From a bacterium (GTDB taxonomy: Bacteria; Patescibacteriota; Saccharimonadia; Saccharimonadales; JAGQNK01): a DNA stretch of 49,324 bases. A model generated the notes under the pieces. It did not search any database and was not told the DNA's origin. It saw only the letters and a list, made by a program, of their open reading frames with translations. Below, piece after piece: positions 1-49,324 of this stretch (its first letter is position 1; each line of letters starts with the position of its first letter). Location of the stretch: contig JAKQHX010000025.1 of the NCBI GenBank assembly GCA_029557815.1, positions 1-49,324 of the forward strand, given 5' to 3'. A program made the translations under genes and the position numbers.

Positions 1-142
1 CGGGGATCGGTACGATTCCGGTGTTTGGCTCTATTGTGGCAAAGGGATAGTTTGCCGCCAAAATATCATTGTCGGTCAAGGCGTTGAAAAGGGTGGATTT
101 GCCGACATTTGGCAATCCGACAATCCCGATAGATAAACTCAT
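1..142 (-). CDS. ychF: Ribosome-binding ATPase YchF/OLA1, N-terminal ~47 codons only (gene continues beyond window start)
   Basis: Reverse-complement translation from CAT at 140-142 gives [47 protein letters not shown]. This carries the P-loop GxPNVGKST plus the ANYPFxTIEPN motif typical of YchF. It is absent from the ORF track because there is no stop in the window. Confidence 0.8.
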
Positions 143-299
143 AAGAATCCATTATAACAGAGGTAAGAGCAAACCCGGATAGTTTGAAGATTGTATTACT
201 TATCCGGATTGCATATTCTTTACGTTTTACGATTTATTGTTATACTTATCAATAATGCATAAGCACTAAAGCTATAAGGGTGCACAAGGCAAATAAACT

Positions 300-929
300 A
301 TGGTGGCCAGGTTCGGCAAAAGAAAAAAAGAGATGGGCAAAACACCTTCCGGCTCAAGCACCGGCCAGCCTGAGCGTATTTCTAACAAGCTTGAACACAA
401 GCTCGTGATTGAAGATAAGCCAATACCTTGGTACCGGCAAAAACGAAATGTAGTGATTATCGTCAGCTTAATTATTGTTGTCATAGGTATCGGAGGCTTT
501 ATCGTGTGGAGTAGCCGCAAGAACGATGCCCCGGCTGATAACAAAAGGGTAGTAGGTAATAACCAGTGTCTCAGCGGAAAAGGTTACGAGCTTGCCAAGA
601 AAGCAGGCGGTATCTTACAGGAAGCCAACAAAGAGAAACAGCTGGAAAAGCTTGTGAAAGATATACAAAAGATTCCGGACTATGAACAAGATCCCGTCTG
701 CTTGGTACCAGTAGTTAAACATCATATCCGTACATGGAAGTTAAATGAGTCCAAAGAGTATCTTGCAAAATTAGAAGCAGTCTACGACCGTCAAAAAGTA
801 TCAGATTTCTATGGTCTTAACTACGATGCACTGGCCGATCTGAAGAAAGCCTTGAAAGGGCTTGAAACGGCAGCGGATAACCTTAATAAGGGTGTAATTT
901 ACCCTCCTGTCAACAATGAAAAGCAGTAG
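300..929 (+). CDS. Hypothetical single-pass membrane protein, cassette copy 1 small subunit (basic N-tail, one TM, helical ectodomain)
   Basis: 209-aa ORF with TM segment VVIIVSLIIVVIGIGGFIVW. The N-tail carries KRKKE, LVIEDK and W-YRQKR motifs shared with the 3113-3733 protein. Its stop overlaps the start of the next gene by 14 nt. An alternative start is ATG 333. Confidence 0.6.
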   Translation: MVARFGKRKKEMGKTPSGSSTGQPERISNKLEHKLVIEDKPIPWYRQKRNVVIIVSLIIVVIGIGGFIVWSSRKNDAPADNKRVVGNNQCLSGKGYELAKKAGGILQEANKEKQLEKLVKDIQKIPDYEQDPVCLVPVVKHHIRTWKLNESKEYLAKLEAVYDRQKVSDFYGLNYDALADLKKALKGLETAADNLNKGVIYPPVNNEKQ

Positions 930-3027
930 CCATATCCTGAGTACAGTTGGACATAAGAAGTTGTCTCACTTCATGATGCAGATGCTTATCGTGGTTGGTG
1001 TACTGTTTGGTATCCTCGTGGTTTTCGCGCCCGAAAGAGCTCATGCCGTTGTCGAAAACCATGAGAATCTGCCGGCGCACGTTACTTTACATTTTTATTA
1101 CGGGAATACTTCCTATGGTCTGCCAAACCGCCGCTGCTGGAACGGTAGTGTCGTGAGAGAAGAAGGCCATGCTCAGTACGCCTGGCTTTCTACGGTGGGA
1201 GGTGTAGGTGGAACGGCGGTCATTAATGAAGGAACTGATTCTGTAGCCTTATGGCTCAATAGCACGACCGCACAGTGTGACAGAAATATTGATGGCGCGG
1301 GCAACCTTATTGGTCGTAGCTTGCAGCGGACGCGTTCGACCTCGATTCTCGCGACCAGTTCTTATGGCAGCCTGAGCTTTTCGTCCCCTAGTGTTACATT
1401 GAATTACGACTGCTCAAATATGTTTAATCTGCGTTGGGTAAAGTTGTGTGGAACGGGTCCCTACGATGTTTTTCCTGATCATCAGGACGTTACACTCTCG
1501 GGTCTGGCGTCCTTACCTCCCGGTACACACACTGTAACGGTACAAGTTTGGCAAAGGATGGTGCATCAATATAGCGGTGGTGTCTACAGGTGCGTGCAAA
1601 ACCCATTCGGTACGGGATACCTAGATTCGATAGATGGCCTTACGGGTAGTAACTGCGGAAACGTTATGGTGCCGGTTACGATCAATATTGAAGTACAGAC
1701 AACTCGTGTCGACGCCGGTAGTTGTGGTGTTACCCCAAGCCTTACCAACCTGTCCCCGAATCAGCCATTTACAGCAGCCTTTACTGCCACAAATTCCGGC
1801 CTGAACGGTGGATTTGTCTGGTCGGTGTATCCACCGAACGGCGAAAAATATCGGTTGCGACGAGTTGCTTCTAGCATACCTGGTGTGCCCGCTGAATATG
1901 ATATAAGAGGCGGGGGTGTAGAGGCAGCGTTTGGGGGGGTCTTGAGGCCTGGAAGAACTGCTTCATGGAGCGAAAGTTTCACTGCGCCCAACGCACTTGG
2001 CCAATTTACAGTGGAGTGGCGGATTTATGGGTATAACGTCAAAGATAACTTCCATTATGTTGGTGCAACGTGTGCGATGACTATCAATGTGGTGGCTAAA
2101 CCTTACTTCAAGGTCTATGGCGGGGATGTATCGGTTGGTAAGGCAGCTCCGGCACCTCCCGCAACGGCCTGTACGGTTAACGCTGCGGCAGACATACGGA
2201 GCTGGCAGCGACTTTACTCGGGTACCACGTATGTAGGTTCCGGCACCCAGCTTGCCCTATTTGCTCTCGATAGCATCGACGGCTTTGCCAGTGGCCAAGA
2301 ACGATACACCTTGCCGCGTAAAAACCTGACGTTTGCCAACACCGGTTCCACAGTCGCCAACTCTACGTACGGAGGAGGTCTTAATGCGGACAACATGCCT
2401 TGCGCAGACGACTACTGGCAGCCAAGTGGTGCAAGCGGTATACCGAGCCCGATTAACCCATCGCATAATGGGTCATACCAAGCAACTGGAAACGTTACTA
2501 TCAACGTTAATCCCGGTGGAATTGGTTCCGGCAATCATGTAACTATATACGTTAACGGCAACGCCTATATTTCAAACAACATCCGATACCAGCCAGCAAC
2601 TTACGGAAACATAGGTCAAATCCCATCATTCCGGCTTATCGTAAGGGGTAACATCTACGTTGCGCCTGGTGTTACGGAGTTAAACGGCACATTTGTAGCA
2701 CTTTCCAATGGCACACCTAATTCCGGCAAGTTTTATACCTGTGGGCAGGCATCAGGCGCCCCGAGCCCTAGTCAGCTAGAGAATGAATGCCGCTGGAATT
2801 TCTTGACAGTATACGGATCCGTCATCGCCGATACGGTTAAGCTCAGCCGGACGGGCGGTACAATCGAACAGGCAAGCTTACCTGAGCTTTATGACCATAA
2901 CTACCTACGTGGAACTACTCAGGGTCCTGCTGAGCGCTTTATTTACACGCCGGAGTTTTGGCTGACAAGCGAGTTTAGTACTGGTGGTGACTCGGGTTCG
3001 TACAAAAACCAACCGCCAGTGCTCTAG
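916..3027 (+). CDS. Large secreted Cys-rich protein, paralog A (variable N-domain, Ig-like segment, conserved ~300-aa C-terminal domain ending PPVL); family unknown
   Basis: 703-aa ORF. The N-terminal hydrophobic segment MLIVVGVLFGILVVFAPERAHA looks like a signal peptide. The C-terminal third is about 75-80% identical to the 3726-5657 protein (KPYFKVYGGDVSVGK, SIDGFASGQERYTLPRKNLTFAN, IGQIPSFRLIVRGNIYVAPGVTELNG, GPAERFIYTPEFWLT, PPVL-stop). Confidence 0.8.
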   Translation: MKSSSHILSTVGHKKLSHFMMQMLIVVGVLFGILVVFAPERAHAVVENHENLPAHVTLHFYYGNTSYGLPNRRCWNGSVVREEGHAQYAWLSTVGGVGGTAVINEGTDSVALWLNSTTAQCDRNIDGAGNLIGRSLQRTRSTSILATSSYGSLSFSSPSVTLNYDCSNMFNLRWVKLCGTGPYDVFPDHQDVTLSGLASLPPGTHTVTVQVWQRMVHQYSGGVYRCVQNPFGTGYLDSIDGLTGSNCGNVMVPVTINIEVQTTRVDAGSCGVTPSLTNLSPNQPFTAAFTATNSGLNGGFVWSVYPPNGEKYRLRRVASSIPGVPAEYDIRGGGVEAAFGGVLRPGRTASWSESFTAPNALGQFTVEWRIYGYNVKDNFHYVGATCAMTINVVAKPYFKVYGGDVSVGKAAPAPPATACTVNAAADIRSWQRLYSGTTYVGSGTQLALFALDSIDGFASGQERYTLPRKNLTFANTGSTVANSTYGGGLNADNMPCADDYWQPSGASGIPSPINPSHNGSYQATGNVTINVNPGGIGSGNHVTIYVNGNAYISNNIRYQPATYGNIGQIPSFRLIVRGNIYVAPGVTELNGTFVALSNGTPNSGKFYTCGQASGAPSPSQLENECRWNFLTVYGSVIADTVKLSRTGGTIEQASLPELYDHNYLRGTTQGPAERFIYTPEFWLTSEFSTGGDSGSYKNQPPVL
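2614..2688 (+). repeat. 75-nt tract perfectly identical to 5265-5339 (inside paralogous C-terminal domains)
   Basis: ggtcaaatcccatcattccggcttatcgtaaggggtaacatctacgttgcgcctggtgttacggagttaaacggc occurs at both positions. Flanking paralogous sequence is only about 80% identical. Confidence 0.9.
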
Positions 3028-3112
3028 AAGAAGTAGAAAACCTATACGGCGTAATGATGGCTCTGATATACTGCTACCAAAGCACAAGCATATAGAAAAA
3101 GGTAAGCTTCTG

Positions 3113-3733
3113 ATGGCAGCGGGGATGGGCAAACCTAAGAAAGAAAAAGCCGATAAATCGGTTGTTGCTGATATGCAAAACCTCCAGGCAAAAACCTCAC
3201 GTAACCCAAGCCACTTACTAGTTGCAGAGGATAAATCAGCTGGCAGAAGTCGGTCTTGGAGGAGCCCAAAGACTAAGGCATTTTATATCTTTGCAGGGAT
3301 TGTTCTGGTAACGGTTTTGGTACTAACGGTATATTTAAAGCTTGTCAAAGAGCAGTCAGAGCTATCAGCGCCAACTGACACGCCTGAACGTGATTTGACC
3401 CAGATAGTAAACAACGACAGTGTCAAAGATGTAGTAAGGCAGTATGGTGCAGAGTATGATACTGCCACGGAGGAGCTAAAAACAAAGAGCACAGAGTGGG
3501 ATAAGGCCAGAATAGATAAGGCGTATTTTAGTCTTTTGTACGCTCATAAGGTAGGTGCATTTAATCAAGTGTATACAATGCTGTCGCTGATTGATGCAGC
3601 GCAGAGGAATGGCCTCAATATTGACGATAATAGTTACGGAATAAGCCAAGATGAACGTGACGCGATTCGAAAACGTGCTGATGTACATGCGCAGAAAGTA
3701 CGGGATAGGCATCAAAGGGGTGGCAATGAGTAA
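3113..3733 (+). CDS. Hypothetical single-pass membrane protein, cassette copy 2 small subunit
   Basis: The ORF track gives 2984-3733. I favour ATG 3113 (MAAGMGKPKKEK...) or ATG 3125, because the upstream part overlaps the end of the previous gene. TM segment is FYIFAGIVLVTVLVLTVYL. N-tail motifs KPKKE, LVAEDK and W-RSPK parallel the 300-929 protein. Confidence 0.6.
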   Translation: MAAGMGKPKKEKADKSVVADMQNLQAKTSRNPSHLLVAEDKSAGRSRSWRSPKTKAFYIFAGIVLVTVLVLTVYLKLVKEQSELSAPTDTPERDLTQIVNNDSVKDVVRQYGAEYDTATEELKTKSTEWDKARIDKAYFSLLYAHKVGAFNQVYTMLSLIDAAQRNGLNIDDNSYGISQDERDAIRKRADVHAQKVRDRHQRGGNE

Positions 3734-5657
3734 GCTACGGCAACTATTGGTCATGTTCCTAATGGTGAGCGCTATTTTTGTGATATCAGGTGGGAAGGCA
3801 GAGGCGGCAAAAACTATCACAGGGACAAGTGGTTCGCCAACTGAATACCGCGCGCTCTGTGATGGCGGGACGCCAGTAGATTTTGCGGCATATCCATCAG
3901 ACGTAAACTTCGACGGTGTTAATTTGACGTATAACATCAACATCCATTGGCAAAGATGCACTGGTACCGAAACGCGAGCGTACGCGATATATGGCGGTGA
4001 GGAAGTATGTCCTGTGTCGGGCACTTACGGTGTTGCGGGTATAGTTACGGATTGTGTCAAGTATATAGGCAGTCCAGAGTATAGTGGGCCTGGTAATGGT
4101 CTGACATGCCCCGAAGGTGTCAATGGGCAATGTGTGACGCCTGCTTTCTCGGGTGCTAGAGTTTCGGCAAATCAACCCTCATCCGCAGGCACTTCGATTA
4201 CAATTCCAATGTCTGTGACTAATAACCTTTGGCTTCTTGCTCCTGATGCAGCAGGCACGTGGACTGTCAGCAACCAGATGTGTCAGTATTACAAAACAGG
4301 TGCAAACTTCACGGTACATAACGACAACCGCTGCATCACGTTAACGATGTCGGTATCATGGGTGCCGACGCCGGTACCTCCTACGATTTCTTGTGGCTCT
4401 GTCACTACCTCCCCGTCAAACCCGGAGCCAGGAGAGAGCTTCACGTTGACTGCTTCATTCTCAACAGACGGTGGTGAGCACGGTGGTAGTAATGACCCCA
4501 CGTTGTATTCTATCCAGGTTGCAATCCCTGCGGCTGGTGTCACGGCACCTGGTCGCTATGCTGCCGCCTATGCATCAATCCCATGGGATGCGGGAAGTGG
4601 CAGCGGTACGCTGCCAAATATCTCGATCGGTGGGGCAAGCGCGCTGCCTATATCCATTGCTACTTCCGGCGTTCACCCGGTGACCTATACTGTTGTTGTG
4701 GATGGCGCAGATAACACGCCTCAAACTTGTACCGGTTCCGTTACTGTTGCCAATAAACCTTACTTCAAAGTCTATGGTGGGGATGTCTCGGTCGGTAAGG
4801 GTAGTGGTGGTTCGGCTTGTGCTACGAATGCCAGCGCTGGTGTCGCTAGTTGGTTGCGGCTTTACTCGGGCGGTATCTACGCCGGCTCTGGTACGCAGCT
4901 GGCAGCATTTGCCCTTGGCAGCATCGACGGCTTTGCAAGTGGACAGGAGCGCTACACGCTGCCGCGTAAAAACTTGACCTTTGCTAATAGTGGCTCGGTA
5001 ATTGCCAATTCAACGTACGGCGGAGACTTGAGTCCGAATAATATGCCCTGCGCGGCTGATTATTGGAGCGATACACCTGCCGGTTCGAGCTTGCCTGCTG
5101 TTATAAATCCGGCTTCTAGCACCACCTATCGCTCCAATACTAATTCTGAGATAAGAGTTGTTCCCACGGGTATCGGAGTAGGGAGAAGCGTAACGGTATA
5201 TGTGGATGGAGACGCGTATATTGCCAGCAACATTATGTACCAACCCTCTATCTACACGGATATTGGTCAAATCCCATCATTCCGGCTTATCGTAAGGGGT
5301 AACATCTACGTTGCGCCTGGTGTTACGGAGTTAAACGGCCTTTTTGTAGCAACAGGTAAGTTTTACACTTGTGGCCAGGCATACGGTCAGCCCACTCCTT
5401 CCCAGCTTGATGGTGATTGTCGTATAAATCGATTGACCGTTCGTGGTAGCGTAATTGCTGATACCATCAAGCTCAGTCGCACAGGAGGTACACTGGCGCA
5501 ATCACAACTTGCCGAGGCCTGGAATCACAATGTTTATAGCTTGGGTTCTGACGGTCCTGCCGAGCGGTTCATATATACTCCTGAATTCTGGTTGACAGGT
5601 GACTTTGATCCAGGGAGCGAAAGCCAGTCCTACAGGACGCTACCGCCGGTATTGTAA
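3726..5657 (+). CDS. Large secreted Cys-rich protein, paralog B (same architecture as 916-3027); family unknown
   Basis: The ORF track gives 3651-5657. ATG 3726 gives MSKLRQLLVMFLMVSAIFVISGGKAEA|AKT, a typical signal peptide, and overlaps the upstream stop by 8 nt. The C-terminal ~300 aa is homologous to paralog A and ends in the same PPVL. Confidence 0.8.
   Translation: MSKLRQLLVMFLMVSAIFVISGGKAEAAKTITGTSGSPTEYRALCDGGTPVDFAAYPSDVNFDGVNLTYNINIHWQRCTGTETRAYAIYGGEEVCPVSGTYGVAGIVTDCVKYIGSPEYSGPGNGLTCPEGVNGQCVTPAFSGARVSANQPSSAGTSITIPMSVTNNLWLLAPDAAGTWTVSNQMCQYYKTGANFTVHNDNRCITLTMSVSWVPTPVPPTISCGSVTTSPSNPEPGESFTLTASFSTDGGEHGGSNDPTLYSIQVAIPAAGVTAPGRYAAAYASIPWDAGSGSGTLPNISIGGASALPISIATSGVHPVTYTVVVDGADNTPQTCTGSVTVANKPYFKVYGGDVSVGKGSGGSACATNASAGVASWLRLYSGGIYAGSGTQLAAFALGSIDGFASGQERYTLPRKNLTFANSGSVIANSTYGGDLSPNNMPCAADYWSDTPAGSSLPAVINPASSTTYRSNTNSEIRVVPTGIGVGRSVTVYVDGDAYIASNIMYQPSIYTDIGQIPSFRLIVRGNIYVAPGVTELNGLFVATGKFYTCGQAYGQPTPSQLDGDCRINRLTVRGSVIADTIKLSRTGGTLAQSQLAEAWNHNVYSLGSDGPAERFIYTPEFWLTGDFDPGSESQSYRTLPPVL
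5265..5339 (+). repeat. Second copy of the 75-nt perfectly identical tract (see 2614-2688)
   Basis: Exact match read directly from the sequence. Confidence 0.9.
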
Positions 5658-5812
5658 GATACGTATTTATCTGTTTGCGTACGAAAGGCTTATGCTATAC
5701 TGAAATAAATATGAATTCCACTTGCATAAAAATCCTGAGGAATTCTAGAAAAAGTGGGCAACATGATAGAAAGAAAAGTAGCAAAACATACGGAAGGCCA
5801 AGGAGATAACCT

Positions 5813-6853
5813 ATGAGTCTCATAAGTGGTGTCTCCGACTTTTTCGGCCTGGATATAGGCACGACAGCTGTCCGTTTAGTGAACCTGAAGGGAAGTGGTC
5901 CTGTGAAATCACTTTCCCGCTATGCGTATGCACCGATTGATAGCAAGATATCTTTGAGCGATGCCAAGGCTGACCAGCAAAAGCTTGCAGCCGTGGTTCG
6001 TGACCTTGTGGCTGAGTCTCGTATCTTGACTCGGAACGTTGCCGTGGGCTTGCCATCGCAAAGAGTGTTTACGACCGTAGTGGATGTGGATCGTCTATCT
6101 CCAGGTGAACTTGCTAAGTCTATTCGCTACCAGGCTGATTCACTAATCCCGACTCCCCTGGACACTTCCAAGCTCGATTGGGCGGTTATCGGTGACTCGC
6201 CAAAGGACAAGAATAAAGTTGAATTATTGCTCACAAGTGTAACGAACGAATTCGTTGAGAACCGTTTGGATATGCTGGAGTCAATCGGCCTCAACGTAAT
6301 TGCCTTCGAGCCAGATAACCTGGCGTTGACGCGGGCTATGCTGGCTCCGGATGCAACGTTGCCCCAAATGGTCTTAGATATTGGCAATAAGAGTACTGAT
6401 TTGGTTATAGCCATGAACGGCGCGCCGCGTCTGACCCGATCAATACCAACCGGCTCTGAGGCAATCATTCGGGCAGCTGTACAGAACCTGAACATTGATG
6501 AGAAGCAGGCAGAACAATTTGTATTCAAGTTCGGACTGAGCAAGGAGAAGCTCGAAGGACAGATTTACCAATCTATCATCGGTACGATTGACCTTTTGGC
6601 CGGAGAGATAGAAAAATCTATCAAGTTTTTCCAAACCAGGTACGGCGATGTGAAACTGGACCGTATCATCGTAACTGGCGGCGCTTCGGCACTACCGGAA
6701 TTCCCGCTCTATATTGCCAATAAATTTGGTATTAGCGTAGAGATCGGTAATGCTTGGCGCAATGTCAGCTTCTCGCCAGATAAGCAAAACGAGCTTTTGA
6801 CAGTGTCGAATCACTTCGGCGTAGCTGCAGGACTCGCGGAGAGGTCTGAATAA
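5813..6853 (+). CDS. pilM: Type IV pilus assembly protein PilM (actin-like ATPase fold)
   Basis: N-terminal FGLDIGTTAVRLV motif, 346 aa, and first gene of a pilM-N-O-B-T-C block. Confidence 0.9.
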   Translation: MSLISGVSDFFGLDIGTTAVRLVNLKGSGPVKSLSRYAYAPIDSKISLSDAKADQQKLAAVVRDLVAESRILTRNVAVGLPSQRVFTTVVDVDRLSPGELAKSIRYQADSLIPTPLDTSKLDWAVIGDSPKDKNKVELLLTSVTNEFVENRLDMLESIGLNVIAFEPDNLALTRAMLAPDATLPQMVLDIGNKSTDLVIAMNGAPRLTRSIPTGSEAIIRAAVQNLNIDEKQAEQFVFKFGLSKEKLEGQIYQSIIGTIDLLAGEIEKSIKFFQTRYGDVKLDRIIVTGGASALPEFPLYIANKFGISVEIGNAWRNVSFSPDKQNELLTVSNHFGVAAGLAERSE

Positions 6854-6855
6854 AT

Positions 6856-7581
6856 ATGATTCAATTTAACCTACTGCCCGATGTAAAACTCGAATATATC
6901 AAGGCACGGCGTGCTAAGCATCTGGTTCTGCTCACATCAATCATAGTGACAGCGGTTTCTGTGGGAATTATGATGGTTCTGTTTTTTGGCGTGAATGTTG
7001 TTCAGAAGAGGCATCTAGGCAATCTGAGCAAAGACATATCAGAAAAAACTGATCAGCTGAAAAAAGAGGAAGATATAGACAAGATTTTGACGGTACAAAA
7101 CCAGCTTAACAACCTGAATACGCTCCATGATGCAAAGCCTGCCGCCGAAAGGTTGGGGGGCTATCTCGAAAAAGTTACACCAAATGAGGTGGCAATATCC
7201 AAGCTGACGGTTGACTTCGGGGCCAATACCATTAAATTTGAAGGTAATGCAAAGGCGCTGAGATACGTCAATCAGCTTATCGATACCATGAAGTTCTCTG
7301 AATATAAGCTCACCGAAGTTGGAGAAGACAACGAGCCTATTATTACTAGGAGCGCAGCATTTTCTAGTGTGGTACTTGCCTCATTTGATAGAAAAGATGG
7401 AGAAGACGCCTTGCCTGTATCGTACGAGATTACTGCAAGCTTTGACCCGATTATCTTTAATATCACCAAAAAAGTATCGCTGGAAATACCTCCTTCGATG
7501 ATTACTACCCGGTCGGTCACAGAACGGCCAACCCCACTATTTCAGCCGCAAGCCTCTGATGAGACAGAGGGAGGAGAATAA
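6856..7581 (+). CDS. pilN: Type IV pilus assembly protein PilN-like
   Basis: Begins MIQFNLLPD (the INLLP-type PilN signature) followed by one TM. It lies 3 nt downstream of pilM. Confidence 0.75.
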   Translation: MIQFNLLPDVKLEYIKARRAKHLVLLTSIIVTAVSVGIMMVLFFGVNVVQKRHLGNLSKDISEKTDQLKKEEDIDKILTVQNQLNNLNTLHDAKPAAERLGGYLEKVTPNEVAISKLTVDFGANTIKFEGNAKALRYVNQLIDTMKFSEYKLTEVGEDNEPIITRSAAFSSVVLASFDRKDGEDALPVSYEITASFDPIIFNITKKVSLEIPPSMITTRSVTERPTPLFQPQASDETEGGE

Positions 7582-7583
7582 TC

Positions 7584-8273
7584 ATGGCAAAAGGTATGCA
7601 ACGTATCTCGACCAAAAAAATACAGATAGATAAGGCAAATTCCGTGATTGTCGCTGCGGTTGGTATAGCCGCTTTCCTCGTTACATTCTCGCTCATATCA
7701 ACTAAGTCACTGTTATCTAGGCGGGCATACCAGGCTCGGGTCATTACTGCGCAAGAACAGGCAAGGGATAAACTAGACGAAAATATTAACTCCGTAAAAG
7801 ACCTGAAGACCCGCTACTATGAGTTCGTCGGCCGTAGCGAAAACATCATAAAAGGTTCAAGTACCGGAAAAAGCCCAAATGATGGCGACAATGCCCGGAT
7901 CATTCTTGATGCACTCCCCAGTAAGTACGACTATCCGGCGCTCGCATCCAGCCTTGAAAAAATCGTCAAGGATAGAGGTTACATCATACATTCGATGACG
8001 GGTATCGACCAAGAGGTTGAGCAAAACAGTACAGAATCATCTGGTGTACAGCAGGCCGTTGAAATGCCTTTTGAGTTGACAGCTGAAGGTTCATATAAAG
8101 GCATCGTAGACCTGCTGGTGGCCTTTCGTCGCTCAATTCGACCATTTCATGTACAGGTTCTGACCTTTGAAGCGGAAGAAGATGACGTCGATGCCGTGAA
8201 GCTCGGCATACAAGGTAAATCATACTATCAGCCCGAACGTACGTTAAGTATCACCGAGGAAGTTGTGCAATGA
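7584..8273 (+). CDS. pilO: Type IV pilus assembly protein PilO-like
   Basis: Single TM, then a coiled-coil and a C-terminal alpha/beta domain (ALPSKYDYPAL..., GSYKGIVDLLVAF) resembling PilO. Position after pilN supports the call. Confidence 0.6.
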   Translation: MAKGMQRISTKKIQIDKANSVIVAAVGIAAFLVTFSLISTKSLLSRRAYQARVITAQEQARDKLDENINSVKDLKTRYYEFVGRSENIIKGSSTGKSPNDGDNARIILDALPSKYDYPALASSLEKIVKDRGYIIHSMTGIDQEVEQNSTESSGVQQAVEMPFELTAEGSYKGIVDLLVAFRRSIRPFHVQVLTFEAEEDDVDAVKLGIQGKSYYQPERTLSITEEVVQ

Positions 8274-8515
8274 AACAAAAAGATGTAGCGCTTATTATTG
8301 TTATCGTATTCGTGGGCGGTATTATGTCGTTTTTCATATCGAACAAGTTTATCAGTTCGCCAAAGCATGACCTAAAGGCTGCAAAGATTGAACCCATTAC
8401 TTCGGAGTTCACAGAACCAAGTAGCGCCTATTACAACAAAGATTCAATCAACCCAACCCAACTTATACGAATCAATGACAACAAGAACGAAAAACCGTTT
8501 ATTGAGGGACAGTAG
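8270..8515 (+). CDS. Small membrane-anchored protein in the pilus operon (unknown; PilP-position)
   Basis: 81-aa ORF with TM ALIIVIVFVGGIMSFFI. It overlaps pilO by 4 nt (ATGA), which suggests translational coupling. Confidence 0.5.
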   Translation: MKQKDVALIIVIVFVGGIMSFFISNKFISSPKHDLKAAKIEPITSEFTEPSSAYYNKDSINPTQLIRINDNKNEKPFIEGQ

Positions 8516-8545
8516 CTGCTGCTTAAAACAAAAGGATAGACCAAT

Positions 8546-10360
8546 ATGAGCGTTTTATCGGCAGAAGCCCAAAAGCAAGTCGAAGAAAGATTAGTTGCCG
8601 AGAAACTCATAAGCTCGGCAGAGCTTGCAGATATCAAAAAAAAAGCAGAAGCTGAAAACAAGCCCTTCATGGGTATGCTGATAGCAGATAGTAAGGTTAC
8701 TAACGAGCAGCTTACCCGAACGATAGCACATGTGACGAATGTGCCCTACGTCAACCTGACCAATGCCCAGATTGACCAAGAGATACTAGCACTTCTACCC
8801 AAAGAAATTGCCGAACGATACATGGCTGTACCATTAGGTGAAATGCAGCGCCGCTTGGTAGTGGCAATGCTTGATGCAGGTAACGTGCAGGCAGTGGACT
8901 TTTTGGCCAACAAAATTGGTCGCCCGCTCAAGGTATACTCTGCGAGTGAAGAGGGTATTCGTAGTGTTATCAAACAATACGAAGGCGCGAGCCTTGGTAA
9001 GGAGATGGAGGCTGCCCTTGGCGCTCAGCAGCAGCAAGACCAGCAGGTTCAAGATGAAGAGGCTGCAACTAAGAAGACAAAAGGCAAGCAGGACAACAAA
9101 ATTCAGACAATTGTCCAGGATTCGCCTATCAGTAAAGCGCTATCGACCATCCTGGACTATGCAGCCAAGAACCGTGCTAGCGACATCCATATTGAGCCCT
9201 TGGAGCATGAGCTCAAGATACGTTGCCGGATTGATGGGGTACTTCGCGAAATCATGAAGTTACCCAAAAGTACTGAGCCGCCTCTGGTTTCACGTATCAA
9301 GATTCTCGCTAACCTAAAGATTGACGAACATCGTATCCCGCAGGATGGCCAGTTTACGATACATTCTGGGGATAAGGACATTGACCTGCGTATCGCTATT
9401 TCTCCTGTTGTATGGGGGGAACAGGTGGTCATTCGTCTGCTCGACAAGTCTGGTACAACCTTGAAGCTCGAGGACATGGGTTACAAAGGCCGGGCCCTGC
9501 GAGCAATTCGTGAAGGCATTAAGTCATCTAACGGGATGGTCCTTACTTCCGGCCCGACCGGTTCGGGTAAGTCGACCTCTATGTACGCGCTCATCCAGGA
9601 GATAAAAAGTGACGGCATCAATATCGTCACGCTTGAAGACCCGGTGGAGTACAAGGTGGGTGGAGTCAATCAAATCCAAGTAAATGCAGATGTTGGACTG
9701 ACGTTTGCTGCCGGTCTACGGTCTATCTTGCGTCAAGACCCGGATGTTGTGATGGTCGGAGAAATCCGCGACAAAGAAACCGCACAGCTAGCTGTGCAGG
9801 CGGCCCTGACAGGACACCTTGTGTTTAGTACGCTTCATACCAACTCAGCAGCTGGTATTTTGCCGCGTCTGCTTGACATGGGTATCGAGCCGTTCCTGAT
9901 AGCTAGTACGGTACGGACGGTCATTGGACAGCGACTGGTGCGTAGAATCAGCGAAGAAGGAAAGCAAAGTTATCAATCTGATGCCGCAGAAACAGAGGCC
10001 CTGCACGAAGTACTGGGCAAGTTGCTGCCTGAGAAAGACGCCGAGATGGCAGCGGTCGCGCAGGATCTTGGCTATGAAAGCTTGCCTCTGAAGGGGCAAA
10101 ACGCTTATACTTTGTTCAAGGGCATGGATAGCCCTGCCTCTCCAGGGGGATATAAGGGTCGTATGGGGTTATATGAAGTATTCCCCGTATCTGACGCCAT
10201 CAAGGCGCTCATCCTGAAGCGAGCAACTAGTTCGGAAATCCAGAAGGTTGCAGAAGCCGAGGGGATGGTAAGCATGAGAGAAGACGGCTATCTGAAAGCC
10301 TTAGCAGGCTATACGACATTATCAGAGGTAAACCGCGTAGCGGCAGCCGACAACGCATAA
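8546..10360 (+). CDS. pilB: Type IV pilus assembly (extension) ATPase PilB / GspE family
   Basis: N-terminal T2SSE_N-like domain, Walker A GPTGSGKST, RQDPDVVMVGEIRD, and the tetracysteine-less C-terminal domain typical of PilB. Confidence 0.93.
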   Translation: MSVLSAEAQKQVEERLVAEKLISSAELADIKKKAEAENKPFMGMLIADSKVTNEQLTRTIAHVTNVPYVNLTNAQIDQEILALLPKEIAERYMAVPLGEMQRRLVVAMLDAGNVQAVDFLANKIGRPLKVYSASEEGIRSVIKQYEGASLGKEMEAALGAQQQQDQQVQDEEAATKKTKGKQDNKIQTIVQDSPISKALSTILDYAAKNRASDIHIEPLEHELKIRCRIDGVLREIMKLPKSTEPPLVSRIKILANLKIDEHRIPQDGQFTIHSGDKDIDLRIAISPVVWGEQVVIRLLDKSGTTLKLEDMGYKGRALRAIREGIKSSNGMVLTSGPTGSGKSTSMYALIQEIKSDGINIVTLEDPVEYKVGGVNQIQVNADVGLTFAAGLRSILRQDPDVVMVGEIRDKETAQLAVQAALTGHLVFSTLHTNSAAGILPRLLDMGIEPFLIASTVRTVIGQRLVRRISEEGKQSYQSDAAETEALHEVLGKLLPEKDAEMAAVAQDLGYESLPLKGQNAYTLFKGMDSPASPGGYKGRMGLYEVFPVSDAIKALILKRATSSEIQKVAEAEGMVSMREDGYLKALAGYTTLSEVNRVAAADNA

Positions 10361-10549
10361 AGAGCAAGAGGGGTGGGAATACAAAGATGGCAACGAGCAG
10401 GCATAACAGGAAAGCTTTCAGGAGCGAGAGTCATTGTGACGGACGCGGTTTGGCTGTTATTTTGAGGAGGCATAACTGTAGTTACGGTGACGAAAAAAAC
10501 GGTCAAAACGGGTCGTCAGAATGGCTCGTAGCGGAAAGGATGTCCTGAT

Positions 10550-11620
10550 ATGGCTGCTCAACAACCAAGAATAGAAATCCTCTTAGAGGAAGTCATCAAG
10601 AAAAAAGCGTCTGACCTTCATATTCAGGTAGGTTTGCCACCTATGCTACGTGTTGACGGCCAATTACTTGCTATTTCTGGTACAGAAGTACTCACAGAGG
10701 AAACCGTTGAGACGCTGATTTTTGCTATTCTGGATGAAGACCAGAAACAAATCTTGCTCAAGGACAAGGAGTTTGACTTTAGTTTTGCCTTTGGGGATCT
10801 GGGGCGCTTCCGTGTCAACGCCTTTCATGAACGGGGCAACCTGGCTGCTGCACTGCGCTTGATCCCGAACGAAATCCTTACCATCGAGCAGCTTGGTTTG
10901 CCGCCTGTGGTCAATAAGTTTGCGGAATATCCTCGGGGGCTCGTGCTTGTTACTGGACCAACCGGTTCCGGTAAGTCGACGACGCTTGCTGCGCTCCTAC
11001 ACAAAATCAATATGGAACGTGCCGCCCACGTCGTAACGATAGAGGACCCAATAGAGTTCACTCATACGTCACAGAAGTCGGTCATCGTGCAGCGCGAAGT
11101 TCACTACGATACGTATTCGTTCTCGGCAGCTCTCCGTTCTAGTTTGCGTCAAGACCCGGATGTTGTGCTCATCGGAGAAATGCGTGATCTAGAGACCATT
11201 GCAGCAGCTATCACCATTGCCGAAACCGGCCACTTGGTGTTCGCTACACTTCACACTAACTCGGCGGCACAGTCCATCGATCGTATGATAGATGTTTTCC
11301 CACCGCACCAGCAGCCGCAGGTACGGTCACAGCTTGCAAATATCCTGATGGCTATCTGCGCCCAACGTTTGGTACCGGCCATCGGCGGTGGTAGAATAGC
11401 GGCAGCAGAAATCTTGGTGGCTACGCCAGCAGTGCGCAATATCATCAGGGAAGGAAAGAGTCACCAGCTTGAGGCGGTCATTCAGACCGGAGCCGAGTTT
11501 GGTATGCAATCCATGGACAAGACACTGGTCAATCTGATTCATAACGGTACAGTTACATACGATGAAGCACGTATGATAGCGGTAGATATTGACGAATTAG
11601 ACAGGCTTATGAGAGGTTAA
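10550..11620 (+). CDS. pilT: Twitching motility (retraction) ATPase PilT
   Basis: 356 aa with ASDLHI, Walker A GPTGSGKSTT, RQDPDVVLIGEMRD, GHLVFATLHTNSA and the AIRNLIREGK-like motif (AVRNIIREGK). Confidence 0.93.
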   Translation: MAAQQPRIEILLEEVIKKKASDLHIQVGLPPMLRVDGQLLAISGTEVLTEETVETLIFAILDEDQKQILLKDKEFDFSFAFGDLGRFRVNAFHERGNLAAALRLIPNEILTIEQLGLPPVVNKFAEYPRGLVLVTGPTGSGKSTTLAALLHKINMERAAHVVTIEDPIEFTHTSQKSVIVQREVHYDTYSFSAALRSSLRQDPDVVLIGEMRDLETIAAAITIAETGHLVFATLHTNSAAQSIDRMIDVFPPHQQPQVRSQLANILMAICAQRLVPAIGGGRIAAAEILVATPAVRNIIREGKSHQLEAVIQTGAEFGMQSMDKTLVNLIHNGTVTYDEARMIAVDIDELDRLMRG

Positions 11621-11716
11621 GACCACCAGAGCAATGAAAAAAGAGCGAATACAAAGAGTACTGGGGCGAGAAACGGCTATTGCAGCCCGTGCGTATGATG
11701 TAGGGGGATCTTTGTC

Positions 11717-12940
11717 ATGTTGACGTATAAATATACTGCCCGCGATGCGGCTACAGGGAAGAAGATTACCGCAGAGGTCCAAGCTGCAAGTGAACAAGCA
11801 GCCGCAAAGTTACTTCGTGACCAGGGCTTGTCACCGATTGAAATTACACCCTTGAGCAGTGGTGGCAGTAATCCTATATCCCGGTTCAAGAACCGTATAA
11901 AGATAAAAGACAAGATTCTATTTTCCCGTCAGTTATCTACGCTGATAAACGCCGGCTTGCCGTTGGTCCAATCACTTCGCACGGTGGGTGGACAGACACA
12001 GAACAAGGCGCTCAAGATAGTCATTCAGGATGTTATTACGGACGTGGAGTCTGGTTCGGCGCTTTCTGTCGCCCTAGGGAAACATCCTACCGTGTTCAAT
12101 GAGATATACATTAGCCTTATCGCTGCCGGCGAAGCATCCGGTACGCTTGATAAATCACTGGAACGCCTCGCGAACCAGCAGGAAAAAGACGCTGAAATAC
12201 TCAGCAAGGTCAAAGGAGCTATGGTATACCCGGTTATCGTGCTGGTGGTAATGGGCCTTGTTATCGGATTTATGCTTATCAAGGTTATGCCGCAAGTGGA
12301 GCAATTGTACGAGGGTATGGGTGGTGGTGCTCAGTTGCCAATCGTAACCCGCATATTATTGTCCGTGTCTGATTTGCTCATCAAATTCTGGTATGTGGTT
12401 TTGATCGCAATGGGTTTGATGGCCTTCTTCGTCTCGCGCTGGGCGCGGACGTTTGGTGGTAAGCGTTATATAGACAGGTTCAAGATGCGTACACCGCCGC
12501 TGTCGAGCTTATTTATGAAGATGTACATGGCGCGTTTTGCCCGCACGGGTACAACGTTGGTTGCCAGTGGTGTACCGCTTATCCAGGTGCTGGAGATAAC
12601 ATCCAAGAGTATAAATAACGTTCATCTCGAAGACTCGATTAAAAGAGCCACTGAGAAGGTCAAAGGAGGTAAGGCTCTCTCCGAATCGATAGTCAACGAT
12701 CCTAACTTTTTGCCCTTGGTACCAGATATGCTGCGCATAGGTGAACAGTCCGGCTCTATAGAGCAGATGATGGAGAAGACGGCTGACTACTATGAAAAAG
12801 AAGTGGACAATGAGATTAAGGCCATATCAACCATTATCGAACCGATGTTGATGGTACTGCTCGGAATCGTGGCATTCGTAATCGTAGCAGCCGTACTGCT
12901 GCCGATTTATAGCCTGGCTGGCCAGGGTATCAGCGTCTAA
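11717..12940 (+). CDS. pilC: Type IV pilus platform protein PilC (T2SSF family, two repeats)
   Basis: 407 aa with a duplicated T2SSF domain pattern (FSRQLSTLINAGLPL... and FARTGTTLVASGVPL...) and three TM regions. Confidence 0.9.
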   Translation: MLTYKYTARDAATGKKITAEVQAASEQAAAKLLRDQGLSPIEITPLSSGGSNPISRFKNRIKIKDKILFSRQLSTLINAGLPLVQSLRTVGGQTQNKALKIVIQDVITDVESGSALSVALGKHPTVFNEIYISLIAAGEASGTLDKSLERLANQQEKDAEILSKVKGAMVYPVIVLVVMGLVIGFMLIKVMPQVEQLYEGMGGGAQLPIVTRILLSVSDLLIKFWYVVLIAMGLMAFFVSRWARTFGGKRYIDRFKMRTPPLSSLFMKMYMARFARTGTTLVASGVPLIQVLEITSKSINNVHLEDSIKRATEKVKGGKALSESIVNDPNFLPLVPDMLRIGEQSGSIEQMMEKTADYYEKEVDNEIKAISTIIEPMLMVLLGIVAFVIVAAVLLPIYSLAGQGISV

Positions 12941-12994
12941 CTACCAGGTATCCCCAGGTTATACACAATCGAGATATATGACAAAAGAAAACGC

Positions 12995-13023
12995 TTGTGT
13001 TTTTTGCCGCTTATGATTATTAT
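12995..13023 (+). promoter_or_regulatory. Candidate sigma70-type promoter of the major pilin gene
   Basis: TTGTGT (12995-13000), 17 nt spacer, TATTAT (13018-13023). The RBS AGGGGGG lies about 10 nt before ATG 13072. Confidence 0.45.
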
Positions 13024-13071
13024 TCATCCATGAGTAACAATAAAATAGTGTCTTAGGGGGGCTCTAACGCT

Positions 13072-13524
13072 ATGTATCAAAATCTAAAAAAGAAAACAGA
13101 AGGCTTCACTATCATCGAAGTCCTGATCGTCTTGGCTATCGCCGGACTGATCATGCTGATCGTATTCCTGGCAGTACCTGCCTTGCAACGAAACAGCCGT
13201 AATAATGCACGGACGCAGTCAGCTTCCAAGATAGCGGCGGCAATGACGGATTGTCTGTCAAACCGCAACTATGTATTTGCATCTTGTGATAGCGCAGCTG
13301 AACTAAGTAACCCGGTAGGTACTGGTGATGCACTATCCACGGTGAGCTTCGGTGGTGCTGCTTACTCACAAACAGATGCACGTGTCGTAAACGGTGGTAA
13401 CGTGGTTTGTAATGCCGATGGTAGCGCACCACAAGCAGGTGGTGGTCCACGCTCATTCGTCGTTACCTTCCAGCTTGAAGGTGCCGGCGGCGGTACCGGT
13501 CCGAACCGTTGTGTAGGCGCATAG
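13072..13524 (+). CDS. pilA: Major type IV pilin (class III signal peptide)
   Basis: MYQNLKKKTEG|FTIIEVLIVLAIAGLIMLIVF has the canonical G/F cleavage site and Glu5. There are four Cys in the globular part. A strong terminator follows. Confidence 0.85.
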   Translation: MYQNLKKKTEGFTIIEVLIVLAIAGLIMLIVFLAVPALQRNSRNNARTQSASKIAAAMTDCLSNRNYVFASCDSAAELSNPVGTGDALSTVSFGGAAYSQTDARVVNGGNVVCNADGSAPQAGGGPRSFVVTFQLEGAGGGTGPNRCVGA

Positions 13525-13548
13525 TCATAGACCAACCTGCATAAACCT

Positions 13549-13585
13549 AAAACAGTATCGGTGGATAACCGATACTGTTTTTGTA
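13549..13585 (+). terminator. Intrinsic terminator after the pilin gene
   Basis: Perfect 13-bp stem aaaacagtatcgg / ccgatactgtttt with loop tggataa, followed by a T-run. Confidence 0.8.
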
Positions 13586-13599
13586 TATACTAGTACGTA

Positions 13600-14427
13600 A
13601 TGAATATTCTTATACTTATAGCGTTCGGCCTGTGCTTTGGTAGTTTTGTGAATGCGTTTGTTTGGCGTCTACACGAGCTTGAGACAAAGAAAAGGCTAAC
13701 GAGCAACCAAAAGAAAGTTCTATCGCCACTATATGGCCGATCTATGTGTGTTCACTGTAAGCACGAGCTAGCCTGGCATGACTTGCTGCCAGTCGTGAGT
13801 TGGCTATCGCTTGGGGGCAAGTGCCGTTATTGCGGCAAACCTATCAGCTGGCAGTACCCGGTCGTAGAACTCCTGACGGCTGGGTTATTTGTGTTGTCTT
13901 ATGCTACCTGGCCGTATGGTTTTGAGCCGGCAAGCGTAGCACTCTTCACACTCTGGCTAGTGTTCTTGGTCGGGTTTATGGCATTGGCAGCCTATGACAT
14001 CCGCTGGATGCTTCTACCGAACAGAATCGTTTATCCGCTGATTGGTCTTGCTGTACTGCAGGTAGTCATTAGGATATTGTTGACCGGAGACATCGCCGGT
14101 ACTGTTAGCGGTGCGCTTTTGGGCTTCCTGGCCATCGGAGGATTGTTTTACGTGCTGTTTCAGGTCTCTGGCGGCAAATGGATGGGAGGTGGCGATGTGA
14201 AGCTGGCGTTCATGATTGGTCCGCTCGTAGGCTCGGGAGCACTCAGTTTAATGGTGATCTTTTTCGCCTCGCTATTGGGCACGTTAGTCTCGTTGCCGTT
14301 CCTAGCAAAAAAATCTATAAAGGCAAACGACAGGATTCCATTCGGGCCATTTCTGATTACCGCAACAATACTTGTGTACCTGTATGGTGGCCGTATCTTG
14401 GAATGGTATACCCAAGGGTTACTTTGA
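13600..14427 (+). CDS. pilD: Prepilin peptidase / N-methyltransferase PilD (peptidase A24)
   Basis: N-terminal CxxC...CxxC zinc cluster (CVHCKH...CRYCGK), multiple TMs and the GGGDVKL active-site motif. Confidence 0.9.
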   Translation: MNILILIAFGLCFGSFVNAFVWRLHELETKKRLTSNQKKVLSPLYGRSMCVHCKHELAWHDLLPVVSWLSLGGKCRYCGKPISWQYPVVELLTAGLFVLSYATWPYGFEPASVALFTLWLVFLVGFMALAAYDIRWMLLPNRIVYPLIGLAVLQVVIRILLTGDIAGTVSGALLGFLAIGGLFYVLFQVSGGKWMGGGDVKLAFMIGPLVGSGALSLMVIFFASLLGTLVSLPFLAKKSIKANDRIPFGPFLITATILVYLYGGRILEWYTQGLL

Positions 14428-14493
14428 GGGTTCCTCTTATTCCTGGGGATAAATAGCTGTCAGATTTACTGCTTATGCTATATACTTGAGAGC

Positions 14494-15387
14494 ATGAAAG
14501 GCCGGGGGAGCCACGCCAATACCCATACTGATACCCCTGTTACTAAAAACAGGGTTCTGAGAATTTTGCGCACTTCAAGCACAGGTTACACTATTACAGA
14601 GGTAATGATATTCTTGGCTGTGACGACGGGTATTTTTGTTATGGTGGCAAGCACGTTCAGCCAACGCCAGCGAAACACCGAATTTAACACCGCTGCGCGG
14701 GAAATAGAATCCCAGGTTCAGGATATTGCAAATGACATCACCACTGGCTTCTATAGCAGCACAGAAGGCTTCAGGTGTACTACCACTGGGCCTCTTAGTG
14801 ATAGGGTGCCCAATATCACACCGGCGCCTCCAGGAGGCGGCCAGCAAGGGACGAGCCAGGATTGTATACTGGTGGGACGTGCGATACATTTCGTAGGAGC
14901 TTCGGCTGGTGAGTCATACAACGTCTACTCAGTTGCCGGTGCGCGTAGGACGTCGGTTTCTTCTGATGAACGGAACGTCGAGAATTATAACGAGGCAAAC
15001 CCGAGGGCTATAACAGCCGCCGGCATGGTAGAAACAAAGCAGGTTCCAAGGGGGCTTACCATTAGGGGTATGCGCATTGGCGGTGGAGGTGGGACGGTAA
15101 TTAATGGTGTAGGATTTTTCACGACGTTTGGGGCGGCTGCCTCTGCGAATCCAACGGCGCTGAGCGTGAACCTGGTTCCCCTCACTGGTAGTACTTCCGC
15201 CAATATGGAATCAGCTATTAACTCGGTTTCAGATGCTACGCCAATAAATCCGGCCGGAGGTGTTGTAGTCTGTATGGATGACGCAGGTACAAATCAACGG
15301 GCCTTGCTCAGGATTGGTACCCAAAATAGCCGGTTGACTACAGAGGTGGTAATGGAGAGTGGGACATGCGCAGCGGCAGGCTTCTAA
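14494..15387 (+). CDS. Pilin-like (minor pilin) protein with atypical prepilin site
   Basis: The long leader ends ...TSSTG|YTITEVMIFLAVTTGIFVMV. Glu5 is present, and +1 is Tyr rather than Phe. Confidence 0.7.
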   Translation: MKGRGSHANTHTDTPVTKNRVLRILRTSSTGYTITEVMIFLAVTTGIFVMVASTFSQRQRNTEFNTAAREIESQVQDIANDITTGFYSSTEGFRCTTTGPLSDRVPNITPAPPGGGQQGTSQDCILVGRAIHFVGASAGESYNVYSVAGARRTSVSSDERNVENYNEANPRAITAAGMVETKQVPRGLTIRGMRIGGGGGTVINGVGFFTTFGAAASANPTALSVNLVPLTGSTSANMESAINSVSDATPINPAGGVVVCMDDAGTNQRALLRIGTQNSRLTTEVVMESGTCAAAGF

Positions 15388-15803
15388 GGCGGTTGGGTGA
15401 AGGCGGCGATACTATCGTTGAAGTACTGTTGGCGATTGCAGTGGTGTCAGCGGTTTTGGGCGGTGCTTTCGTGTCCGCTAATAGGTCACTTAACGGTACC
15501 CGCGTATCTCAGGAGCGTTCAGAGGCAACCAAGCTAGTCCAGAGCCAAGCCGAGCTGTTGAGTGCAGCAACCAAAGACCCCGCTGCGTCGGCTGATATCT
15601 TTGCTAACGTGGGAGTTGGCAATACCTTCTTTCTGAACAACAACCTAAGTCGAGGTGGCGCCAGCACTACCAGAGGCATTTATACTATTTTGATCCGTCG
15701 CGAAGCTCCGAACACCTTTTTGGTCAGAGCACAGTGGCAAAAGACAGGAAGCGGCACAGCAGAAGAGATGTTCATAAGGTATAGGGCATATCCAAACCCA
15801 TGA
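15366..15803 (+). CDS. Pilin-like (minor pilin) protein with atypical prepilin site
   Basis: MRSGRLLRRLGEGG|DTIVEVLLAIAVVSAVLGG has Glu5 present and +1 Asp. It overlaps the previous gene by 22 nt. Confidence 0.6.
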   Translation: MRSGRLLRRLGEGGDTIVEVLLAIAVVSAVLGGAFVSANRSLNGTRVSQERSEATKLVQSQAELLSAATKDPAASADIFANVGVGNTFFLNNNLSRGGASTTRGIYTILIRREAPNTFLVRAQWQKTGSGTAEEMFIRYRAYPNP

Positions 15804-16423
15804 GGCAACACAAACGTATCAACCAAAAACAAAAAGGTTTTACCTTGGTAGAACTTATGATAGCCAGTGCTGTTTTCGCGACAGTACTGTTGCTATGTAC
15901 CTATGGACTCCTGGAGATAGGTCGGTCCTACTATAAAGGTGCCACGATTAGCCGGACCCAGGAGACTGCCCGATTAATTACGGATGATGTGGTCGAAGCG
16001 GTTCAGTTTACTGGCGGTGGAGTTTTTGGAAATGAGGCAGCTGGATGGCATTGTATTGGCAACAAGCGCTATAGTTTTACGCGCAATGTGCAGCGAAGGG
16101 ATACCGCGCCTGTGAGGCCCCATGTACTAATGTCCGAAACAGTCCCCGCATGCAGCGGCACAAGCGGCAAGAACGGGTCAGTCGATACAGGTACACTCAC
16201 CGGAACGGATGCGAAAGAGCTCATGAACATGAGAATGCGGCTTACGAGGTTCTCTATTACACCACTAAATAACGACCTATATGAAATTACAATCAGAGTT
16301 GTAAGCGGGGATGATGACATGTTAGAAACGATTAGTGGTGAGACAGTATGTCGCAATGACAGGATTCTTTCACAGTTCTGTGCGGTGTCTCAACTAACAA
16401 CAATTGCACGAAAGAGGGTGTAG
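15800..16423 (+). CDS. Pilin-like (minor pilin) protein
   Basis: MRQHKRINQKQKG|FTLVELMIASAVFATVLLL is a canonical class III signal. The gene overlaps its upstream neighbour by 4 nt. Confidence 0.75.
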   Translation: MRQHKRINQKQKGFTLVELMIASAVFATVLLLCTYGLLEIGRSYYKGATISRTQETARLITDDVVEAVQFTGGGVFGNEAAGWHCIGNKRYSFTRNVQRRDTAPVRPHVLMSETVPACSGTSGKNGSVDTGTLTGTDAKELMNMRMRLTRFSITPLNNDLYEITIRVVSGDDDMLETISGETVCRNDRILSQFCAVSQLTTIARKRV

Positions 16424-16425
16424 GG

Positions 16426-17523
16426 ATGAGAAGACACACACAAAAGAGCAACATTACCCATGATCAGCAGGGACTTGTATCATTTATGGTCGTGACAGTG
16501 ATTATGGTCATAACAACCCTTATAGTCATGTCTTACGCCCGTGTTGTACGGCGCGAGCAAGTTCAGACGACCGATCGTCAACTAAATGTACAGGCATTAT
16601 ATGCAGCGGAGTCTGCGGTGAATGATGCTATGAATGCGCTAAATACGAATCCATCTTTAGTCACCGGCGGACCATACAATGATTGCGATGACTTCACCAC
16701 GGCGGCAGGTTTAACCTCGAACCTTGGCAACAATGTGGCTTACTCATGTTTGTTAGTTGATGCTTCGCCGACACGGCTGGAATACGATGGTATCAATACG
16801 AATGAATCGACTGTAATACCATTGGAAGCAGAAGACGGGGGGTCTATAGACAGGGTAGAGATCTCCTGGGACAGTGATGCGCCAGGAGACCCAAATCCGC
16901 TCGCCGGTTGTTATACCGTAACCAATACTTTGCCAGTAAACTGGCCTGCCACCTGCAGGGTTGGCATGCTTCGGTTTGAGCTGTTGCCGTTCGGTAGTGG
17001 AATGACAAGAGAGGCTATGATAACAGGGCAGGCAGTTGGTTTCCTGGTTCCATACCGTACGGGAGGATCTGGCGCAGGAGGCGTTGGGTTATTCCGGCAG
17101 ACACCATCAGCTTCCCAAAATAAGGGTGAAGTAGTAGGAGTACAATGTGACGACCCAACTGCCGGTACCCGTAGGTGCACGTTCGTCATTAGTGGTATAT
17201 CATCAAATCTGGCCTATCTGCGGCTCAAATCTATTTATCGGAATACGCCAGTAACAGTACGAATATTCAGAGGGGCAGCGCCTAGTCCGCTCGAAACCAC
17301 TGGAGCACAGGTCGAGATTGATGTGACGGGCCGTGTTGCCGGAGTAGTAAAGCGAATCAAGGTGAACCGTCAGGTACCAGCGCCTACTGCAAACAGGGAA
17401 CAAATTGCACCGGAGTTCGCGATCCAGTCACGAAACACCTTGTGTAAGCACTTTACTTTTAGGACTGGGCCAACAGTTATAGCGCCGCAGACATCAGGTG
17501 ACGAGTGTGACCCTCGGACCTAG
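16426..17523 (+). CDS. PilX-like / pilin-like large protein (N-terminal hydrophobic helix, no Glu5)
   Basis: ...HDQQG|LVSFMVVTVIMVITTLIVMSY followed by a 330-aa globular part. It is the last gene of the pilus operon. Confidence 0.55.
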   Translation: MRRHTQKSNITHDQQGLVSFMVVTVIMVITTLIVMSYARVVRREQVQTTDRQLNVQALYAAESAVNDAMNALNTNPSLVTGGPYNDCDDFTTAAGLTSNLGNNVAYSCLLVDASPTRLEYDGINTNESTVIPLEAEDGGSIDRVEISWDSDAPGDPNPLAGCYTVTNTLPVNWPATCRVGMLRFELLPFGSGMTREAMITGQAVGFLVPYRTGGSGAGGVGLFRQTPSASQNKGEVVGVQCDDPTAGTRRCTFVISGISSNLAYLRLKSIYRNTPVTVRIFRGAAPSPLETTGAQVEIDVTGRVAGVVKRIKVNRQVPAPTANREQIAPEFAIQSRNTLCKHFTFRTGPTVIAPQTSGDECDPRT

Positions 17524-17536
17524 CGCCACTTGAAGC

Positions 17537-18469
17537 CTAATCTTTGTTACGGTGGAATTTGTTGTGGATCTCTTTTAGATGGGGATCGGTGACATGTGTA
17601 TAAATCTGTGTGGTAGCTATATTGCTGTGACCGAGCATGGCTTGGACGGATCTCAGGTCAGCTCCGTTCATGAGTAAATCTGTCGCAAACGAGTGGCGCA
17701 GTGTATGGGGTGAAACCGGCTTGGTGATGCCAGCCAGCAAGGCGTTTTTGGCAACCATGCGTTGGACACTGCGGGCGGTTAGGCGATGATAATTACCTGT
17801 CAGGTCAACTTTTTTACTCCCGCTGTAGCGAATGAACAAAGGCCTCGTCGTGTCGGTTCGTTTGTCGAGGTATTTTTGTACCCAGTCGGCTGCCTCAGGA
17901 CTGATGAAGATAGGTCGGTCTTTTTGGCCTTTACCTCGTACCATGAATTCCCGTCGCTTGAGGTTAATGTGATCCTTGTCTAATCCAACGAGCTCAGAGA
18001 CGCGCAGTCCGGAAGAAAAAAGTAGTTCAAGGATTGCCCGGTCACGCAATCCGGGTAGGGTCTGAAGATCAGGCTGCGCAAATAATCGTTCCAGTTCTTC
18101 GGGCGACAGGAAAGTTACTTGCTTGCGCTTGGTCCGGGCAAGTTCAATCTTGTCGGCGGTAAGAGCGGGGATGTTACGTTTGGCACAGAACTTCAAAAAA
18201 CTGCGTAGTGCAATGAGGTGATAATTCATAGTTGTTTTGCTCAGTTCGTCGCTGGTGTTGGTGCCAAGCCGGTTCAGCCATAGGCGCCACTTGCGTATCA
18301 GTTCCGCATCTATGTCGCCTATGGTGATGTCACCGGCGAAGTCTATAAGCCGAGTCAAATAATGATCGTAATTGGCAATCGTTTTCTGCGAGCGGTTTTG
18401 CTCGATTTCCAGATATTCAAGAAAATCTGTTTTGGCTTTGGCGAATAGCATAAACACATTGTACGACAT
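17537..18469 (-). CDS. xerC: Tyrosine recombinase, XerC/XerD-like
   Basis: N-terminal SAM-like core-binding domain (FLEYLEIEQNRSQKTIANY). The catalytic region carries RGKGQKDR, HTLRHSFAT and GHSNIATTQIYTHV (R-H-R-Y pattern). Confidence 0.88.
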   Translation of the reverse strand: MSYNVFMLFAKAKTDFLEYLEIEQNRSQKTIANYDHYLTRLIDFAGDITIGDIDAELIRKWRLWLNRLGTNTSDELSKTTMNYHLIALRSFLKFCAKRNIPALTADKIELARTKRKQVTFLSPEELERLFAQPDLQTLPGLRDRAILELLFSSGLRVSELVGLDKDHINLKRREFMVRGKGQKDRPIFISPEAADWVQKYLDKRTDTTRPLFIRYSGSKKVDLTGNYHRLTARSVQRMVAKNALLAGITKPVSPHTLRHSFATDLLMNGADLRSVQAMLGHSNIATTQIYTHVTDPHLKEIHNKFHRNKD

Positions 18470-18531
18470 AAGTGCAGTGCGTTGATAACTTTGCTATACT
18501 GGTGAAAATACATAAAGAAGGATTATTTTAC

Positions 18532-19089
18532 GTGGAAAGAACTTTGATCATTCTCAAGCCAGATACAGTACAGCGGGCTATAGCAGGCGAGATTATAACT
18601 CGATTTGAAAGAGTGGGATTAAAAATCATTGGTATGAAAATGATGATCCCTGAAATGGAGTTGCTCCGTAACCACTATCCTGATGATCTCATACCTATTG
18701 TCGGTAATAAGACCAAAGAAGACTGGGATAATTATGGTGTAGAGTACAGTGAATCTATAGAGGAAATAGGTAAGGTCATCGTCGAGGCCACACGTGATTT
18801 TATGAAAAGTGCACCAGTTATCGCAATGGTCCTAGAGGGTAGTCAGGCAGTTGAAATCGTGCGAAAGATGGTAGGTAAAACTGGACCAAAAGATTCTCCG
18901 CCAGGCACCATTAGGGGCGATTATGCGCATCTGAGTCTAGGAAGAGCCTCGCTGAGAAAAAAAGGTGCGGCGAACATCCTGCATGCGTCTGGTACCGTCA
19001 AGGAGGCTGAGCATGAGATCAAGATGTGGTTCGATGACAACGAGCTTTTTGAGTACAAAACAGTCCACGAGCAATTGACACAGGTTTAG
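18532..19089 (+). CDS. ndk: Nucleoside diphosphate kinase (long form with internal insertion)
   Basis: ERTLIILKPDTVQR, GTIRGDYA and NILHASG (catalytic His). The ORF track starts at GTG 18472, which abuts the xerC start. I prefer GTG 18532, preceded by GAAGGA. Confidence 0.85.
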   Translation: MERTLIILKPDTVQRAIAGEIITRFERVGLKIIGMKMMIPEMELLRNHYPDDLIPIVGNKTKEDWDNYGVEYSESIEEIGKVIVEATRDFMKSAPVIAMVLEGSQAVEIVRKMVGKTGPKDSPPGTIRGDYAHLSLGRASLRKKGAANILHASGTVKEAEHEIKMWFDDNELFEYKTVHEQLTQV

Positions 19090-19141
19090 CAATAAATTCG
19101 TTCGCAAAGAATAATACCCCATTTGTTATGGGGTATTATTC

Positions 19142-19218
19142 TGGTGATCCGGGAGGGATTCGAACCCCCGACGCCCGCCTTAGGACGGCGGCGCTCTATC
19201 CAGCTGAGCTACCGGACC
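19142..19218 (-). tRNA. tRNA-Arg (anticodon CCT)
   Basis: The cloverleaf was read by hand: acceptor GGTCCGG/CCGGATC, D-arm GCTC..GAGC, anticodon stem CCGCC/GGCGG with loop GTCCTAA, T-arm GGGGG TTCGAAT CCCTC, and encoded CCA. Confidence 0.9.
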
Positions 19219-19263
19219 TCAACTAAAGTATAAGTATACTCATAATTGGGGTAAAATAAACAT

Positions 19264-19842
19264 ATGGCCAAGGAAAAAACAGAAAACGAAGTGCCAAAAC
19301 AGTTTCCTGATCAGCTCGATGACGAAGAAGTTTTGCTGATGTTCCGCAAGCACCCCATAGTGATGCGCAAAGGATTAGTCTTCGGCATGCTTGGGCCGCT
19401 CTTTGGCATTCTTCCGACGGCTATCTGGCCGACCCTGGGGTTCGGGTGGTTTTTTGGCGGCCTGTTCGGCGGCATTGGTCTTGGGCTGCTCATATTCTTT
19501 CCATTTTGGATAAATTGGTACTACAGCGTGTATATCGTCACTGACCTGCGGTTTATACAGATTACACAGAAAGGCCTTTTCAGCAAAAGCTTCGTTGATC
19601 TGAGTCTCAATCAGATCCAGAGCCTGAATTACGAAATAAAAGGGCTACAGGCGACACTTCTCGGTTATGGTACAATACTCGTGCAAACCTACATGGGGGA
19701 TTTGGTCATCCACGAGGTGCATCATCCGGCCAAACTATACAAACAACTCATAACGATTATGCGGGACGAAGGTATAGAGCCTGTCAAAATGACTCCCGAA
19801 ATGCAAGAAGAGGAAGCATTAGATCTTGAAGAAGAAGCTTAG
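19264..19842 (+). CDS. Membrane protein with bacterial PH-like (bPH/YdbT-like) domain
   Basis: Two TM helices followed by DLRFIQITQKGLFSKSFVDLSLNQIQSLNYEIKGL..., which resembles bPH_2 family proteins. The family call is tentative. Confidence 0.6.
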   Translation: MAKEKTENEVPKQFPDQLDDEEVLLMFRKHPIVMRKGLVFGMLGPLFGILPTAIWPTLGFGWFFGGLFGGIGLGLLIFFPFWINWYYSVYIVTDLRFIQITQKGLFSKSFVDLSLNQIQSLNYEIKGLQATLLGYGTILVQTYMGDLVIHEVHHPAKLYKQLITIMRDEGIEPVKMTPEMQEEEALDLEEEA

Positions 19843-20896
19843 GAATCTGGTAAACAAACGTCCCAGGCGCAAGCAGGAGCCGGAGCTCCAGGATAGCGCA
19901 CCGCGTATCACGAACGAAACGGTGGCGGCGCATCGTGAAGAGGTGCTTGGCACCGCCCGTAAATACATCTACCCATTACAGCACTCCAAGCACCGTATCG
20001 TGCTGATTTCGACAGGCCTGTTCATCGTAACGATAGTAGCGTTCTTTACGTACTCTACGCTTGCCCTCTATAAATTCCAGTCCAGTTCAACGTTTTTATA
20101 CCGTGTCACGCAAGTCTTCCCATTCCCGATAGCCCGTGCTGGTGGACGTTTCGTCTCATATGAGAACTACCTGTTTGAGCTTCGGCACTACACGCACTAC
20201 TACGAGAACCAGCTTGATACGGATTTTTCCGACCCTAAGAATGCGCCTCAGCTCGAAGACTTCAAGCGTCGCGCTCTGGACAAAGTCGTAAACGATACCT
20301 ATGTCAAGCTGCTCGCCGAGCAACACAACATTAGTGTCAGCGCGCAAGAAGTTGATGATCAGATAACCATCGTGCGTAACCAGAACCGGCTTGGTGGTAA
20401 TGAGCAGGTGTTTGAGGACGTGCTAAAAGACTACTGGGGTTGGTCAGTCAACGACTTCAAGCGTTCATTGCGCCAGGAATTACTCGCCCAAAAGGTAGCG
20501 GCTACTTTGGATACAGAAACCAAGACCCAGGCAGAAACGGCGCTCGCCGAGATCCGTCGTGGTGCCAAGTTCGCGGATGTAGCCAAAAAATATTCGGATG
20601 ACAACCGTACGAAAGGCAATGGCGGAGAGTTGCCAGGGTTAGTGGAGCGCACCGACCGTGACCTGTCGGCGCAGACCACGGATGCGCTCTTTCGGCTGAA
20701 GAAAGGCCACGTATCGGGTATCGTGAACACCGGTTATGCTCTGGAGATTCTCAAAAACCTTGATACCGAAGGGGACAAAATCAAGGCCGCTCATATACTG
20801 TTCCAGTTCAAAGACATTTCTGAATACATAAATGACCTCAAAGACAAAAAGGGAACCCGTCTGTATATCTCACTCGGTGAGACACCAAAACCATAG
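19826..20896 (+). CDS. Membrane-anchored peptidyl-prolyl cis-trans isomerase (parvulin / PrsA-SurA-like)
   Basis: One TM, a chaperone-like region, then a parvulin-like segment FADVAKKYSDDNRTKGNGGELPGLVERTD...GHVSGIVNTGYALEILK. The start is TTG 19826. Confidence 0.75.
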   Translation: MKKKLRNLVNKRPRRKQEPELQDSAPRITNETVAAHREEVLGTARKYIYPLQHSKHRIVLISTGLFIVTIVAFFTYSTLALYKFQSSSTFLYRVTQVFPFPIARAGGRFVSYENYLFELRHYTHYYENQLDTDFSDPKNAPQLEDFKRRALDKVVNDTYVKLLAEQHNISVSAQEVDDQITIVRNQNRLGGNEQVFEDVLKDYWGWSVNDFKRSLRQELLAQKVAATLDTETKTQAETALAEIRRGAKFADVAKKYSDDNRTKGNGGELPGLVERTDRDLSAQTTDALFRLKKGHVSGIVNTGYALEILKNLDTEGDKIKAAHILFQFKDISEYINDLKDKKGTRLYISLGETPKP

Positions 20897-20987
20897 GTTG
20901 GACAGACGACTGTCGGAGTCACCAGCCTACCCGGAACCAGTAGTAAAGCATACTACACAGCGTGTACTTACTCATGCAGCGACAGGG

Positions 20988-21326
20988 CTATACGGTCTCA
21001 CCAGGAGGAATGTAGAACTTGTGATCTAGCCCCGGGGCACGGGTCGTGAGCTCAATCTGCTGTTCCTCTGTGAGGCTGAGTGGCTCCCGTCCGTCTTTTA
21101 GGAACAAACAAACATCGTCGATGATGCCTTCGCAGCTTGTTCTGCCTAGTAGCTCCGCTTTGGGAAAGTCACACCTGAAAGTCCCTCCAGCGTTCCAAAA
21201 GAGACAGTTTCTCCCCAGGTTTTCTTCCTTTGGGTAGTGGGTCTCTCTGCCTTCGGGATTTGTGGCTCCGTTCGTCATAGTACTGATAATGTCACTATGC
21301 ACGGCAGCTGTCCACAGTCCACCCAC
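20988..21326 (-). CDS. Hypothetical Cys-containing protein downstream of the Crp-family gene
   Basis: 112-aa ORF (GTG start) 20 nt after the crp-like stop on the same strand. No family was recognised, and competing short ORFs lie on the + strand. Confidence 0.35.
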   Translation of the reverse strand: MGGLWTAAVHSDIISTMTNGATNPEGRETHYPKEENLGRNCLFWNAGGTFRCDFPKAELLGRTSCEGIIDDVCLFLKDGREPLSLTEEQQIELTTRAPGLDHKFYIPPGETV

Positions 21327-21346
21327 CTTTACAGGACCAGTAGGCC

Positions 21347-21997
21347 TTAAGGGTCGAATTCTAATTTTTGCTCGAGTTTACTCGCATCTATTTCAATGCC
21401 GTGCTTGGTGAGTGAGATCATACCGGCTTTTTCCAACTTATGAAGCTCTCGGCTGACCGTTTCTCTGGCGAGCCCGCTCCGAGCGGCCAGGGTATGCTGC
21501 TTTATGTTCACGAGCCTTCTGCTATCATCTATTTCGGTCCCAAAGCGATAGGCTTCTATGAGGAGCTCAAAAATCAAGCGGCTTGCCGCAACGCCGCTCG
21601 TTGCCAGTACCAGTCGTTTCAATAGCGCGTCTGTGCCTCTGTATACCCGGCTCAAAAGGTCAAGCATTACCTCAGGGTTCTGCAGTAAAAAAGCTATGGT
21701 CTTGTCAGCATCGGCCCGCTGTAACTTCACATCTGTTGAGGCGATATAAAAATAAGTATTTGGCGTTTTGTTGATTGCCCACGACATTGGAAAAAACGCT
21801 GGCGGCCGAAAAATATTAACGGTTATTCTGTTGCCTTCCGGAGTGATGTCGTACTGTTCAACCACGCCGTCAACCAGAAACGAAATACCTTCCGGTTCTT
21901 GGCCGGCGTGCGTTATTATCTCGCCCTTGGCATATGCTTTTACATCGCTGGAACCGAAGTGACTCCGCAACTTGTCTGATATTCGGCGCTGATTCAT
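21347..21997 (-). CDS. Crp/Fnr-family transcriptional regulator (cNMP-binding domain plus C-terminal HTH)
   Basis: 216 aa. The beta-barrel cNMP-like N-domain contains GEIITHAGQEPEGISFLVDGVV. The C-terminal HTH is HTLAARSGLARETVSRELHKLEKAG. Confidence 0.85.
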   Translation of the reverse strand: MNQRRISDKLRSHFGSSDVKAYAKGEIITHAGQEPEGISFLVDGVVEQYDITPEGNRITVNIFRPPAFFPMSWAINKTPNTYFYIASTDVKLQRADADKTIAFLLQNPEVMLDLLSRVYRGTDALLKRLVLATSGVAASRLIFELLIEAYRFGTEIDDSRRLVNIKQHTLAARSGLARETVSRELHKLEKAGMISLTKHGIEIDASKLEQKLEFDP

Positions 21998-22028
21998 CGT
22001 ATAATAATCGTTATGGTTTTCTAATAAA

Positions 22029-22044
22029 CGTGACTGGAGTCACA
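22029..22044. promoter_or_regulatory. CRP-type operator CGTGA-N6-TCACA in the divergent crp-like / 22108 intergenic region
   Basis: cgtgactggagtcaca matches 9/10 half-site positions of TGTGA-N6-TCACA and contains the perfect inverted repeat GTGAC-tgga-GTCAC. It lies about 42 nt upstream of the inferred TSS after the -10 TAGTAT/TATAAG element (22066-22074). Confidence 0.5.
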
Positions 22045-22107
22045 TATTTATTCTACATTCCAAGTTAGTATAAGGGTAATCTAAAAGAAGCGCTGAAAGG
22101 AATCCAA

Positions 22108-22650
22108 ATGGCAAAGGCGGTAACAAAAACTCAAAACCAGGCAGTCAATAAAGTATTTATGTACTTGTCGGCAATAGCTGCAGGGGCACTCTTAGTAGTA
22201 GGTGGCCTCGCACTCTGGGCACATAACTTTACGAGTAATATGGTCAAGACTGAACTGGCCGCCCAAAAAATATACTTCCCGGCCAAAGGCAGCCCGGCGC
22301 TCGATCCTGCAACATATCCTGATCTGCAGCAGTATGCCGGACAGCTTGTAGATACACCCGAAAAGGCCAAAGCCTATGCCAATGAGTACATCGGCGAGCA
22401 CCTGAAGCAGGTTGCGAACGGCAAGGTGTATGCCGAAATCAGCACAGAGGCCAGGAAGGATCCGGAGAACAAAGAACTTCAAGAGCAGAAGCAAACACTG
22501 TTCCAGGGCGAAACACTGCGCGGCATACTACTTACGAGCGGGTATGGTTTCGGCACCGTAGGCAACATAGCCGGCATCGCGGCTTACATTGCCTTTGCCG
22601 CAAGCGGTGCCATGGCGCTTTTGGCAGTATTTTTCCGCACGCGAATATAA
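22108..22650 (+). CDS. Hypothetical membrane protein (N- and C-terminal TM helices)
   Basis: 180-aa ORF with RBS AAAGGA. It sits directly upstream of the VKOR gene with a 9-nt gap. Confidence 0.6.
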   Translation: MAKAVTKTQNQAVNKVFMYLSAIAAGALLVVGGLALWAHNFTSNMVKTELAAQKIYFPAKGSPALDPATYPDLQQYAGQLVDTPEKAKAYANEYIGEHLKQVANGKVYAEISTEARKDPENKELQEQKQTLFQGETLRGILLTSGYGFGTVGNIAGIAAYIAFAASGAMALLAVFFRTRI

Positions 22651-22659
22651 AAAATCGAC

Positions 22660-23271
22660 ATGTTTCATATACGCAAAGAAGCACTGACTCTCAACAAGCT
22701 CCTGCCGTACCTGCTGATTGGCGCCGGCATAATCGGCTGTATCGCATCGTTTGCCTTGACATATGACAAGGTGCAAATCCTACAAAATGCGAACTATGAC
22801 CCGTCGTGTAACATTAACCCGATATTTAGTTGCGGCTCGGTCATGAAGACAGAGCAGGCGAGCTTACTCGGCGTACCAAACTCTATTTTTGGCTTGGTTG
22901 CGTACAGTATGTTGCTTACGTTTGGTGTATTGCTCGCAGGTGGTGCAAAGGTTAAGAGGTGGGTTTGGCTTGGCGCACAACTAGCAGCAACAGTTGGCGT
23001 GGTGTTCATGCACTATCTGTTTTTCCAGGGTGTTTACAGGATTAATGCAATCTGTCCCTGGTGTTTTACCGTATGGATGGTGACCATACCTGTCTTCTGG
23101 TACATCACCCTATATAATATCGGCGAGAAAAACATACGCGTGCCCAAAGGCATGGAACGGGCTGCTGTGTTTGTGCGCAAATACCATGGTGAAGTACTGG
23201 TAGTATGGTATCTGGTTATATTCGCCATCCTTTTGCAGCACTTTTGGTACTACTGGTCGACATTGCTGTAG
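22660..23271 (+). CDS. Vitamin K epoxide reductase (VKOR) family disulfide-bond-forming membrane protein
   Basis: Loop cysteine pair in DPSCNINPIFSCGSV, active-site CPWC in a TM helix (INAICPWCFTVW), and about 5 TMs. Confidence 0.8.
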   Translation: MFHIRKEALTLNKLLPYLLIGAGIIGCIASFALTYDKVQILQNANYDPSCNINPIFSCGSVMKTEQASLLGVPNSIFGLVAYSMLLTFGVLLAGGAKVKRWVWLGAQLAATVGVVFMHYLFFQGVYRINAICPWCFTVWMVTIPVFWYITLYNIGEKNIRVPKGMERAAVFVRKYHGEVLVVWYLVIFAILLQHFWYYWSTLL

Positions 23272-23571
23272 CCAGGTGTGTTAAGCGAAAATATAGGACA
23301 GGTGTGGGGCTCTACTACTAGGACTGCGGAAGTTCAATCCGTACGGCCTGAGAGATAAGACCATTAAGTACAACGCGCGTCAATCTTTCATCTTGGGGTA
23401 GGCTAGGTCTTATTTTTAGTAACTGCGAGCTAGCCTCGTATCTTTCGTTGCGGAACCAGGCCTGTAAGTCCGGGGGTCGAACAACTTCATTAGCTTGCAC
23501 TACTTCTATGATATCACTACTTTCAGTGACTTATCGGGGCATTGAGTCAGATTTCCGAGCCGCTTAACTTT

Positions 23572-23904
23572 TTACGAATCACTACTACCTTTTTGCCTGG
23601 TAATGGGCGGCTCGGCTGGCAGTATCTCGTTAGGGATAGGTTGCATTATGGGGTTCTCGTCAGTGTGCGAAGCCTCTTCCATCACGCGAGCGGTAACAAC
23701 GTCCCCAAGGGCGTCTAGGTAAACCTCATCACCAGGGGTTGCAAGCTCTCTGGCGTCTGAAAGGCGCCGCTGTTGCTCTTCGTATTCAATGCGTCTCATA
23801 TCCTCCGGCGAGAGTGGGGGCGTAACCATGGAGCGCACTACCAAAGACGCGTCTATCTTTAGTCGGTCTCTTAATGTGGTTTTCTTTTCTGTTGGAGTTT
23901 CCAT
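23572..23904 (-). CDS. Hypothetical protein (acidic, Pro-rich), probably leaderless
   Basis: The ORF track starts at 23976. I favour ATG 23904 (METPTEKKTTL...) because a TTGACA-17-TATTAT promoter ends 7 nt upstream of it. Confidence 0.5.
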   Translation of the reverse strand: METPTEKKTTLRDRLKIDASLVVRSMVTPPLSPEDMRRIEYEEQQRRLSDARELATPGDEVYLDALGDVVTARVMEEASHTDENPIMQPIPNEILPAEPPITRQKGSSDS

Positions 23905-23911
23905 ACTACTG

Positions 23912-23940
23912 ATAATAGCATATAAAATAATATATGTCAA
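23912..23940 (-). promoter_or_regulatory. Sigma70-type promoter placing the TSS on the ATG at 23904 (leaderless mRNA candidate)
   Basis: The minus strand reads TTGACA (23940-23935), 17 nt, TATTAT (23917-23912), 7 nt, ATG. Confidence 0.5.
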
Positions 23941-24017
23941 TAGCTGGTGATTGCAATTGAGACCGGATGACTGCATGTCTGCGTCTGTCCTCGGGATACA
24001 CTCATGTGGCCAAGCTT

Positions 24018-24037
24018 GCCGACCGAACCGGCGATCT
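24018..24037 (-). repeat. Degenerate fragment of the tRNA-Asp T-arm region
   Basis: cgaaccggcgatct (24024-24037) is identical to 24314-24327 inside tRNA-Asp. The preceding gccgac matches cccgac of the tRNA with a 6-nt deletion. It does not fold as a tRNA. Confidence 0.6.
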
Positions 24038-24123
24038 GCTTACTGCATTCGCTCAGATTGCCTCGCTTCAAACCAATTAGGCAACAGAATTAAAAAACCA
24101 CCCGTTGGGTGATTTCCTAATTC

Positions 24124-24142
24124 TGGCGGGCCCGACCGGATT
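24124..24142 (-). repeat. 19-nt exact duplicate of the tRNA-Asp 3' end (att-like scar)
   Basis: tggcgggcccgaccggatt at 24124-24142 equals 24295-24313 (the tRNA-Asp 3' end including CCA). No T-loop or 5' half follows. Confidence 0.85.
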
Positions 24143-24257
24143 ATTCTATATAACCTGCAGCCATGCTCGGAGCAAGCTCCTGTGCGTGGCTTTGCTTATC
24201 GAACCGCTTTTGCTGGCGCAAAAGACTCGGTTCGGATCACAAGCACGTTCATCAATA

Positions 24258-24284
24258 GAAAAAGCCCCAGACTTACAGTCTGAG
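24258..24284 (-). terminator. Intrinsic terminator downstream of tRNA-Asp
   Basis: The minus strand reads ctcagact-gta-agtctggg followed by gcttttt. Confidence 0.6.
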
Positions 24285-24294
24285 ACTTTTTCTA

Positions 24295-24371
24295 TGGCGG
24301 GCCCGACCGGATTCGAACCGGCGATCTCCTCCGTGACAGGGAGGCATGTTAGGCCTCTACACCACGAGCCC
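24295..24371 (-). tRNA. tRNA-Asp (anticodon GTC)
   Basis: Acceptor GGGCTCG/CGGGCCC, anticodon stem CCTCC/GGAGG with loop CTGTCAC, T-arm GCCGG TTCGAAT CCGGT, and encoded CCA. Confidence 0.92.
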
Positions 24372-24500
24372 GCATTTGTCGACCAAGCTATGCTACCAAA
24401 ATATCTCTGTTTATGCAACGCGGTTCATCTGTAGACTTTTGTATAAAAACAACCAGCGCATGAATTGACGTAGGTTGTTGGTTGGCCTTATGCTCTAATT

Positions 24501-24965
24501 ATGCCAATGCCAAAAAAACCAAGGTCAAATTGCAGGAACTGTCGTCAGGTGACTGCTCGGCCATCGTACAAATATTGCAGCAACAAGTGCCAAACTGACT
24601 TCCAGTACAAATTATATATTCAGCAGTGGCTTAATGGGAAAGTCAGCGGTCTACAAAGGCTTGGTGTCGTATCGAGGTATGTTAAGCGTTATCTGCGTGA
24701 AAAGTACGACAATAAATGTTGCATTTGTGGTTGGTCAGAGGTCAATACTTTCACAGGGGTCATACCGTTGGTTGCAGACCATATTGACGGTAATTGGCAA
24801 AATAATACGGAAGACAATCTGCGTTTAATTTGCCCAAATTGTGACTCGTTGACGGCAACATATGCTGGGCTAAACAGAGGCAAGGGGAGGAAAGAAAGAG
24901 CAGTTAGTAATCGTGTCCATGTGGGGCGTAAGCTAATGAATAGAGCACATAATCAATCTGACTAA
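24501..24965 (+). CDS. HNH endonuclease domain protein
   Basis: N-terminal Cys-rich zinc-ribbon-like region (CRNCRQ...YCSNKC) and the HNH core ADHIDGNWQNNTEDNLRLICPNCDS. Confidence 0.8.
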   Translation: MPMPKKPRSNCRNCRQVTARPSYKYCSNKCQTDFQYKLYIQQWLNGKVSGLQRLGVVSRYVKRYLREKYDNKCCICGWSEVNTFTGVIPLVADHIDGNWQNNTEDNLRLICPNCDSLTATYAGLNRGKGRKERAVSNRVHVGRKLMNRAHNQSD

Positions 24966-25004
24966 CAAAATAACTATATTTTGCTATAATAGCCTCTGTT
25001 TTTT

Positions 25005-25081
25005 GCCACCTTAGCTCAGTTGGCTAGAGCGCAGCTTTCGTAAAGCTGAGGTCCGGGGTTCGAGCCCCCGAGGTGGCTCCA
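25005..25081 (+). tRNA. tRNA-Thr (anticodon CGT)
   Basis: Acceptor GCCACCT/AGGTGGC, discriminator T, anticodon stem CAGCT/AGCTG with loop TTCGTAA, T-arm CGGGG TTCGAGC CCCCG, and CCA. Confidence 0.92.
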
Positions 25082-25159
25082 CTTCGCATTTACGACTTCG
25101 AAAGGATTTAAAGAGCTGAATAGCGGAGGGGACTTGTAGGCCAATCCATTACGCCTCAT

Positions 25160-25234
25160 GCGGGTATCGTATAGTGGCTAATATGCAACCTTCCCAAGGT
25201 TGAGAGCAGAGTTCGATTCTCTGTACCCGCACCA
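25160..25234 (+). tRNA. tRNA-Gly (anticodon CCC)
   Basis: Acceptor GCGGGTA/TACCCGC, anticodon stem CAACC/GGTTG with loop TTCCCAA, T-arm CAGAG TTCGATT CTCTG, and CCA. Confidence 0.92.
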
Positions 25235-25273
25235 CTTTAAACTTTTGGCTTTTGATTCTATACTTACAACCAA

Positions 25274-25630
25274 ATGCACATACCAAAAAATTATTTTCAT
25301 GACCGAGTTGTAGTGTTGCTTCTTAGCGTCAACACGTTCCTGGCGCTTCTGGGAAGCGTGCTCGTACTCTTTCGGCTGGATGGTGGCGGTTCGGATGTCT
25401 ACATTGTCCAGTACCGCGCCAACCTAGGCCTTAGCGCTTTCAAGCGCGGCGGACCTGAGCCGTTAGTAAGCTTTGTAGTCTTTGGATTGCTTGTTCTGGC
25501 GGTCCATACAATTTTGAGCATCCGCGTATATCCGGTGCGGCGGCAATTTGCAGTAGCGATTCTGGCTTTGGGTACCTTGCTGCTATGTTTGTCTATCATT
25601 GTTAGTAACGCATTACTTATCCTTAGATAA
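25274..25630 (+). CDS. Small integral membrane protein (3-4 TMs), unknown function
   Basis: 118-aa hydrophobic ORF directly upstream of the GT2 synthase-like gene. Confidence 0.6.
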   Translation: MHIPKNYFHDRVVVLLLSVNTFLALLGSVLVLFRLDGGGSDVYIVQYRANLGLSAFKRGGPEPLVSFVVFGLLVLAVHTILSIRVYPVRRQFAVAILALGTLLLCLSIIVSNALLILR

Positions 25631-25644
25631 GTGTAGAGGCAACA

Positions 25645-27255
25645 TTGGTGAAAAGTATCGAGATTCCATATCAAAAAGACAAGGGTAAGCGCTACCGCTT
25701 TTTTGAAATGGTGCCAGGGTTGCTTAGTTGGTCGATCTTGATACTGCCGTTTATATTGAGTTGGCTGAACCCCACCCTCTGTGTCCTGCTCATCATCTCT
25801 TACTTGTTGCTGTGGTTCCTGAAGTCTGCTGGCCTGACAATTCGCTCGCTGCAAGGCTATAAGGTGATTCAAGATCAAATGAAACTGCCGTGGCCACAAA
25901 TGCTTCAGGAATTGGAAAGTCGCAAAGCGGCGCAACCGGATAAACATACTCCGGCCTGGCACTACGAAAATATTCGTCGTTTGCAAGAAAGGGGCCCGGC
26001 AGTGGAGCCGAACGATATGGTACATGCCATCATCATCGCTGCATACAACGAGACGAGAGAGGTACTCGAGCCAACTATCCAATCTGTTCTGAAGTCAGAA
26101 TATGACATGCAAAAGGTGGTGTTGGTGTTTGCATACGAAGGCAGGGACGGTGCGCAGTCAGAGCAAGCGGTTACGGAGCTCGTGTCAGAATACGGATCTA
26201 GGTTCAAGAAGACCATGGCTTTTAAGCACCCGCTGACCGAAGGCGAGGTGCGCGGCAAGGGTGGCAACATCACGTATGCCGGCCGGGAATTGGCAAAGTA
26301 TCTAGAGAAGCAAAAAATAGACCCGCTGCGGGTTATCGTTACTACGCTGGACTCTGACAATCGTCCACACAAGTACTACCTAGCCGCCTTGAGCTACCTG
26401 TACACGATGGCGCCCGATCCGGCAGTCGTATCGTTCCAACCGGTACCGATGTTTACGAACAACATCTGGGATGTCCCGGCACCGATGCGGGTGATTGCCA
26501 CCGGCAACACCTTTTGGAACGTGGTCCTGAGCCTGCGGCCGCACATGATCCGTAACTTTTCCAGCCATGCCCAGAGCATGAAGGCGCTCATTGACACTGA
26601 TTTCTGGAGCGTGCGGACGATTGTGGAAGACGGCCACCAATTCTGGCGGACGTATTTCCGTTATGACGGCAACCACGACGTGTATCCCATGTACTTGCCG
26701 ATTTACCAGGATGCGGTACTATCGAGTACTTTGCGCAAGACAATCAAGGCGCAATTCATTCAGATCCGCCGCTGGGCTTGGGGCGCATCGGATGTAGCCT
26801 ATGTCCTGGAAACGGGCTTTTTCAAACCGAATAAAGTACCAAAGTTGGATTTGACGTTTAAGTTTCTGCGGCTGCTTGAGGGGCATGTGAGCTGGGCAAC
26901 CGCGCCGCTACTACTGGCGTTTGCAGCCTTTATACCGGCATTTTTGAACACTGACGATTTCGCGTCTAACCAGCTGCCAATCATTGCCAGCCGCATCCAG
27001 ACCATCGCCTTGGCCGGCATCGTAGTAACACTGTTTTTGAGCCTCAAGTTGCTGCCGCCAAAACCCGCCCGCTATAAGCACCATCGCACGCTTTTCATGG
27101 TCTTACAATGGATTATGTTGCCAGTGACAACAATAGTATTCAACGCACTTGCGGCGCTAAACTCGCAAACCCGGTTGCTATTCGGTTGGAACCTGAACAA
27201 ATTCGATGTAACCGATAAAGCGGTCGTCAAAGAAAATAAACAGAGAGTCATGTGA
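25645..27255 (+). CDS. Membrane-embedded family 2 glycosyltransferase (processive synthase-like)
   Basis: N- and C-terminal TM clusters flank a GT-A domain carrying IIIAAYNE, TLDSDN and the QxxRW-type motif QIRRWAWG. Confidence 0.85.
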   Translation: MVKSIEIPYQKDKGKRYRFFEMVPGLLSWSILILPFILSWLNPTLCVLLIISYLLLWFLKSAGLTIRSLQGYKVIQDQMKLPWPQMLQELESRKAAQPDKHTPAWHYENIRRLQERGPAVEPNDMVHAIIIAAYNETREVLEPTIQSVLKSEYDMQKVVLVFAYEGRDGAQSEQAVTELVSEYGSRFKKTMAFKHPLTEGEVRGKGGNITYAGRELAKYLEKQKIDPLRVIVTTLDSDNRPHKYYLAALSYLYTMAPDPAVVSFQPVPMFTNNIWDVPAPMRVIATGNTFWNVVLSLRPHMIRNFSSHAQSMKALIDTDFWSVRTIVEDGHQFWRTYFRYDGNHDVYPMYLPIYQDAVLSSTLRKTIKAQFIQIRRWAWGASDVAYVLETGFFKPNKVPKLDLTFKFLRLLEGHVSWATAPLLLAFAAFIPAFLNTDDFASNQLPIIASRIQTIALAGIVVTLFLSLKLLPPKPARYKHHRTLFMVLQWIMLPVTTIVFNALAALNSQTRLLFGWNLNKFDVTDKAVVKENKQRVM

Positions 27256-27575
27256 TGGCCAATCTAGTGAAGCTGGTTTTTACGGTGCCCGAATCGCACG
27301 CGGAACTAACAAGACAAGCCGTTGGCGACGCTGGTGGAGGTGCCATCGGAAACTATACGCATTGTAGCTTCTCGGTAAAAGGGATCGGACGTTTCGTGCC
27401 GCGGAATGGAGCTCATCCGGCAATAGGAACCGTTGATACTCCAGAAGTTGTTGAAGAAGAGCGCGTAGAAATTACCTGTGAGCAGGCGAACCTCCCTCAG
27501 ATCATCAGTGCCTTGCGAAAAGCCCATCCTTATGAAGAACCGGCGATAGACATCTATCCGCTTATCGACGCGTAG
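27252..27575 (+). CDS. Small NIF3/YqfO-insert-like (PII-like fold) protein; family assignment tentative
   Basis: 107 aa (VKLVFTVPESHAELTRQAVGDAGGGAIGNYTHCSF...HPYEEPAIDIYPL) resembles the stand-alone homologs of the NIF3 insert domain. It overlaps the GT2 stop. Confidence 0.55.
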   Translation: MMANLVKLVFTVPESHAELTRQAVGDAGGGAIGNYTHCSFSVKGIGRFVPRNGAHPAIGTVDTPEVVEEERVEITCEQANLPQIISALRKAHPYEEPAIDIYPLIDA

Positions 27576-27984
27576 GCTTACCGGCCGTCGGGTGAAAGGC
27601 TTCGTAATGCGTGGCCGCGGCCTTGTCGAATTGACGGAGGCTTTGCAGGGTAACTTCAATGATATGTGTCCGATCGATGATGACATCCTTCATAAACGGG
27701 TAGAGCCGGCTGATAATAGTGTCTGTGAGGGCCGTAGCATCCTCCAGGGCGGTTTTTCGATGTCTAAGGCTATCGAATATGCTCATGAATAATTTATCGC
27801 GCTGGAAAGCTTCTAATTGTTTCTGGCTCTTGACCGTAATGCTGCCGGTCAGGTCTATCTCCTCCCGAGTGGTAAAAGTAGTCCCACAAACTACACAGGT
27901 ACGACGTCGCCATACACCGTTTGTGCGTTTCTGATGACGAGAATTCGTTACCCGCGTCTCGTTGCTGCAATATATACAAACCAT
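27562..27984 (-). CDS. nrdR: Transcriptional repressor NrdR (zinc ribbon plus ATP-cone)
   Basis: MVCIYCSNETRVTNSRHQKRTNGVWRRRTCVVCGTTFTTREEIDL is the hallmark NrdR N-terminus, followed by an ATP-cone. Confidence 0.92.
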   Translation of the reverse strand: MVCIYCSNETRVTNSRHQKRTNGVWRRRTCVVCGTTFTTREEIDLTGSITVKSQKQLEAFQRDKLFMSIFDSLRHRKTALEDATALTDTIISRLYPFMKDVIIDRTHIIEVTLQSLRQFDKAAATHYEAFHPTAGKPTRR

Positions 27985-28120
27985 TACTTGTTCTCCTTCT
28001 TCGGGAAGAGCGGCTGGAGCGGCGGATGTATTCCGCGTTCCGAGCGATGATAGCCTTTTGAGGTTATATGCTTCGCATATGAACCAAAGGCTTTATCATA
28101 AAGCAAAGCCACTGCTAACC

Positions 28121-28138
28121 ATGTCAATATATTGACAT
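28121..28138. promoter_or_regulatory. 18-bp perfect palindrome ATGTCAATATATTGACAT upstream of nrdR (NrdR-box-like core)
   Basis: Read directly from the sequence. The central CaAtATaTtG matches the core of the NrdR-box consensus as I recall it (acaCwAtATaTwGtgt), but the flanks differ. It lies 137 nt upstream of the nrdR start. Confidence 0.4.
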
Positions 28139-28210
28139 CACGCTATCGAAAATACAAGTGGAAAACTTTCCTAGCATGTGGGAAAAAGTCGATCGAAGAG
28201 AAGGTCGTAT

Positions 28211-28395
28211 GAAAAAACCCTAGGCGTCTCTCATAGCCTAGGGTCTTCACTCGACTCTACTTAGTAGTAAGCGCGGTGCGAGTGCGTCGTATTCGACTTA
28301 TTGATTTCGACGAGGCAGCGAATTCTTCGTAGAACAGCTGGAAGCCCTCGAGCGAACTCGAAACGGTACTCAAGTATGAGCGCCTCCCGTTTAAC
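28211..28395 (-). ncRNA. Candidate ~185-nt orphan small RNA bounded by a consensus promoter and an intrinsic terminator; class unknown
   Basis: The minus-strand promoter is TTGACA (28430-28425), 17 nt, TATACT (28407-28402). The terminator is ccctaggc-10 nt loop-gcctaggg plus T6 (28243-28211). The interior has several stable hairpins, including CGAG-UUCG-CUCG, and no ORF. Confidence 0.35.
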
Positions 28396-28476
28396 CGAAC
28401 CAGTATATCGAGACTATGAAATGATGTCAATACTCTGTCAATAGCACAAGCGGTATTGTGTGGTACTATAACAGGG

Positions 28477-29556
28477 ATGAGTAATTACTTTGCATTGCTG
28501 TCTGAGAAGGACGGGATACGGTCGGGTGTCCTGAAAACTCGTGCAGGAGAAGTGCGGACACCGACTTTTATGCCTGACGGTACGCGTGGGGCGGTGAAGG
28601 GCGTAACGCCGGAGATGGTGCGTGAAACAGGGGTGCAGGTCGTGCTTGCCAACACGTACCATCTGCATTTGCAGCCCGGTGAAGATACCGTCGCAAAGCT
28701 GGGCGGACTGCACGAATTTTCCAAGCAGACGCTGCCCATGCTCACTGACTCAGGTGGCTTCCAGGTATTTTCGCTGGCCCACATTAACAAAATTACCGAA
28801 GAGGGCGTGACATTCAAGGATCCAAAGACTGGTAGTACGGTGTTTTTGTCTCCTGAAAAATCCATACAGATCCAGATGAAGCTGGGCGCAGATATGATGG
28901 TGGCCTTTGATGACGTAACGGCTCTCGATGACAAAGGGCGCAACCGGACCAAGGAGGCTTTTGACCGGACGCATCGTTGGCTCGAGCGTTCTTTGGCCGA
29001 GTTCCAGCATCTTACAAGAGACATGGATCCAGACGAGCGACCTCTGTTATTTGGTGTTGTCCAAGGTGGGCTGGACAAAGATTTGCGCAAAAAGAGCCTA
29101 GAGATTGTGCAAAGCTTACCTGTAGACGGCATTGCCATTGGCGGTCTCTCTGTCGGCGAGAGCAGGGAGGAGATGCACGACATGCTGGCATACTTGGCAC
29201 CACTGTATGATGATTCGCCGCGCCCGCGCTTTTTGCTTGGGGTGGGCGACCCGATTGATCTACGGTTTGCGATCGAGCACGGGATAGATATGCTGGACTG
29301 CGTGCTGCCGACGCGGAATGCCCGCCACGCTACTGCCTGGGTGACAGGTGATGAGAAGATCCACCTGACAAATGCTAAATATGCCGATGATACGGGGGTC
29401 ATTGATCCGGGTTGTGATTGTACGACGTGCAGGGGAGGGTACTCCAAAGGATTCCTGCGCCATCAATTCAAGGTCGGTGAAACGTTGGCAGGTACGCTGG
29501 TGTCGGTCCACAATATCCGCTACTTGCAGAGAATCTGTGAAGACTACTTATCTTAG
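28477..29556 (+). CDS. tgt: Queuine tRNA-ribosyltransferase
   Basis: RTPTFMPDGTRGAVKG, LANTYHL, DSGGFQ and the zinc site CDCTTC...H. The ORF track starts at 28456; I prefer ATG 28477 (MSNYFALL). Confidence 0.92.
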   Translation: MSNYFALLSEKDGIRSGVLKTRAGEVRTPTFMPDGTRGAVKGVTPEMVRETGVQVVLANTYHLHLQPGEDTVAKLGGLHEFSKQTLPMLTDSGGFQVFSLAHINKITEEGVTFKDPKTGSTVFLSPEKSIQIQMKLGADMMVAFDDVTALDDKGRNRTKEAFDRTHRWLERSLAEFQHLTRDMDPDERPLLFGVVQGGLDKDLRKKSLEIVQSLPVDGIAIGGLSVGESREEMHDMLAYLAPLYDDSPRPRFLLGVGDPIDLRFAIEHGIDMLDCVLPTRNARHATAWVTGDEKIHLTNAKYADDTGVIDPGCDCTTCRGGYSKGFLRHQFKVGETLAGTLVSVHNIRYLQRICEDYLS

Positions 29557-29584
29557 GTATGATGATATACGACGAGAGGAATAT

Positions 29585-30370
29585 ATGAAGTATGAAGCTC
29601 TAATTACTGATCTGGACGGGACGACTGTGGCGGTTGCATCTTCCGGCGAAGAAATTGATGCCGCAACCCAAGAGACTGTGGCGCGGGCGCAAGATAGGGG
29701 GGCAAAAATCGGCTGTGCGACGGGCCGTTCTTGGGAGCTTGCCAGGCCGGTTGTTAAGAAGCTAGGGCTCGCTTCCTTGTGCGTCATCGAAGGCGGTACG
29801 CGTATCATTGATCCTTTGAGCGAAGAAAGTGTTTGGGAGAAGCATCTCGATGACGGAGTATCCAACCAGATACTCCAAGAATTTAAGCGATACACTCGTG
29901 GTGGATATATCTACATGACAGGTAGCGAAGAGGAGCTGCCGCTGTCGGGGGTAAGCGAGCTTCCGCATAGCTTGCGCTATCTTTATCTTCTTGATGTTGC
30001 CCCAGATGAGGCGGAGCAGTTGATAAATGCGATAAATCTTGAGTATCAGGGGCGTGCCGTCGCACACATAACTCCTTCGTGGAGTGGTGGTAATGCAGTC
30101 GATGTGCACGTCACACATGCAGAGGCTACCAAGGAGCACGCAGTTGAAAAGTGGCGTCAGCTTGAGGGTGTGGCGCGGGAGCATCTCATCGGTATGGGGG
30201 ATAGTGGAAATGACTTACCTTTGTTCGAATCGTCAGGGTTTCGGGTGGCGACGGGTAACGCTATCCCTGCGCTCAAGGAACTCGCCGACTATGTGGCGCC
30301 AGACTGTACAGACAATGCTTTGCGTCATGTGATTGAAGAATTCTTCTTGGACGGTACCCAAAAGGCATAG
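29585..30370 (+). CDS. HAD-superfamily hydrolase, Cof-type (subfamily IIB) phosphatase
   Basis: MKYEALITDLDGTTV (DxDGT motif I), GRS (motif II) and GDSGNDLPLF (motif IV). The ORF-track N-extension from 29372 overlaps tgt and is not credible. The RBS GAGAGGA precedes ATG 29585. Confidence 0.8.
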   Translation: MKYEALITDLDGTTVAVASSGEEIDAATQETVARAQDRGAKIGCATGRSWELARPVVKKLGLASLCVIEGGTRIIDPLSEESVWEKHLDDGVSNQILQEFKRYTRGGYIYMTGSEEELPLSGVSELPHSLRYLYLLDVAPDEAEQLINAINLEYQGRAVAHITPSWSGGNAVDVHVTHAEATKEHAVEKWRQLEGVAREHLIGMGDSGNDLPLFESSGFRVATGNAIPALKELADYVAPDCTDNALRHVIEEFFLDGTQKA

Positions 30371-30409
30371 CCTCTCGGTAATAAAAAAAACCCGGGTAGG
30401 GAGAATTTC

Positions 30410-30422
30410 TGGTGGGCGATAT
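30410..30422 (-). repeat. 13-nt exact duplicate of the tRNA-Val 3' end
   Basis: tggtgggcgatat at 30410-30422 equals 30484-30496 (the tRNA-Val 3' end including CCA). The tRNA terminator hairpin separates it from the tRNA. Confidence 0.75.
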
Positions 30423-30483
30423 CACTTCGTGGAATCGTCCTGTCTCACCAATACAAAAGCCGACCTTGCGGTCGACTACTGTA

Positions 30484-30560
30484 TTGGTGGGCGATATAGG
30501 ATTCGAACCTATCACCTCAGCAACGTCAATGCTGCGCTCTAGCCAAATGAGCTAATCGCC
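30484..30560 (-). tRNA. tRNA-Val (anticodon GAC)
   Basis: Acceptor GGGCGAT/ATCGCCC, anticodon stem CAGCA/TGCTG with loop TTGACGT, T-arm ATAGG TTCGAAT CCTAT, and CCA. A terminator gtcgacc-gcaa-ggtcggc plus a T-run lies at 30476-30451. Confidence 0.92.
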
Positions 30561-31004
30561 CCCGTCAACGTGTAATGTTTGGGTAGCTGATTTGCCGACA
30601 AAACAAGTTTGTTCGGCAAAAGTATCTATCCAAACAAGCCGTCTCCTCTCAATTTTCCAAACAGCAACAAGTTGCCTGGTTTGAAAGATTGGTGTAGCTC
30701 CAATCGTTGATTGCCGCTGACTCGTAAACAGATACCAGCATAGCAAATAATCGGGGAAATGAAAAGATATATCATATATGGTAATGCTTGAAATGAGTTA
30801 TCCCCAAGTGGAAATGTAAGAAACACAATACTAAACTGCTAGCCATATAGTGCTAGTATGCTAAGATAAAGTAACTGGTTTGCTGGAGGCAGATCAGCAA
30901 GGCGAAGTTTTGCCGAGAGTGTTTTGACCAAAAGTGATTGAAGTCAGTGCGAGAGTCTTCAATCACTTTTTTATTTCACAACAGGGGTGTTATACTGTTG
31001 GGGA

Positions 31005-31170
31005 GCAATGAGGTGGCCTCACCAACCACCGAGCTTCGTAGGCGTGGCCACAGAGGTACGATAACCAATGTGACAGAAGTGAAAGATTTCGGTGGAACCG
31101 TCTTGAGAACTATCAGGACCCGAAACGCGTAAAGATTTTGGAAATGCCATTGTCTACGCGTTTTATTATT
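31005..31170 (+). promoter_or_regulatory. T-box riboswitch leader of thrS (antiterminator/terminator core; 5' boundary unresolved, may extend to ~30875)
   Basis: T-box sequence UUUCGG-UGGAACC-GUC at 31087-31102. The antiterminator comprises helix A1 UUUCGG (31087-92)/CCGAAA (31120-25), the 7-nt bulge UGGAACC, and helix A2 GUCUUGA-gaacua-UCAGGAC. The competing terminator is GAAACGCGUA (31122-31)/UACGCGUUUU (31155-64) plus a U-run. Thr ACC codons followed by A occur at 31021-24 and 31064-67. Confidence 0.7.
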
Positions 31171-31185
31171 TATAAGGAGAAAAAT

Positions 31186-33039
31186 ATGAGCCAACCGGAT
31201 AACCAGCTGCACGCAATGAGACACAGTCTGGCACATATTACTGCGACGGCGGTCCAGCATCTTTGGCCTAAGGCAAAATTTGGCGTCGGTCCTGTGGTAG
31301 AGAATGGTTTTTATTACGATATAGATCTTGGTGATATAACAATTTCCGAAGACGACTTTGGGCGTATTGAAGTGGAGATGCGTAAAGTCATCGAAGCTAA
31401 CGAGCCGTTTGAACGGTTTGAGTTGCCCATAGACCAGGCGATTGCTTGGGCCAAAGAGACCAAACAACCGTATAAAGAGGAGCTGCTCAACGACCTTAAG
31501 CGTGCCGGTACGACGGTCGCTAAGGACTTGGACGCAGATGAGCTTGGTACGATTGCCGAAGGTGATGCGGCGGTAGAAAATGTGTCGTTTTACCAAAACG
31601 GTGATTTTACTGACCTCTGTCGCGGTCCGCATGTCGAAACGACTGGTAGAGTAGGGGCGTTCAAGCTCATGCGCGTGGCTGGTGCTTACTGGCGCGGTAA
31701 AGAGGGTAATCCGCAGATGCAGCGACTCTATGGTGTGGCTTTCGCGACCGAGAAGGAGTTGCGGCAGCACCTGAACATGTTGGAAGAGGCTAAGAAGCGC
31801 GACCACCGCAAACTTGGTCAAGAGTTAGATCTGTTTACATTTTCGGACTTAGTTGGGGCAGGCCTGCCGCTCTATACACCGAGAGGAACCGTGCTGATTG
31901 AAGAACTAAAAGGTGCACTGAAAGAAATCAGTCAACAGTATGGGATGCTACAAGTCTCGATTCCACATTTAGCGAAGATAGACTTATATCGGCTATCCGG
32001 ACACGCGGAGAAGTTTGAGGATGAGCTGTTTAGGGTAAGTAGCCACTACGACCAGGAGTTCGTGCTCAAGCCAGTAAACTGTCCGCACCATACCCAGATA
32101 TATGCCAGCCGACCCCGTAGTTACCGCGACCTACCTCTGAGGTATATTGAACAGACTATGCAGTACCGAGACGAAAAGCCAGGTGCTATTGGCGGACTGC
32201 AACGGACAAGAGGATTTACCGTGGACGATGGGCATACGTTCTGCCGTGTAGATCAGATTGAAGAGGAGGCGACAACTATCGCACAAATAATCCAGGAATT
32301 TTACGAGAAGCTGGGCTTATGGGGCCAGCACTGGGTGTCGTTATCTGTTCGTGATTCCGGGGCGCCGGAGAAGTATATCGGTGACTCGGATGATTGGGAC
32401 AAGGCTGAATCAATGCTTAAAGACGTTTCTGACAAGTTGGAGCTTAATGCCAAGCGTATGGAGGGCGAGGCAGCGCTCTACGGCCCAAAACTGGACTTTA
32501 TGTTCAGGGATGCTCTCGGTAGAGAGACGCAGCTGGCGACTATCCAACTGGACTTTGCCATGCCAAAACGATTCGGTCTGACGTATGTTGATTCTGACGG
32601 CGAAGAAAAAACGCCAGTGATGATTCACCGGGCAATTTTGGGATCCTTTGAACGTTTCATCATGCTTCTTATAGAGCACTTTGCTGGGAAGTTTCCCGTT
32701 TGGCTGGCACCGGAACAGATACGTTTGATTACCGTGAACCAGGAAGCTAAGACGGTAGAGTTTGCCAATAGCGTGTTTGAACAGGCTCGTGAGCTTGGCT
32801 TGCGCGTGCATCTGGATAACGATAACGAGTCTGTGGGCAAGAAAATCCGTGGCGCAGAGCTGATGAAAGTACCATACACTGTCGTGATTGGTGAAAAGGA
32901 AATAGAGTCCGGCAAGGTCGTGCCGCGTGTCCGAAGTGACATGGAAGTCCAGAAACCACACGAAGCTCACGAAGTCGACAAGTTTCTCCAGACTGTCGCC
33001 AACGAAGCAAGAAGTCGTGTTACCAAAACCTCTCTATGA
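31186..33039 (+). CDS. thrS: Threonine--tRNA ligase (lacks the N-terminal TGS domain)
   Basis: The RBS AAGGAGA precedes ATG 31186. The protein starts MSQPDNQLHAMRHSLAHITATAVQHLWP (editing-domain HxxxH motif at residues 12-16). Class II motifs and the anticodon-binding domain follow. Confidence 0.93.
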   Translation: MSQPDNQLHAMRHSLAHITATAVQHLWPKAKFGVGPVVENGFYYDIDLGDITISEDDFGRIEVEMRKVIEANEPFERFELPIDQAIAWAKETKQPYKEELLNDLKRAGTTVAKDLDADELGTIAEGDAAVENVSFYQNGDFTDLCRGPHVETTGRVGAFKLMRVAGAYWRGKEGNPQMQRLYGVAFATEKELRQHLNMLEEAKKRDHRKLGQELDLFTFSDLVGAGLPLYTPRGTVLIEELKGALKEISQQYGMLQVSIPHLAKIDLYRLSGHAEKFEDELFRVSSHYDQEFVLKPVNCPHHTQIYASRPRSYRDLPLRYIEQTMQYRDEKPGAIGGLQRTRGFTVDDGHTFCRVDQIEEEATTIAQIIQEFYEKLGLWGQHWVSLSVRDSGAPEKYIGDSDDWDKAESMLKDVSDKLELNAKRMEGEAALYGPKLDFMFRDALGRETQLATIQLDFAMPKRFGLTYVDSDGEEKTPVMIHRAILGSFERFIMLLIEHFAGKFPVWLAPEQIRLITVNQEAKTVEFANSVFEQARELGLRVHLDNDNESVGKKIRGAELMKVPYTVVIGEKEIESGKVVPRVRSDMEVQKPHEAHEVDKFLQTVANEARSRVTKTSL

Positions 33040-33650
33040 ACCCGCAAACTATAGCCATAGATATTGATGACGTACTAGCGGATAGCACGGATGCCCTTCG
33101 AGTTTTTGTAAATCAAAAGCATGGCCGTTCGCTCCAGCGGTATCACTACATGATAAAAACGGGTACATACTGGGGATACTATGAATCGGTTTGGGAGCAA
33201 CATGATATCAACGGTGATGGAATTATTGATGAATTTCATGCACAGTATGCGACGGATCAGTCCCATGTTTTGCCAATAGCGGGTGCTGTTGAGGCGCTTC
33301 TCGTCCTGAGCGAAGCCTATCGGCTTATTGCGATCTCTTCTCGAGCCTCCGATCAGCAACAGGCGACTGAGCGCTGGATAAAGCAACGGTTCGGTGACGT
33401 TTTTTCATCGGTTGCATGCATTGATACACAAAAGAACAAAACCCTCACCAAGGGCGAAGCCTGCAAAATAGCCGGCGCAAGGTACCTCATTGATGACAAT
33501 ATTGAGCATTGTAAGAGTGCTAAGGAGTACCAAGTTCAGCCTATACTGTTCGGAAACTATGGCTGGCATGACGATAGCCAGCTAACAGATGGCGTCATTC
33601 GGTGTAAGGACTGGACCGCAGTTTTGGAGTATTTCAATGGACGCGGCTGA
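33036..33650 (+). CDS. HAD-superfamily 5'(3')-nucleotidase-like hydrolase
   Basis: IAIDIDDVLADST (DxDxV/L motif I), 204 aa, ATGA overlap with the thrS stop. The subfamily call is tentative. Confidence 0.65.
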   Translation: MNPQTIAIDIDDVLADSTDALRVFVNQKHGRSLQRYHYMIKTGTYWGYYESVWEQHDINGDGIIDEFHAQYATDQSHVLPIAGAVEALLVLSEAYRLIAISSRASDQQQATERWIKQRFGDVFSSVACIDTQKNKTLTKGEACKIAGARYLIDDNIEHCKSAKEYQVQPILFGNYGWHDDSQLTDGVIRCKDWTAVLEYFNGRG

Positions 33651-33954
33651 CCCTGGATTTCGTGAGCGCGTAGAGGCGCTCGTAGCCCAGATACCAAGAG
33701 GGAGAGTGATGACGTATGGACAGATAGCGGCACTATGCGGTAGTCCGCGGGCGGCAAGGATTGTCGGTGGAATTGCGCATTTTGGTAATCCCGAGTTACC
33801 ATGGCAGAGAGTGGTCAAGAAAAACGGAGCCTTGGCGGAAGGCTACCCTGGTGGGATTCCTGGTCATCAGGCTGCGCTCGAGGCGGACGGAGTTAGTTTT
33901 GACTCCAGTGGTCGAGTCAACATGCGGGAGCGATTATGGCACCTGGACCACTGA
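33637..33954 (+). CDS. Alkyltransferase-like (ATL) protein: MGMT DNA-binding domain with Trp in place of the acceptor Cys
   Basis: VMTYGQIAALCGSPRAARIVGGIAHFGNPELPWQRVV aligns to the MGMT motif ...PCHRV with C replaced by W. The start was chosen at ATG 33637 (MDAADPGF). Confidence 0.8.
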   Translation: MDAADPGFRERVEALVAQIPRGRVMTYGQIAALCGSPRAARIVGGIAHFGNPELPWQRVVKKNGALAEGYPGGIPGHQAALEADGVSFDSSGRVNMRERLWHLDH

Positions 33955-34745
33955 TAGTCATTGTGGGTCCGACGGCTAGCGGTAAGACGGCTCTCGCCAT
34001 AGAGCTAGCACAGAAGTTCGGTGGTGAGATTGTCTGTGCCGATTCTCGAACGGTGTACAGTGGCATGGATATCGGTACCGCAAAGCCTACGGCCGATGAG
34101 CGGGCAGAGGTGCGTCATCACTTGCTGGATGTTGCTAGCCCGGATGAAGCTTTTACGGCGGCGGACTTCAAGGAGCTGGCTAATGAAGCAATAAAAGATA
34201 TCGTGTCGCGTGGCCAGTTGCCCATTATGGTGGGCGGAAGTGGTTTATATATAGATGCCGTACTGTTTGACTATGGTTTTGCACCTCAGGGAGCGGCTCG
34301 CGACCCAAAAAACCCTAGGCATATGAGCAAAAGTGTGCCGCGACCGAGGAAAGACCTTCGCGACAATACGCTCATCATCGGTCTGAGTGTGCCGCGAGAG
34401 GTATTGAGGGAGCGTATAGAGGGACGCGTAGAAGCAATGATCCGGCATGGCTTGCTAGAGGAGGTGAGGCATCTACTGTCGAAATACCCAGACAGCAAAG
34501 CCCTGGATGCGCCCGGCTATAAAGCCTTCCGTGGCTACCTGGCAGGGTTGGTAAGCCTGGACGAGGCAAAGGCATCCTTCGTACGAAACGATCTGCAACT
34601 GGCAAAACGCCAACGAACGTGGTTCAAGAGAAACCCCTACAGTCACTGGTTCGATGATAGTGATGAGGCCCTGGCATTTGTAACAAAGAGCCTGATTGAC
34701 AGTAAGAAAACGGGCAAAAACAGCATCATCATACCCAACCCATAA
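33936..34745 (+). CDS. miaA: tRNA dimethylallyltransferase
   Basis: IVIVGPTASGKTALAIELAQKFGGEIVCADSRTVYSGMDIGTAKPT, LAKRQRTWFKR. Confidence 0.9.
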   Translation: MAPGPLIVIVGPTASGKTALAIELAQKFGGEIVCADSRTVYSGMDIGTAKPTADERAEVRHHLLDVASPDEAFTAADFKELANEAIKDIVSRGQLPIMVGGSGLYIDAVLFDYGFAPQGAARDPKNPRHMSKSVPRPRKDLRDNTLIIGLSVPREVLRERIEGRVEAMIRHGLLEEVRHLLSKYPDSKALDAPGYKAFRGYLAGLVSLDEAKASFVRNDLQLAKRQRTWFKRNPYSHWFDDSDEALAFVTKSLIDSKKTGKNSIIIPNP

Positions 34746-35857
34746 GACAACCCTTGCAGTATGCCGATTTGTTGCGCCAAGCTGCTGAATGCGATTGCCA
34801 GCCAGATTTCGTGGAATAACCCAAAATTACTTATTAGCGAGAGAAGGGTGGCTTTATATCGCTTGTTTCCATAGAATTCGAGGACGTAGTGCTGGTACAT
34901 AATCTTTTGGTACCGCCAGAGGCTCATATTGAGCACAAAAGCCCCGATTGCTAATGGCAGGGATCGAAGTAACCCAAAGCTAACGAACATTGTGGCGTTA
35001 ACCATAACGTCTAAAGTCGCATACTGCTGGAAGCTTAGTCTCTTTAGGTGATGGACGAACAAACCGACTACGGCTCCGACGAGACTTGCGACACTAAAGA
35101 CAATGCCCATATGTTGCGGCTCCAGACCCAATTCGATAAACCCCAAGTTAAAAACATCAGTAATTCCAGTGATGACCGCATAAATAAAGCCGGCACATAC
35201 AAAAAACGGCAACGTACGTCTGGTGATGATCCTGCGGACTGCTGCCCTAAAGTTTTTTTCTTTTGTCAGAGGATCGTGCTGTACGGATGGCTCGGTAAGC
35301 AAGCTAGCCAGCGAAAACAATACCAGATAAGCAATTACGCCAGCTACGAAAGGCAAGCGTTTGTCTATGGGGTAAAGAAGCGGCACCGTGGCTATGAATA
35401 CCGCATTTGCCACTAGGCTGAGAGATTGGGCTCTTGAGGCAATCTTCGCGTAGTCACGCTCCCTTTTGAGTACCACAAGAGAGTCGTGGACGAGTGCTTC
35501 CATTGCGCCGCTCAGAAAGGAGTAGCCTATTGCTATAACAACTGACGCAGAGAGTATGCCAGTGAAATTTTGCCCAACAATATACATAAAAGTTCCTAGA
35601 CATGCGAGCAAAGACCCGATTTGTGCGCTTTTTTTGCGACCATGTACATCAGCCCAATATCCGGTTGCCGACTCAAAGAACAGGCTCACGCCTGACGCCA
35701 GTGATGCTATAAGGCCGATTTGTGCAATGCTTAGACCGGCGGCCTGGCTGGCGTAAATAGTCGTCAATGGCAGAAATACACGCTTGGTAAATACTTTGTA
35801 TACACCAAACAAATGGATGTTCCTCTGCATACCCATTTTTGTTTCCATGCTCGTCAC
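34643..35857 (-). CDS. MFS-type transporter
   Basis: About 12 predicted TM segments and the motif GYWADVHGRKK between TM2 and TM3. It overlaps miaA convergently by about 100 nt, so the ends are uncertain. Confidence 0.8.
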   Translation of the reverse strand: MTSMETKMGMQRNIHLFGVYKVFTKRVFLPLTTIYASQAAGLSIAQIGLIASLASGVSLFFESATGYWADVHGRKKSAQIGSLLACLGTFMYIVGQNFTGILSASVVIAIGYSFLSGAMEALVHDSLVVLKRERDYAKIASRAQSLSLVANAVFIATVPLLYPIDKRLPFVAGVIAYLVLFSLASLLTEPSVQHDPLTKEKNFRAAVRRIITRRTLPFFVCAGFIYAVITGITDVFNLGFIELGLEPQHMGIVFSVASLVGAVVGLFVHHLKRLSFQQYATLDVMVNATMFVSFGLLRSLPLAIGAFVLNMSLWRYQKIMYQHYVLEFYGNKRYKATLLSLISNFGLFHEIWLAIAFSSLAQQIGILQGLSYGLGMMMLFLPVFLLSIRLFVTNARASSLSSNQ

Positions 35858-35984
35858 TATATGAGTATACAGGTGTAGAGCGTTTACTCAAACAGCTCCG
35901 TCCCGCCGTATATAGTAGAGTTTATCACAACATTAGTGAACAAAAATCAGATGTAATGCGTATTTCGTCTGGTACAATAAGGCT

Positions 35985-36608
35985 ATGATTGATCAATTGT
36001 TTGGGTCCAAGACGAGGGTAAAGTTACTGCAGCTTTTCTATAGCAACCCCAATCGTTCATTTTACGTACGAGAGATTACGCGTAAGATTGATGAGCAGAT
36101 AAACTCTGTTCGCCGCGAGCTTTCGAACCTGCTGAGCATTGGTATTATTTCCTCGGATACAAATAATAACCGCTTATACTATGAAGTGAACCAGGCATTT
36201 GAATACTACGATCCGTTAAGGGCGATATTTGGGGGAAGCGGTGATAAATCAGAAGCGGTCACCATTCCAACTAGTGATGCCCAGGCTCAAGACCTCAAGT
36301 CGCTCGGTAACGTCGAATTAGTGATTTACTCTGGTCAGTTCACCCGAGACGAGTCAAGCGGCATAGACATACTCATCGTTGGCGACATTAACCAGACACA
36401 GTTGGCAAAGTACATTGAGGAACTTGAGGCCAAGGAATCAAAAGATTTACGCTATACTGTTATGACACCCAAGGAGTTCAAGTATCGGCAACAGGTAAAC
36501 GACAGGTTTTTGACATTACTCCTATCGTCCAAGAAGCAAGTACTTGTCGATAAGCATGCTATTCTAAGCCCGGCCAAATCCAAAAAAACCAAACCAGAGG
36601 AGGAGTGA
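35985..36608 (+). CDS. Winged-helix (ArsR-like) DNA-binding protein with uncharacterised C-terminal domain
   Basis: LFGSKTRVKLLQLFYSNPNRSFYVREITRKIDEQINSVRRELSNLLSIGII is a wHTH signature. The C-terminal part was not recognised. Confidence 0.6.
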   Translation: MIDQLFGSKTRVKLLQLFYSNPNRSFYVREITRKIDEQINSVRRELSNLLSIGIISSDTNNNRLYYEVNQAFEYYDPLRAIFGGSGDKSEAVTIPTSDAQAQDLKSLGNVELVIYSGQFTRDESSGIDILIVGDINQTQLAKYIEELEAKESKDLRYTVMTPKEFKYRQQVNDRFLTLLLSSKKQVLVDKHAILSPAKSKKTKPEEE

Positions 36609-36609
36609 C

Positions 36610-37239
36610 ATGGAGATTCAGTATTTCGGTGCTAACTGTGTTCGTCTGAACACGAAGAAAGCGTCCGTTATCGTTGACGATAACTTAGCAGATCTTGGCG
36701 CCAAATCAGTTACGAAAAATGGTGAAATTGCACTTTTCACAGGTGCGCATGGTGATTCATCGCCAAAAACCGAGGAAAAAATAGTTATTGATAAGCCTGG
36801 TGAATACGAGGTGTCTGACGCCTCTATACAGGGTATAGCTGCTCGTTCACATATGGACGAAGAGGGTCAAAACAGCGCAACGATTTTCAAGGTAATTGAT
36901 GATGATATCAAAGTTGCTATTGTCGGGCATATCTATCCTGAGCTGAGCGATGATCAGCTTGAGGCTATTGGAATGGTCGATGTACTGATCATCCCAGTGG
37001 GTGGCAACGGCTACACGCTTGACGGGGTTGGTGCATTGAAGATTATCCGTAAAATAGAGCCAAAAATTGTCATTCCGACCCACTATGATGAAAAAGGCTT
37101 GGACTTTCCTGTGCCTCAGCAGCCTCTCTCAGAAGCCCTTAAGGCGCTTGCTATGGAGCCGAAGGAGACACTTCCGAAACTGAAGGTAAGACCGGTGGAG
37201 CTGACAGATACGACCCAGCTTATTGTTTTGGAAAAGTAA
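36610..37239 (+). CDS. Metallo-beta-lactamase-fold hydrolase (UPF0173-like)
   Basis: MEIQYFGANCVRL..., a 209-aa beta-lactamase_3-like pattern (PVGGNGYTLD, VIPTHYD). It lies 2 nt after the previous gene. Confidence 0.65.
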   Translation: MEIQYFGANCVRLNTKKASVIVDDNLADLGAKSVTKNGEIALFTGAHGDSSPKTEEKIVIDKPGEYEVSDASIQGIAARSHMDEEGQNSATIFKVIDDDIKVAIVGHIYPELSDDQLEAIGMVDVLIIPVGGNGYTLDGVGALKIIRKIEPKIVIPTHYDEKGLDFPVPQQPLSEALKALAMEPKETLPKLKVRPVELTDTTQLIVLEK

Positions 37240-37258
37240 ACTGTTGAATTAGGCTATC

Positions 37259-37285
37259 AAAAAGCTCCCTTCAGGGGAGCTTTTT
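37259..37285. terminator. Bidirectional intrinsic terminator between the convergent 36610 gene and rpmB
   Basis: aaaaagctccc-ttcag-gggagcttttt is a perfect stem flanked by A- and T-runs. Confidence 0.8.
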
Positions 37286-37310
37286 ATAATTGTGGCTGGG
37301 ACGCTACGGT

Positions 37311-37517
37311 TTATTCGGCAGGTGCTTGAGCCAGGAGGCCTTTTTTCTTCAACGTACGAATAGCCTGAGTGCTGAGCTTCATCTTGACCTTTTTGCCATC
37401 AACGACAACGGTTTTCGTCTGAAGGTTCGGTTTCCAGACTTTTTTGGTGTGGCGCTGCGAAAAGCTGACATTGTTGCCAAACTGCTTGCCTTTGCCGGTA
37501 AGTTCACATTTCTGCAT
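37311..37517 (-). CDS. rpmB: 50S ribosomal protein L28
   Basis: MQKCELTGKGKQFGNNVSFSQRHTKKVWKPNLQTK is the canonical L28 N-terminus. Confidence 0.92.
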   Translation of the reverse strand: MQKCELTGKGKQFGNNVSFSQRHTKKVWKPNLQTKTVVVDGKKVKMKLSTQAIRTLKKKGLLAQAPAE

Positions 37518-37595
37518 AGCTTTATCCTTTAAATTCTCATCGATTCAAGGTGTGATTATATCTGTTTTGTCTCTTTCGGTCAACCCGCTATACTT

Positions 37596-38237
37596 ATGGT
37601 AGATATGTTAAGCGAATTCATCAGTAGCCCAGCGGGCATCGTGACGGTCATCGTGACTATCCTCATCTCTATTACGTTGCACGAGGCAATGCATGCTTTT
37701 GCTGCGCATTGGCTAGGTGATGATACGGCACAGATGCAGGGAAGGCTGACGCTCAATCCTCTGAAACATATTGACCCTTTCCTAACGCTCGGCATGCCAA
37801 TATTACTTGCCCTTGTTGGTGCACCTGTGTTGGGAGCGGCAAAACCTGTTCCTTTCAACCCATATAGGGTGAAATACGAGGAGTTTGGGGCGGCTCTTGT
37901 AGGACTTGCAGGACCCCTGACAAACCTGGTGCTTGCTGTGGCGGGTGCATTTCTGTTTCGAGCAATCGGTGCGCTCATACCTGAAACAGCGGTACTGGCG
38001 ATACTGACTTTTATCCTTGTGAATCTCGGTTTCTTTGTCTTTAATATGATTCCGTTCCCACCACTCGACGGATCGCGCGTACTCTATGCGGTTGCCCCGG
38101 AGCCGTTACAGAAAGTTATGGCCCAGATCGAAACATATGGACTATTTGGATTCATAATCTTTTTCTTTCTGTTGTTTCAGTATATTTCACCGATGGTCGC
38201 CGACGTTATCGATACACTTTTTCGGTTTTTGGTTTGA
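37596..38237 (+). CDS. Site-2 protease family (peptidase M50) membrane metalloprotease
   Basis: HEAMHAFAAH (HExxH) in TM1, several TMs, and PFPPLDGSRV (NPDG-like motif). Confidence 0.8.
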   Translation: MVDMLSEFISSPAGIVTVIVTILISITLHEAMHAFAAHWLGDDTAQMQGRLTLNPLKHIDPFLTLGMPILLALVGAPVLGAAKPVPFNPYRVKYEEFGAALVGLAGPLTNLVLAVAGAFLFRAIGALIPETAVLAILTFILVNLGFFVFNMIPFPPLDGSRVLYAVAPEPLQKVMAQIETYGLFGFIIFFFLLFQYISPMVADVIDTLFRFLV

Positions 38238-38559
38238 GGCGAAAGCGCTATAATATAGGCAGGCTGAGTTGTCGGCTAAATGATAATCTGAATACTTATC
38301 ATTCGGGATTCCAATATTCGCGTGCGGCTGTGGCTTCACCGTGCGGAGACCCACCTGGACTATTATTCCAGGTTGTCATGTCGACCTCAGCATAAGTAGT
38401 GGGCTCAGGGTGACCTGGGCTCTTTACTTGGTATAATCATTAATGCCAATACCAAATCGCGAAAGGATTGCTGCAGAAGGGAAAAGAGCAGCCAGACAAA
38501 ATGTATTCCATTTTGCCTGCACGATGAGAAAAACCGCAAGGTTTGTCTCGTGGAGGTTA

Positions 38560-38636
38560 CGGGGTGTGGCGCAGTTGGCTAGCGCGTACGGCTGGGGGCC
38601 GTGAGGTCGCAGGTTCAAGTCCTGTCACCCCGACCA
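38560..38636 (+). tRNA. tRNA-Pro (anticodon GGG)
   Basis: Acceptor CGGGGTG/CACCCCG, anticodon stem TACGG/CCGTG with loop CTGGGGG, T-arm GCAGG TTCAAGT CCTGT, and CCA. Confidence 0.92.
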
Positions 38637-38650
38637 AAGTAAGTAAGTTT

Positions 38651-39499
38651 ATGAATACACCTGAAGCGATTGCAATAATACCTGCGTATAACGAAGAACG
38701 TACAATCAGCAGTGTGCTACATGCCGCTATGCAGGCAAGCTCAGTAGATGGTGTGGTCGTTGTTGATGATGGATCATCGGACGCTACATATGAAGTGGCG
38801 CACGGTATCGCTAATCAGTTCGCGGAGCAGGATAATGCAAAACCACTTGAGGTTGTGTCGCACCCCGAGAACCGTGGAAAAACTGACGCTTTACGCACAG
38901 GCGTAAGGCATGCTCGGGAGCTAGGAGACACTGCGCTAAGTACACTAGTATTCCTGGATGCCGATTCCTCTCCCATATGGACCCGTGATACCCTGGCAAA
39001 TATGAAGCTCTGGCAAAGAGGCTTGCATAAGCTGCTTGGGCAAGAAGATGATCTAATTGATGAGAGTACGCTAGAAGGCAGACAGGCCGTATTTGCGACT
39101 CTTTTGGCACGATATATAGATGAAATTGTGCAGCCGGTCAGGGACGGAAAAGAGACGATGCGTACCGGCATGTACCAGCGCAACGTTGTTACAGATACGG
39201 TACTTATGATTCTTGATAGACATAAAAAAGGCGGCCATGCCGGCAATCGAGCGATTCCGTTGTCGGTCTGGGAGAGTCTCGAGGAGGAATGTGCCAGGAG
39301 AGGCATATCTATAACGGGCTGGGATATTGAAGCAGCCTTGAATGAGTACCTAGATGGTCAACCAACAAGTACTTTTATGATGTACGGGGTAGTAAACGTA
39401 GGCAGCAGAGTGAAGGCGGGTGGTTTCTGGCGAGGCGTGGCTCGGATGGCAAAGATTCACGGTCAGATGCCGTTCACCAAAAGAAAGCTTGCTAAATAA
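38651..39499 (+). CDS. Family 2 glycosyltransferase (soluble GT-A type)
   Basis: MNTPEAIAIIPAYNEERTISSVL...VVVVDDGSSDAT...LDADS. The ORF-track start at 38543 reads through tRNA-Pro and is rejected. Confidence 0.8.
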   Translation: MNTPEAIAIIPAYNEERTISSVLHAAMQASSVDGVVVVDDGSSDATYEVAHGIANQFAEQDNAKPLEVVSHPENRGKTDALRTGVRHARELGDTALSTLVFLDADSSPIWTRDTLANMKLWQRGLHKLLGQEDDLIDESTLEGRQAVFATLLARYIDEIVQPVRDGKETMRTGMYQRNVVTDTVLMILDRHKKGGHAGNRAIPLSVWESLEEECARRGISITGWDIEAALNEYLDGQPTSTFMMYGVVNVGSRVKAGGFWRGVARMAKIHGQMPFTKRKLAK

Positions 39500-40526
39500 T
39501 CAGCATAGAATCGCCATACGATAGGAATGCATATTTTTCTTTGATAGCTTCTCGATAGGCGTTTTTTAGGTGTGGCCAGCCGGCAAAGGCGGCGGCGAGC
39601 ATAAGGACGGTAGACTTTGGGGCGTGGAAGTTGGTAAGGAGCGTGTCTACGACCTGAAACTCGTAGCCAGGGTGAATAAAGATATTTGCTTCTCCGGAAA
39701 TACGCTGGGATTTTTCGTCTAAAATTTGCTCAGCCGCAAATTCCAAAGTGCGCGTTACTGTTGTGCCAATTGCTACGATTTTACCACTGTTCTGCTTTGC
39801 GTTTTGTATAGTTTTGACAGTTTCTGGCGGAATCTCGAAATACTCACTGTGCATGACGTGCTCTTTGATATCATCGGAGCGAATAGGCAGAAACGTACCG
39901 AGGCCAACATGTAGGGTGAGGTAGGCGATATGAACACCTTTTTGAATAAGTCTTTGTTCGAGCTCATGAGTAAAGTTGAGTGAAGCCGTTGGTGCGGCAA
40001 CCGACCCTGGCTCTTTGGCAAAAACCGTTTGGTAACGTTCGATATCTTCAGAGGTTGCTTCACGGTGCATGTATGGCGGCAAAGGAACAGAGCCTTCCTC
40101 GTTAGCGAGGTCGAGCAGATTTACGTGGGTGCTAATCTCAGCTATTCCGTCCCCTAGGATAGACTCTACTTTTACGAATGTATTTTTGATAGACAGCGTT
40201 TCGCCCGCCCGAAGCTTCCCTCTGTAAAGTGCCTTGCGTCGACTAAAATCGGAATTGTGATGGTCCTCCAGAAGCAGTAGTTCTCGTGTCTGTCCAGCAG
40301 CATTCGTGGTAATGAGTCGTGCTTTGATGACTTTCGTATCGTTAAGAACGACGACATCGCCCGCCTGTAAAAAATCGGTCATATCTTTATAGTTTTTGTG
40401 CGTGATTTCCCCGGTGGCTTTATCCAGGACCAGAAGTCTGCTGGCTCCCCGTTGTGTATGAGGGTGAAGGGCAATCCGCTCCTCTGGTAGGTGGTAGGTA
40501 TACTCCGAAACACGCATAGATGCCAT
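39492..40526 (-). CDS. queA: S-adenosylmethionine:tRNA ribosyltransferase-isomerase
   Basis: VSEYTYHLPEERIALHP, GTFLPI, HSEYFEIP, GTTVTRTLE, SYGDSMLI. Confidence 0.93.
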   Translation of the reverse strand: MASMRVSEYTYHLPEERIALHPHTQRGASRLLVLDKATGEITHKNYKDMTDFLQAGDVVVLNDTKVIKARLITTNAAGQTRELLLLEDHHNSDFSRRKALYRGKLRAGETLSIKNTFVKVESILGDGIAEISTHVNLLDLANEEGSVPLPPYMHREATSEDIERYQTVFAKEPGSVAAPTASLNFTHELEQRLIQKGVHIAYLTLHVGLGTFLPIRSDDIKEHVMHSEYFEIPPETVKTIQNAKQNSGKIVAIGTTVTRTLEFAAEQILDEKSQRISGEANIFIHPGYEFQVVDTLLTNFHAPKSTVLMLAAAFAGWPHLKNAYREAIKEKYAFLSYGDSMLII

Positions 40527-40549
40527 TGTACCAGCTTTTATCTGTTAGA

Positions 40550-41248
40550 ATGAGTGAGAATATGTGGCAAGAAAAAGACAACCAACTGTACAGAGAGTTT
40601 ACGTTCACGGACTTCAAACAAGCTTTTGCGTTCATGGAGGCAGTGGCCCAAGAGGCGGAACGCCGTCAGCATCACCCGAAGTGGGAAAATGTGTGGAATA
40701 TCGTACGTATTTGGCTGACAACACACGATGCCGGCAATAAGGTAACAGAGAAAGACACATCTTTCGCAAAAGCGATTGATAGAATCTACAAAGCCACCCA
40801 AAAGGCGCCGGAGAAGATAGCTGTGCCAGTAGGAGCATACAAACATGTCAAGCTATTCTCTGATGGTGGCTCAAGAGGGAATCCTGGTCCTTCAGCCTCT
40901 GGATATGTGTTGCTCGACGAGAGTGACACAGTCATTCTTAAGAGCGGGGTTTATCTGGGGATTACGACCAATAATCAGGCCGAGTACCAGTCGCTCAAAT
41001 TTGGACTCGAAGAGGCACGGAAGCTCGGAGCTCAAGAGGTGGAAGTGTACATGGACAGCCTGCTCGTCATTAATCAGATGAAGGGTATTTTCAAGGTCAA
41101 AAACCGGGACCTATGGCCGATACACGAGACCATAAAGGAGCTCGCGAAGAGTTTCAAGAACATCACGTTTTCTCATGTCCCTAGGGAGCTTAACAAGCTT
41201 GCCGACGCTGAAGTAAACGAAACGCTCGACGCCGAAGCCGGCCGATGA
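40550..41248 (+). CDS. Fusion protein: pterin-4a-carbinolamine dehydratase (PCD/DCoH)-like N-domain plus RNase H (type 1) C-domain
   Basis: N-domain: FTDFKQAFAFMEAVAQEAERRQHHPKWENVWNIVRIWLTTHDAG (HHP signature). C-domain: LFSDGGSRGNPGPSASGYVL, TNNQAEYQSL, VYMDSLLVINQM, NKLADAEVN (DEDD pattern). The start is ATG 40550 or 40562; ATG 40520 would overlap the divergent queA start. Confidence 0.8.
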   Translation: MSENMWQEKDNQLYREFTFTDFKQAFAFMEAVAQEAERRQHHPKWENVWNIVRIWLTTHDAGNKVTEKDTSFAKAIDRIYKATQKAPEKIAVPVGAYKHVKLFSDGGSRGNPGPSASGYVLLDESDTVILKSGVYLGITTNNQAEYQSLKFGLEEARKLGAQEVEVYMDSLLVINQMKGIFKVKNRDLWPIHETIKELAKSFKNITFSHVPRELNKLADAEVNETLDAEAGR

Positions 41249-41269
41249 GCTTTTTGTTATAATAGAAAA

Positions 41270-41626
41270 GCTAGATTGCTGGCTAGTCGCTCTGCATTTT
41301 GCAGGGAGGAAAGTCCGGGCAGCATAGGGAAAGACAGTCGCTAACGGCGACCGGGGGCAACCCTAGGGAAAGTGCCACAGAAACGAAACTACCTCGGGCG
41401 ACCGAGGCAAAGGTGAAACGAGTGGGGTAAGAGCCCACAATTCCTGTCGGTGACGCCAGGAAGAGGTAAACCCTGTCTGCTGCAAGGAGACGTATCTTCA
41501 TAAGGTTCCCGCCGAAGGTACTGTCACAAGATCCGCTTGATTCCAGGAGCAATCCTGGAGGTAGATAGATGACTAGCGCCCCGGCTTGCCGGGGTACAGA
41601 ACCCGGCTTATAGGCAATCTGGCAAA
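41270..41626 (+). ncRNA. rnpB: RNase P RNA, bacterial type A
   Basis: GAGGAAAGUCCGGGC (P4 5' strand), AGGGAAAGUGCCACAGAAA, GGGGUAAGAGCCCAC and ACAGAACCCGGCUUAU (P4 3' strand). P1 pairing is agattgc (5')/gcaatct (3'). An extended -10 TGtTATAAT lies at 41255-41263. A weak terminator hairpin plus T6 lies at 41635-41662. Confidence 0.9.
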
Positions 41627-41700
41627 GATATGAGAAGCCGCCCCTCATCGGAGCGGTTTTTTCTTGCAAGCAATGCTATAAGTAAGGCACACTTGAATTG

Positions 41701-43026
41701 ATGGAAGTTTTGATTGCCGATCCTGGAGCTCGCGGACACGCCTTGGCAAGAAAGATTGCCGAATCTTCACTCGTGGATCGTATTTTTATGGCTCCCGGCA
41801 ACCCAGGTACGGCAGAAATTGCGGAAAACACAGGAATTACACACACTGACATCGAAAGTCAGCTGGATTTCGTCCGCAAACAAAAGAAAATTGGCATGGT
41901 AGTGATAAGTGCCGATGACCCATTAGCCGATGGTGCCGTAGATGCGTTTGAATCGGAATTTGCCGGTCGTGATTTAAGGGTGTGGGGCCCTCGCAAGAAC
42001 GCAGCCGAGATAGAATGGTCAAAGGTGTACGCCAAACGGTTGATGCAAAATAGGGGCATTCCGACTGCTAGGTTTGCCGTTCTATACAGTCTGGAGCAAG
42101 CCGGGAGCATTGAGTCTCGGAACTATCCTCTATACGCGAAGATGGACAAGCTATTTGGCGGTAAGGGTGTTGAAAGGTGTCATGATATCAAAGAGGTTGA
42201 AGCGGCGCTCAGTAAGTTCCATAGGCATGGCAGGCTAAGCCTTGAACATCCTGTTTTAGTTGAAGAGGAGTCAAAAGGTATAGAGTTGTCGCTGCAGGCT
42301 TTTTGCGATGGGACAGATTACGTCATGGTTCCATTTGCTATGAAAGATCATAAAACGATTCATGATGACGATACCGGCCCTATGACGGGCGGAATGGGCG
42401 TTATCGGCCCGGTTCCTGGCCTGAGCCGAGAAGATATCGATACGCTTGGTGAAATATTCGTGGCACCTGTACTGGCTGAACTTGCGCGACAAGGCAGGCC
42501 ATTCAAGGGGATGCTATATCCGGGGTTAAGGGGTTGGCAGTGTCTGGAGTATAATGCCCGGCCTGGTGACCCAGAAGCGCAGGTATGGGCTGCTATGCTG
42601 GAATCTGACTTAGTGGAAGTTATGGTAGCCTCTTGTGGCGGAGAGCTTAGTAGGCTGCCACCTCTGATATGGCGCAATGCGGCTACCGCCTGCCTCGTTT
42701 TGGCGGCGAAGGGCTATCCAGATAATCCCCAAAAAGGAGTGGTTATAACTGGGCACGACGTAAGTCTTCCGGGCAATAGCCACTTACTACATGCAGGCAC
42801 AGCCCGGCATGGTAACGACCTGGTCGTGAATGGTGGCAGAGTTCTGAATGTGGTTACCGTCGGCGAGGAAGGTGAATCGCTTCGTTCAGTTATTGATACT
42901 GCCTACAAAGCATCGGATATGATTAGCTTTGATGGCAAGCAGACTAGGCATGATGTGGGCGAACAGGTTCTGTCAGAGGAGTTTGGAGAGTATATTGATG
43001 CATGGAAACAAGAACGCCTCCCATGA
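41701..43026 (+). CDS. purD: Phosphoribosylamine--glycine ligase-like ATP-grasp enzyme
   Basis: MEVLIADPGARGHALARKIAES..RIFMAPGNPGT, an ATP-grasp central domain, and a C-terminal GGRVLNV motif. Length is about 441 aa. Confidence 0.8.
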   Translation: MEVLIADPGARGHALARKIAESSLVDRIFMAPGNPGTAEIAENTGITHTDIESQLDFVRKQKKIGMVVISADDPLADGAVDAFESEFAGRDLRVWGPRKNAAEIEWSKVYAKRLMQNRGIPTARFAVLYSLEQAGSIESRNYPLYAKMDKLFGGKGVERCHDIKEVEAALSKFHRHGRLSLEHPVLVEEESKGIELSLQAFCDGTDYVMVPFAMKDHKTIHDDDTGPMTGGMGVIGPVPGLSREDIDTLGEIFVAPVLAELARQGRPFKGMLYPGLRGWQCLEYNARPGDPEAQVWAAMLESDLVEVMVASCGGELSRLPPLIWRNAATACLVLAAKGYPDNPQKGVVITGHDVSLPGNSHLLHAGTARHGNDLVVNGGRVLNVVTVGEEGESLRSVIDTAYKASDMISFDGKQTRHDVGEQVLSEEFGEYIDAWKQERLP

Positions 43027-43056
43027 AGGAGGCGTCTTATAAGCAGTAGTCCGGGC

Positions 43057-43407
43057 TTATTTGGCTAGCTTGGCTGCTTTTACGACTGTTTCAAATGCCT
43101 TCGGCTCGTTTACGGCCAGTTCTGCCAGGACTTTTCGGTCAAGGCTGATGTTGGCTTTCTTGAGGCCATTGATAAGGCGACTGTAAGTAGTGCCATTCAG
43201 GCGCGCAGCTGCATTAATGCGTGCATTCCACAGTTCACGGAATGTACGTTTACGGTTGCGGCGGTCCCGGTAGGCATACTGTAATGATTTGGTGATAGCT
43301 TGCTTGCCGCGCTTGATCGAAGAGCGGTTACCGCGGGTCATGCCCTTGGTGGCTTTGCGAATCTTTTGATGCTTGGCGTGCGTCGTGACGCCTCTTTTGA
43401 TGCGCAT
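43057..43407 (-). CDS. rplT: 50S ribosomal protein L20
   Basis: [22 protein letters not shown]...[17 protein letters not shown] is the canonical L20 sequence. Confidence 0.95.
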
Positions 43408-43408
43408 G

Positions 43409-43603
43409 CTAGACTCCTAACTTTCGTTTGATATTCTTCGCGCTTTTGCCAACCATCTGAGCTGGTACGGCGAACGTACGTTTACGGCTAGCGCTCTTTT
43501 TTTGTAGCAAGTGGTTGCCACCCGCACGTCCTTGCAGGACTTTACCGTTCTTGGTTACTTTCATGCGGTCTTTTGTGCCGCTATGAGTCTTTAGTTTTGG
43601 CAT
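43409..43603 (-). CDS. rpmI: 50S ribosomal protein L35
   Basis: [22 protein letters not shown]...; position between infC and rplT. Confidence 0.93.
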
Positions 43604-43604
43604 A

Positions 43605-44204
43605 TTATCCTCCTAAACTTTCTTGTTTCTCTGAGCGTTTGGTTGATGGAGTAGGTGCTTCGTTCGCTTCAACTTTCTTGTTGGAGAGTTTGGCGGAAGA
43701 GCTGCTCCTTATCACGAAATTTAGCTGTTTGCCGGCCATCTGAGGCTTTTGTTCGACTACGACTGCATCGCCAAAGCCTTCTATGACTTTATCTGCCAGT
43801 TTGAAGCCCATTTCCTTGTGGGCCAACTCTCTGCCACGATACCGTATCGTAATCTTGACTTTGTGTCCGGCCTCCAAGAAGCCAGTGACTTTCTTGAGTT
43901 TTACCCCTAGGTCGTGGTCACTGATCTTTAGACCAAAGCGCATTTGTTTGATCTCTGAGGCCTTCACGCTCCGTTTGTTTTTCTGGGCCTGCTTGGTCTT
44001 TTGGTAGTTGTACTTACCCCAATCAACGATTTTGGCTACCGGCGGGTTAGCGTTCGGAGAAATTTCTACCAGGTCAAGTCCGCGTTGCTCGGCGGCTGCA
44101 AGAGCCTCACCCCTGGACATGACACCGAGCTGATCGCCTTGTTCATCAATCACGCGTAAGCTCGTGGCCCGAATGTTGTGATTCAGGCGGGTGTACTTGT
44201 CGAT
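43605..44204 (-). CDS. infC: Translation initiation factor IF-3, probably initiating at a non-canonical AUC codon
   Basis: The ORF-track GTG (44153) truncates the conserved N-terminus. In frame upstream the sequence reads IDKYTRLNHNIRATSLRVIDEQGDQLG, which matches the IF-3 N-domain. GGAG lies at 44216-44213, with an 8-nt spacer before ATC at 44204-44202. No in-frame ATG/GTG/TTG is available upstream. Confidence 0.85.
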   Translation of the reverse strand: MDKYTRLNHNIRATSLRVIDEQGDQLGVMSRGEALAAAEQRGLDLVEISPNANPPVAKIVDWGKYNYQKTKQAQKNKRSVKASEIKQMRFGLKISDHDLGVKLKKVTGFLEAGHKVKITIRYRGRELAHKEMGFKLADKVIEGFGDAVVVEQKPQMAGKQLNFVIRSSSSAKLSNKKVEANEAPTPSTKRSEKQESLGG

Positions 44205-44286
44205 AGAATTGTCTCCTTTATTTACTAAACGCTGGTTGCAAGCATTTTAACAGATGAGTCAACAGAGGTCAACAAACTTTTCGTAT

Positions 44287-45816
44287 TTATATTGTTTCTA
44301 GGGACGGGCGGCGGTACTGTAAAGCTTCGCTGACATGTGGGGTATCTAGAGCGGTTGCACTCGAAAGGTCGGCAATTGTTTGAGCGACTTTGATGATGCG
44401 CATATAGCTTCTGGCGGAAATATTTAGACGTTCTGCGGCTTGGTTGAGCAATTGCTCCGCAGCGTCAGTCAAAGTAACGTATTTCTTGATGTCACGATTG
44501 GTCAAGGTGGCGTTTTGTATGAGTGGATCTTGGTAGCGTTCGAGCTGTCGGGCACGAGCACGCATAACACGTTTTTGGATACTGCTGCTCGGTTCTTCTT
44601 GCTGGCCGTGTAAAAGAGATTTGTGTTTTATTTCGTCGACATCAACGTACAGATCGATTCTATCGATAATCGGTCCAGACAGCTTGCGATGGTACTTATT
44701 AATTTCATGCGGTAGGCACGAGCAGGCTTTCGTCGTGCCGTAATAGCCGCACGGACAGGGGTTTGAGGTCGCGACTAGCATAAAATTTGCAGGAAATGTG
44801 ATGTTGTCGCGTGCACGGGCGACGGATATGACACGGTCTTCGAGTGGCTGTCGGAGCGCTTCGATTGTCGGACGGCTGAACTCGGGGAACTCGTCAAACA
44901 TCAATATGCCACGATGCGCGAGGCTGATTTCTCCTGGTCGAGGATATTGCCCGCCTCCTATAATGGAAATTTCGCTAGCACTGTGATGCGGTGAGCGAAA
45001 TGGCCGTGTGTCTACGATCTGTTCGTATTCTTTGCTAGCCAGGCTGTGAAGGTGCGTAACCTCCAAGATCTCCTCGAGCTCCATAGGCGGAAGAATAGAC
45101 GGCATGGCTTTTGCGAGCATGCTTTTACCAGTACCGGGCGCACCGCTCATTAGGATATTGTGGCCACCGGCTGCGGCAATCTCGAGAGCTCGTTTAGCTC
45201 GCGCCTGACCAACTACGTCTTTGAAGTCGTTTGCATAGGTGATGGATTTGCTGGCAAGTTTGTTTGTGCCCGAAGGATGCCTTTTTAGCGGCACTGTCTT
45301 TGTCAGGTCCAGATAGACATCTCGCATGTTTTTCACCGGTATTATCGTGAGCCCAGGTACAAGGAGGGCTTGCTCAACATTATCGCTAGGTACATAGAAG
45401 GTCGTAAACTTCTTTTTTCGTCCCGCCAGTAATTTGCCTATGATACCCCTTACGCCACGTACGCTGCCGTCTAGGCCAAGCTCACCAATGAAAGACGAGT
45501 GTACTGGGGGTGAGTCGGCGATTTGGCCGCTGGCCACCAGAATCGCTACGGCGATAGGCAGGTCAAAGCTCGTACTGTCTTTAGGGATATCTGCGGGTGC
45601 GAGATTTATGGTGATGCGCTTTTTAGGCAGATCCAGCTTGTTGTTTGCAAATGCGCTTCGGATGCGTTCCTTAGATTCATCTACGGCCTTATTGGCAAAG
45701 CCTACGATAACAATACTTGGCAGGCCATTGGACACGTGACATTCTACGTTAATCGTGACTGCCTGGTTGCCGGCATCCAGGATGCTTTGTACGATCGCAC
45801 TCATTATAGTTTTCAT
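44287..45816 (-). CDS. comM: Mg-chelatase-like AAA+ protein ComM/YifB
   Basis: N-terminal Lon-protease-like domain (GLPSIVIVGFANKAVDESKERIRSA), Walker A GAPGTGKSM, and the zinc-finger-like CPCGYYG...CSC. Confidence 0.9.
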   Translation of the reverse strand: MKTIMSAIVQSILDAGNQAVTINVECHVSNGLPSIVIVGFANKAVDESKERIRSAFANNKLDLPKKRITINLAPADIPKDSTSFDLPIAVAILVASGQIADSPPVHSSFIGELGLDGSVRGVRGIIGKLLAGRKKKFTTFYVPSDNVEQALLVPGLTIIPVKNMRDVYLDLTKTVPLKRHPSGTNKLASKSITYANDFKDVVGQARAKRALEIAAAGGHNILMSGAPGTGKSMLAKAMPSILPPMELEEILEVTHLHSLASKEYEQIVDTRPFRSPHHSASEISIIGGGQYPRPGEISLAHRGILMFDEFPEFSRPTIEALRQPLEDRVISVARARDNITFPANFMLVATSNPCPCGYYGTTKACSCLPHEINKYHRKLSGPIIDRIDLYVDVDEIKHKSLLHGQQEEPSSSIQKRVMRARARQLERYQDPLIQNATLTNRDIKKYVTLTDAAEQLLNQAAERLNISARSYMRIIKVAQTIADLSSATALDTPHVSEALQYRRPSLETI

Positions 45817-46653
45817 TATTAAGCAAACCTTCCAAAATGCAAAGTTTGTTTTAGGAGTCCGGGCGGTCTTTATTGCGCTGTTCTAAAAGCGTCTTCTAAT
45901 AAGAACAACGGCTTGCGAGAAGCCGTTGTTACAGAGTCGTTTTTGTTTTTGAGCACTTTTTTTATTCAAGTGCTACGCATATCTTAACCAACAGTTTCTG
46001 GCACGTCAATAGCGATTATGCCTAATTTTTGACGCCTGTGTATAACTCGCTAAGTACATATGCCTATATCTATATTGAAATGAGTGTAGGACTCGCTATT
46101 CTACCAAAAAGTCGAAGTAATAAATGCGCTTTATGTGAGACAAATATTTATGTGGACTGTGTGGTTGGTAGGCAGAGGGTGACCGTGCTTAACATTATGG
46201 GTCAAGCAAAAGTCCGTTCTATGACGCCAGGCTGGGATCTTCGGCTTAAATACGAGATTTTGTAGCTCAAGTAGCCGGGGTATTAACTAGTCCTGATGAT
46301 TAGACTGTAATGAAACCGCGTTAGAGACTTTATCGCCCGAAGCCTATGACAATACCCATGCTCGTAGCTATACGCAAGGTTGCTACGGATCCATGTTGCC
46401 GACATGCGTCAAAGGCACTGGTCTGAAGGCGAGTGCGCCTTGTAGGATTTCTGGTAGGTGGGCTAGATGAATGGTACGTGCCAAAAGCATAGTAGATGTA
46501 CGCAAAGCACCAAAATAATTAGACAAGGTTAATAATATTAAATATTTATTCAAAATATTAGATGTAATAATAACTACAATAATTGTCTGTATTTATTTTC
46601 ATATACAACGCAACTTGTAGGTGTAATGATGTTAATAAAGCTACAAATAGAGA

Positions 46654-46868
46654 TTGACATATTTTTATAAAAATAGTATATTGGAGTATGTAAGTCGAAA
46701 ACAAAAACTTACCAAAACGGGGTAACCCGATATCGCTCAATCCGCCAACCGGCGGAAAGAGCGGTCAGTCAAAGCCAAGGACGGTAAGCGCTAAATATTT
46801 ACATTTAAAGAGCGGATTTACCGTCCCGGCTCCACGTAGAACACTATGGGAAAACTGTAGTGTTTTTG
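46654..46868 (+). ncRNA. Promoter plus ~180-nt structured RNA plus intrinsic terminator upstream of the 46907 gene (candidate cis-regulatory leader or sRNA; class unknown)
   Basis: TTGACA (46654-59), 17 nt, TATATT (46677-82). Hairpins: GUAAGU/ACUUAC (46690-712); CGGG-GUAA-CCCG (46718-29); CGCUC[CCGCC-AACC-GGCGG]GAGCG (46734-63); GGACGGUAA/UUACCGUCC (46779-826). The terminator is AACACUA-11 nt-UAGUGUU plus UUUU (46840-68). Confidence 0.4.
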
Positions 46869-46906
46869 TGCTTCAGGGTCGTTTGGAGTAAAGTTGAGTA
46901 CACGAG

Positions 46907-47239
46907 ATGAAAAATAGTAAAAAACTTGTACTATTATTTTGGCCGCCACTTATTTTTTCTATCTTTATATTGATGACCGACCCGTATAGGCTGCCGCTTC
47001 CGTTGCTACTTATTCCTTTCTTGCTTATAGGCATAAGCTGCTACTGCTTTATTAAAGAGTTTTTGCGTATGGCGCCTATTTCTGTTCGAAAGCGGAAGTT
47101 TATTGCTGTCGTTCTCACGATAATCATACTGCTGGGTGTACTGCTTCAGTCTATACGCCAACTTTCTATCAAAGACTTTCTCATACTTTTGGCGCTCTTG
47201 ATCGGTGTAGCGTTTTATATGCGTCGGATGGACGTATAG
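46907..47239 (+). CDS. Small integral membrane protein (3-4 TMs), unknown
   Basis: 110-aa hydrophobic ORF with lower GC than the surrounding genes and a poor RBS. Confidence 0.5.
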   Translation: MKNSKKLVLLFWPPLIFSIFILMTDPYRLPLPLLLIPFLLIGISCYCFIKEFLRMAPISVRKRKFIAVVLTIIILLGVLLQSIRQLSIKDFLILLALLIGVAFYMRRMDV

Positions 47240-47326
47240 ACGGGGTGGAAAGCGCCTACACATAAGTATTAATTCCAGAACATATCTGTTAACTGTGGAC
47301 TGGTTTTGATATACTAACCTCCAGTA

Positions 47327-47773
47327 ATGAACCCTCAAGAGCAAGAGCATTTACCATCTTTTGAATTGCCGGCTGCCCAAGCCACAGAGCAGATTAGCCA
47401 GGCTTTGCCCGAGCAGCGCAAGGACTCTATGCATGAAGCACAGAGTGCTATTGCTATCGAGCAAGGTGCTGCAGGTCAGGCGGTACTGTCGCAGGCTGCT
47501 CCTCCTGCACAGCAGGCTACATCGGGAAAAGCGGATGATAGTGTCCAGGTGGGCCAACCGGATGACCAGGGCGGTTCGACTCCACTCATGGGTTCACCCC
47601 AGATTGCTGATGACAATGACCTTATAGAAAAAGAGTGGGTTATAAGGGCCAAAGAGATTGTTGCCCGGACTGCCCACGATCCTCATTTGCAGAACAGAGA
47701 AATGAACAGGTTCAAGGCCGACTACCTGAAAAAACGTTATAACAAAGACGTCAAACTAAGCGAAGACACATAA
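47327..47773 (+). CDS. Hypothetical protein (Gln/Ala-rich N-half, conserved-looking basic C-half)
   Basis: 148-aa ORF ending 5 nt before the ATPase gene. No family was recognised. Confidence 0.5.
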   Translation: MNPQEQEHLPSFELPAAQATEQISQALPEQRKDSMHEAQSAIAIEQGAAGQAVLSQAAPPAQQATSGKADDSVQVGQPDDQGGSTPLMGSPQIADDNDLIEKEWVIRAKEIVARTAHDPHLQNREMNRFKADYLKKRYNKDVKLSEDT

Positions 47774-47778
47774 GCGAC

Positions 47779-49324
47779 ATGGGCACTGTACTAATAATTT
47801 TCGGGATTTTTCTCCTCTTGGTCGCCATGGCAACGCCGGTAGTGTTTCTTCAGGTGCGCAAGATTTTTCGTGAGCAAAAGAATTTTGAGCGCGGCCTCAA
47901 AATGGTACCGCTGCTCATACATCTGCCTCCCCAAAGTGACGATACCGAGGGTAGCGGTCGTGATGCCCGTGATGTTGTAGAAGAGAATATATCGAAGGCG
48001 CAAATACTCTATAACATAATTGCTGGCACTCTTCAGAAAGGCCTAAAGCATGAGTTTTATGGACAGCGTCATTTCTCATTCGAGATTGTCGGTGCAAAAG
48101 GCTTCGTGCATTACTATGCAGCGGTTCCGATAGCACTGGTGGAGGTTGTCAAGCAAGCAGTGGTTAGTGCTTATCCGGCGGCCCGTCTGGAGGAGGTAGC
48201 CGAACATAATATTTTCAGTCCGGTTGGCAAAATCAGCGGTACCGTTGGCGGGGAATTGACACTCAAAGAGCATTTTGCATATCCTATCGCAACCTACCAA
48301 GACCTGAAACGCGACGCGATGCAATCGCTGCTCAACGCCCTTTCCACCCTTGAAAAAGAAGACGGGGTTGGCATACAAATACTGATGAGGCCGGCAAATC
48401 CGGGTTGGCGCAAAGCGGCATCAGCCGTGGCAAGCAAAAAACGCAGTGGCAAACAACAGCATCACCAGGGAGTGGAAGCCATTGCCTGGTGGCTTCGGAA
48501 TATACCAAAAGCGTTTTTCCAGCCACCAGATGAAGGTAAAGATAAATCCGATAAATCAGACTTATCGCCTATGGAGCATTCAATCCTTGATTCGATTGAT
48601 GAGAAGACAAAGCACCCTGGCTACGAGGTGCTTATTCGTGTCGTTGCTTCCTCTAATGTATCGCAGAAGGCCCAAGGGATTCTTAATAACGTTGTTGCTT
48701 CGTTTGCGTTGTTTGACGCGCAGGGCAAAAATGGATTCAAGTACACTCCGGCCAAAGATATCGAACGGTTTGTGACGGCCTATATCCTTCGGTTTTTCCC
48801 CCAGACTTCAAATAAGAGCATACTGAATTCCATTGAGCTCGCGACGTTATTCCACTTTCCAGACCAAAAGAATATTCCAACTTCGCAGCTGGAGCGTCAG
48901 GCATCTAAGCAAGTCGATGGCCCGCGTAATGTACCAGAAGAAGGCCTTCTGCTTGGATACAACGTTTTTCGTGGTGCTAAAAAACCTATTCGTTTGGCCC
49001 TCGGGGATAGACAACGGCATATGTATGTTGTCGGACAGACGGGAACAGGTAAATCTACGTTCTTGGAAAACATGGCCCTACAGGACATGCTGAATGGCGA
49101 CGGTTTTGCCTTCGTTGATCCGCATGGTGATACTGCCGAGAAGTTATTGTCCATGGTCCCAAAAGAGCGTACGGAAGACGTTATATACTTCTGTCCATCC
49201 GATATGGATTACCCGATGGGGTTGAACCTATTTGAGTTCTACGCGCCAGAACAGAAGGATTTCTTGATTCAAGAAACGCTGAACATGCTTTATAAACTCT
49301 ATGACCCCCAGCGCCAGGGAATCA
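47779..49324 (+). CDS. Membrane-anchored P-loop ATPase of the VirD4/TraD/TraG (type IV coupling protein / T4SS DNA-transfer) type, 5' 515 codons (runs off window end)
   Basis: I translated this by hand; it has no stop to the end of the window, so it is absent from the ORF track. It starts MGTVLIIFGIFLLLVAMATPVVFLQVRK (TM). It carries Walker A HMYVVGQTGTGKSTF followed by FAFVDPHGD, the pattern typical of coupling-protein/HerA-like ATPases. Confidence 0.75.
   Translation, partial: MGTVLIIFGIFLLLVAMATPVVFLQVRKIFREQKNFERGLKMVPLLIHLPPQSDDTEGSGRDARDVVEENISKAQILYNIIAGTLQKGLKHEFYGQRHFSFEIVGAKGFVHYYAAVPIALVEVVKQAVVSAYPAARLEEVAEHNIFSPVGKISGTVGGELTLKEHFAYPIATYQDLKRDAMQSLLNALSTLEKEDGVGIQILMRPANPGWRKAASAVASKKRSGKQQHHQGVEAIAWWLRNIPKAFFQPPDEGKDKSDKSDLSPMEHSILDSIDEKTKHPGYEVLIRVVASSNVSQKAQGILNNVVASFALFDAQGKNGFKYTPAKDIERFVTAYILRFFPQTSNKSILNSIELATLFHFPDQKNIPTSQLERQASKQVDGPRNVPEEGLLLGYNVFRGAKKPIRLALGDRQRHMYVVGQTGTGKSTFLENMALQDMLNGDGFAFVDPHGDTAEKLLSMVPKERTEDVIYFCPSDMDYPMGLNLFEFYAPEQKDFLIQETLNMLYKLYDPQRQGI

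Follow-up and report, generated by a model that had tools for sequence, protein, structure and literature searches.

PilC and PilY1 (IPR008707 / PF05567) are tip adhesins of the type IVa pili of diderm bacteria. They are large proteins but not pilins, begin with a type I signal peptide, vary at the N-terminus and are conserved at the C-terminus, and they occur as paralogues (10.64898/2026.09.18.752573). Their short end tail, disordered in AlphaFold models of the monomer, attaches to a minor pilin. In Neisseria PilC this 12-residue 'plug' does so by beta-strand addition, and pilus biogenesis requires it since it keeps PilK stable (10.64898/2026.09.18.752573). The Pam pili of CPR bacteria (PamA/PamB) are made of donor-strand-exchange pilins, and the pam operon is found near ATP synthase genes (10.64898/2026.03.03.709456). 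The Pam system was considered for the genes described here and rejected: these occur in a different locus, that of pilMNOBTC, and the principle is a different one, the two systems being set apart by gene context alone. ComZ of Thermus thermophilus (PDB 6qvi) is a pilus-associated minor pilin with a large beta-solenoid domain. The tapirins of Caldicellulosiruptor (PDB 6n2b, 6n2c), which are beta-helical, are non-pilin surface proteins of a monoderm, encoded beside a type IV pilus locus. We know of no conserved C-terminal tail in tapirins, and of no chaperone gene paired with theirs.

Here we describe a two-gene cassette, present twice in tandem at the 5' end of the type IV pilus (T4P) cluster of a member of the Saccharibacteria. 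The whole stretch of DNA analysed, 49,324 nt long, is referred to as 'the window'. The large proteins of the cassette resemble PilY1/PilC in several respects. They are non-pilins that carry a type I signal peptide, and they are conserved at the C-terminus and variable at the N-terminus; their paralogues differ in the N-terminal 'head'; they are encoded with pilus genes; and the short conserved tail at their end is disordered when the monomer is modelled. They differ from PilY1/PilC in that the conserved C-terminal domain (C-domain) is beta-solenoid-like rather than a beta-propeller, with no relationship in sequence or fold, and that they come from a monoderm, a CPR bacterium. Their gene usually opens the pilMNO-BTC cluster instead of belonging to a minor-pilin operon, and it comes with a dedicated membrane partner that is probably TPR-like or SurA-like. 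PF05567 gave no match at E-values up to 1, and no PilY1 structure was among the PDB matches found by Foldseek. Because the C-domain is not the PilY1 beta-propeller, the analogy is one of architecture and context only. With that understood, we put at roughly one half the probability that the cassette is an accessory module of Saccharibacteria T4P: a non-homologous analogue of the tip adhesin, supplied with its own membrane-tethered chaperone.

The features of the locus are collected in Table 1. The original prediction was correct in every detail that can be checked against the open reading frames: two gene pairs, their coordinates, the common + strand of all four genes, the overlaps of small and large genes (14 nt in pair 1, 8 nt in pair 2) and the 155 nt between the large2 stop and the pilM start at 5813. 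The coupled translation that it proposed is supported by the recurrence of such overlaps (1-14 nt, mostly 4 nt) at most related loci, where the stop of the small gene again overlaps the start of the large one. On the left, the reverse translation of positions 1-150 is identical to the YchF ORF of a related locus (L061), and ychF holds the same position in L001-L003 and in S. epibionticum. A scan of the region for promoters and terminators returned a number of sites not above that in shuffled sequence.

Table 1. The tandem cassette and the pilus genes that follow it (positions in the window, nt)
Feature	Position	Strand	Remarks
ychF (GTPase), 5' end	1-150	-	Divergent; conserved left border of the locus; reverse translation of 1-150
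Promoter-like site, 5' of small1	219-246	+	TTTACG-16-TATACT, TG before the -10; weak
small1	300-929	+	209 aa; bitopic membrane protein; ORF
large1	916-3027	+	703 aa; ORF
C-domain of large1	2068-3024	+	Family-defining module; 64% identical to its large2 counterpart
C-terminal tail of large1	2992-3024	+	...GSYKNQPPVL; proposed docking ('plug') motif
small2	3113-3733	+	206 aa from ATG at 3113; longest ORF from GTG at 2984
large2	3726-5657	+	643 aa from ATG at 3726; longest ORF from 3651
C-domain of large2	4725-5654	+	Sequence comparison
C-terminal tail of large2	5622-5654	+	...QSYRTLPPVL
pilM	5813-6853	+	
pilN-like gene	6856-7581	+	
pilO-like gene	7584-8273	+	
81-aa ORF	8270-8515	+	
pilB	8546-10360	+	
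pilT	10550-11620	+	
pilC	11717-12940	+	
Major pilin	13072-13524	+	Candidate docking-partner block
Prepilin peptidase	13600-14427	+	Same block as major pilin
Minor pilin	14494-15387	+	Candidate docking partner
Minor pilin	15366-15803	+	Candidate docking partner
Minor pilin	15800-16423	+	Candidate docking partner
PilX/GspK-like protein (365 aa)	16426-17523	+	Candidate docking partner

Likeness between large1 and large2 is confined to their last ~320 residues (64% identity, E 1e-135); their N-terminal ~330-385 residues give no alignment with each other. Read directly, the N-termini show a hydrophobic segment and then an AxA-type site (AHA↓V in large1, AEA↓A in large2). In large1 the signal peptide is followed by an orphan Cys-rich head (~aa 45-250), an Ig-like beta-sandwich (~aa 250-390), the C-domain (aa 385-703) and the tail. 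Large2 is laid out alike, with the head at aa 29-219, the Ig-like segment at aa 220-333 and the C-domain at aa 334-643. The common architecture foreseen for the pair thus holds in both, from signal peptide and divergent head through to the PPVL end. The Ig-like fold of large1 residues ~250-390 comes from the AlphaFold model and has weak FW/Ig-like matches (Foldseek E ~2e-3, TM 0.6-0.7 on the target); for the rest of the full-length model Foldseek found nothing. The Pfam entry N_methyl (class III signal peptide, G↓F/Y-T-L-I-E) matches none of the four cassette proteins, and the N-methylation motif is present in the pilins downstream. Signal peptides and conserved cysteines in the large proteins, together with the basic N-tail and subsequent transmembrane (TM) segment of the small ones, favour the extracytoplasmic location that had been proposed.

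The C-domain, ~310 aa long, defines a large, so far undescribed and unannotated family of Saccharibacteria. A profile search retrieved 6,532 representatives at 50% clustering; the domain occupies the C-terminus of every member, and conservation in the family alignment is restricted to it. Its AlphaFold model, a monomer like all of our models and computed from a 79-sequence alignment, has a pLDDT of 83 and a pTM of 0.86 and consists mostly of short beta-strands in a solenoid-like arrangement. Foldseek comparison of this model with PDB and BFVD gave best E-values of 0.3 and 0.17, neither significant. The best PDB match is ComZ (E 0.3, probability 0.47, TM 0.15-0.22), but ComZ is a pilin with an N-terminal pilin helix, whereas the cassette proteins have an ordinary signal peptide. 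The C-terminal domains of tapirins are among the weak matches, at E-values of 6.8-8.8, and so do not amount to a real structural match. Searched against PDB sequences, the C-domain profile produced chance matches only (E about 0.6), and scans of Pfam, NCBIfam and PHROGs with all four cassette proteins gave no significant match. The earlier statement that neither type of protein could be placed in a known family is thus borne out, and the HMM, PDB and Foldseek searches yielded no confident match to a family unrelated to the cell surface. Nor did tblastn find a match among 50,697 phage records, so that an origin from phage tail fibres is not supported. Only one Pfam family is matched repeatedly by members, each time at one and the same place in the C-domain: DUF7305 (PF23981). 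It matched 4 of 23 members, P0028, and then 2 of 10 headless members (described below), with scores of 12-18.5 bits that lie below the 27-bit gathering cut-off (best 12.2 for large1, 18.5 for P0028 and 16.2 for P0203). DUF7305 is without known function, and we found no paper that mentions it.

The family is most strongly conserved in an 11-residue block at its very end (consensus YDSITSLPPVL), with 3.3 bits per position (2.5-4.2 each). A poorly conserved G/S/T linker precedes it, and in the monomer model it is disordered (pLDDT below 50, residues 306-319 of the C-domain model). Both large proteins of the window end in PPVL, and the C-terminal motif [LMQ]P[PS][VILAT][LFY] closes 69 of the 1,130 ORFs in the window and related loci, versus 0.07 expected by chance. 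The tail also occurs on shorter and on unrelated proteins. 'Headless' forms, composed of a signal peptide and the C-domain (363-418 aa) and lacking a small partner, are encoded immediately 5' of pilM in L040, L046, L049 and L052; their class of tail is PPVF instead of PPVL. At this same position, L014 encodes a protein with the tail alone on an unrelated N-terminal part (10774-11817), and L032 one in which only the last ~33 residues are kept, again on an unrelated N-terminal part (7295-8602). Conservation, disorder in the monomer and occurrence by itself on two unrelated proteins at one genomic position all lend support to the original prediction that C-domain and PPVL tail could act as an anchor. 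A sortase (LPXTG-type) or other C-terminal sorting signal was rejected, as nothing follows ...LPPVL, neither a hydrophobic segment nor a basic tail.

The small proteins of the window share the architecture predicted for them: a basic N-tail, one TM segment and a helical ectodomain. In small1 the N-tail is cytoplasmic, the TM segment lies at ~aa 51-72 (hydrophobic maximum 3.23 at aa 51), and the ~135-aa ectodomain carries two cysteines (C...DPxC motif). BLAST aligns small1 with small2 over the N-terminal 50 residues only (E 0.066). A profile of the small1 subfamily (small1 aligned with the partners in L035, L048, L050, L055 and L039) can be aligned by hhalign with residues 1-78 of small2 (E 4e-5), which makes common ancestry of the tail and TM part plausible; homology of the two ectodomains is not demonstrable by sequence. 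A homology search with small1 retrieved only itself and one close relative. Neither small1 nor small2 has a Pfam match above threshold, whether to TPR or to a SurA-like N-terminal domain. Partners at other loci are more readily classified: 18 of 44 have significant TPR matches (best 3e-12), and SurA_N_3 matches the L038 partner (E 1.7e-9, 38.1 bits) and the N-terminus of P0079 (E 3.3e-10, 40.5 bits). P0079 and P0153 are fusions in which a partner-like N-terminus is joined to a large protein. Small1 itself has no TPR match, and its subfamily profile aligns with TPR-positive partners at a probability of 80% (hhalign E 1.5e-5).

The small partners can be compared with the TPR/SurA-like chaperones and escorts of the cell envelope (PilF/PilW-type TPR pilotins, PpiD/PrsA/SurA). 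They have in common with these a membrane tether and an outward face, the TPR repeats or SurA_N_3 domain noted above, and a large, beta-rich, secreted client, to which the cassette partners are translationally coupled. They differ in that small1 and small2 of the window fall below every Pfam threshold, the TPR-likeness of small1 coming from profile comparison alone. By sequence the partners appear to be TPR-like or SurA-like proteins of chaperone type, and a chaperone role may be inferred. We also considered the small protein as a receptor for the tail. This was rejected: the partners are extremely divergent, with different fold types, and the headless forms retain the tail without a partner, which makes such a receptor unlikely.

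Conserved synteny with pilus genes, chosen beforehand as a test of the predicted link, proved strongly positive. We compared 64 related loci from different Saccharibacteria genomes, and at all 60 with assessable flanks type IV pilus genes adjoin the cassette. One to three copies are present per locus. At ~50 loci pilM lies 45-250 nt downstream, and in L001-L003 the large gene is immediately 5' of pilM and 3' of the divergent ychF. At eight loci the cassette is instead beside or near the minor-pilin/PilX-like block; it is immediately 3' of the PilX-like gene in L055, and tail-to-tail with that gene in L035, L047, L056 and L057. In L018 and L025, also among the eight, xerD and ndk flank the cassette, which is placed where the same cluster of pilus genes has its 3' end. 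In the cultured S. epibionticum ML1 (Southlakia epibionticum), pilM directly follows ychF with no cassette between them. For this reason the family appears to be accessory, and fits an adhesin better than a core part of the machine.

The mechanism that we propose combines these elements. The large protein would be exported by Sec via its type I signal peptide, and the cognate small protein, tethered to the membrane with its TPR-like or SurA-like ectodomain facing outward, would chaperone or escort the beta-rich client after export. C-domain and tail would then dock on a conserved pilus component, most likely the tip complex of four minor pilins (the PilX/GspK-like one included), by beta-strand addition as for the Neisseria plug. 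So displayed on the pilus, the variable head may bind host cells or other surfaces, and tandem paralogues would provide alternative heads for one docking site. More tentatively, the family could be the lineage-specific counterpart of PilY1: interchangeable heads for host recognition would be plugged onto the T4P tip by a portable C-terminal peptide of ~11 residues (YDSITSLPPVL-type), for which a new beta-solenoid domain is the usual carrier, and each head would have its own membrane-tethered TPR/SurA-like chaperone.

The heads are unalignable between paralogues, but they are not hypervariable between orthologues as far as sequence comparison goes. Large2 is 61% identical to its full-length orthologue P0003, with head and C-domain at 67% and 65%, respectively. 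Large1 and its close relative are 79% identical over the N-terminal 408 residues and 92% over the last 111. No head matched a known adhesin domain, or an enzyme or toxin family, in Pfam and profile searches. This absence of adhesin domains and the lack of hypervariability count against the reading as a tip adhesin.

The best supported alternative, which we nonetheless consider unlikely, is a surface protein bound to the cell. C-domain and tail would fix it to the envelope, at the pilus machine or close by (e.g. to the PilN/PilO ectodomains, the wall or the small membrane protein of the cassette), and the head, projecting from the cell body, would serve as a short-range adhesin once the pilus has retracted. 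Most copies do adjoin pilM-pilN-pilO and not the minor pilins, an arrangement that speaks for this alternative and counts against the tip. So does the Pro/Tyr-rich linker in front of the L014 tail, which is similar to the stretch that spans the wall in surface proteins anchored there. Nearly all copies come with a gene for a membrane-anchored partner, and the fusions P0079 and P0153, with their N-terminal TM segment, would be anchored in the membrane unless processed, which suits attachment to the cell more than a place at the tip. Further close-range adhesins in Saccharibacteria have been proposed (Cell 2023 study). Against anchoring to the cell stand the cassettes of the eight loci placed by the minor pilins rather than by pilMNO, and the strong conservation of the tail beside extreme divergence of the partners, which the headless forms do without. 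The protein also has no known wall-anchoring motif, and LPPVL is its very end, followed by neither a TM segment nor a charged tail.

More doubtful still is a chiefly structural factor for pilus biogenesis or for the machine itself. Its C-domain and tail would serve to prime or stabilise the complex of minor pilins, or to assist the fibre in passing the wall or S-layer, with heads as secondary decorations. The headless, C-domain-only members immediately 5' of pilM would suit such a role, as would the requirement for the PilC plug in biogenesis and the weak top structural match to a beta-solenoid minor pilin, ComZ. However, the T4P genes of S. epibionticum are essential, yet its ychF and pilM have no cassette between them, so the family is not a universal core part, unless that genome has a copy elsewhere; and one to three copies per locus with unalignable heads would be unusual for a machine component. 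Improbable, finally, is secreted cargo, in which C-domain and tail are an export or targeting signal for a pilus/T2SS-like machine and the heads are released effectors or enzymes that act on the host: a conserved C-terminal module does accompany highly diverse N-terminal ones and chaperone-like partners are encoded alongside, and many members share a recurrent, possibly enzymatic head (GAAFII..TM...Y.IK..CANP.G), but that head has no PDB or Pfam match, the heads resemble no enzyme or toxin family, Sec signal peptides are already present in a monoderm with no outer membrane to cross, and Ig-like spacers are typical of displayed rather than released proteins.

The family bears on host recognition by ultrasmall episymbiotic bacteria. 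The few Saccharibacteria in culture cannot do without type IV pili, and for their main, retractile pilus no tip adhesin has so far been described. New here are the TPR/SurA-like nature of the partners, the size of the family, its headless and tail-only variants, and its absence between ychF and pilM of the cultured oral Saccharibacterium. Since the cassette is missing at this site in the oral model organism, present experimental systems may have overlooked it. A large, unannotated, modular family that is linked exclusively to pili has the properties expected of a host-specificity determinant, and is a candidate for one; its short conserved tail offers a direct experimental handle. If docking at the pilus tip is confirmed, monoderm CPR bacteria came independently to the solution of a 'plug on a minor pilin', using another fold for it. 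The cassettes that a genome carries would then have a part in deciding to which hosts the episymbiont can attach.

The window opens with the N-terminus of YchF, followed by two tandem cassettes, each a small gene overlapping a large one (Table). The ORF coordinates bear out this arrangement, which the original prediction had described, with overlaps of 14 nt in pair 1 and 8 nt in pair 2, and a gap of 155 nt between large2 and the start of pilM at 5813. A complete type IV pilus (T4P) locus follows: pilM, pilN-like and pilO-like genes, an 81-aa ORF, pilB, pilT and pilC, then a major pilin, a prepilin peptidase, three minor pilins and a 365-aa PilX/GspK-like protein. A XerC/D-like tyrosine recombinase gene and ndk close the locus. 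The large proteins are, as predicted, divergent in their N-terminal and conserved in their C-terminal parts: large1 and large2 are 64% identical across their last ~320 residues (E 1e-135), do not align elsewhere, and both end in PPVL. The similarity between small1 and small2 is marginal by BLAST (E 0.066), and a profile built from the small1 subfamily aligns with small2 over its first 78 residues (E 4e-5). In the closest related genome (locus L061, SRP144015_co1_53), the small1 orthologue is broken by masked bases (N) at 4300-4560, and is 80% identical over residues 112-209, the sole comparable part. No terminator-like hairpin is present in the 155-nt gap. A possible promoter there has a 15-nt spacing that falls outside the scan criteria, and resembles the TATACT -10 upstream of small1; numbers of sites in promoter and terminator scans do not exceed the shuffled expectation.

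Coordinates of cassette genes, family members and neighbouring features
Feature	Source	Position	Strand	Remarks
YchF N-terminus	window	1-150	-	upstream of cassette
TATACT -10	window	219-246		upstream of small1
small1	window	300-929	+	209 aa
large1	window	916-3027	+	703 aa
small2	window	3113-3733	+	206 aa from ATG at 3113
large2	window	3726-5657	+	643 aa from ATG at 3726
possible promoter	window	5675-5701		TTGCGT, 15 nt, TGcTATACT (extended -10)
xerD	window	17537-18469	-
ndk	window	18472-19089	+
xerD-ndk end of pilus locus	L018	3094-4029		small+large cassette between xerD and ndk
xerD-ndk end of pilus locus	L025	3358-4272		small+large cassette between xerD and ndk
headless member	L040	5899-7035		ends PPVF or PPIF
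headless member	L046	5809-7065		ends PPVF or PPIF
headless member	L049	5917-7008		ends PPVF or PPIF
headless member	L052	5812-6999		ends PPVF or PPIF
tail-only protein	L014	10774-11817		Pro/Tyr-rich linker (YAYPTP-type repeat), then ...WDSIINLPPVL
near-tail-only protein	L032	7295-8602		last ~33 family residues kept
two large copies	L002	4383-6923, 7953-10181		neither with small TM partner

Neither protein type had been placed in a known family, and the outcome is the same with Pfam, NCBIfam and PHROGs, in which all four proteins lack a significant match. The sole recurring Pfam signal, DUF7305, falls on the same part of the conserved C-terminal domain (C-domain) in several members, at 12-18.5 bits against a cut-off of 27. 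A word-indexed search with large1 finds only 23 proteins, matched solely via the C-domain and all without Pfam domains; those with names are hypothetical proteins of Candidatus Saccharimonadales. A second indexed search, with a profile, again finds only unnamed or ‘hypothetical’ metagenome-bin proteins. Exhaustive searching with a profile of the C-domain alignment (50% clusters) yields 6,532 representatives at E <=1e-3 and 2,842 at E <=1e-30, and the C-domain reaches the last residue in every one of the 150 matches listed. The family appears to be undescribed and CPR-restricted; our literature search found no paper describing it. In membership tests it fits none of PilY1/PilC, pilins, DUF7305 or sortase-type classes. 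The same cassette occurs on contigs or proteins labelled Nevskiaceae, Burkholderiaceae, Acidobacteriota, Limnocylindria or Binatia (L012, DATLCF010000001.1; L058, JAYVTZ010000005.1; P0036, P0190 and P0203). L012 and L058 have typical Saccharibacteria pilM-pilT synteny, with pilM 72-76% identical to that of the window, and contigs so labelled are probably mis-binned.

The AlphaFold model of full-length large1 is poor in the head (pLDDT <50 at residues 38-196), shows an Ig-like sandwich at ~250-390 and is well defined at 500-650; Foldseek matches only the Ig-like part. A model of the C-domain from 79 sequences is confident (pLDDT 83, pTM 0.86), consists mainly of short strands and is consistent with a beta-solenoid. 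It has no significant Foldseek match in PDB or BFVD. The profile and structure comparisons proposed with the original prediction connect the C-domain confidently to no known family. The highest-ranking matches are weak, and every one is a solenoid or a helix: ComZ, a pilus protein (E 0.3), tapirins, and ice-binding proteins of the DUF3494 type. Four cysteines are (nearly) invariant family-wide, as would fit proteins outside the cytoplasm. Between orthologues, heads and C-domains show about equal conservation, which counts against strong diversifying selection. Another head of ~200 aa, with the motifs GAAFII.TM and Y.IK..CANP.G, is absent from the window proteins and recurs at the N-terminus of P0005, P0028, P0029, P0031, P0035, P0040-P0042, P0045, P0049-P0051 and P0057-P0061; its sequence matches nothing in Pfam or PDB, and it might be an enzyme domain.

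The strongest evidence on the cassette is its neighbourhood. Three distant homologues (31-48% identity; L001-L003) all sit between divergent ychF and pilM. A scan of one genome per species adds 61 loci, labelled almost all Saccharibacteria or Saccharimonadales, and in ~50 of these the large gene stops 45-250 nt before pilM-pilN-pilO-pilB-pilT. Two to three tandem copies occur in L002/L028, L008, L016, L026, L033, L035, L048 and L059. The two copies in L002 (same contig as L028), an exception to the pair rule, are separated by a minus-strand gene for a secreted, Ser/Thr-rich protein of 298 aa. Eight loci are without pilM directly downstream, the cassette lying in or beside the minor-pilin block. 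It is directly downstream of a PilX-like gene in L055, tail-to-tail with one in L035, L047, L056 and L057, and divergent from one in L043. In L018 and L025 xerD and ndk enclose it exactly, on the far side of the same pilus locus; in the window these two genes adjoin at that position. Depending on the genome, then, the cassette is found at one end of the locus or the other. Synteny with pilus genes, which the original prediction had proposed to survey, is universal: the cassette is beside T4P genes in 60 of the 60 loci with assessable flanks. In the cultured oral Southlakia epibionticum ML1, pilM (SEML1_0104) comes straight after ychF (SEML1_0103), and so the cassette is accessory at this position. 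The published T4P inventory of TM7x lists no such component.

The last 11 residues of the family (consensus Y-D-[SA]-I-T-S-L-P-P-[VI]-L; 2.5-4.2 bits per position, 146 members) form, together with a KPYFKVYGGD motif, its most conserved block. The five residues preceding this tail are a variable G/S/T-rich linker, and the tail is disordered in the monomer model (pLDDT <50, residues 306-319). The motif closes 69 of 1,130 ORFs from the window plus all loci, where chance alone would give 0.07. The headless members of L040, L046, L049 and L052 (363-418 aa) pass directly from signal peptide to C-domain, lie immediately upstream of pilM and are without a small partner gene. The databases hold many such proteins of ~370-400 aa (P0182-P0209). 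The tail-only and near-tail-only proteins have unrelated N-terminal parts, and their genes, too, are directly upstream of pilM. This natural dissection, with headless and tail-only forms at the same position, points to the tail as the functional element that all members share. [quoted passage not shown] The dissection matches that picture.

A gene for a small partner (120-210 aa, sometimes ~330 aa) precedes nearly all full-length large genes; the partner has a short basic tail, a single TM segment and a helical ectodomain. The overlap first noticed in the window recurs in most loci, the partner stop usually overlapping the large-gene start by 1-14 nt, most often 4 nt. Partners are only ~12% identical to one another. 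Significant TPR matches occur in 18 of 44, and the partner in L038 carries SurA_N_3. The subfamily of small1, which contains cysteines and is seen in five other loci, matches the TPR-positive group with 80% probability by profile comparison. In P0079 (1284 aa) and P0153 (1332 aa; equals L033:5149-9147), a partner-like N-terminus (basic tail and TM) is joined to a full large protein, with a signal-peptide-like remnant at the junction, and in P0079 this part matches SurA_N_3 significantly. They could be genuine fusions, or artefacts that arose by frameshift where two genes overlap. We infer that the partner is a dedicated, membrane-tethered chaperone or escort, serving the large protein's head or its folding, and not the receptor of the conserved tail.

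On the best-supported reading, to which we give a probability of about 0.5, the large protein would be an accessory pilus protein of Saccharibacteria, comparable to PilY1, that docks by C-domain and tail and displays its variable head. Architecture, family size, T4P linkage, tail conservation and disorder, partner types and accessory status are observed, whereas docking partner, tip location, adhesion and chaperone role are inferred. Among the alternatives, a cell-bound adhesin anchored at the pilus machine is the least improbable, though unlikely; a structural or priming factor is somewhat more doubtful. Secreted cargo is the poorest candidate. As a PilY1-like protein, the large protein would find its docking site on a pilus component that is conserved, the minor-pilin tip complex being the likeliest. 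Once docked it would display its variable head, with paralogues supplying alternative heads, and the family appears to work like a known kind of system, the non-pilin pilus-associated adhesins.
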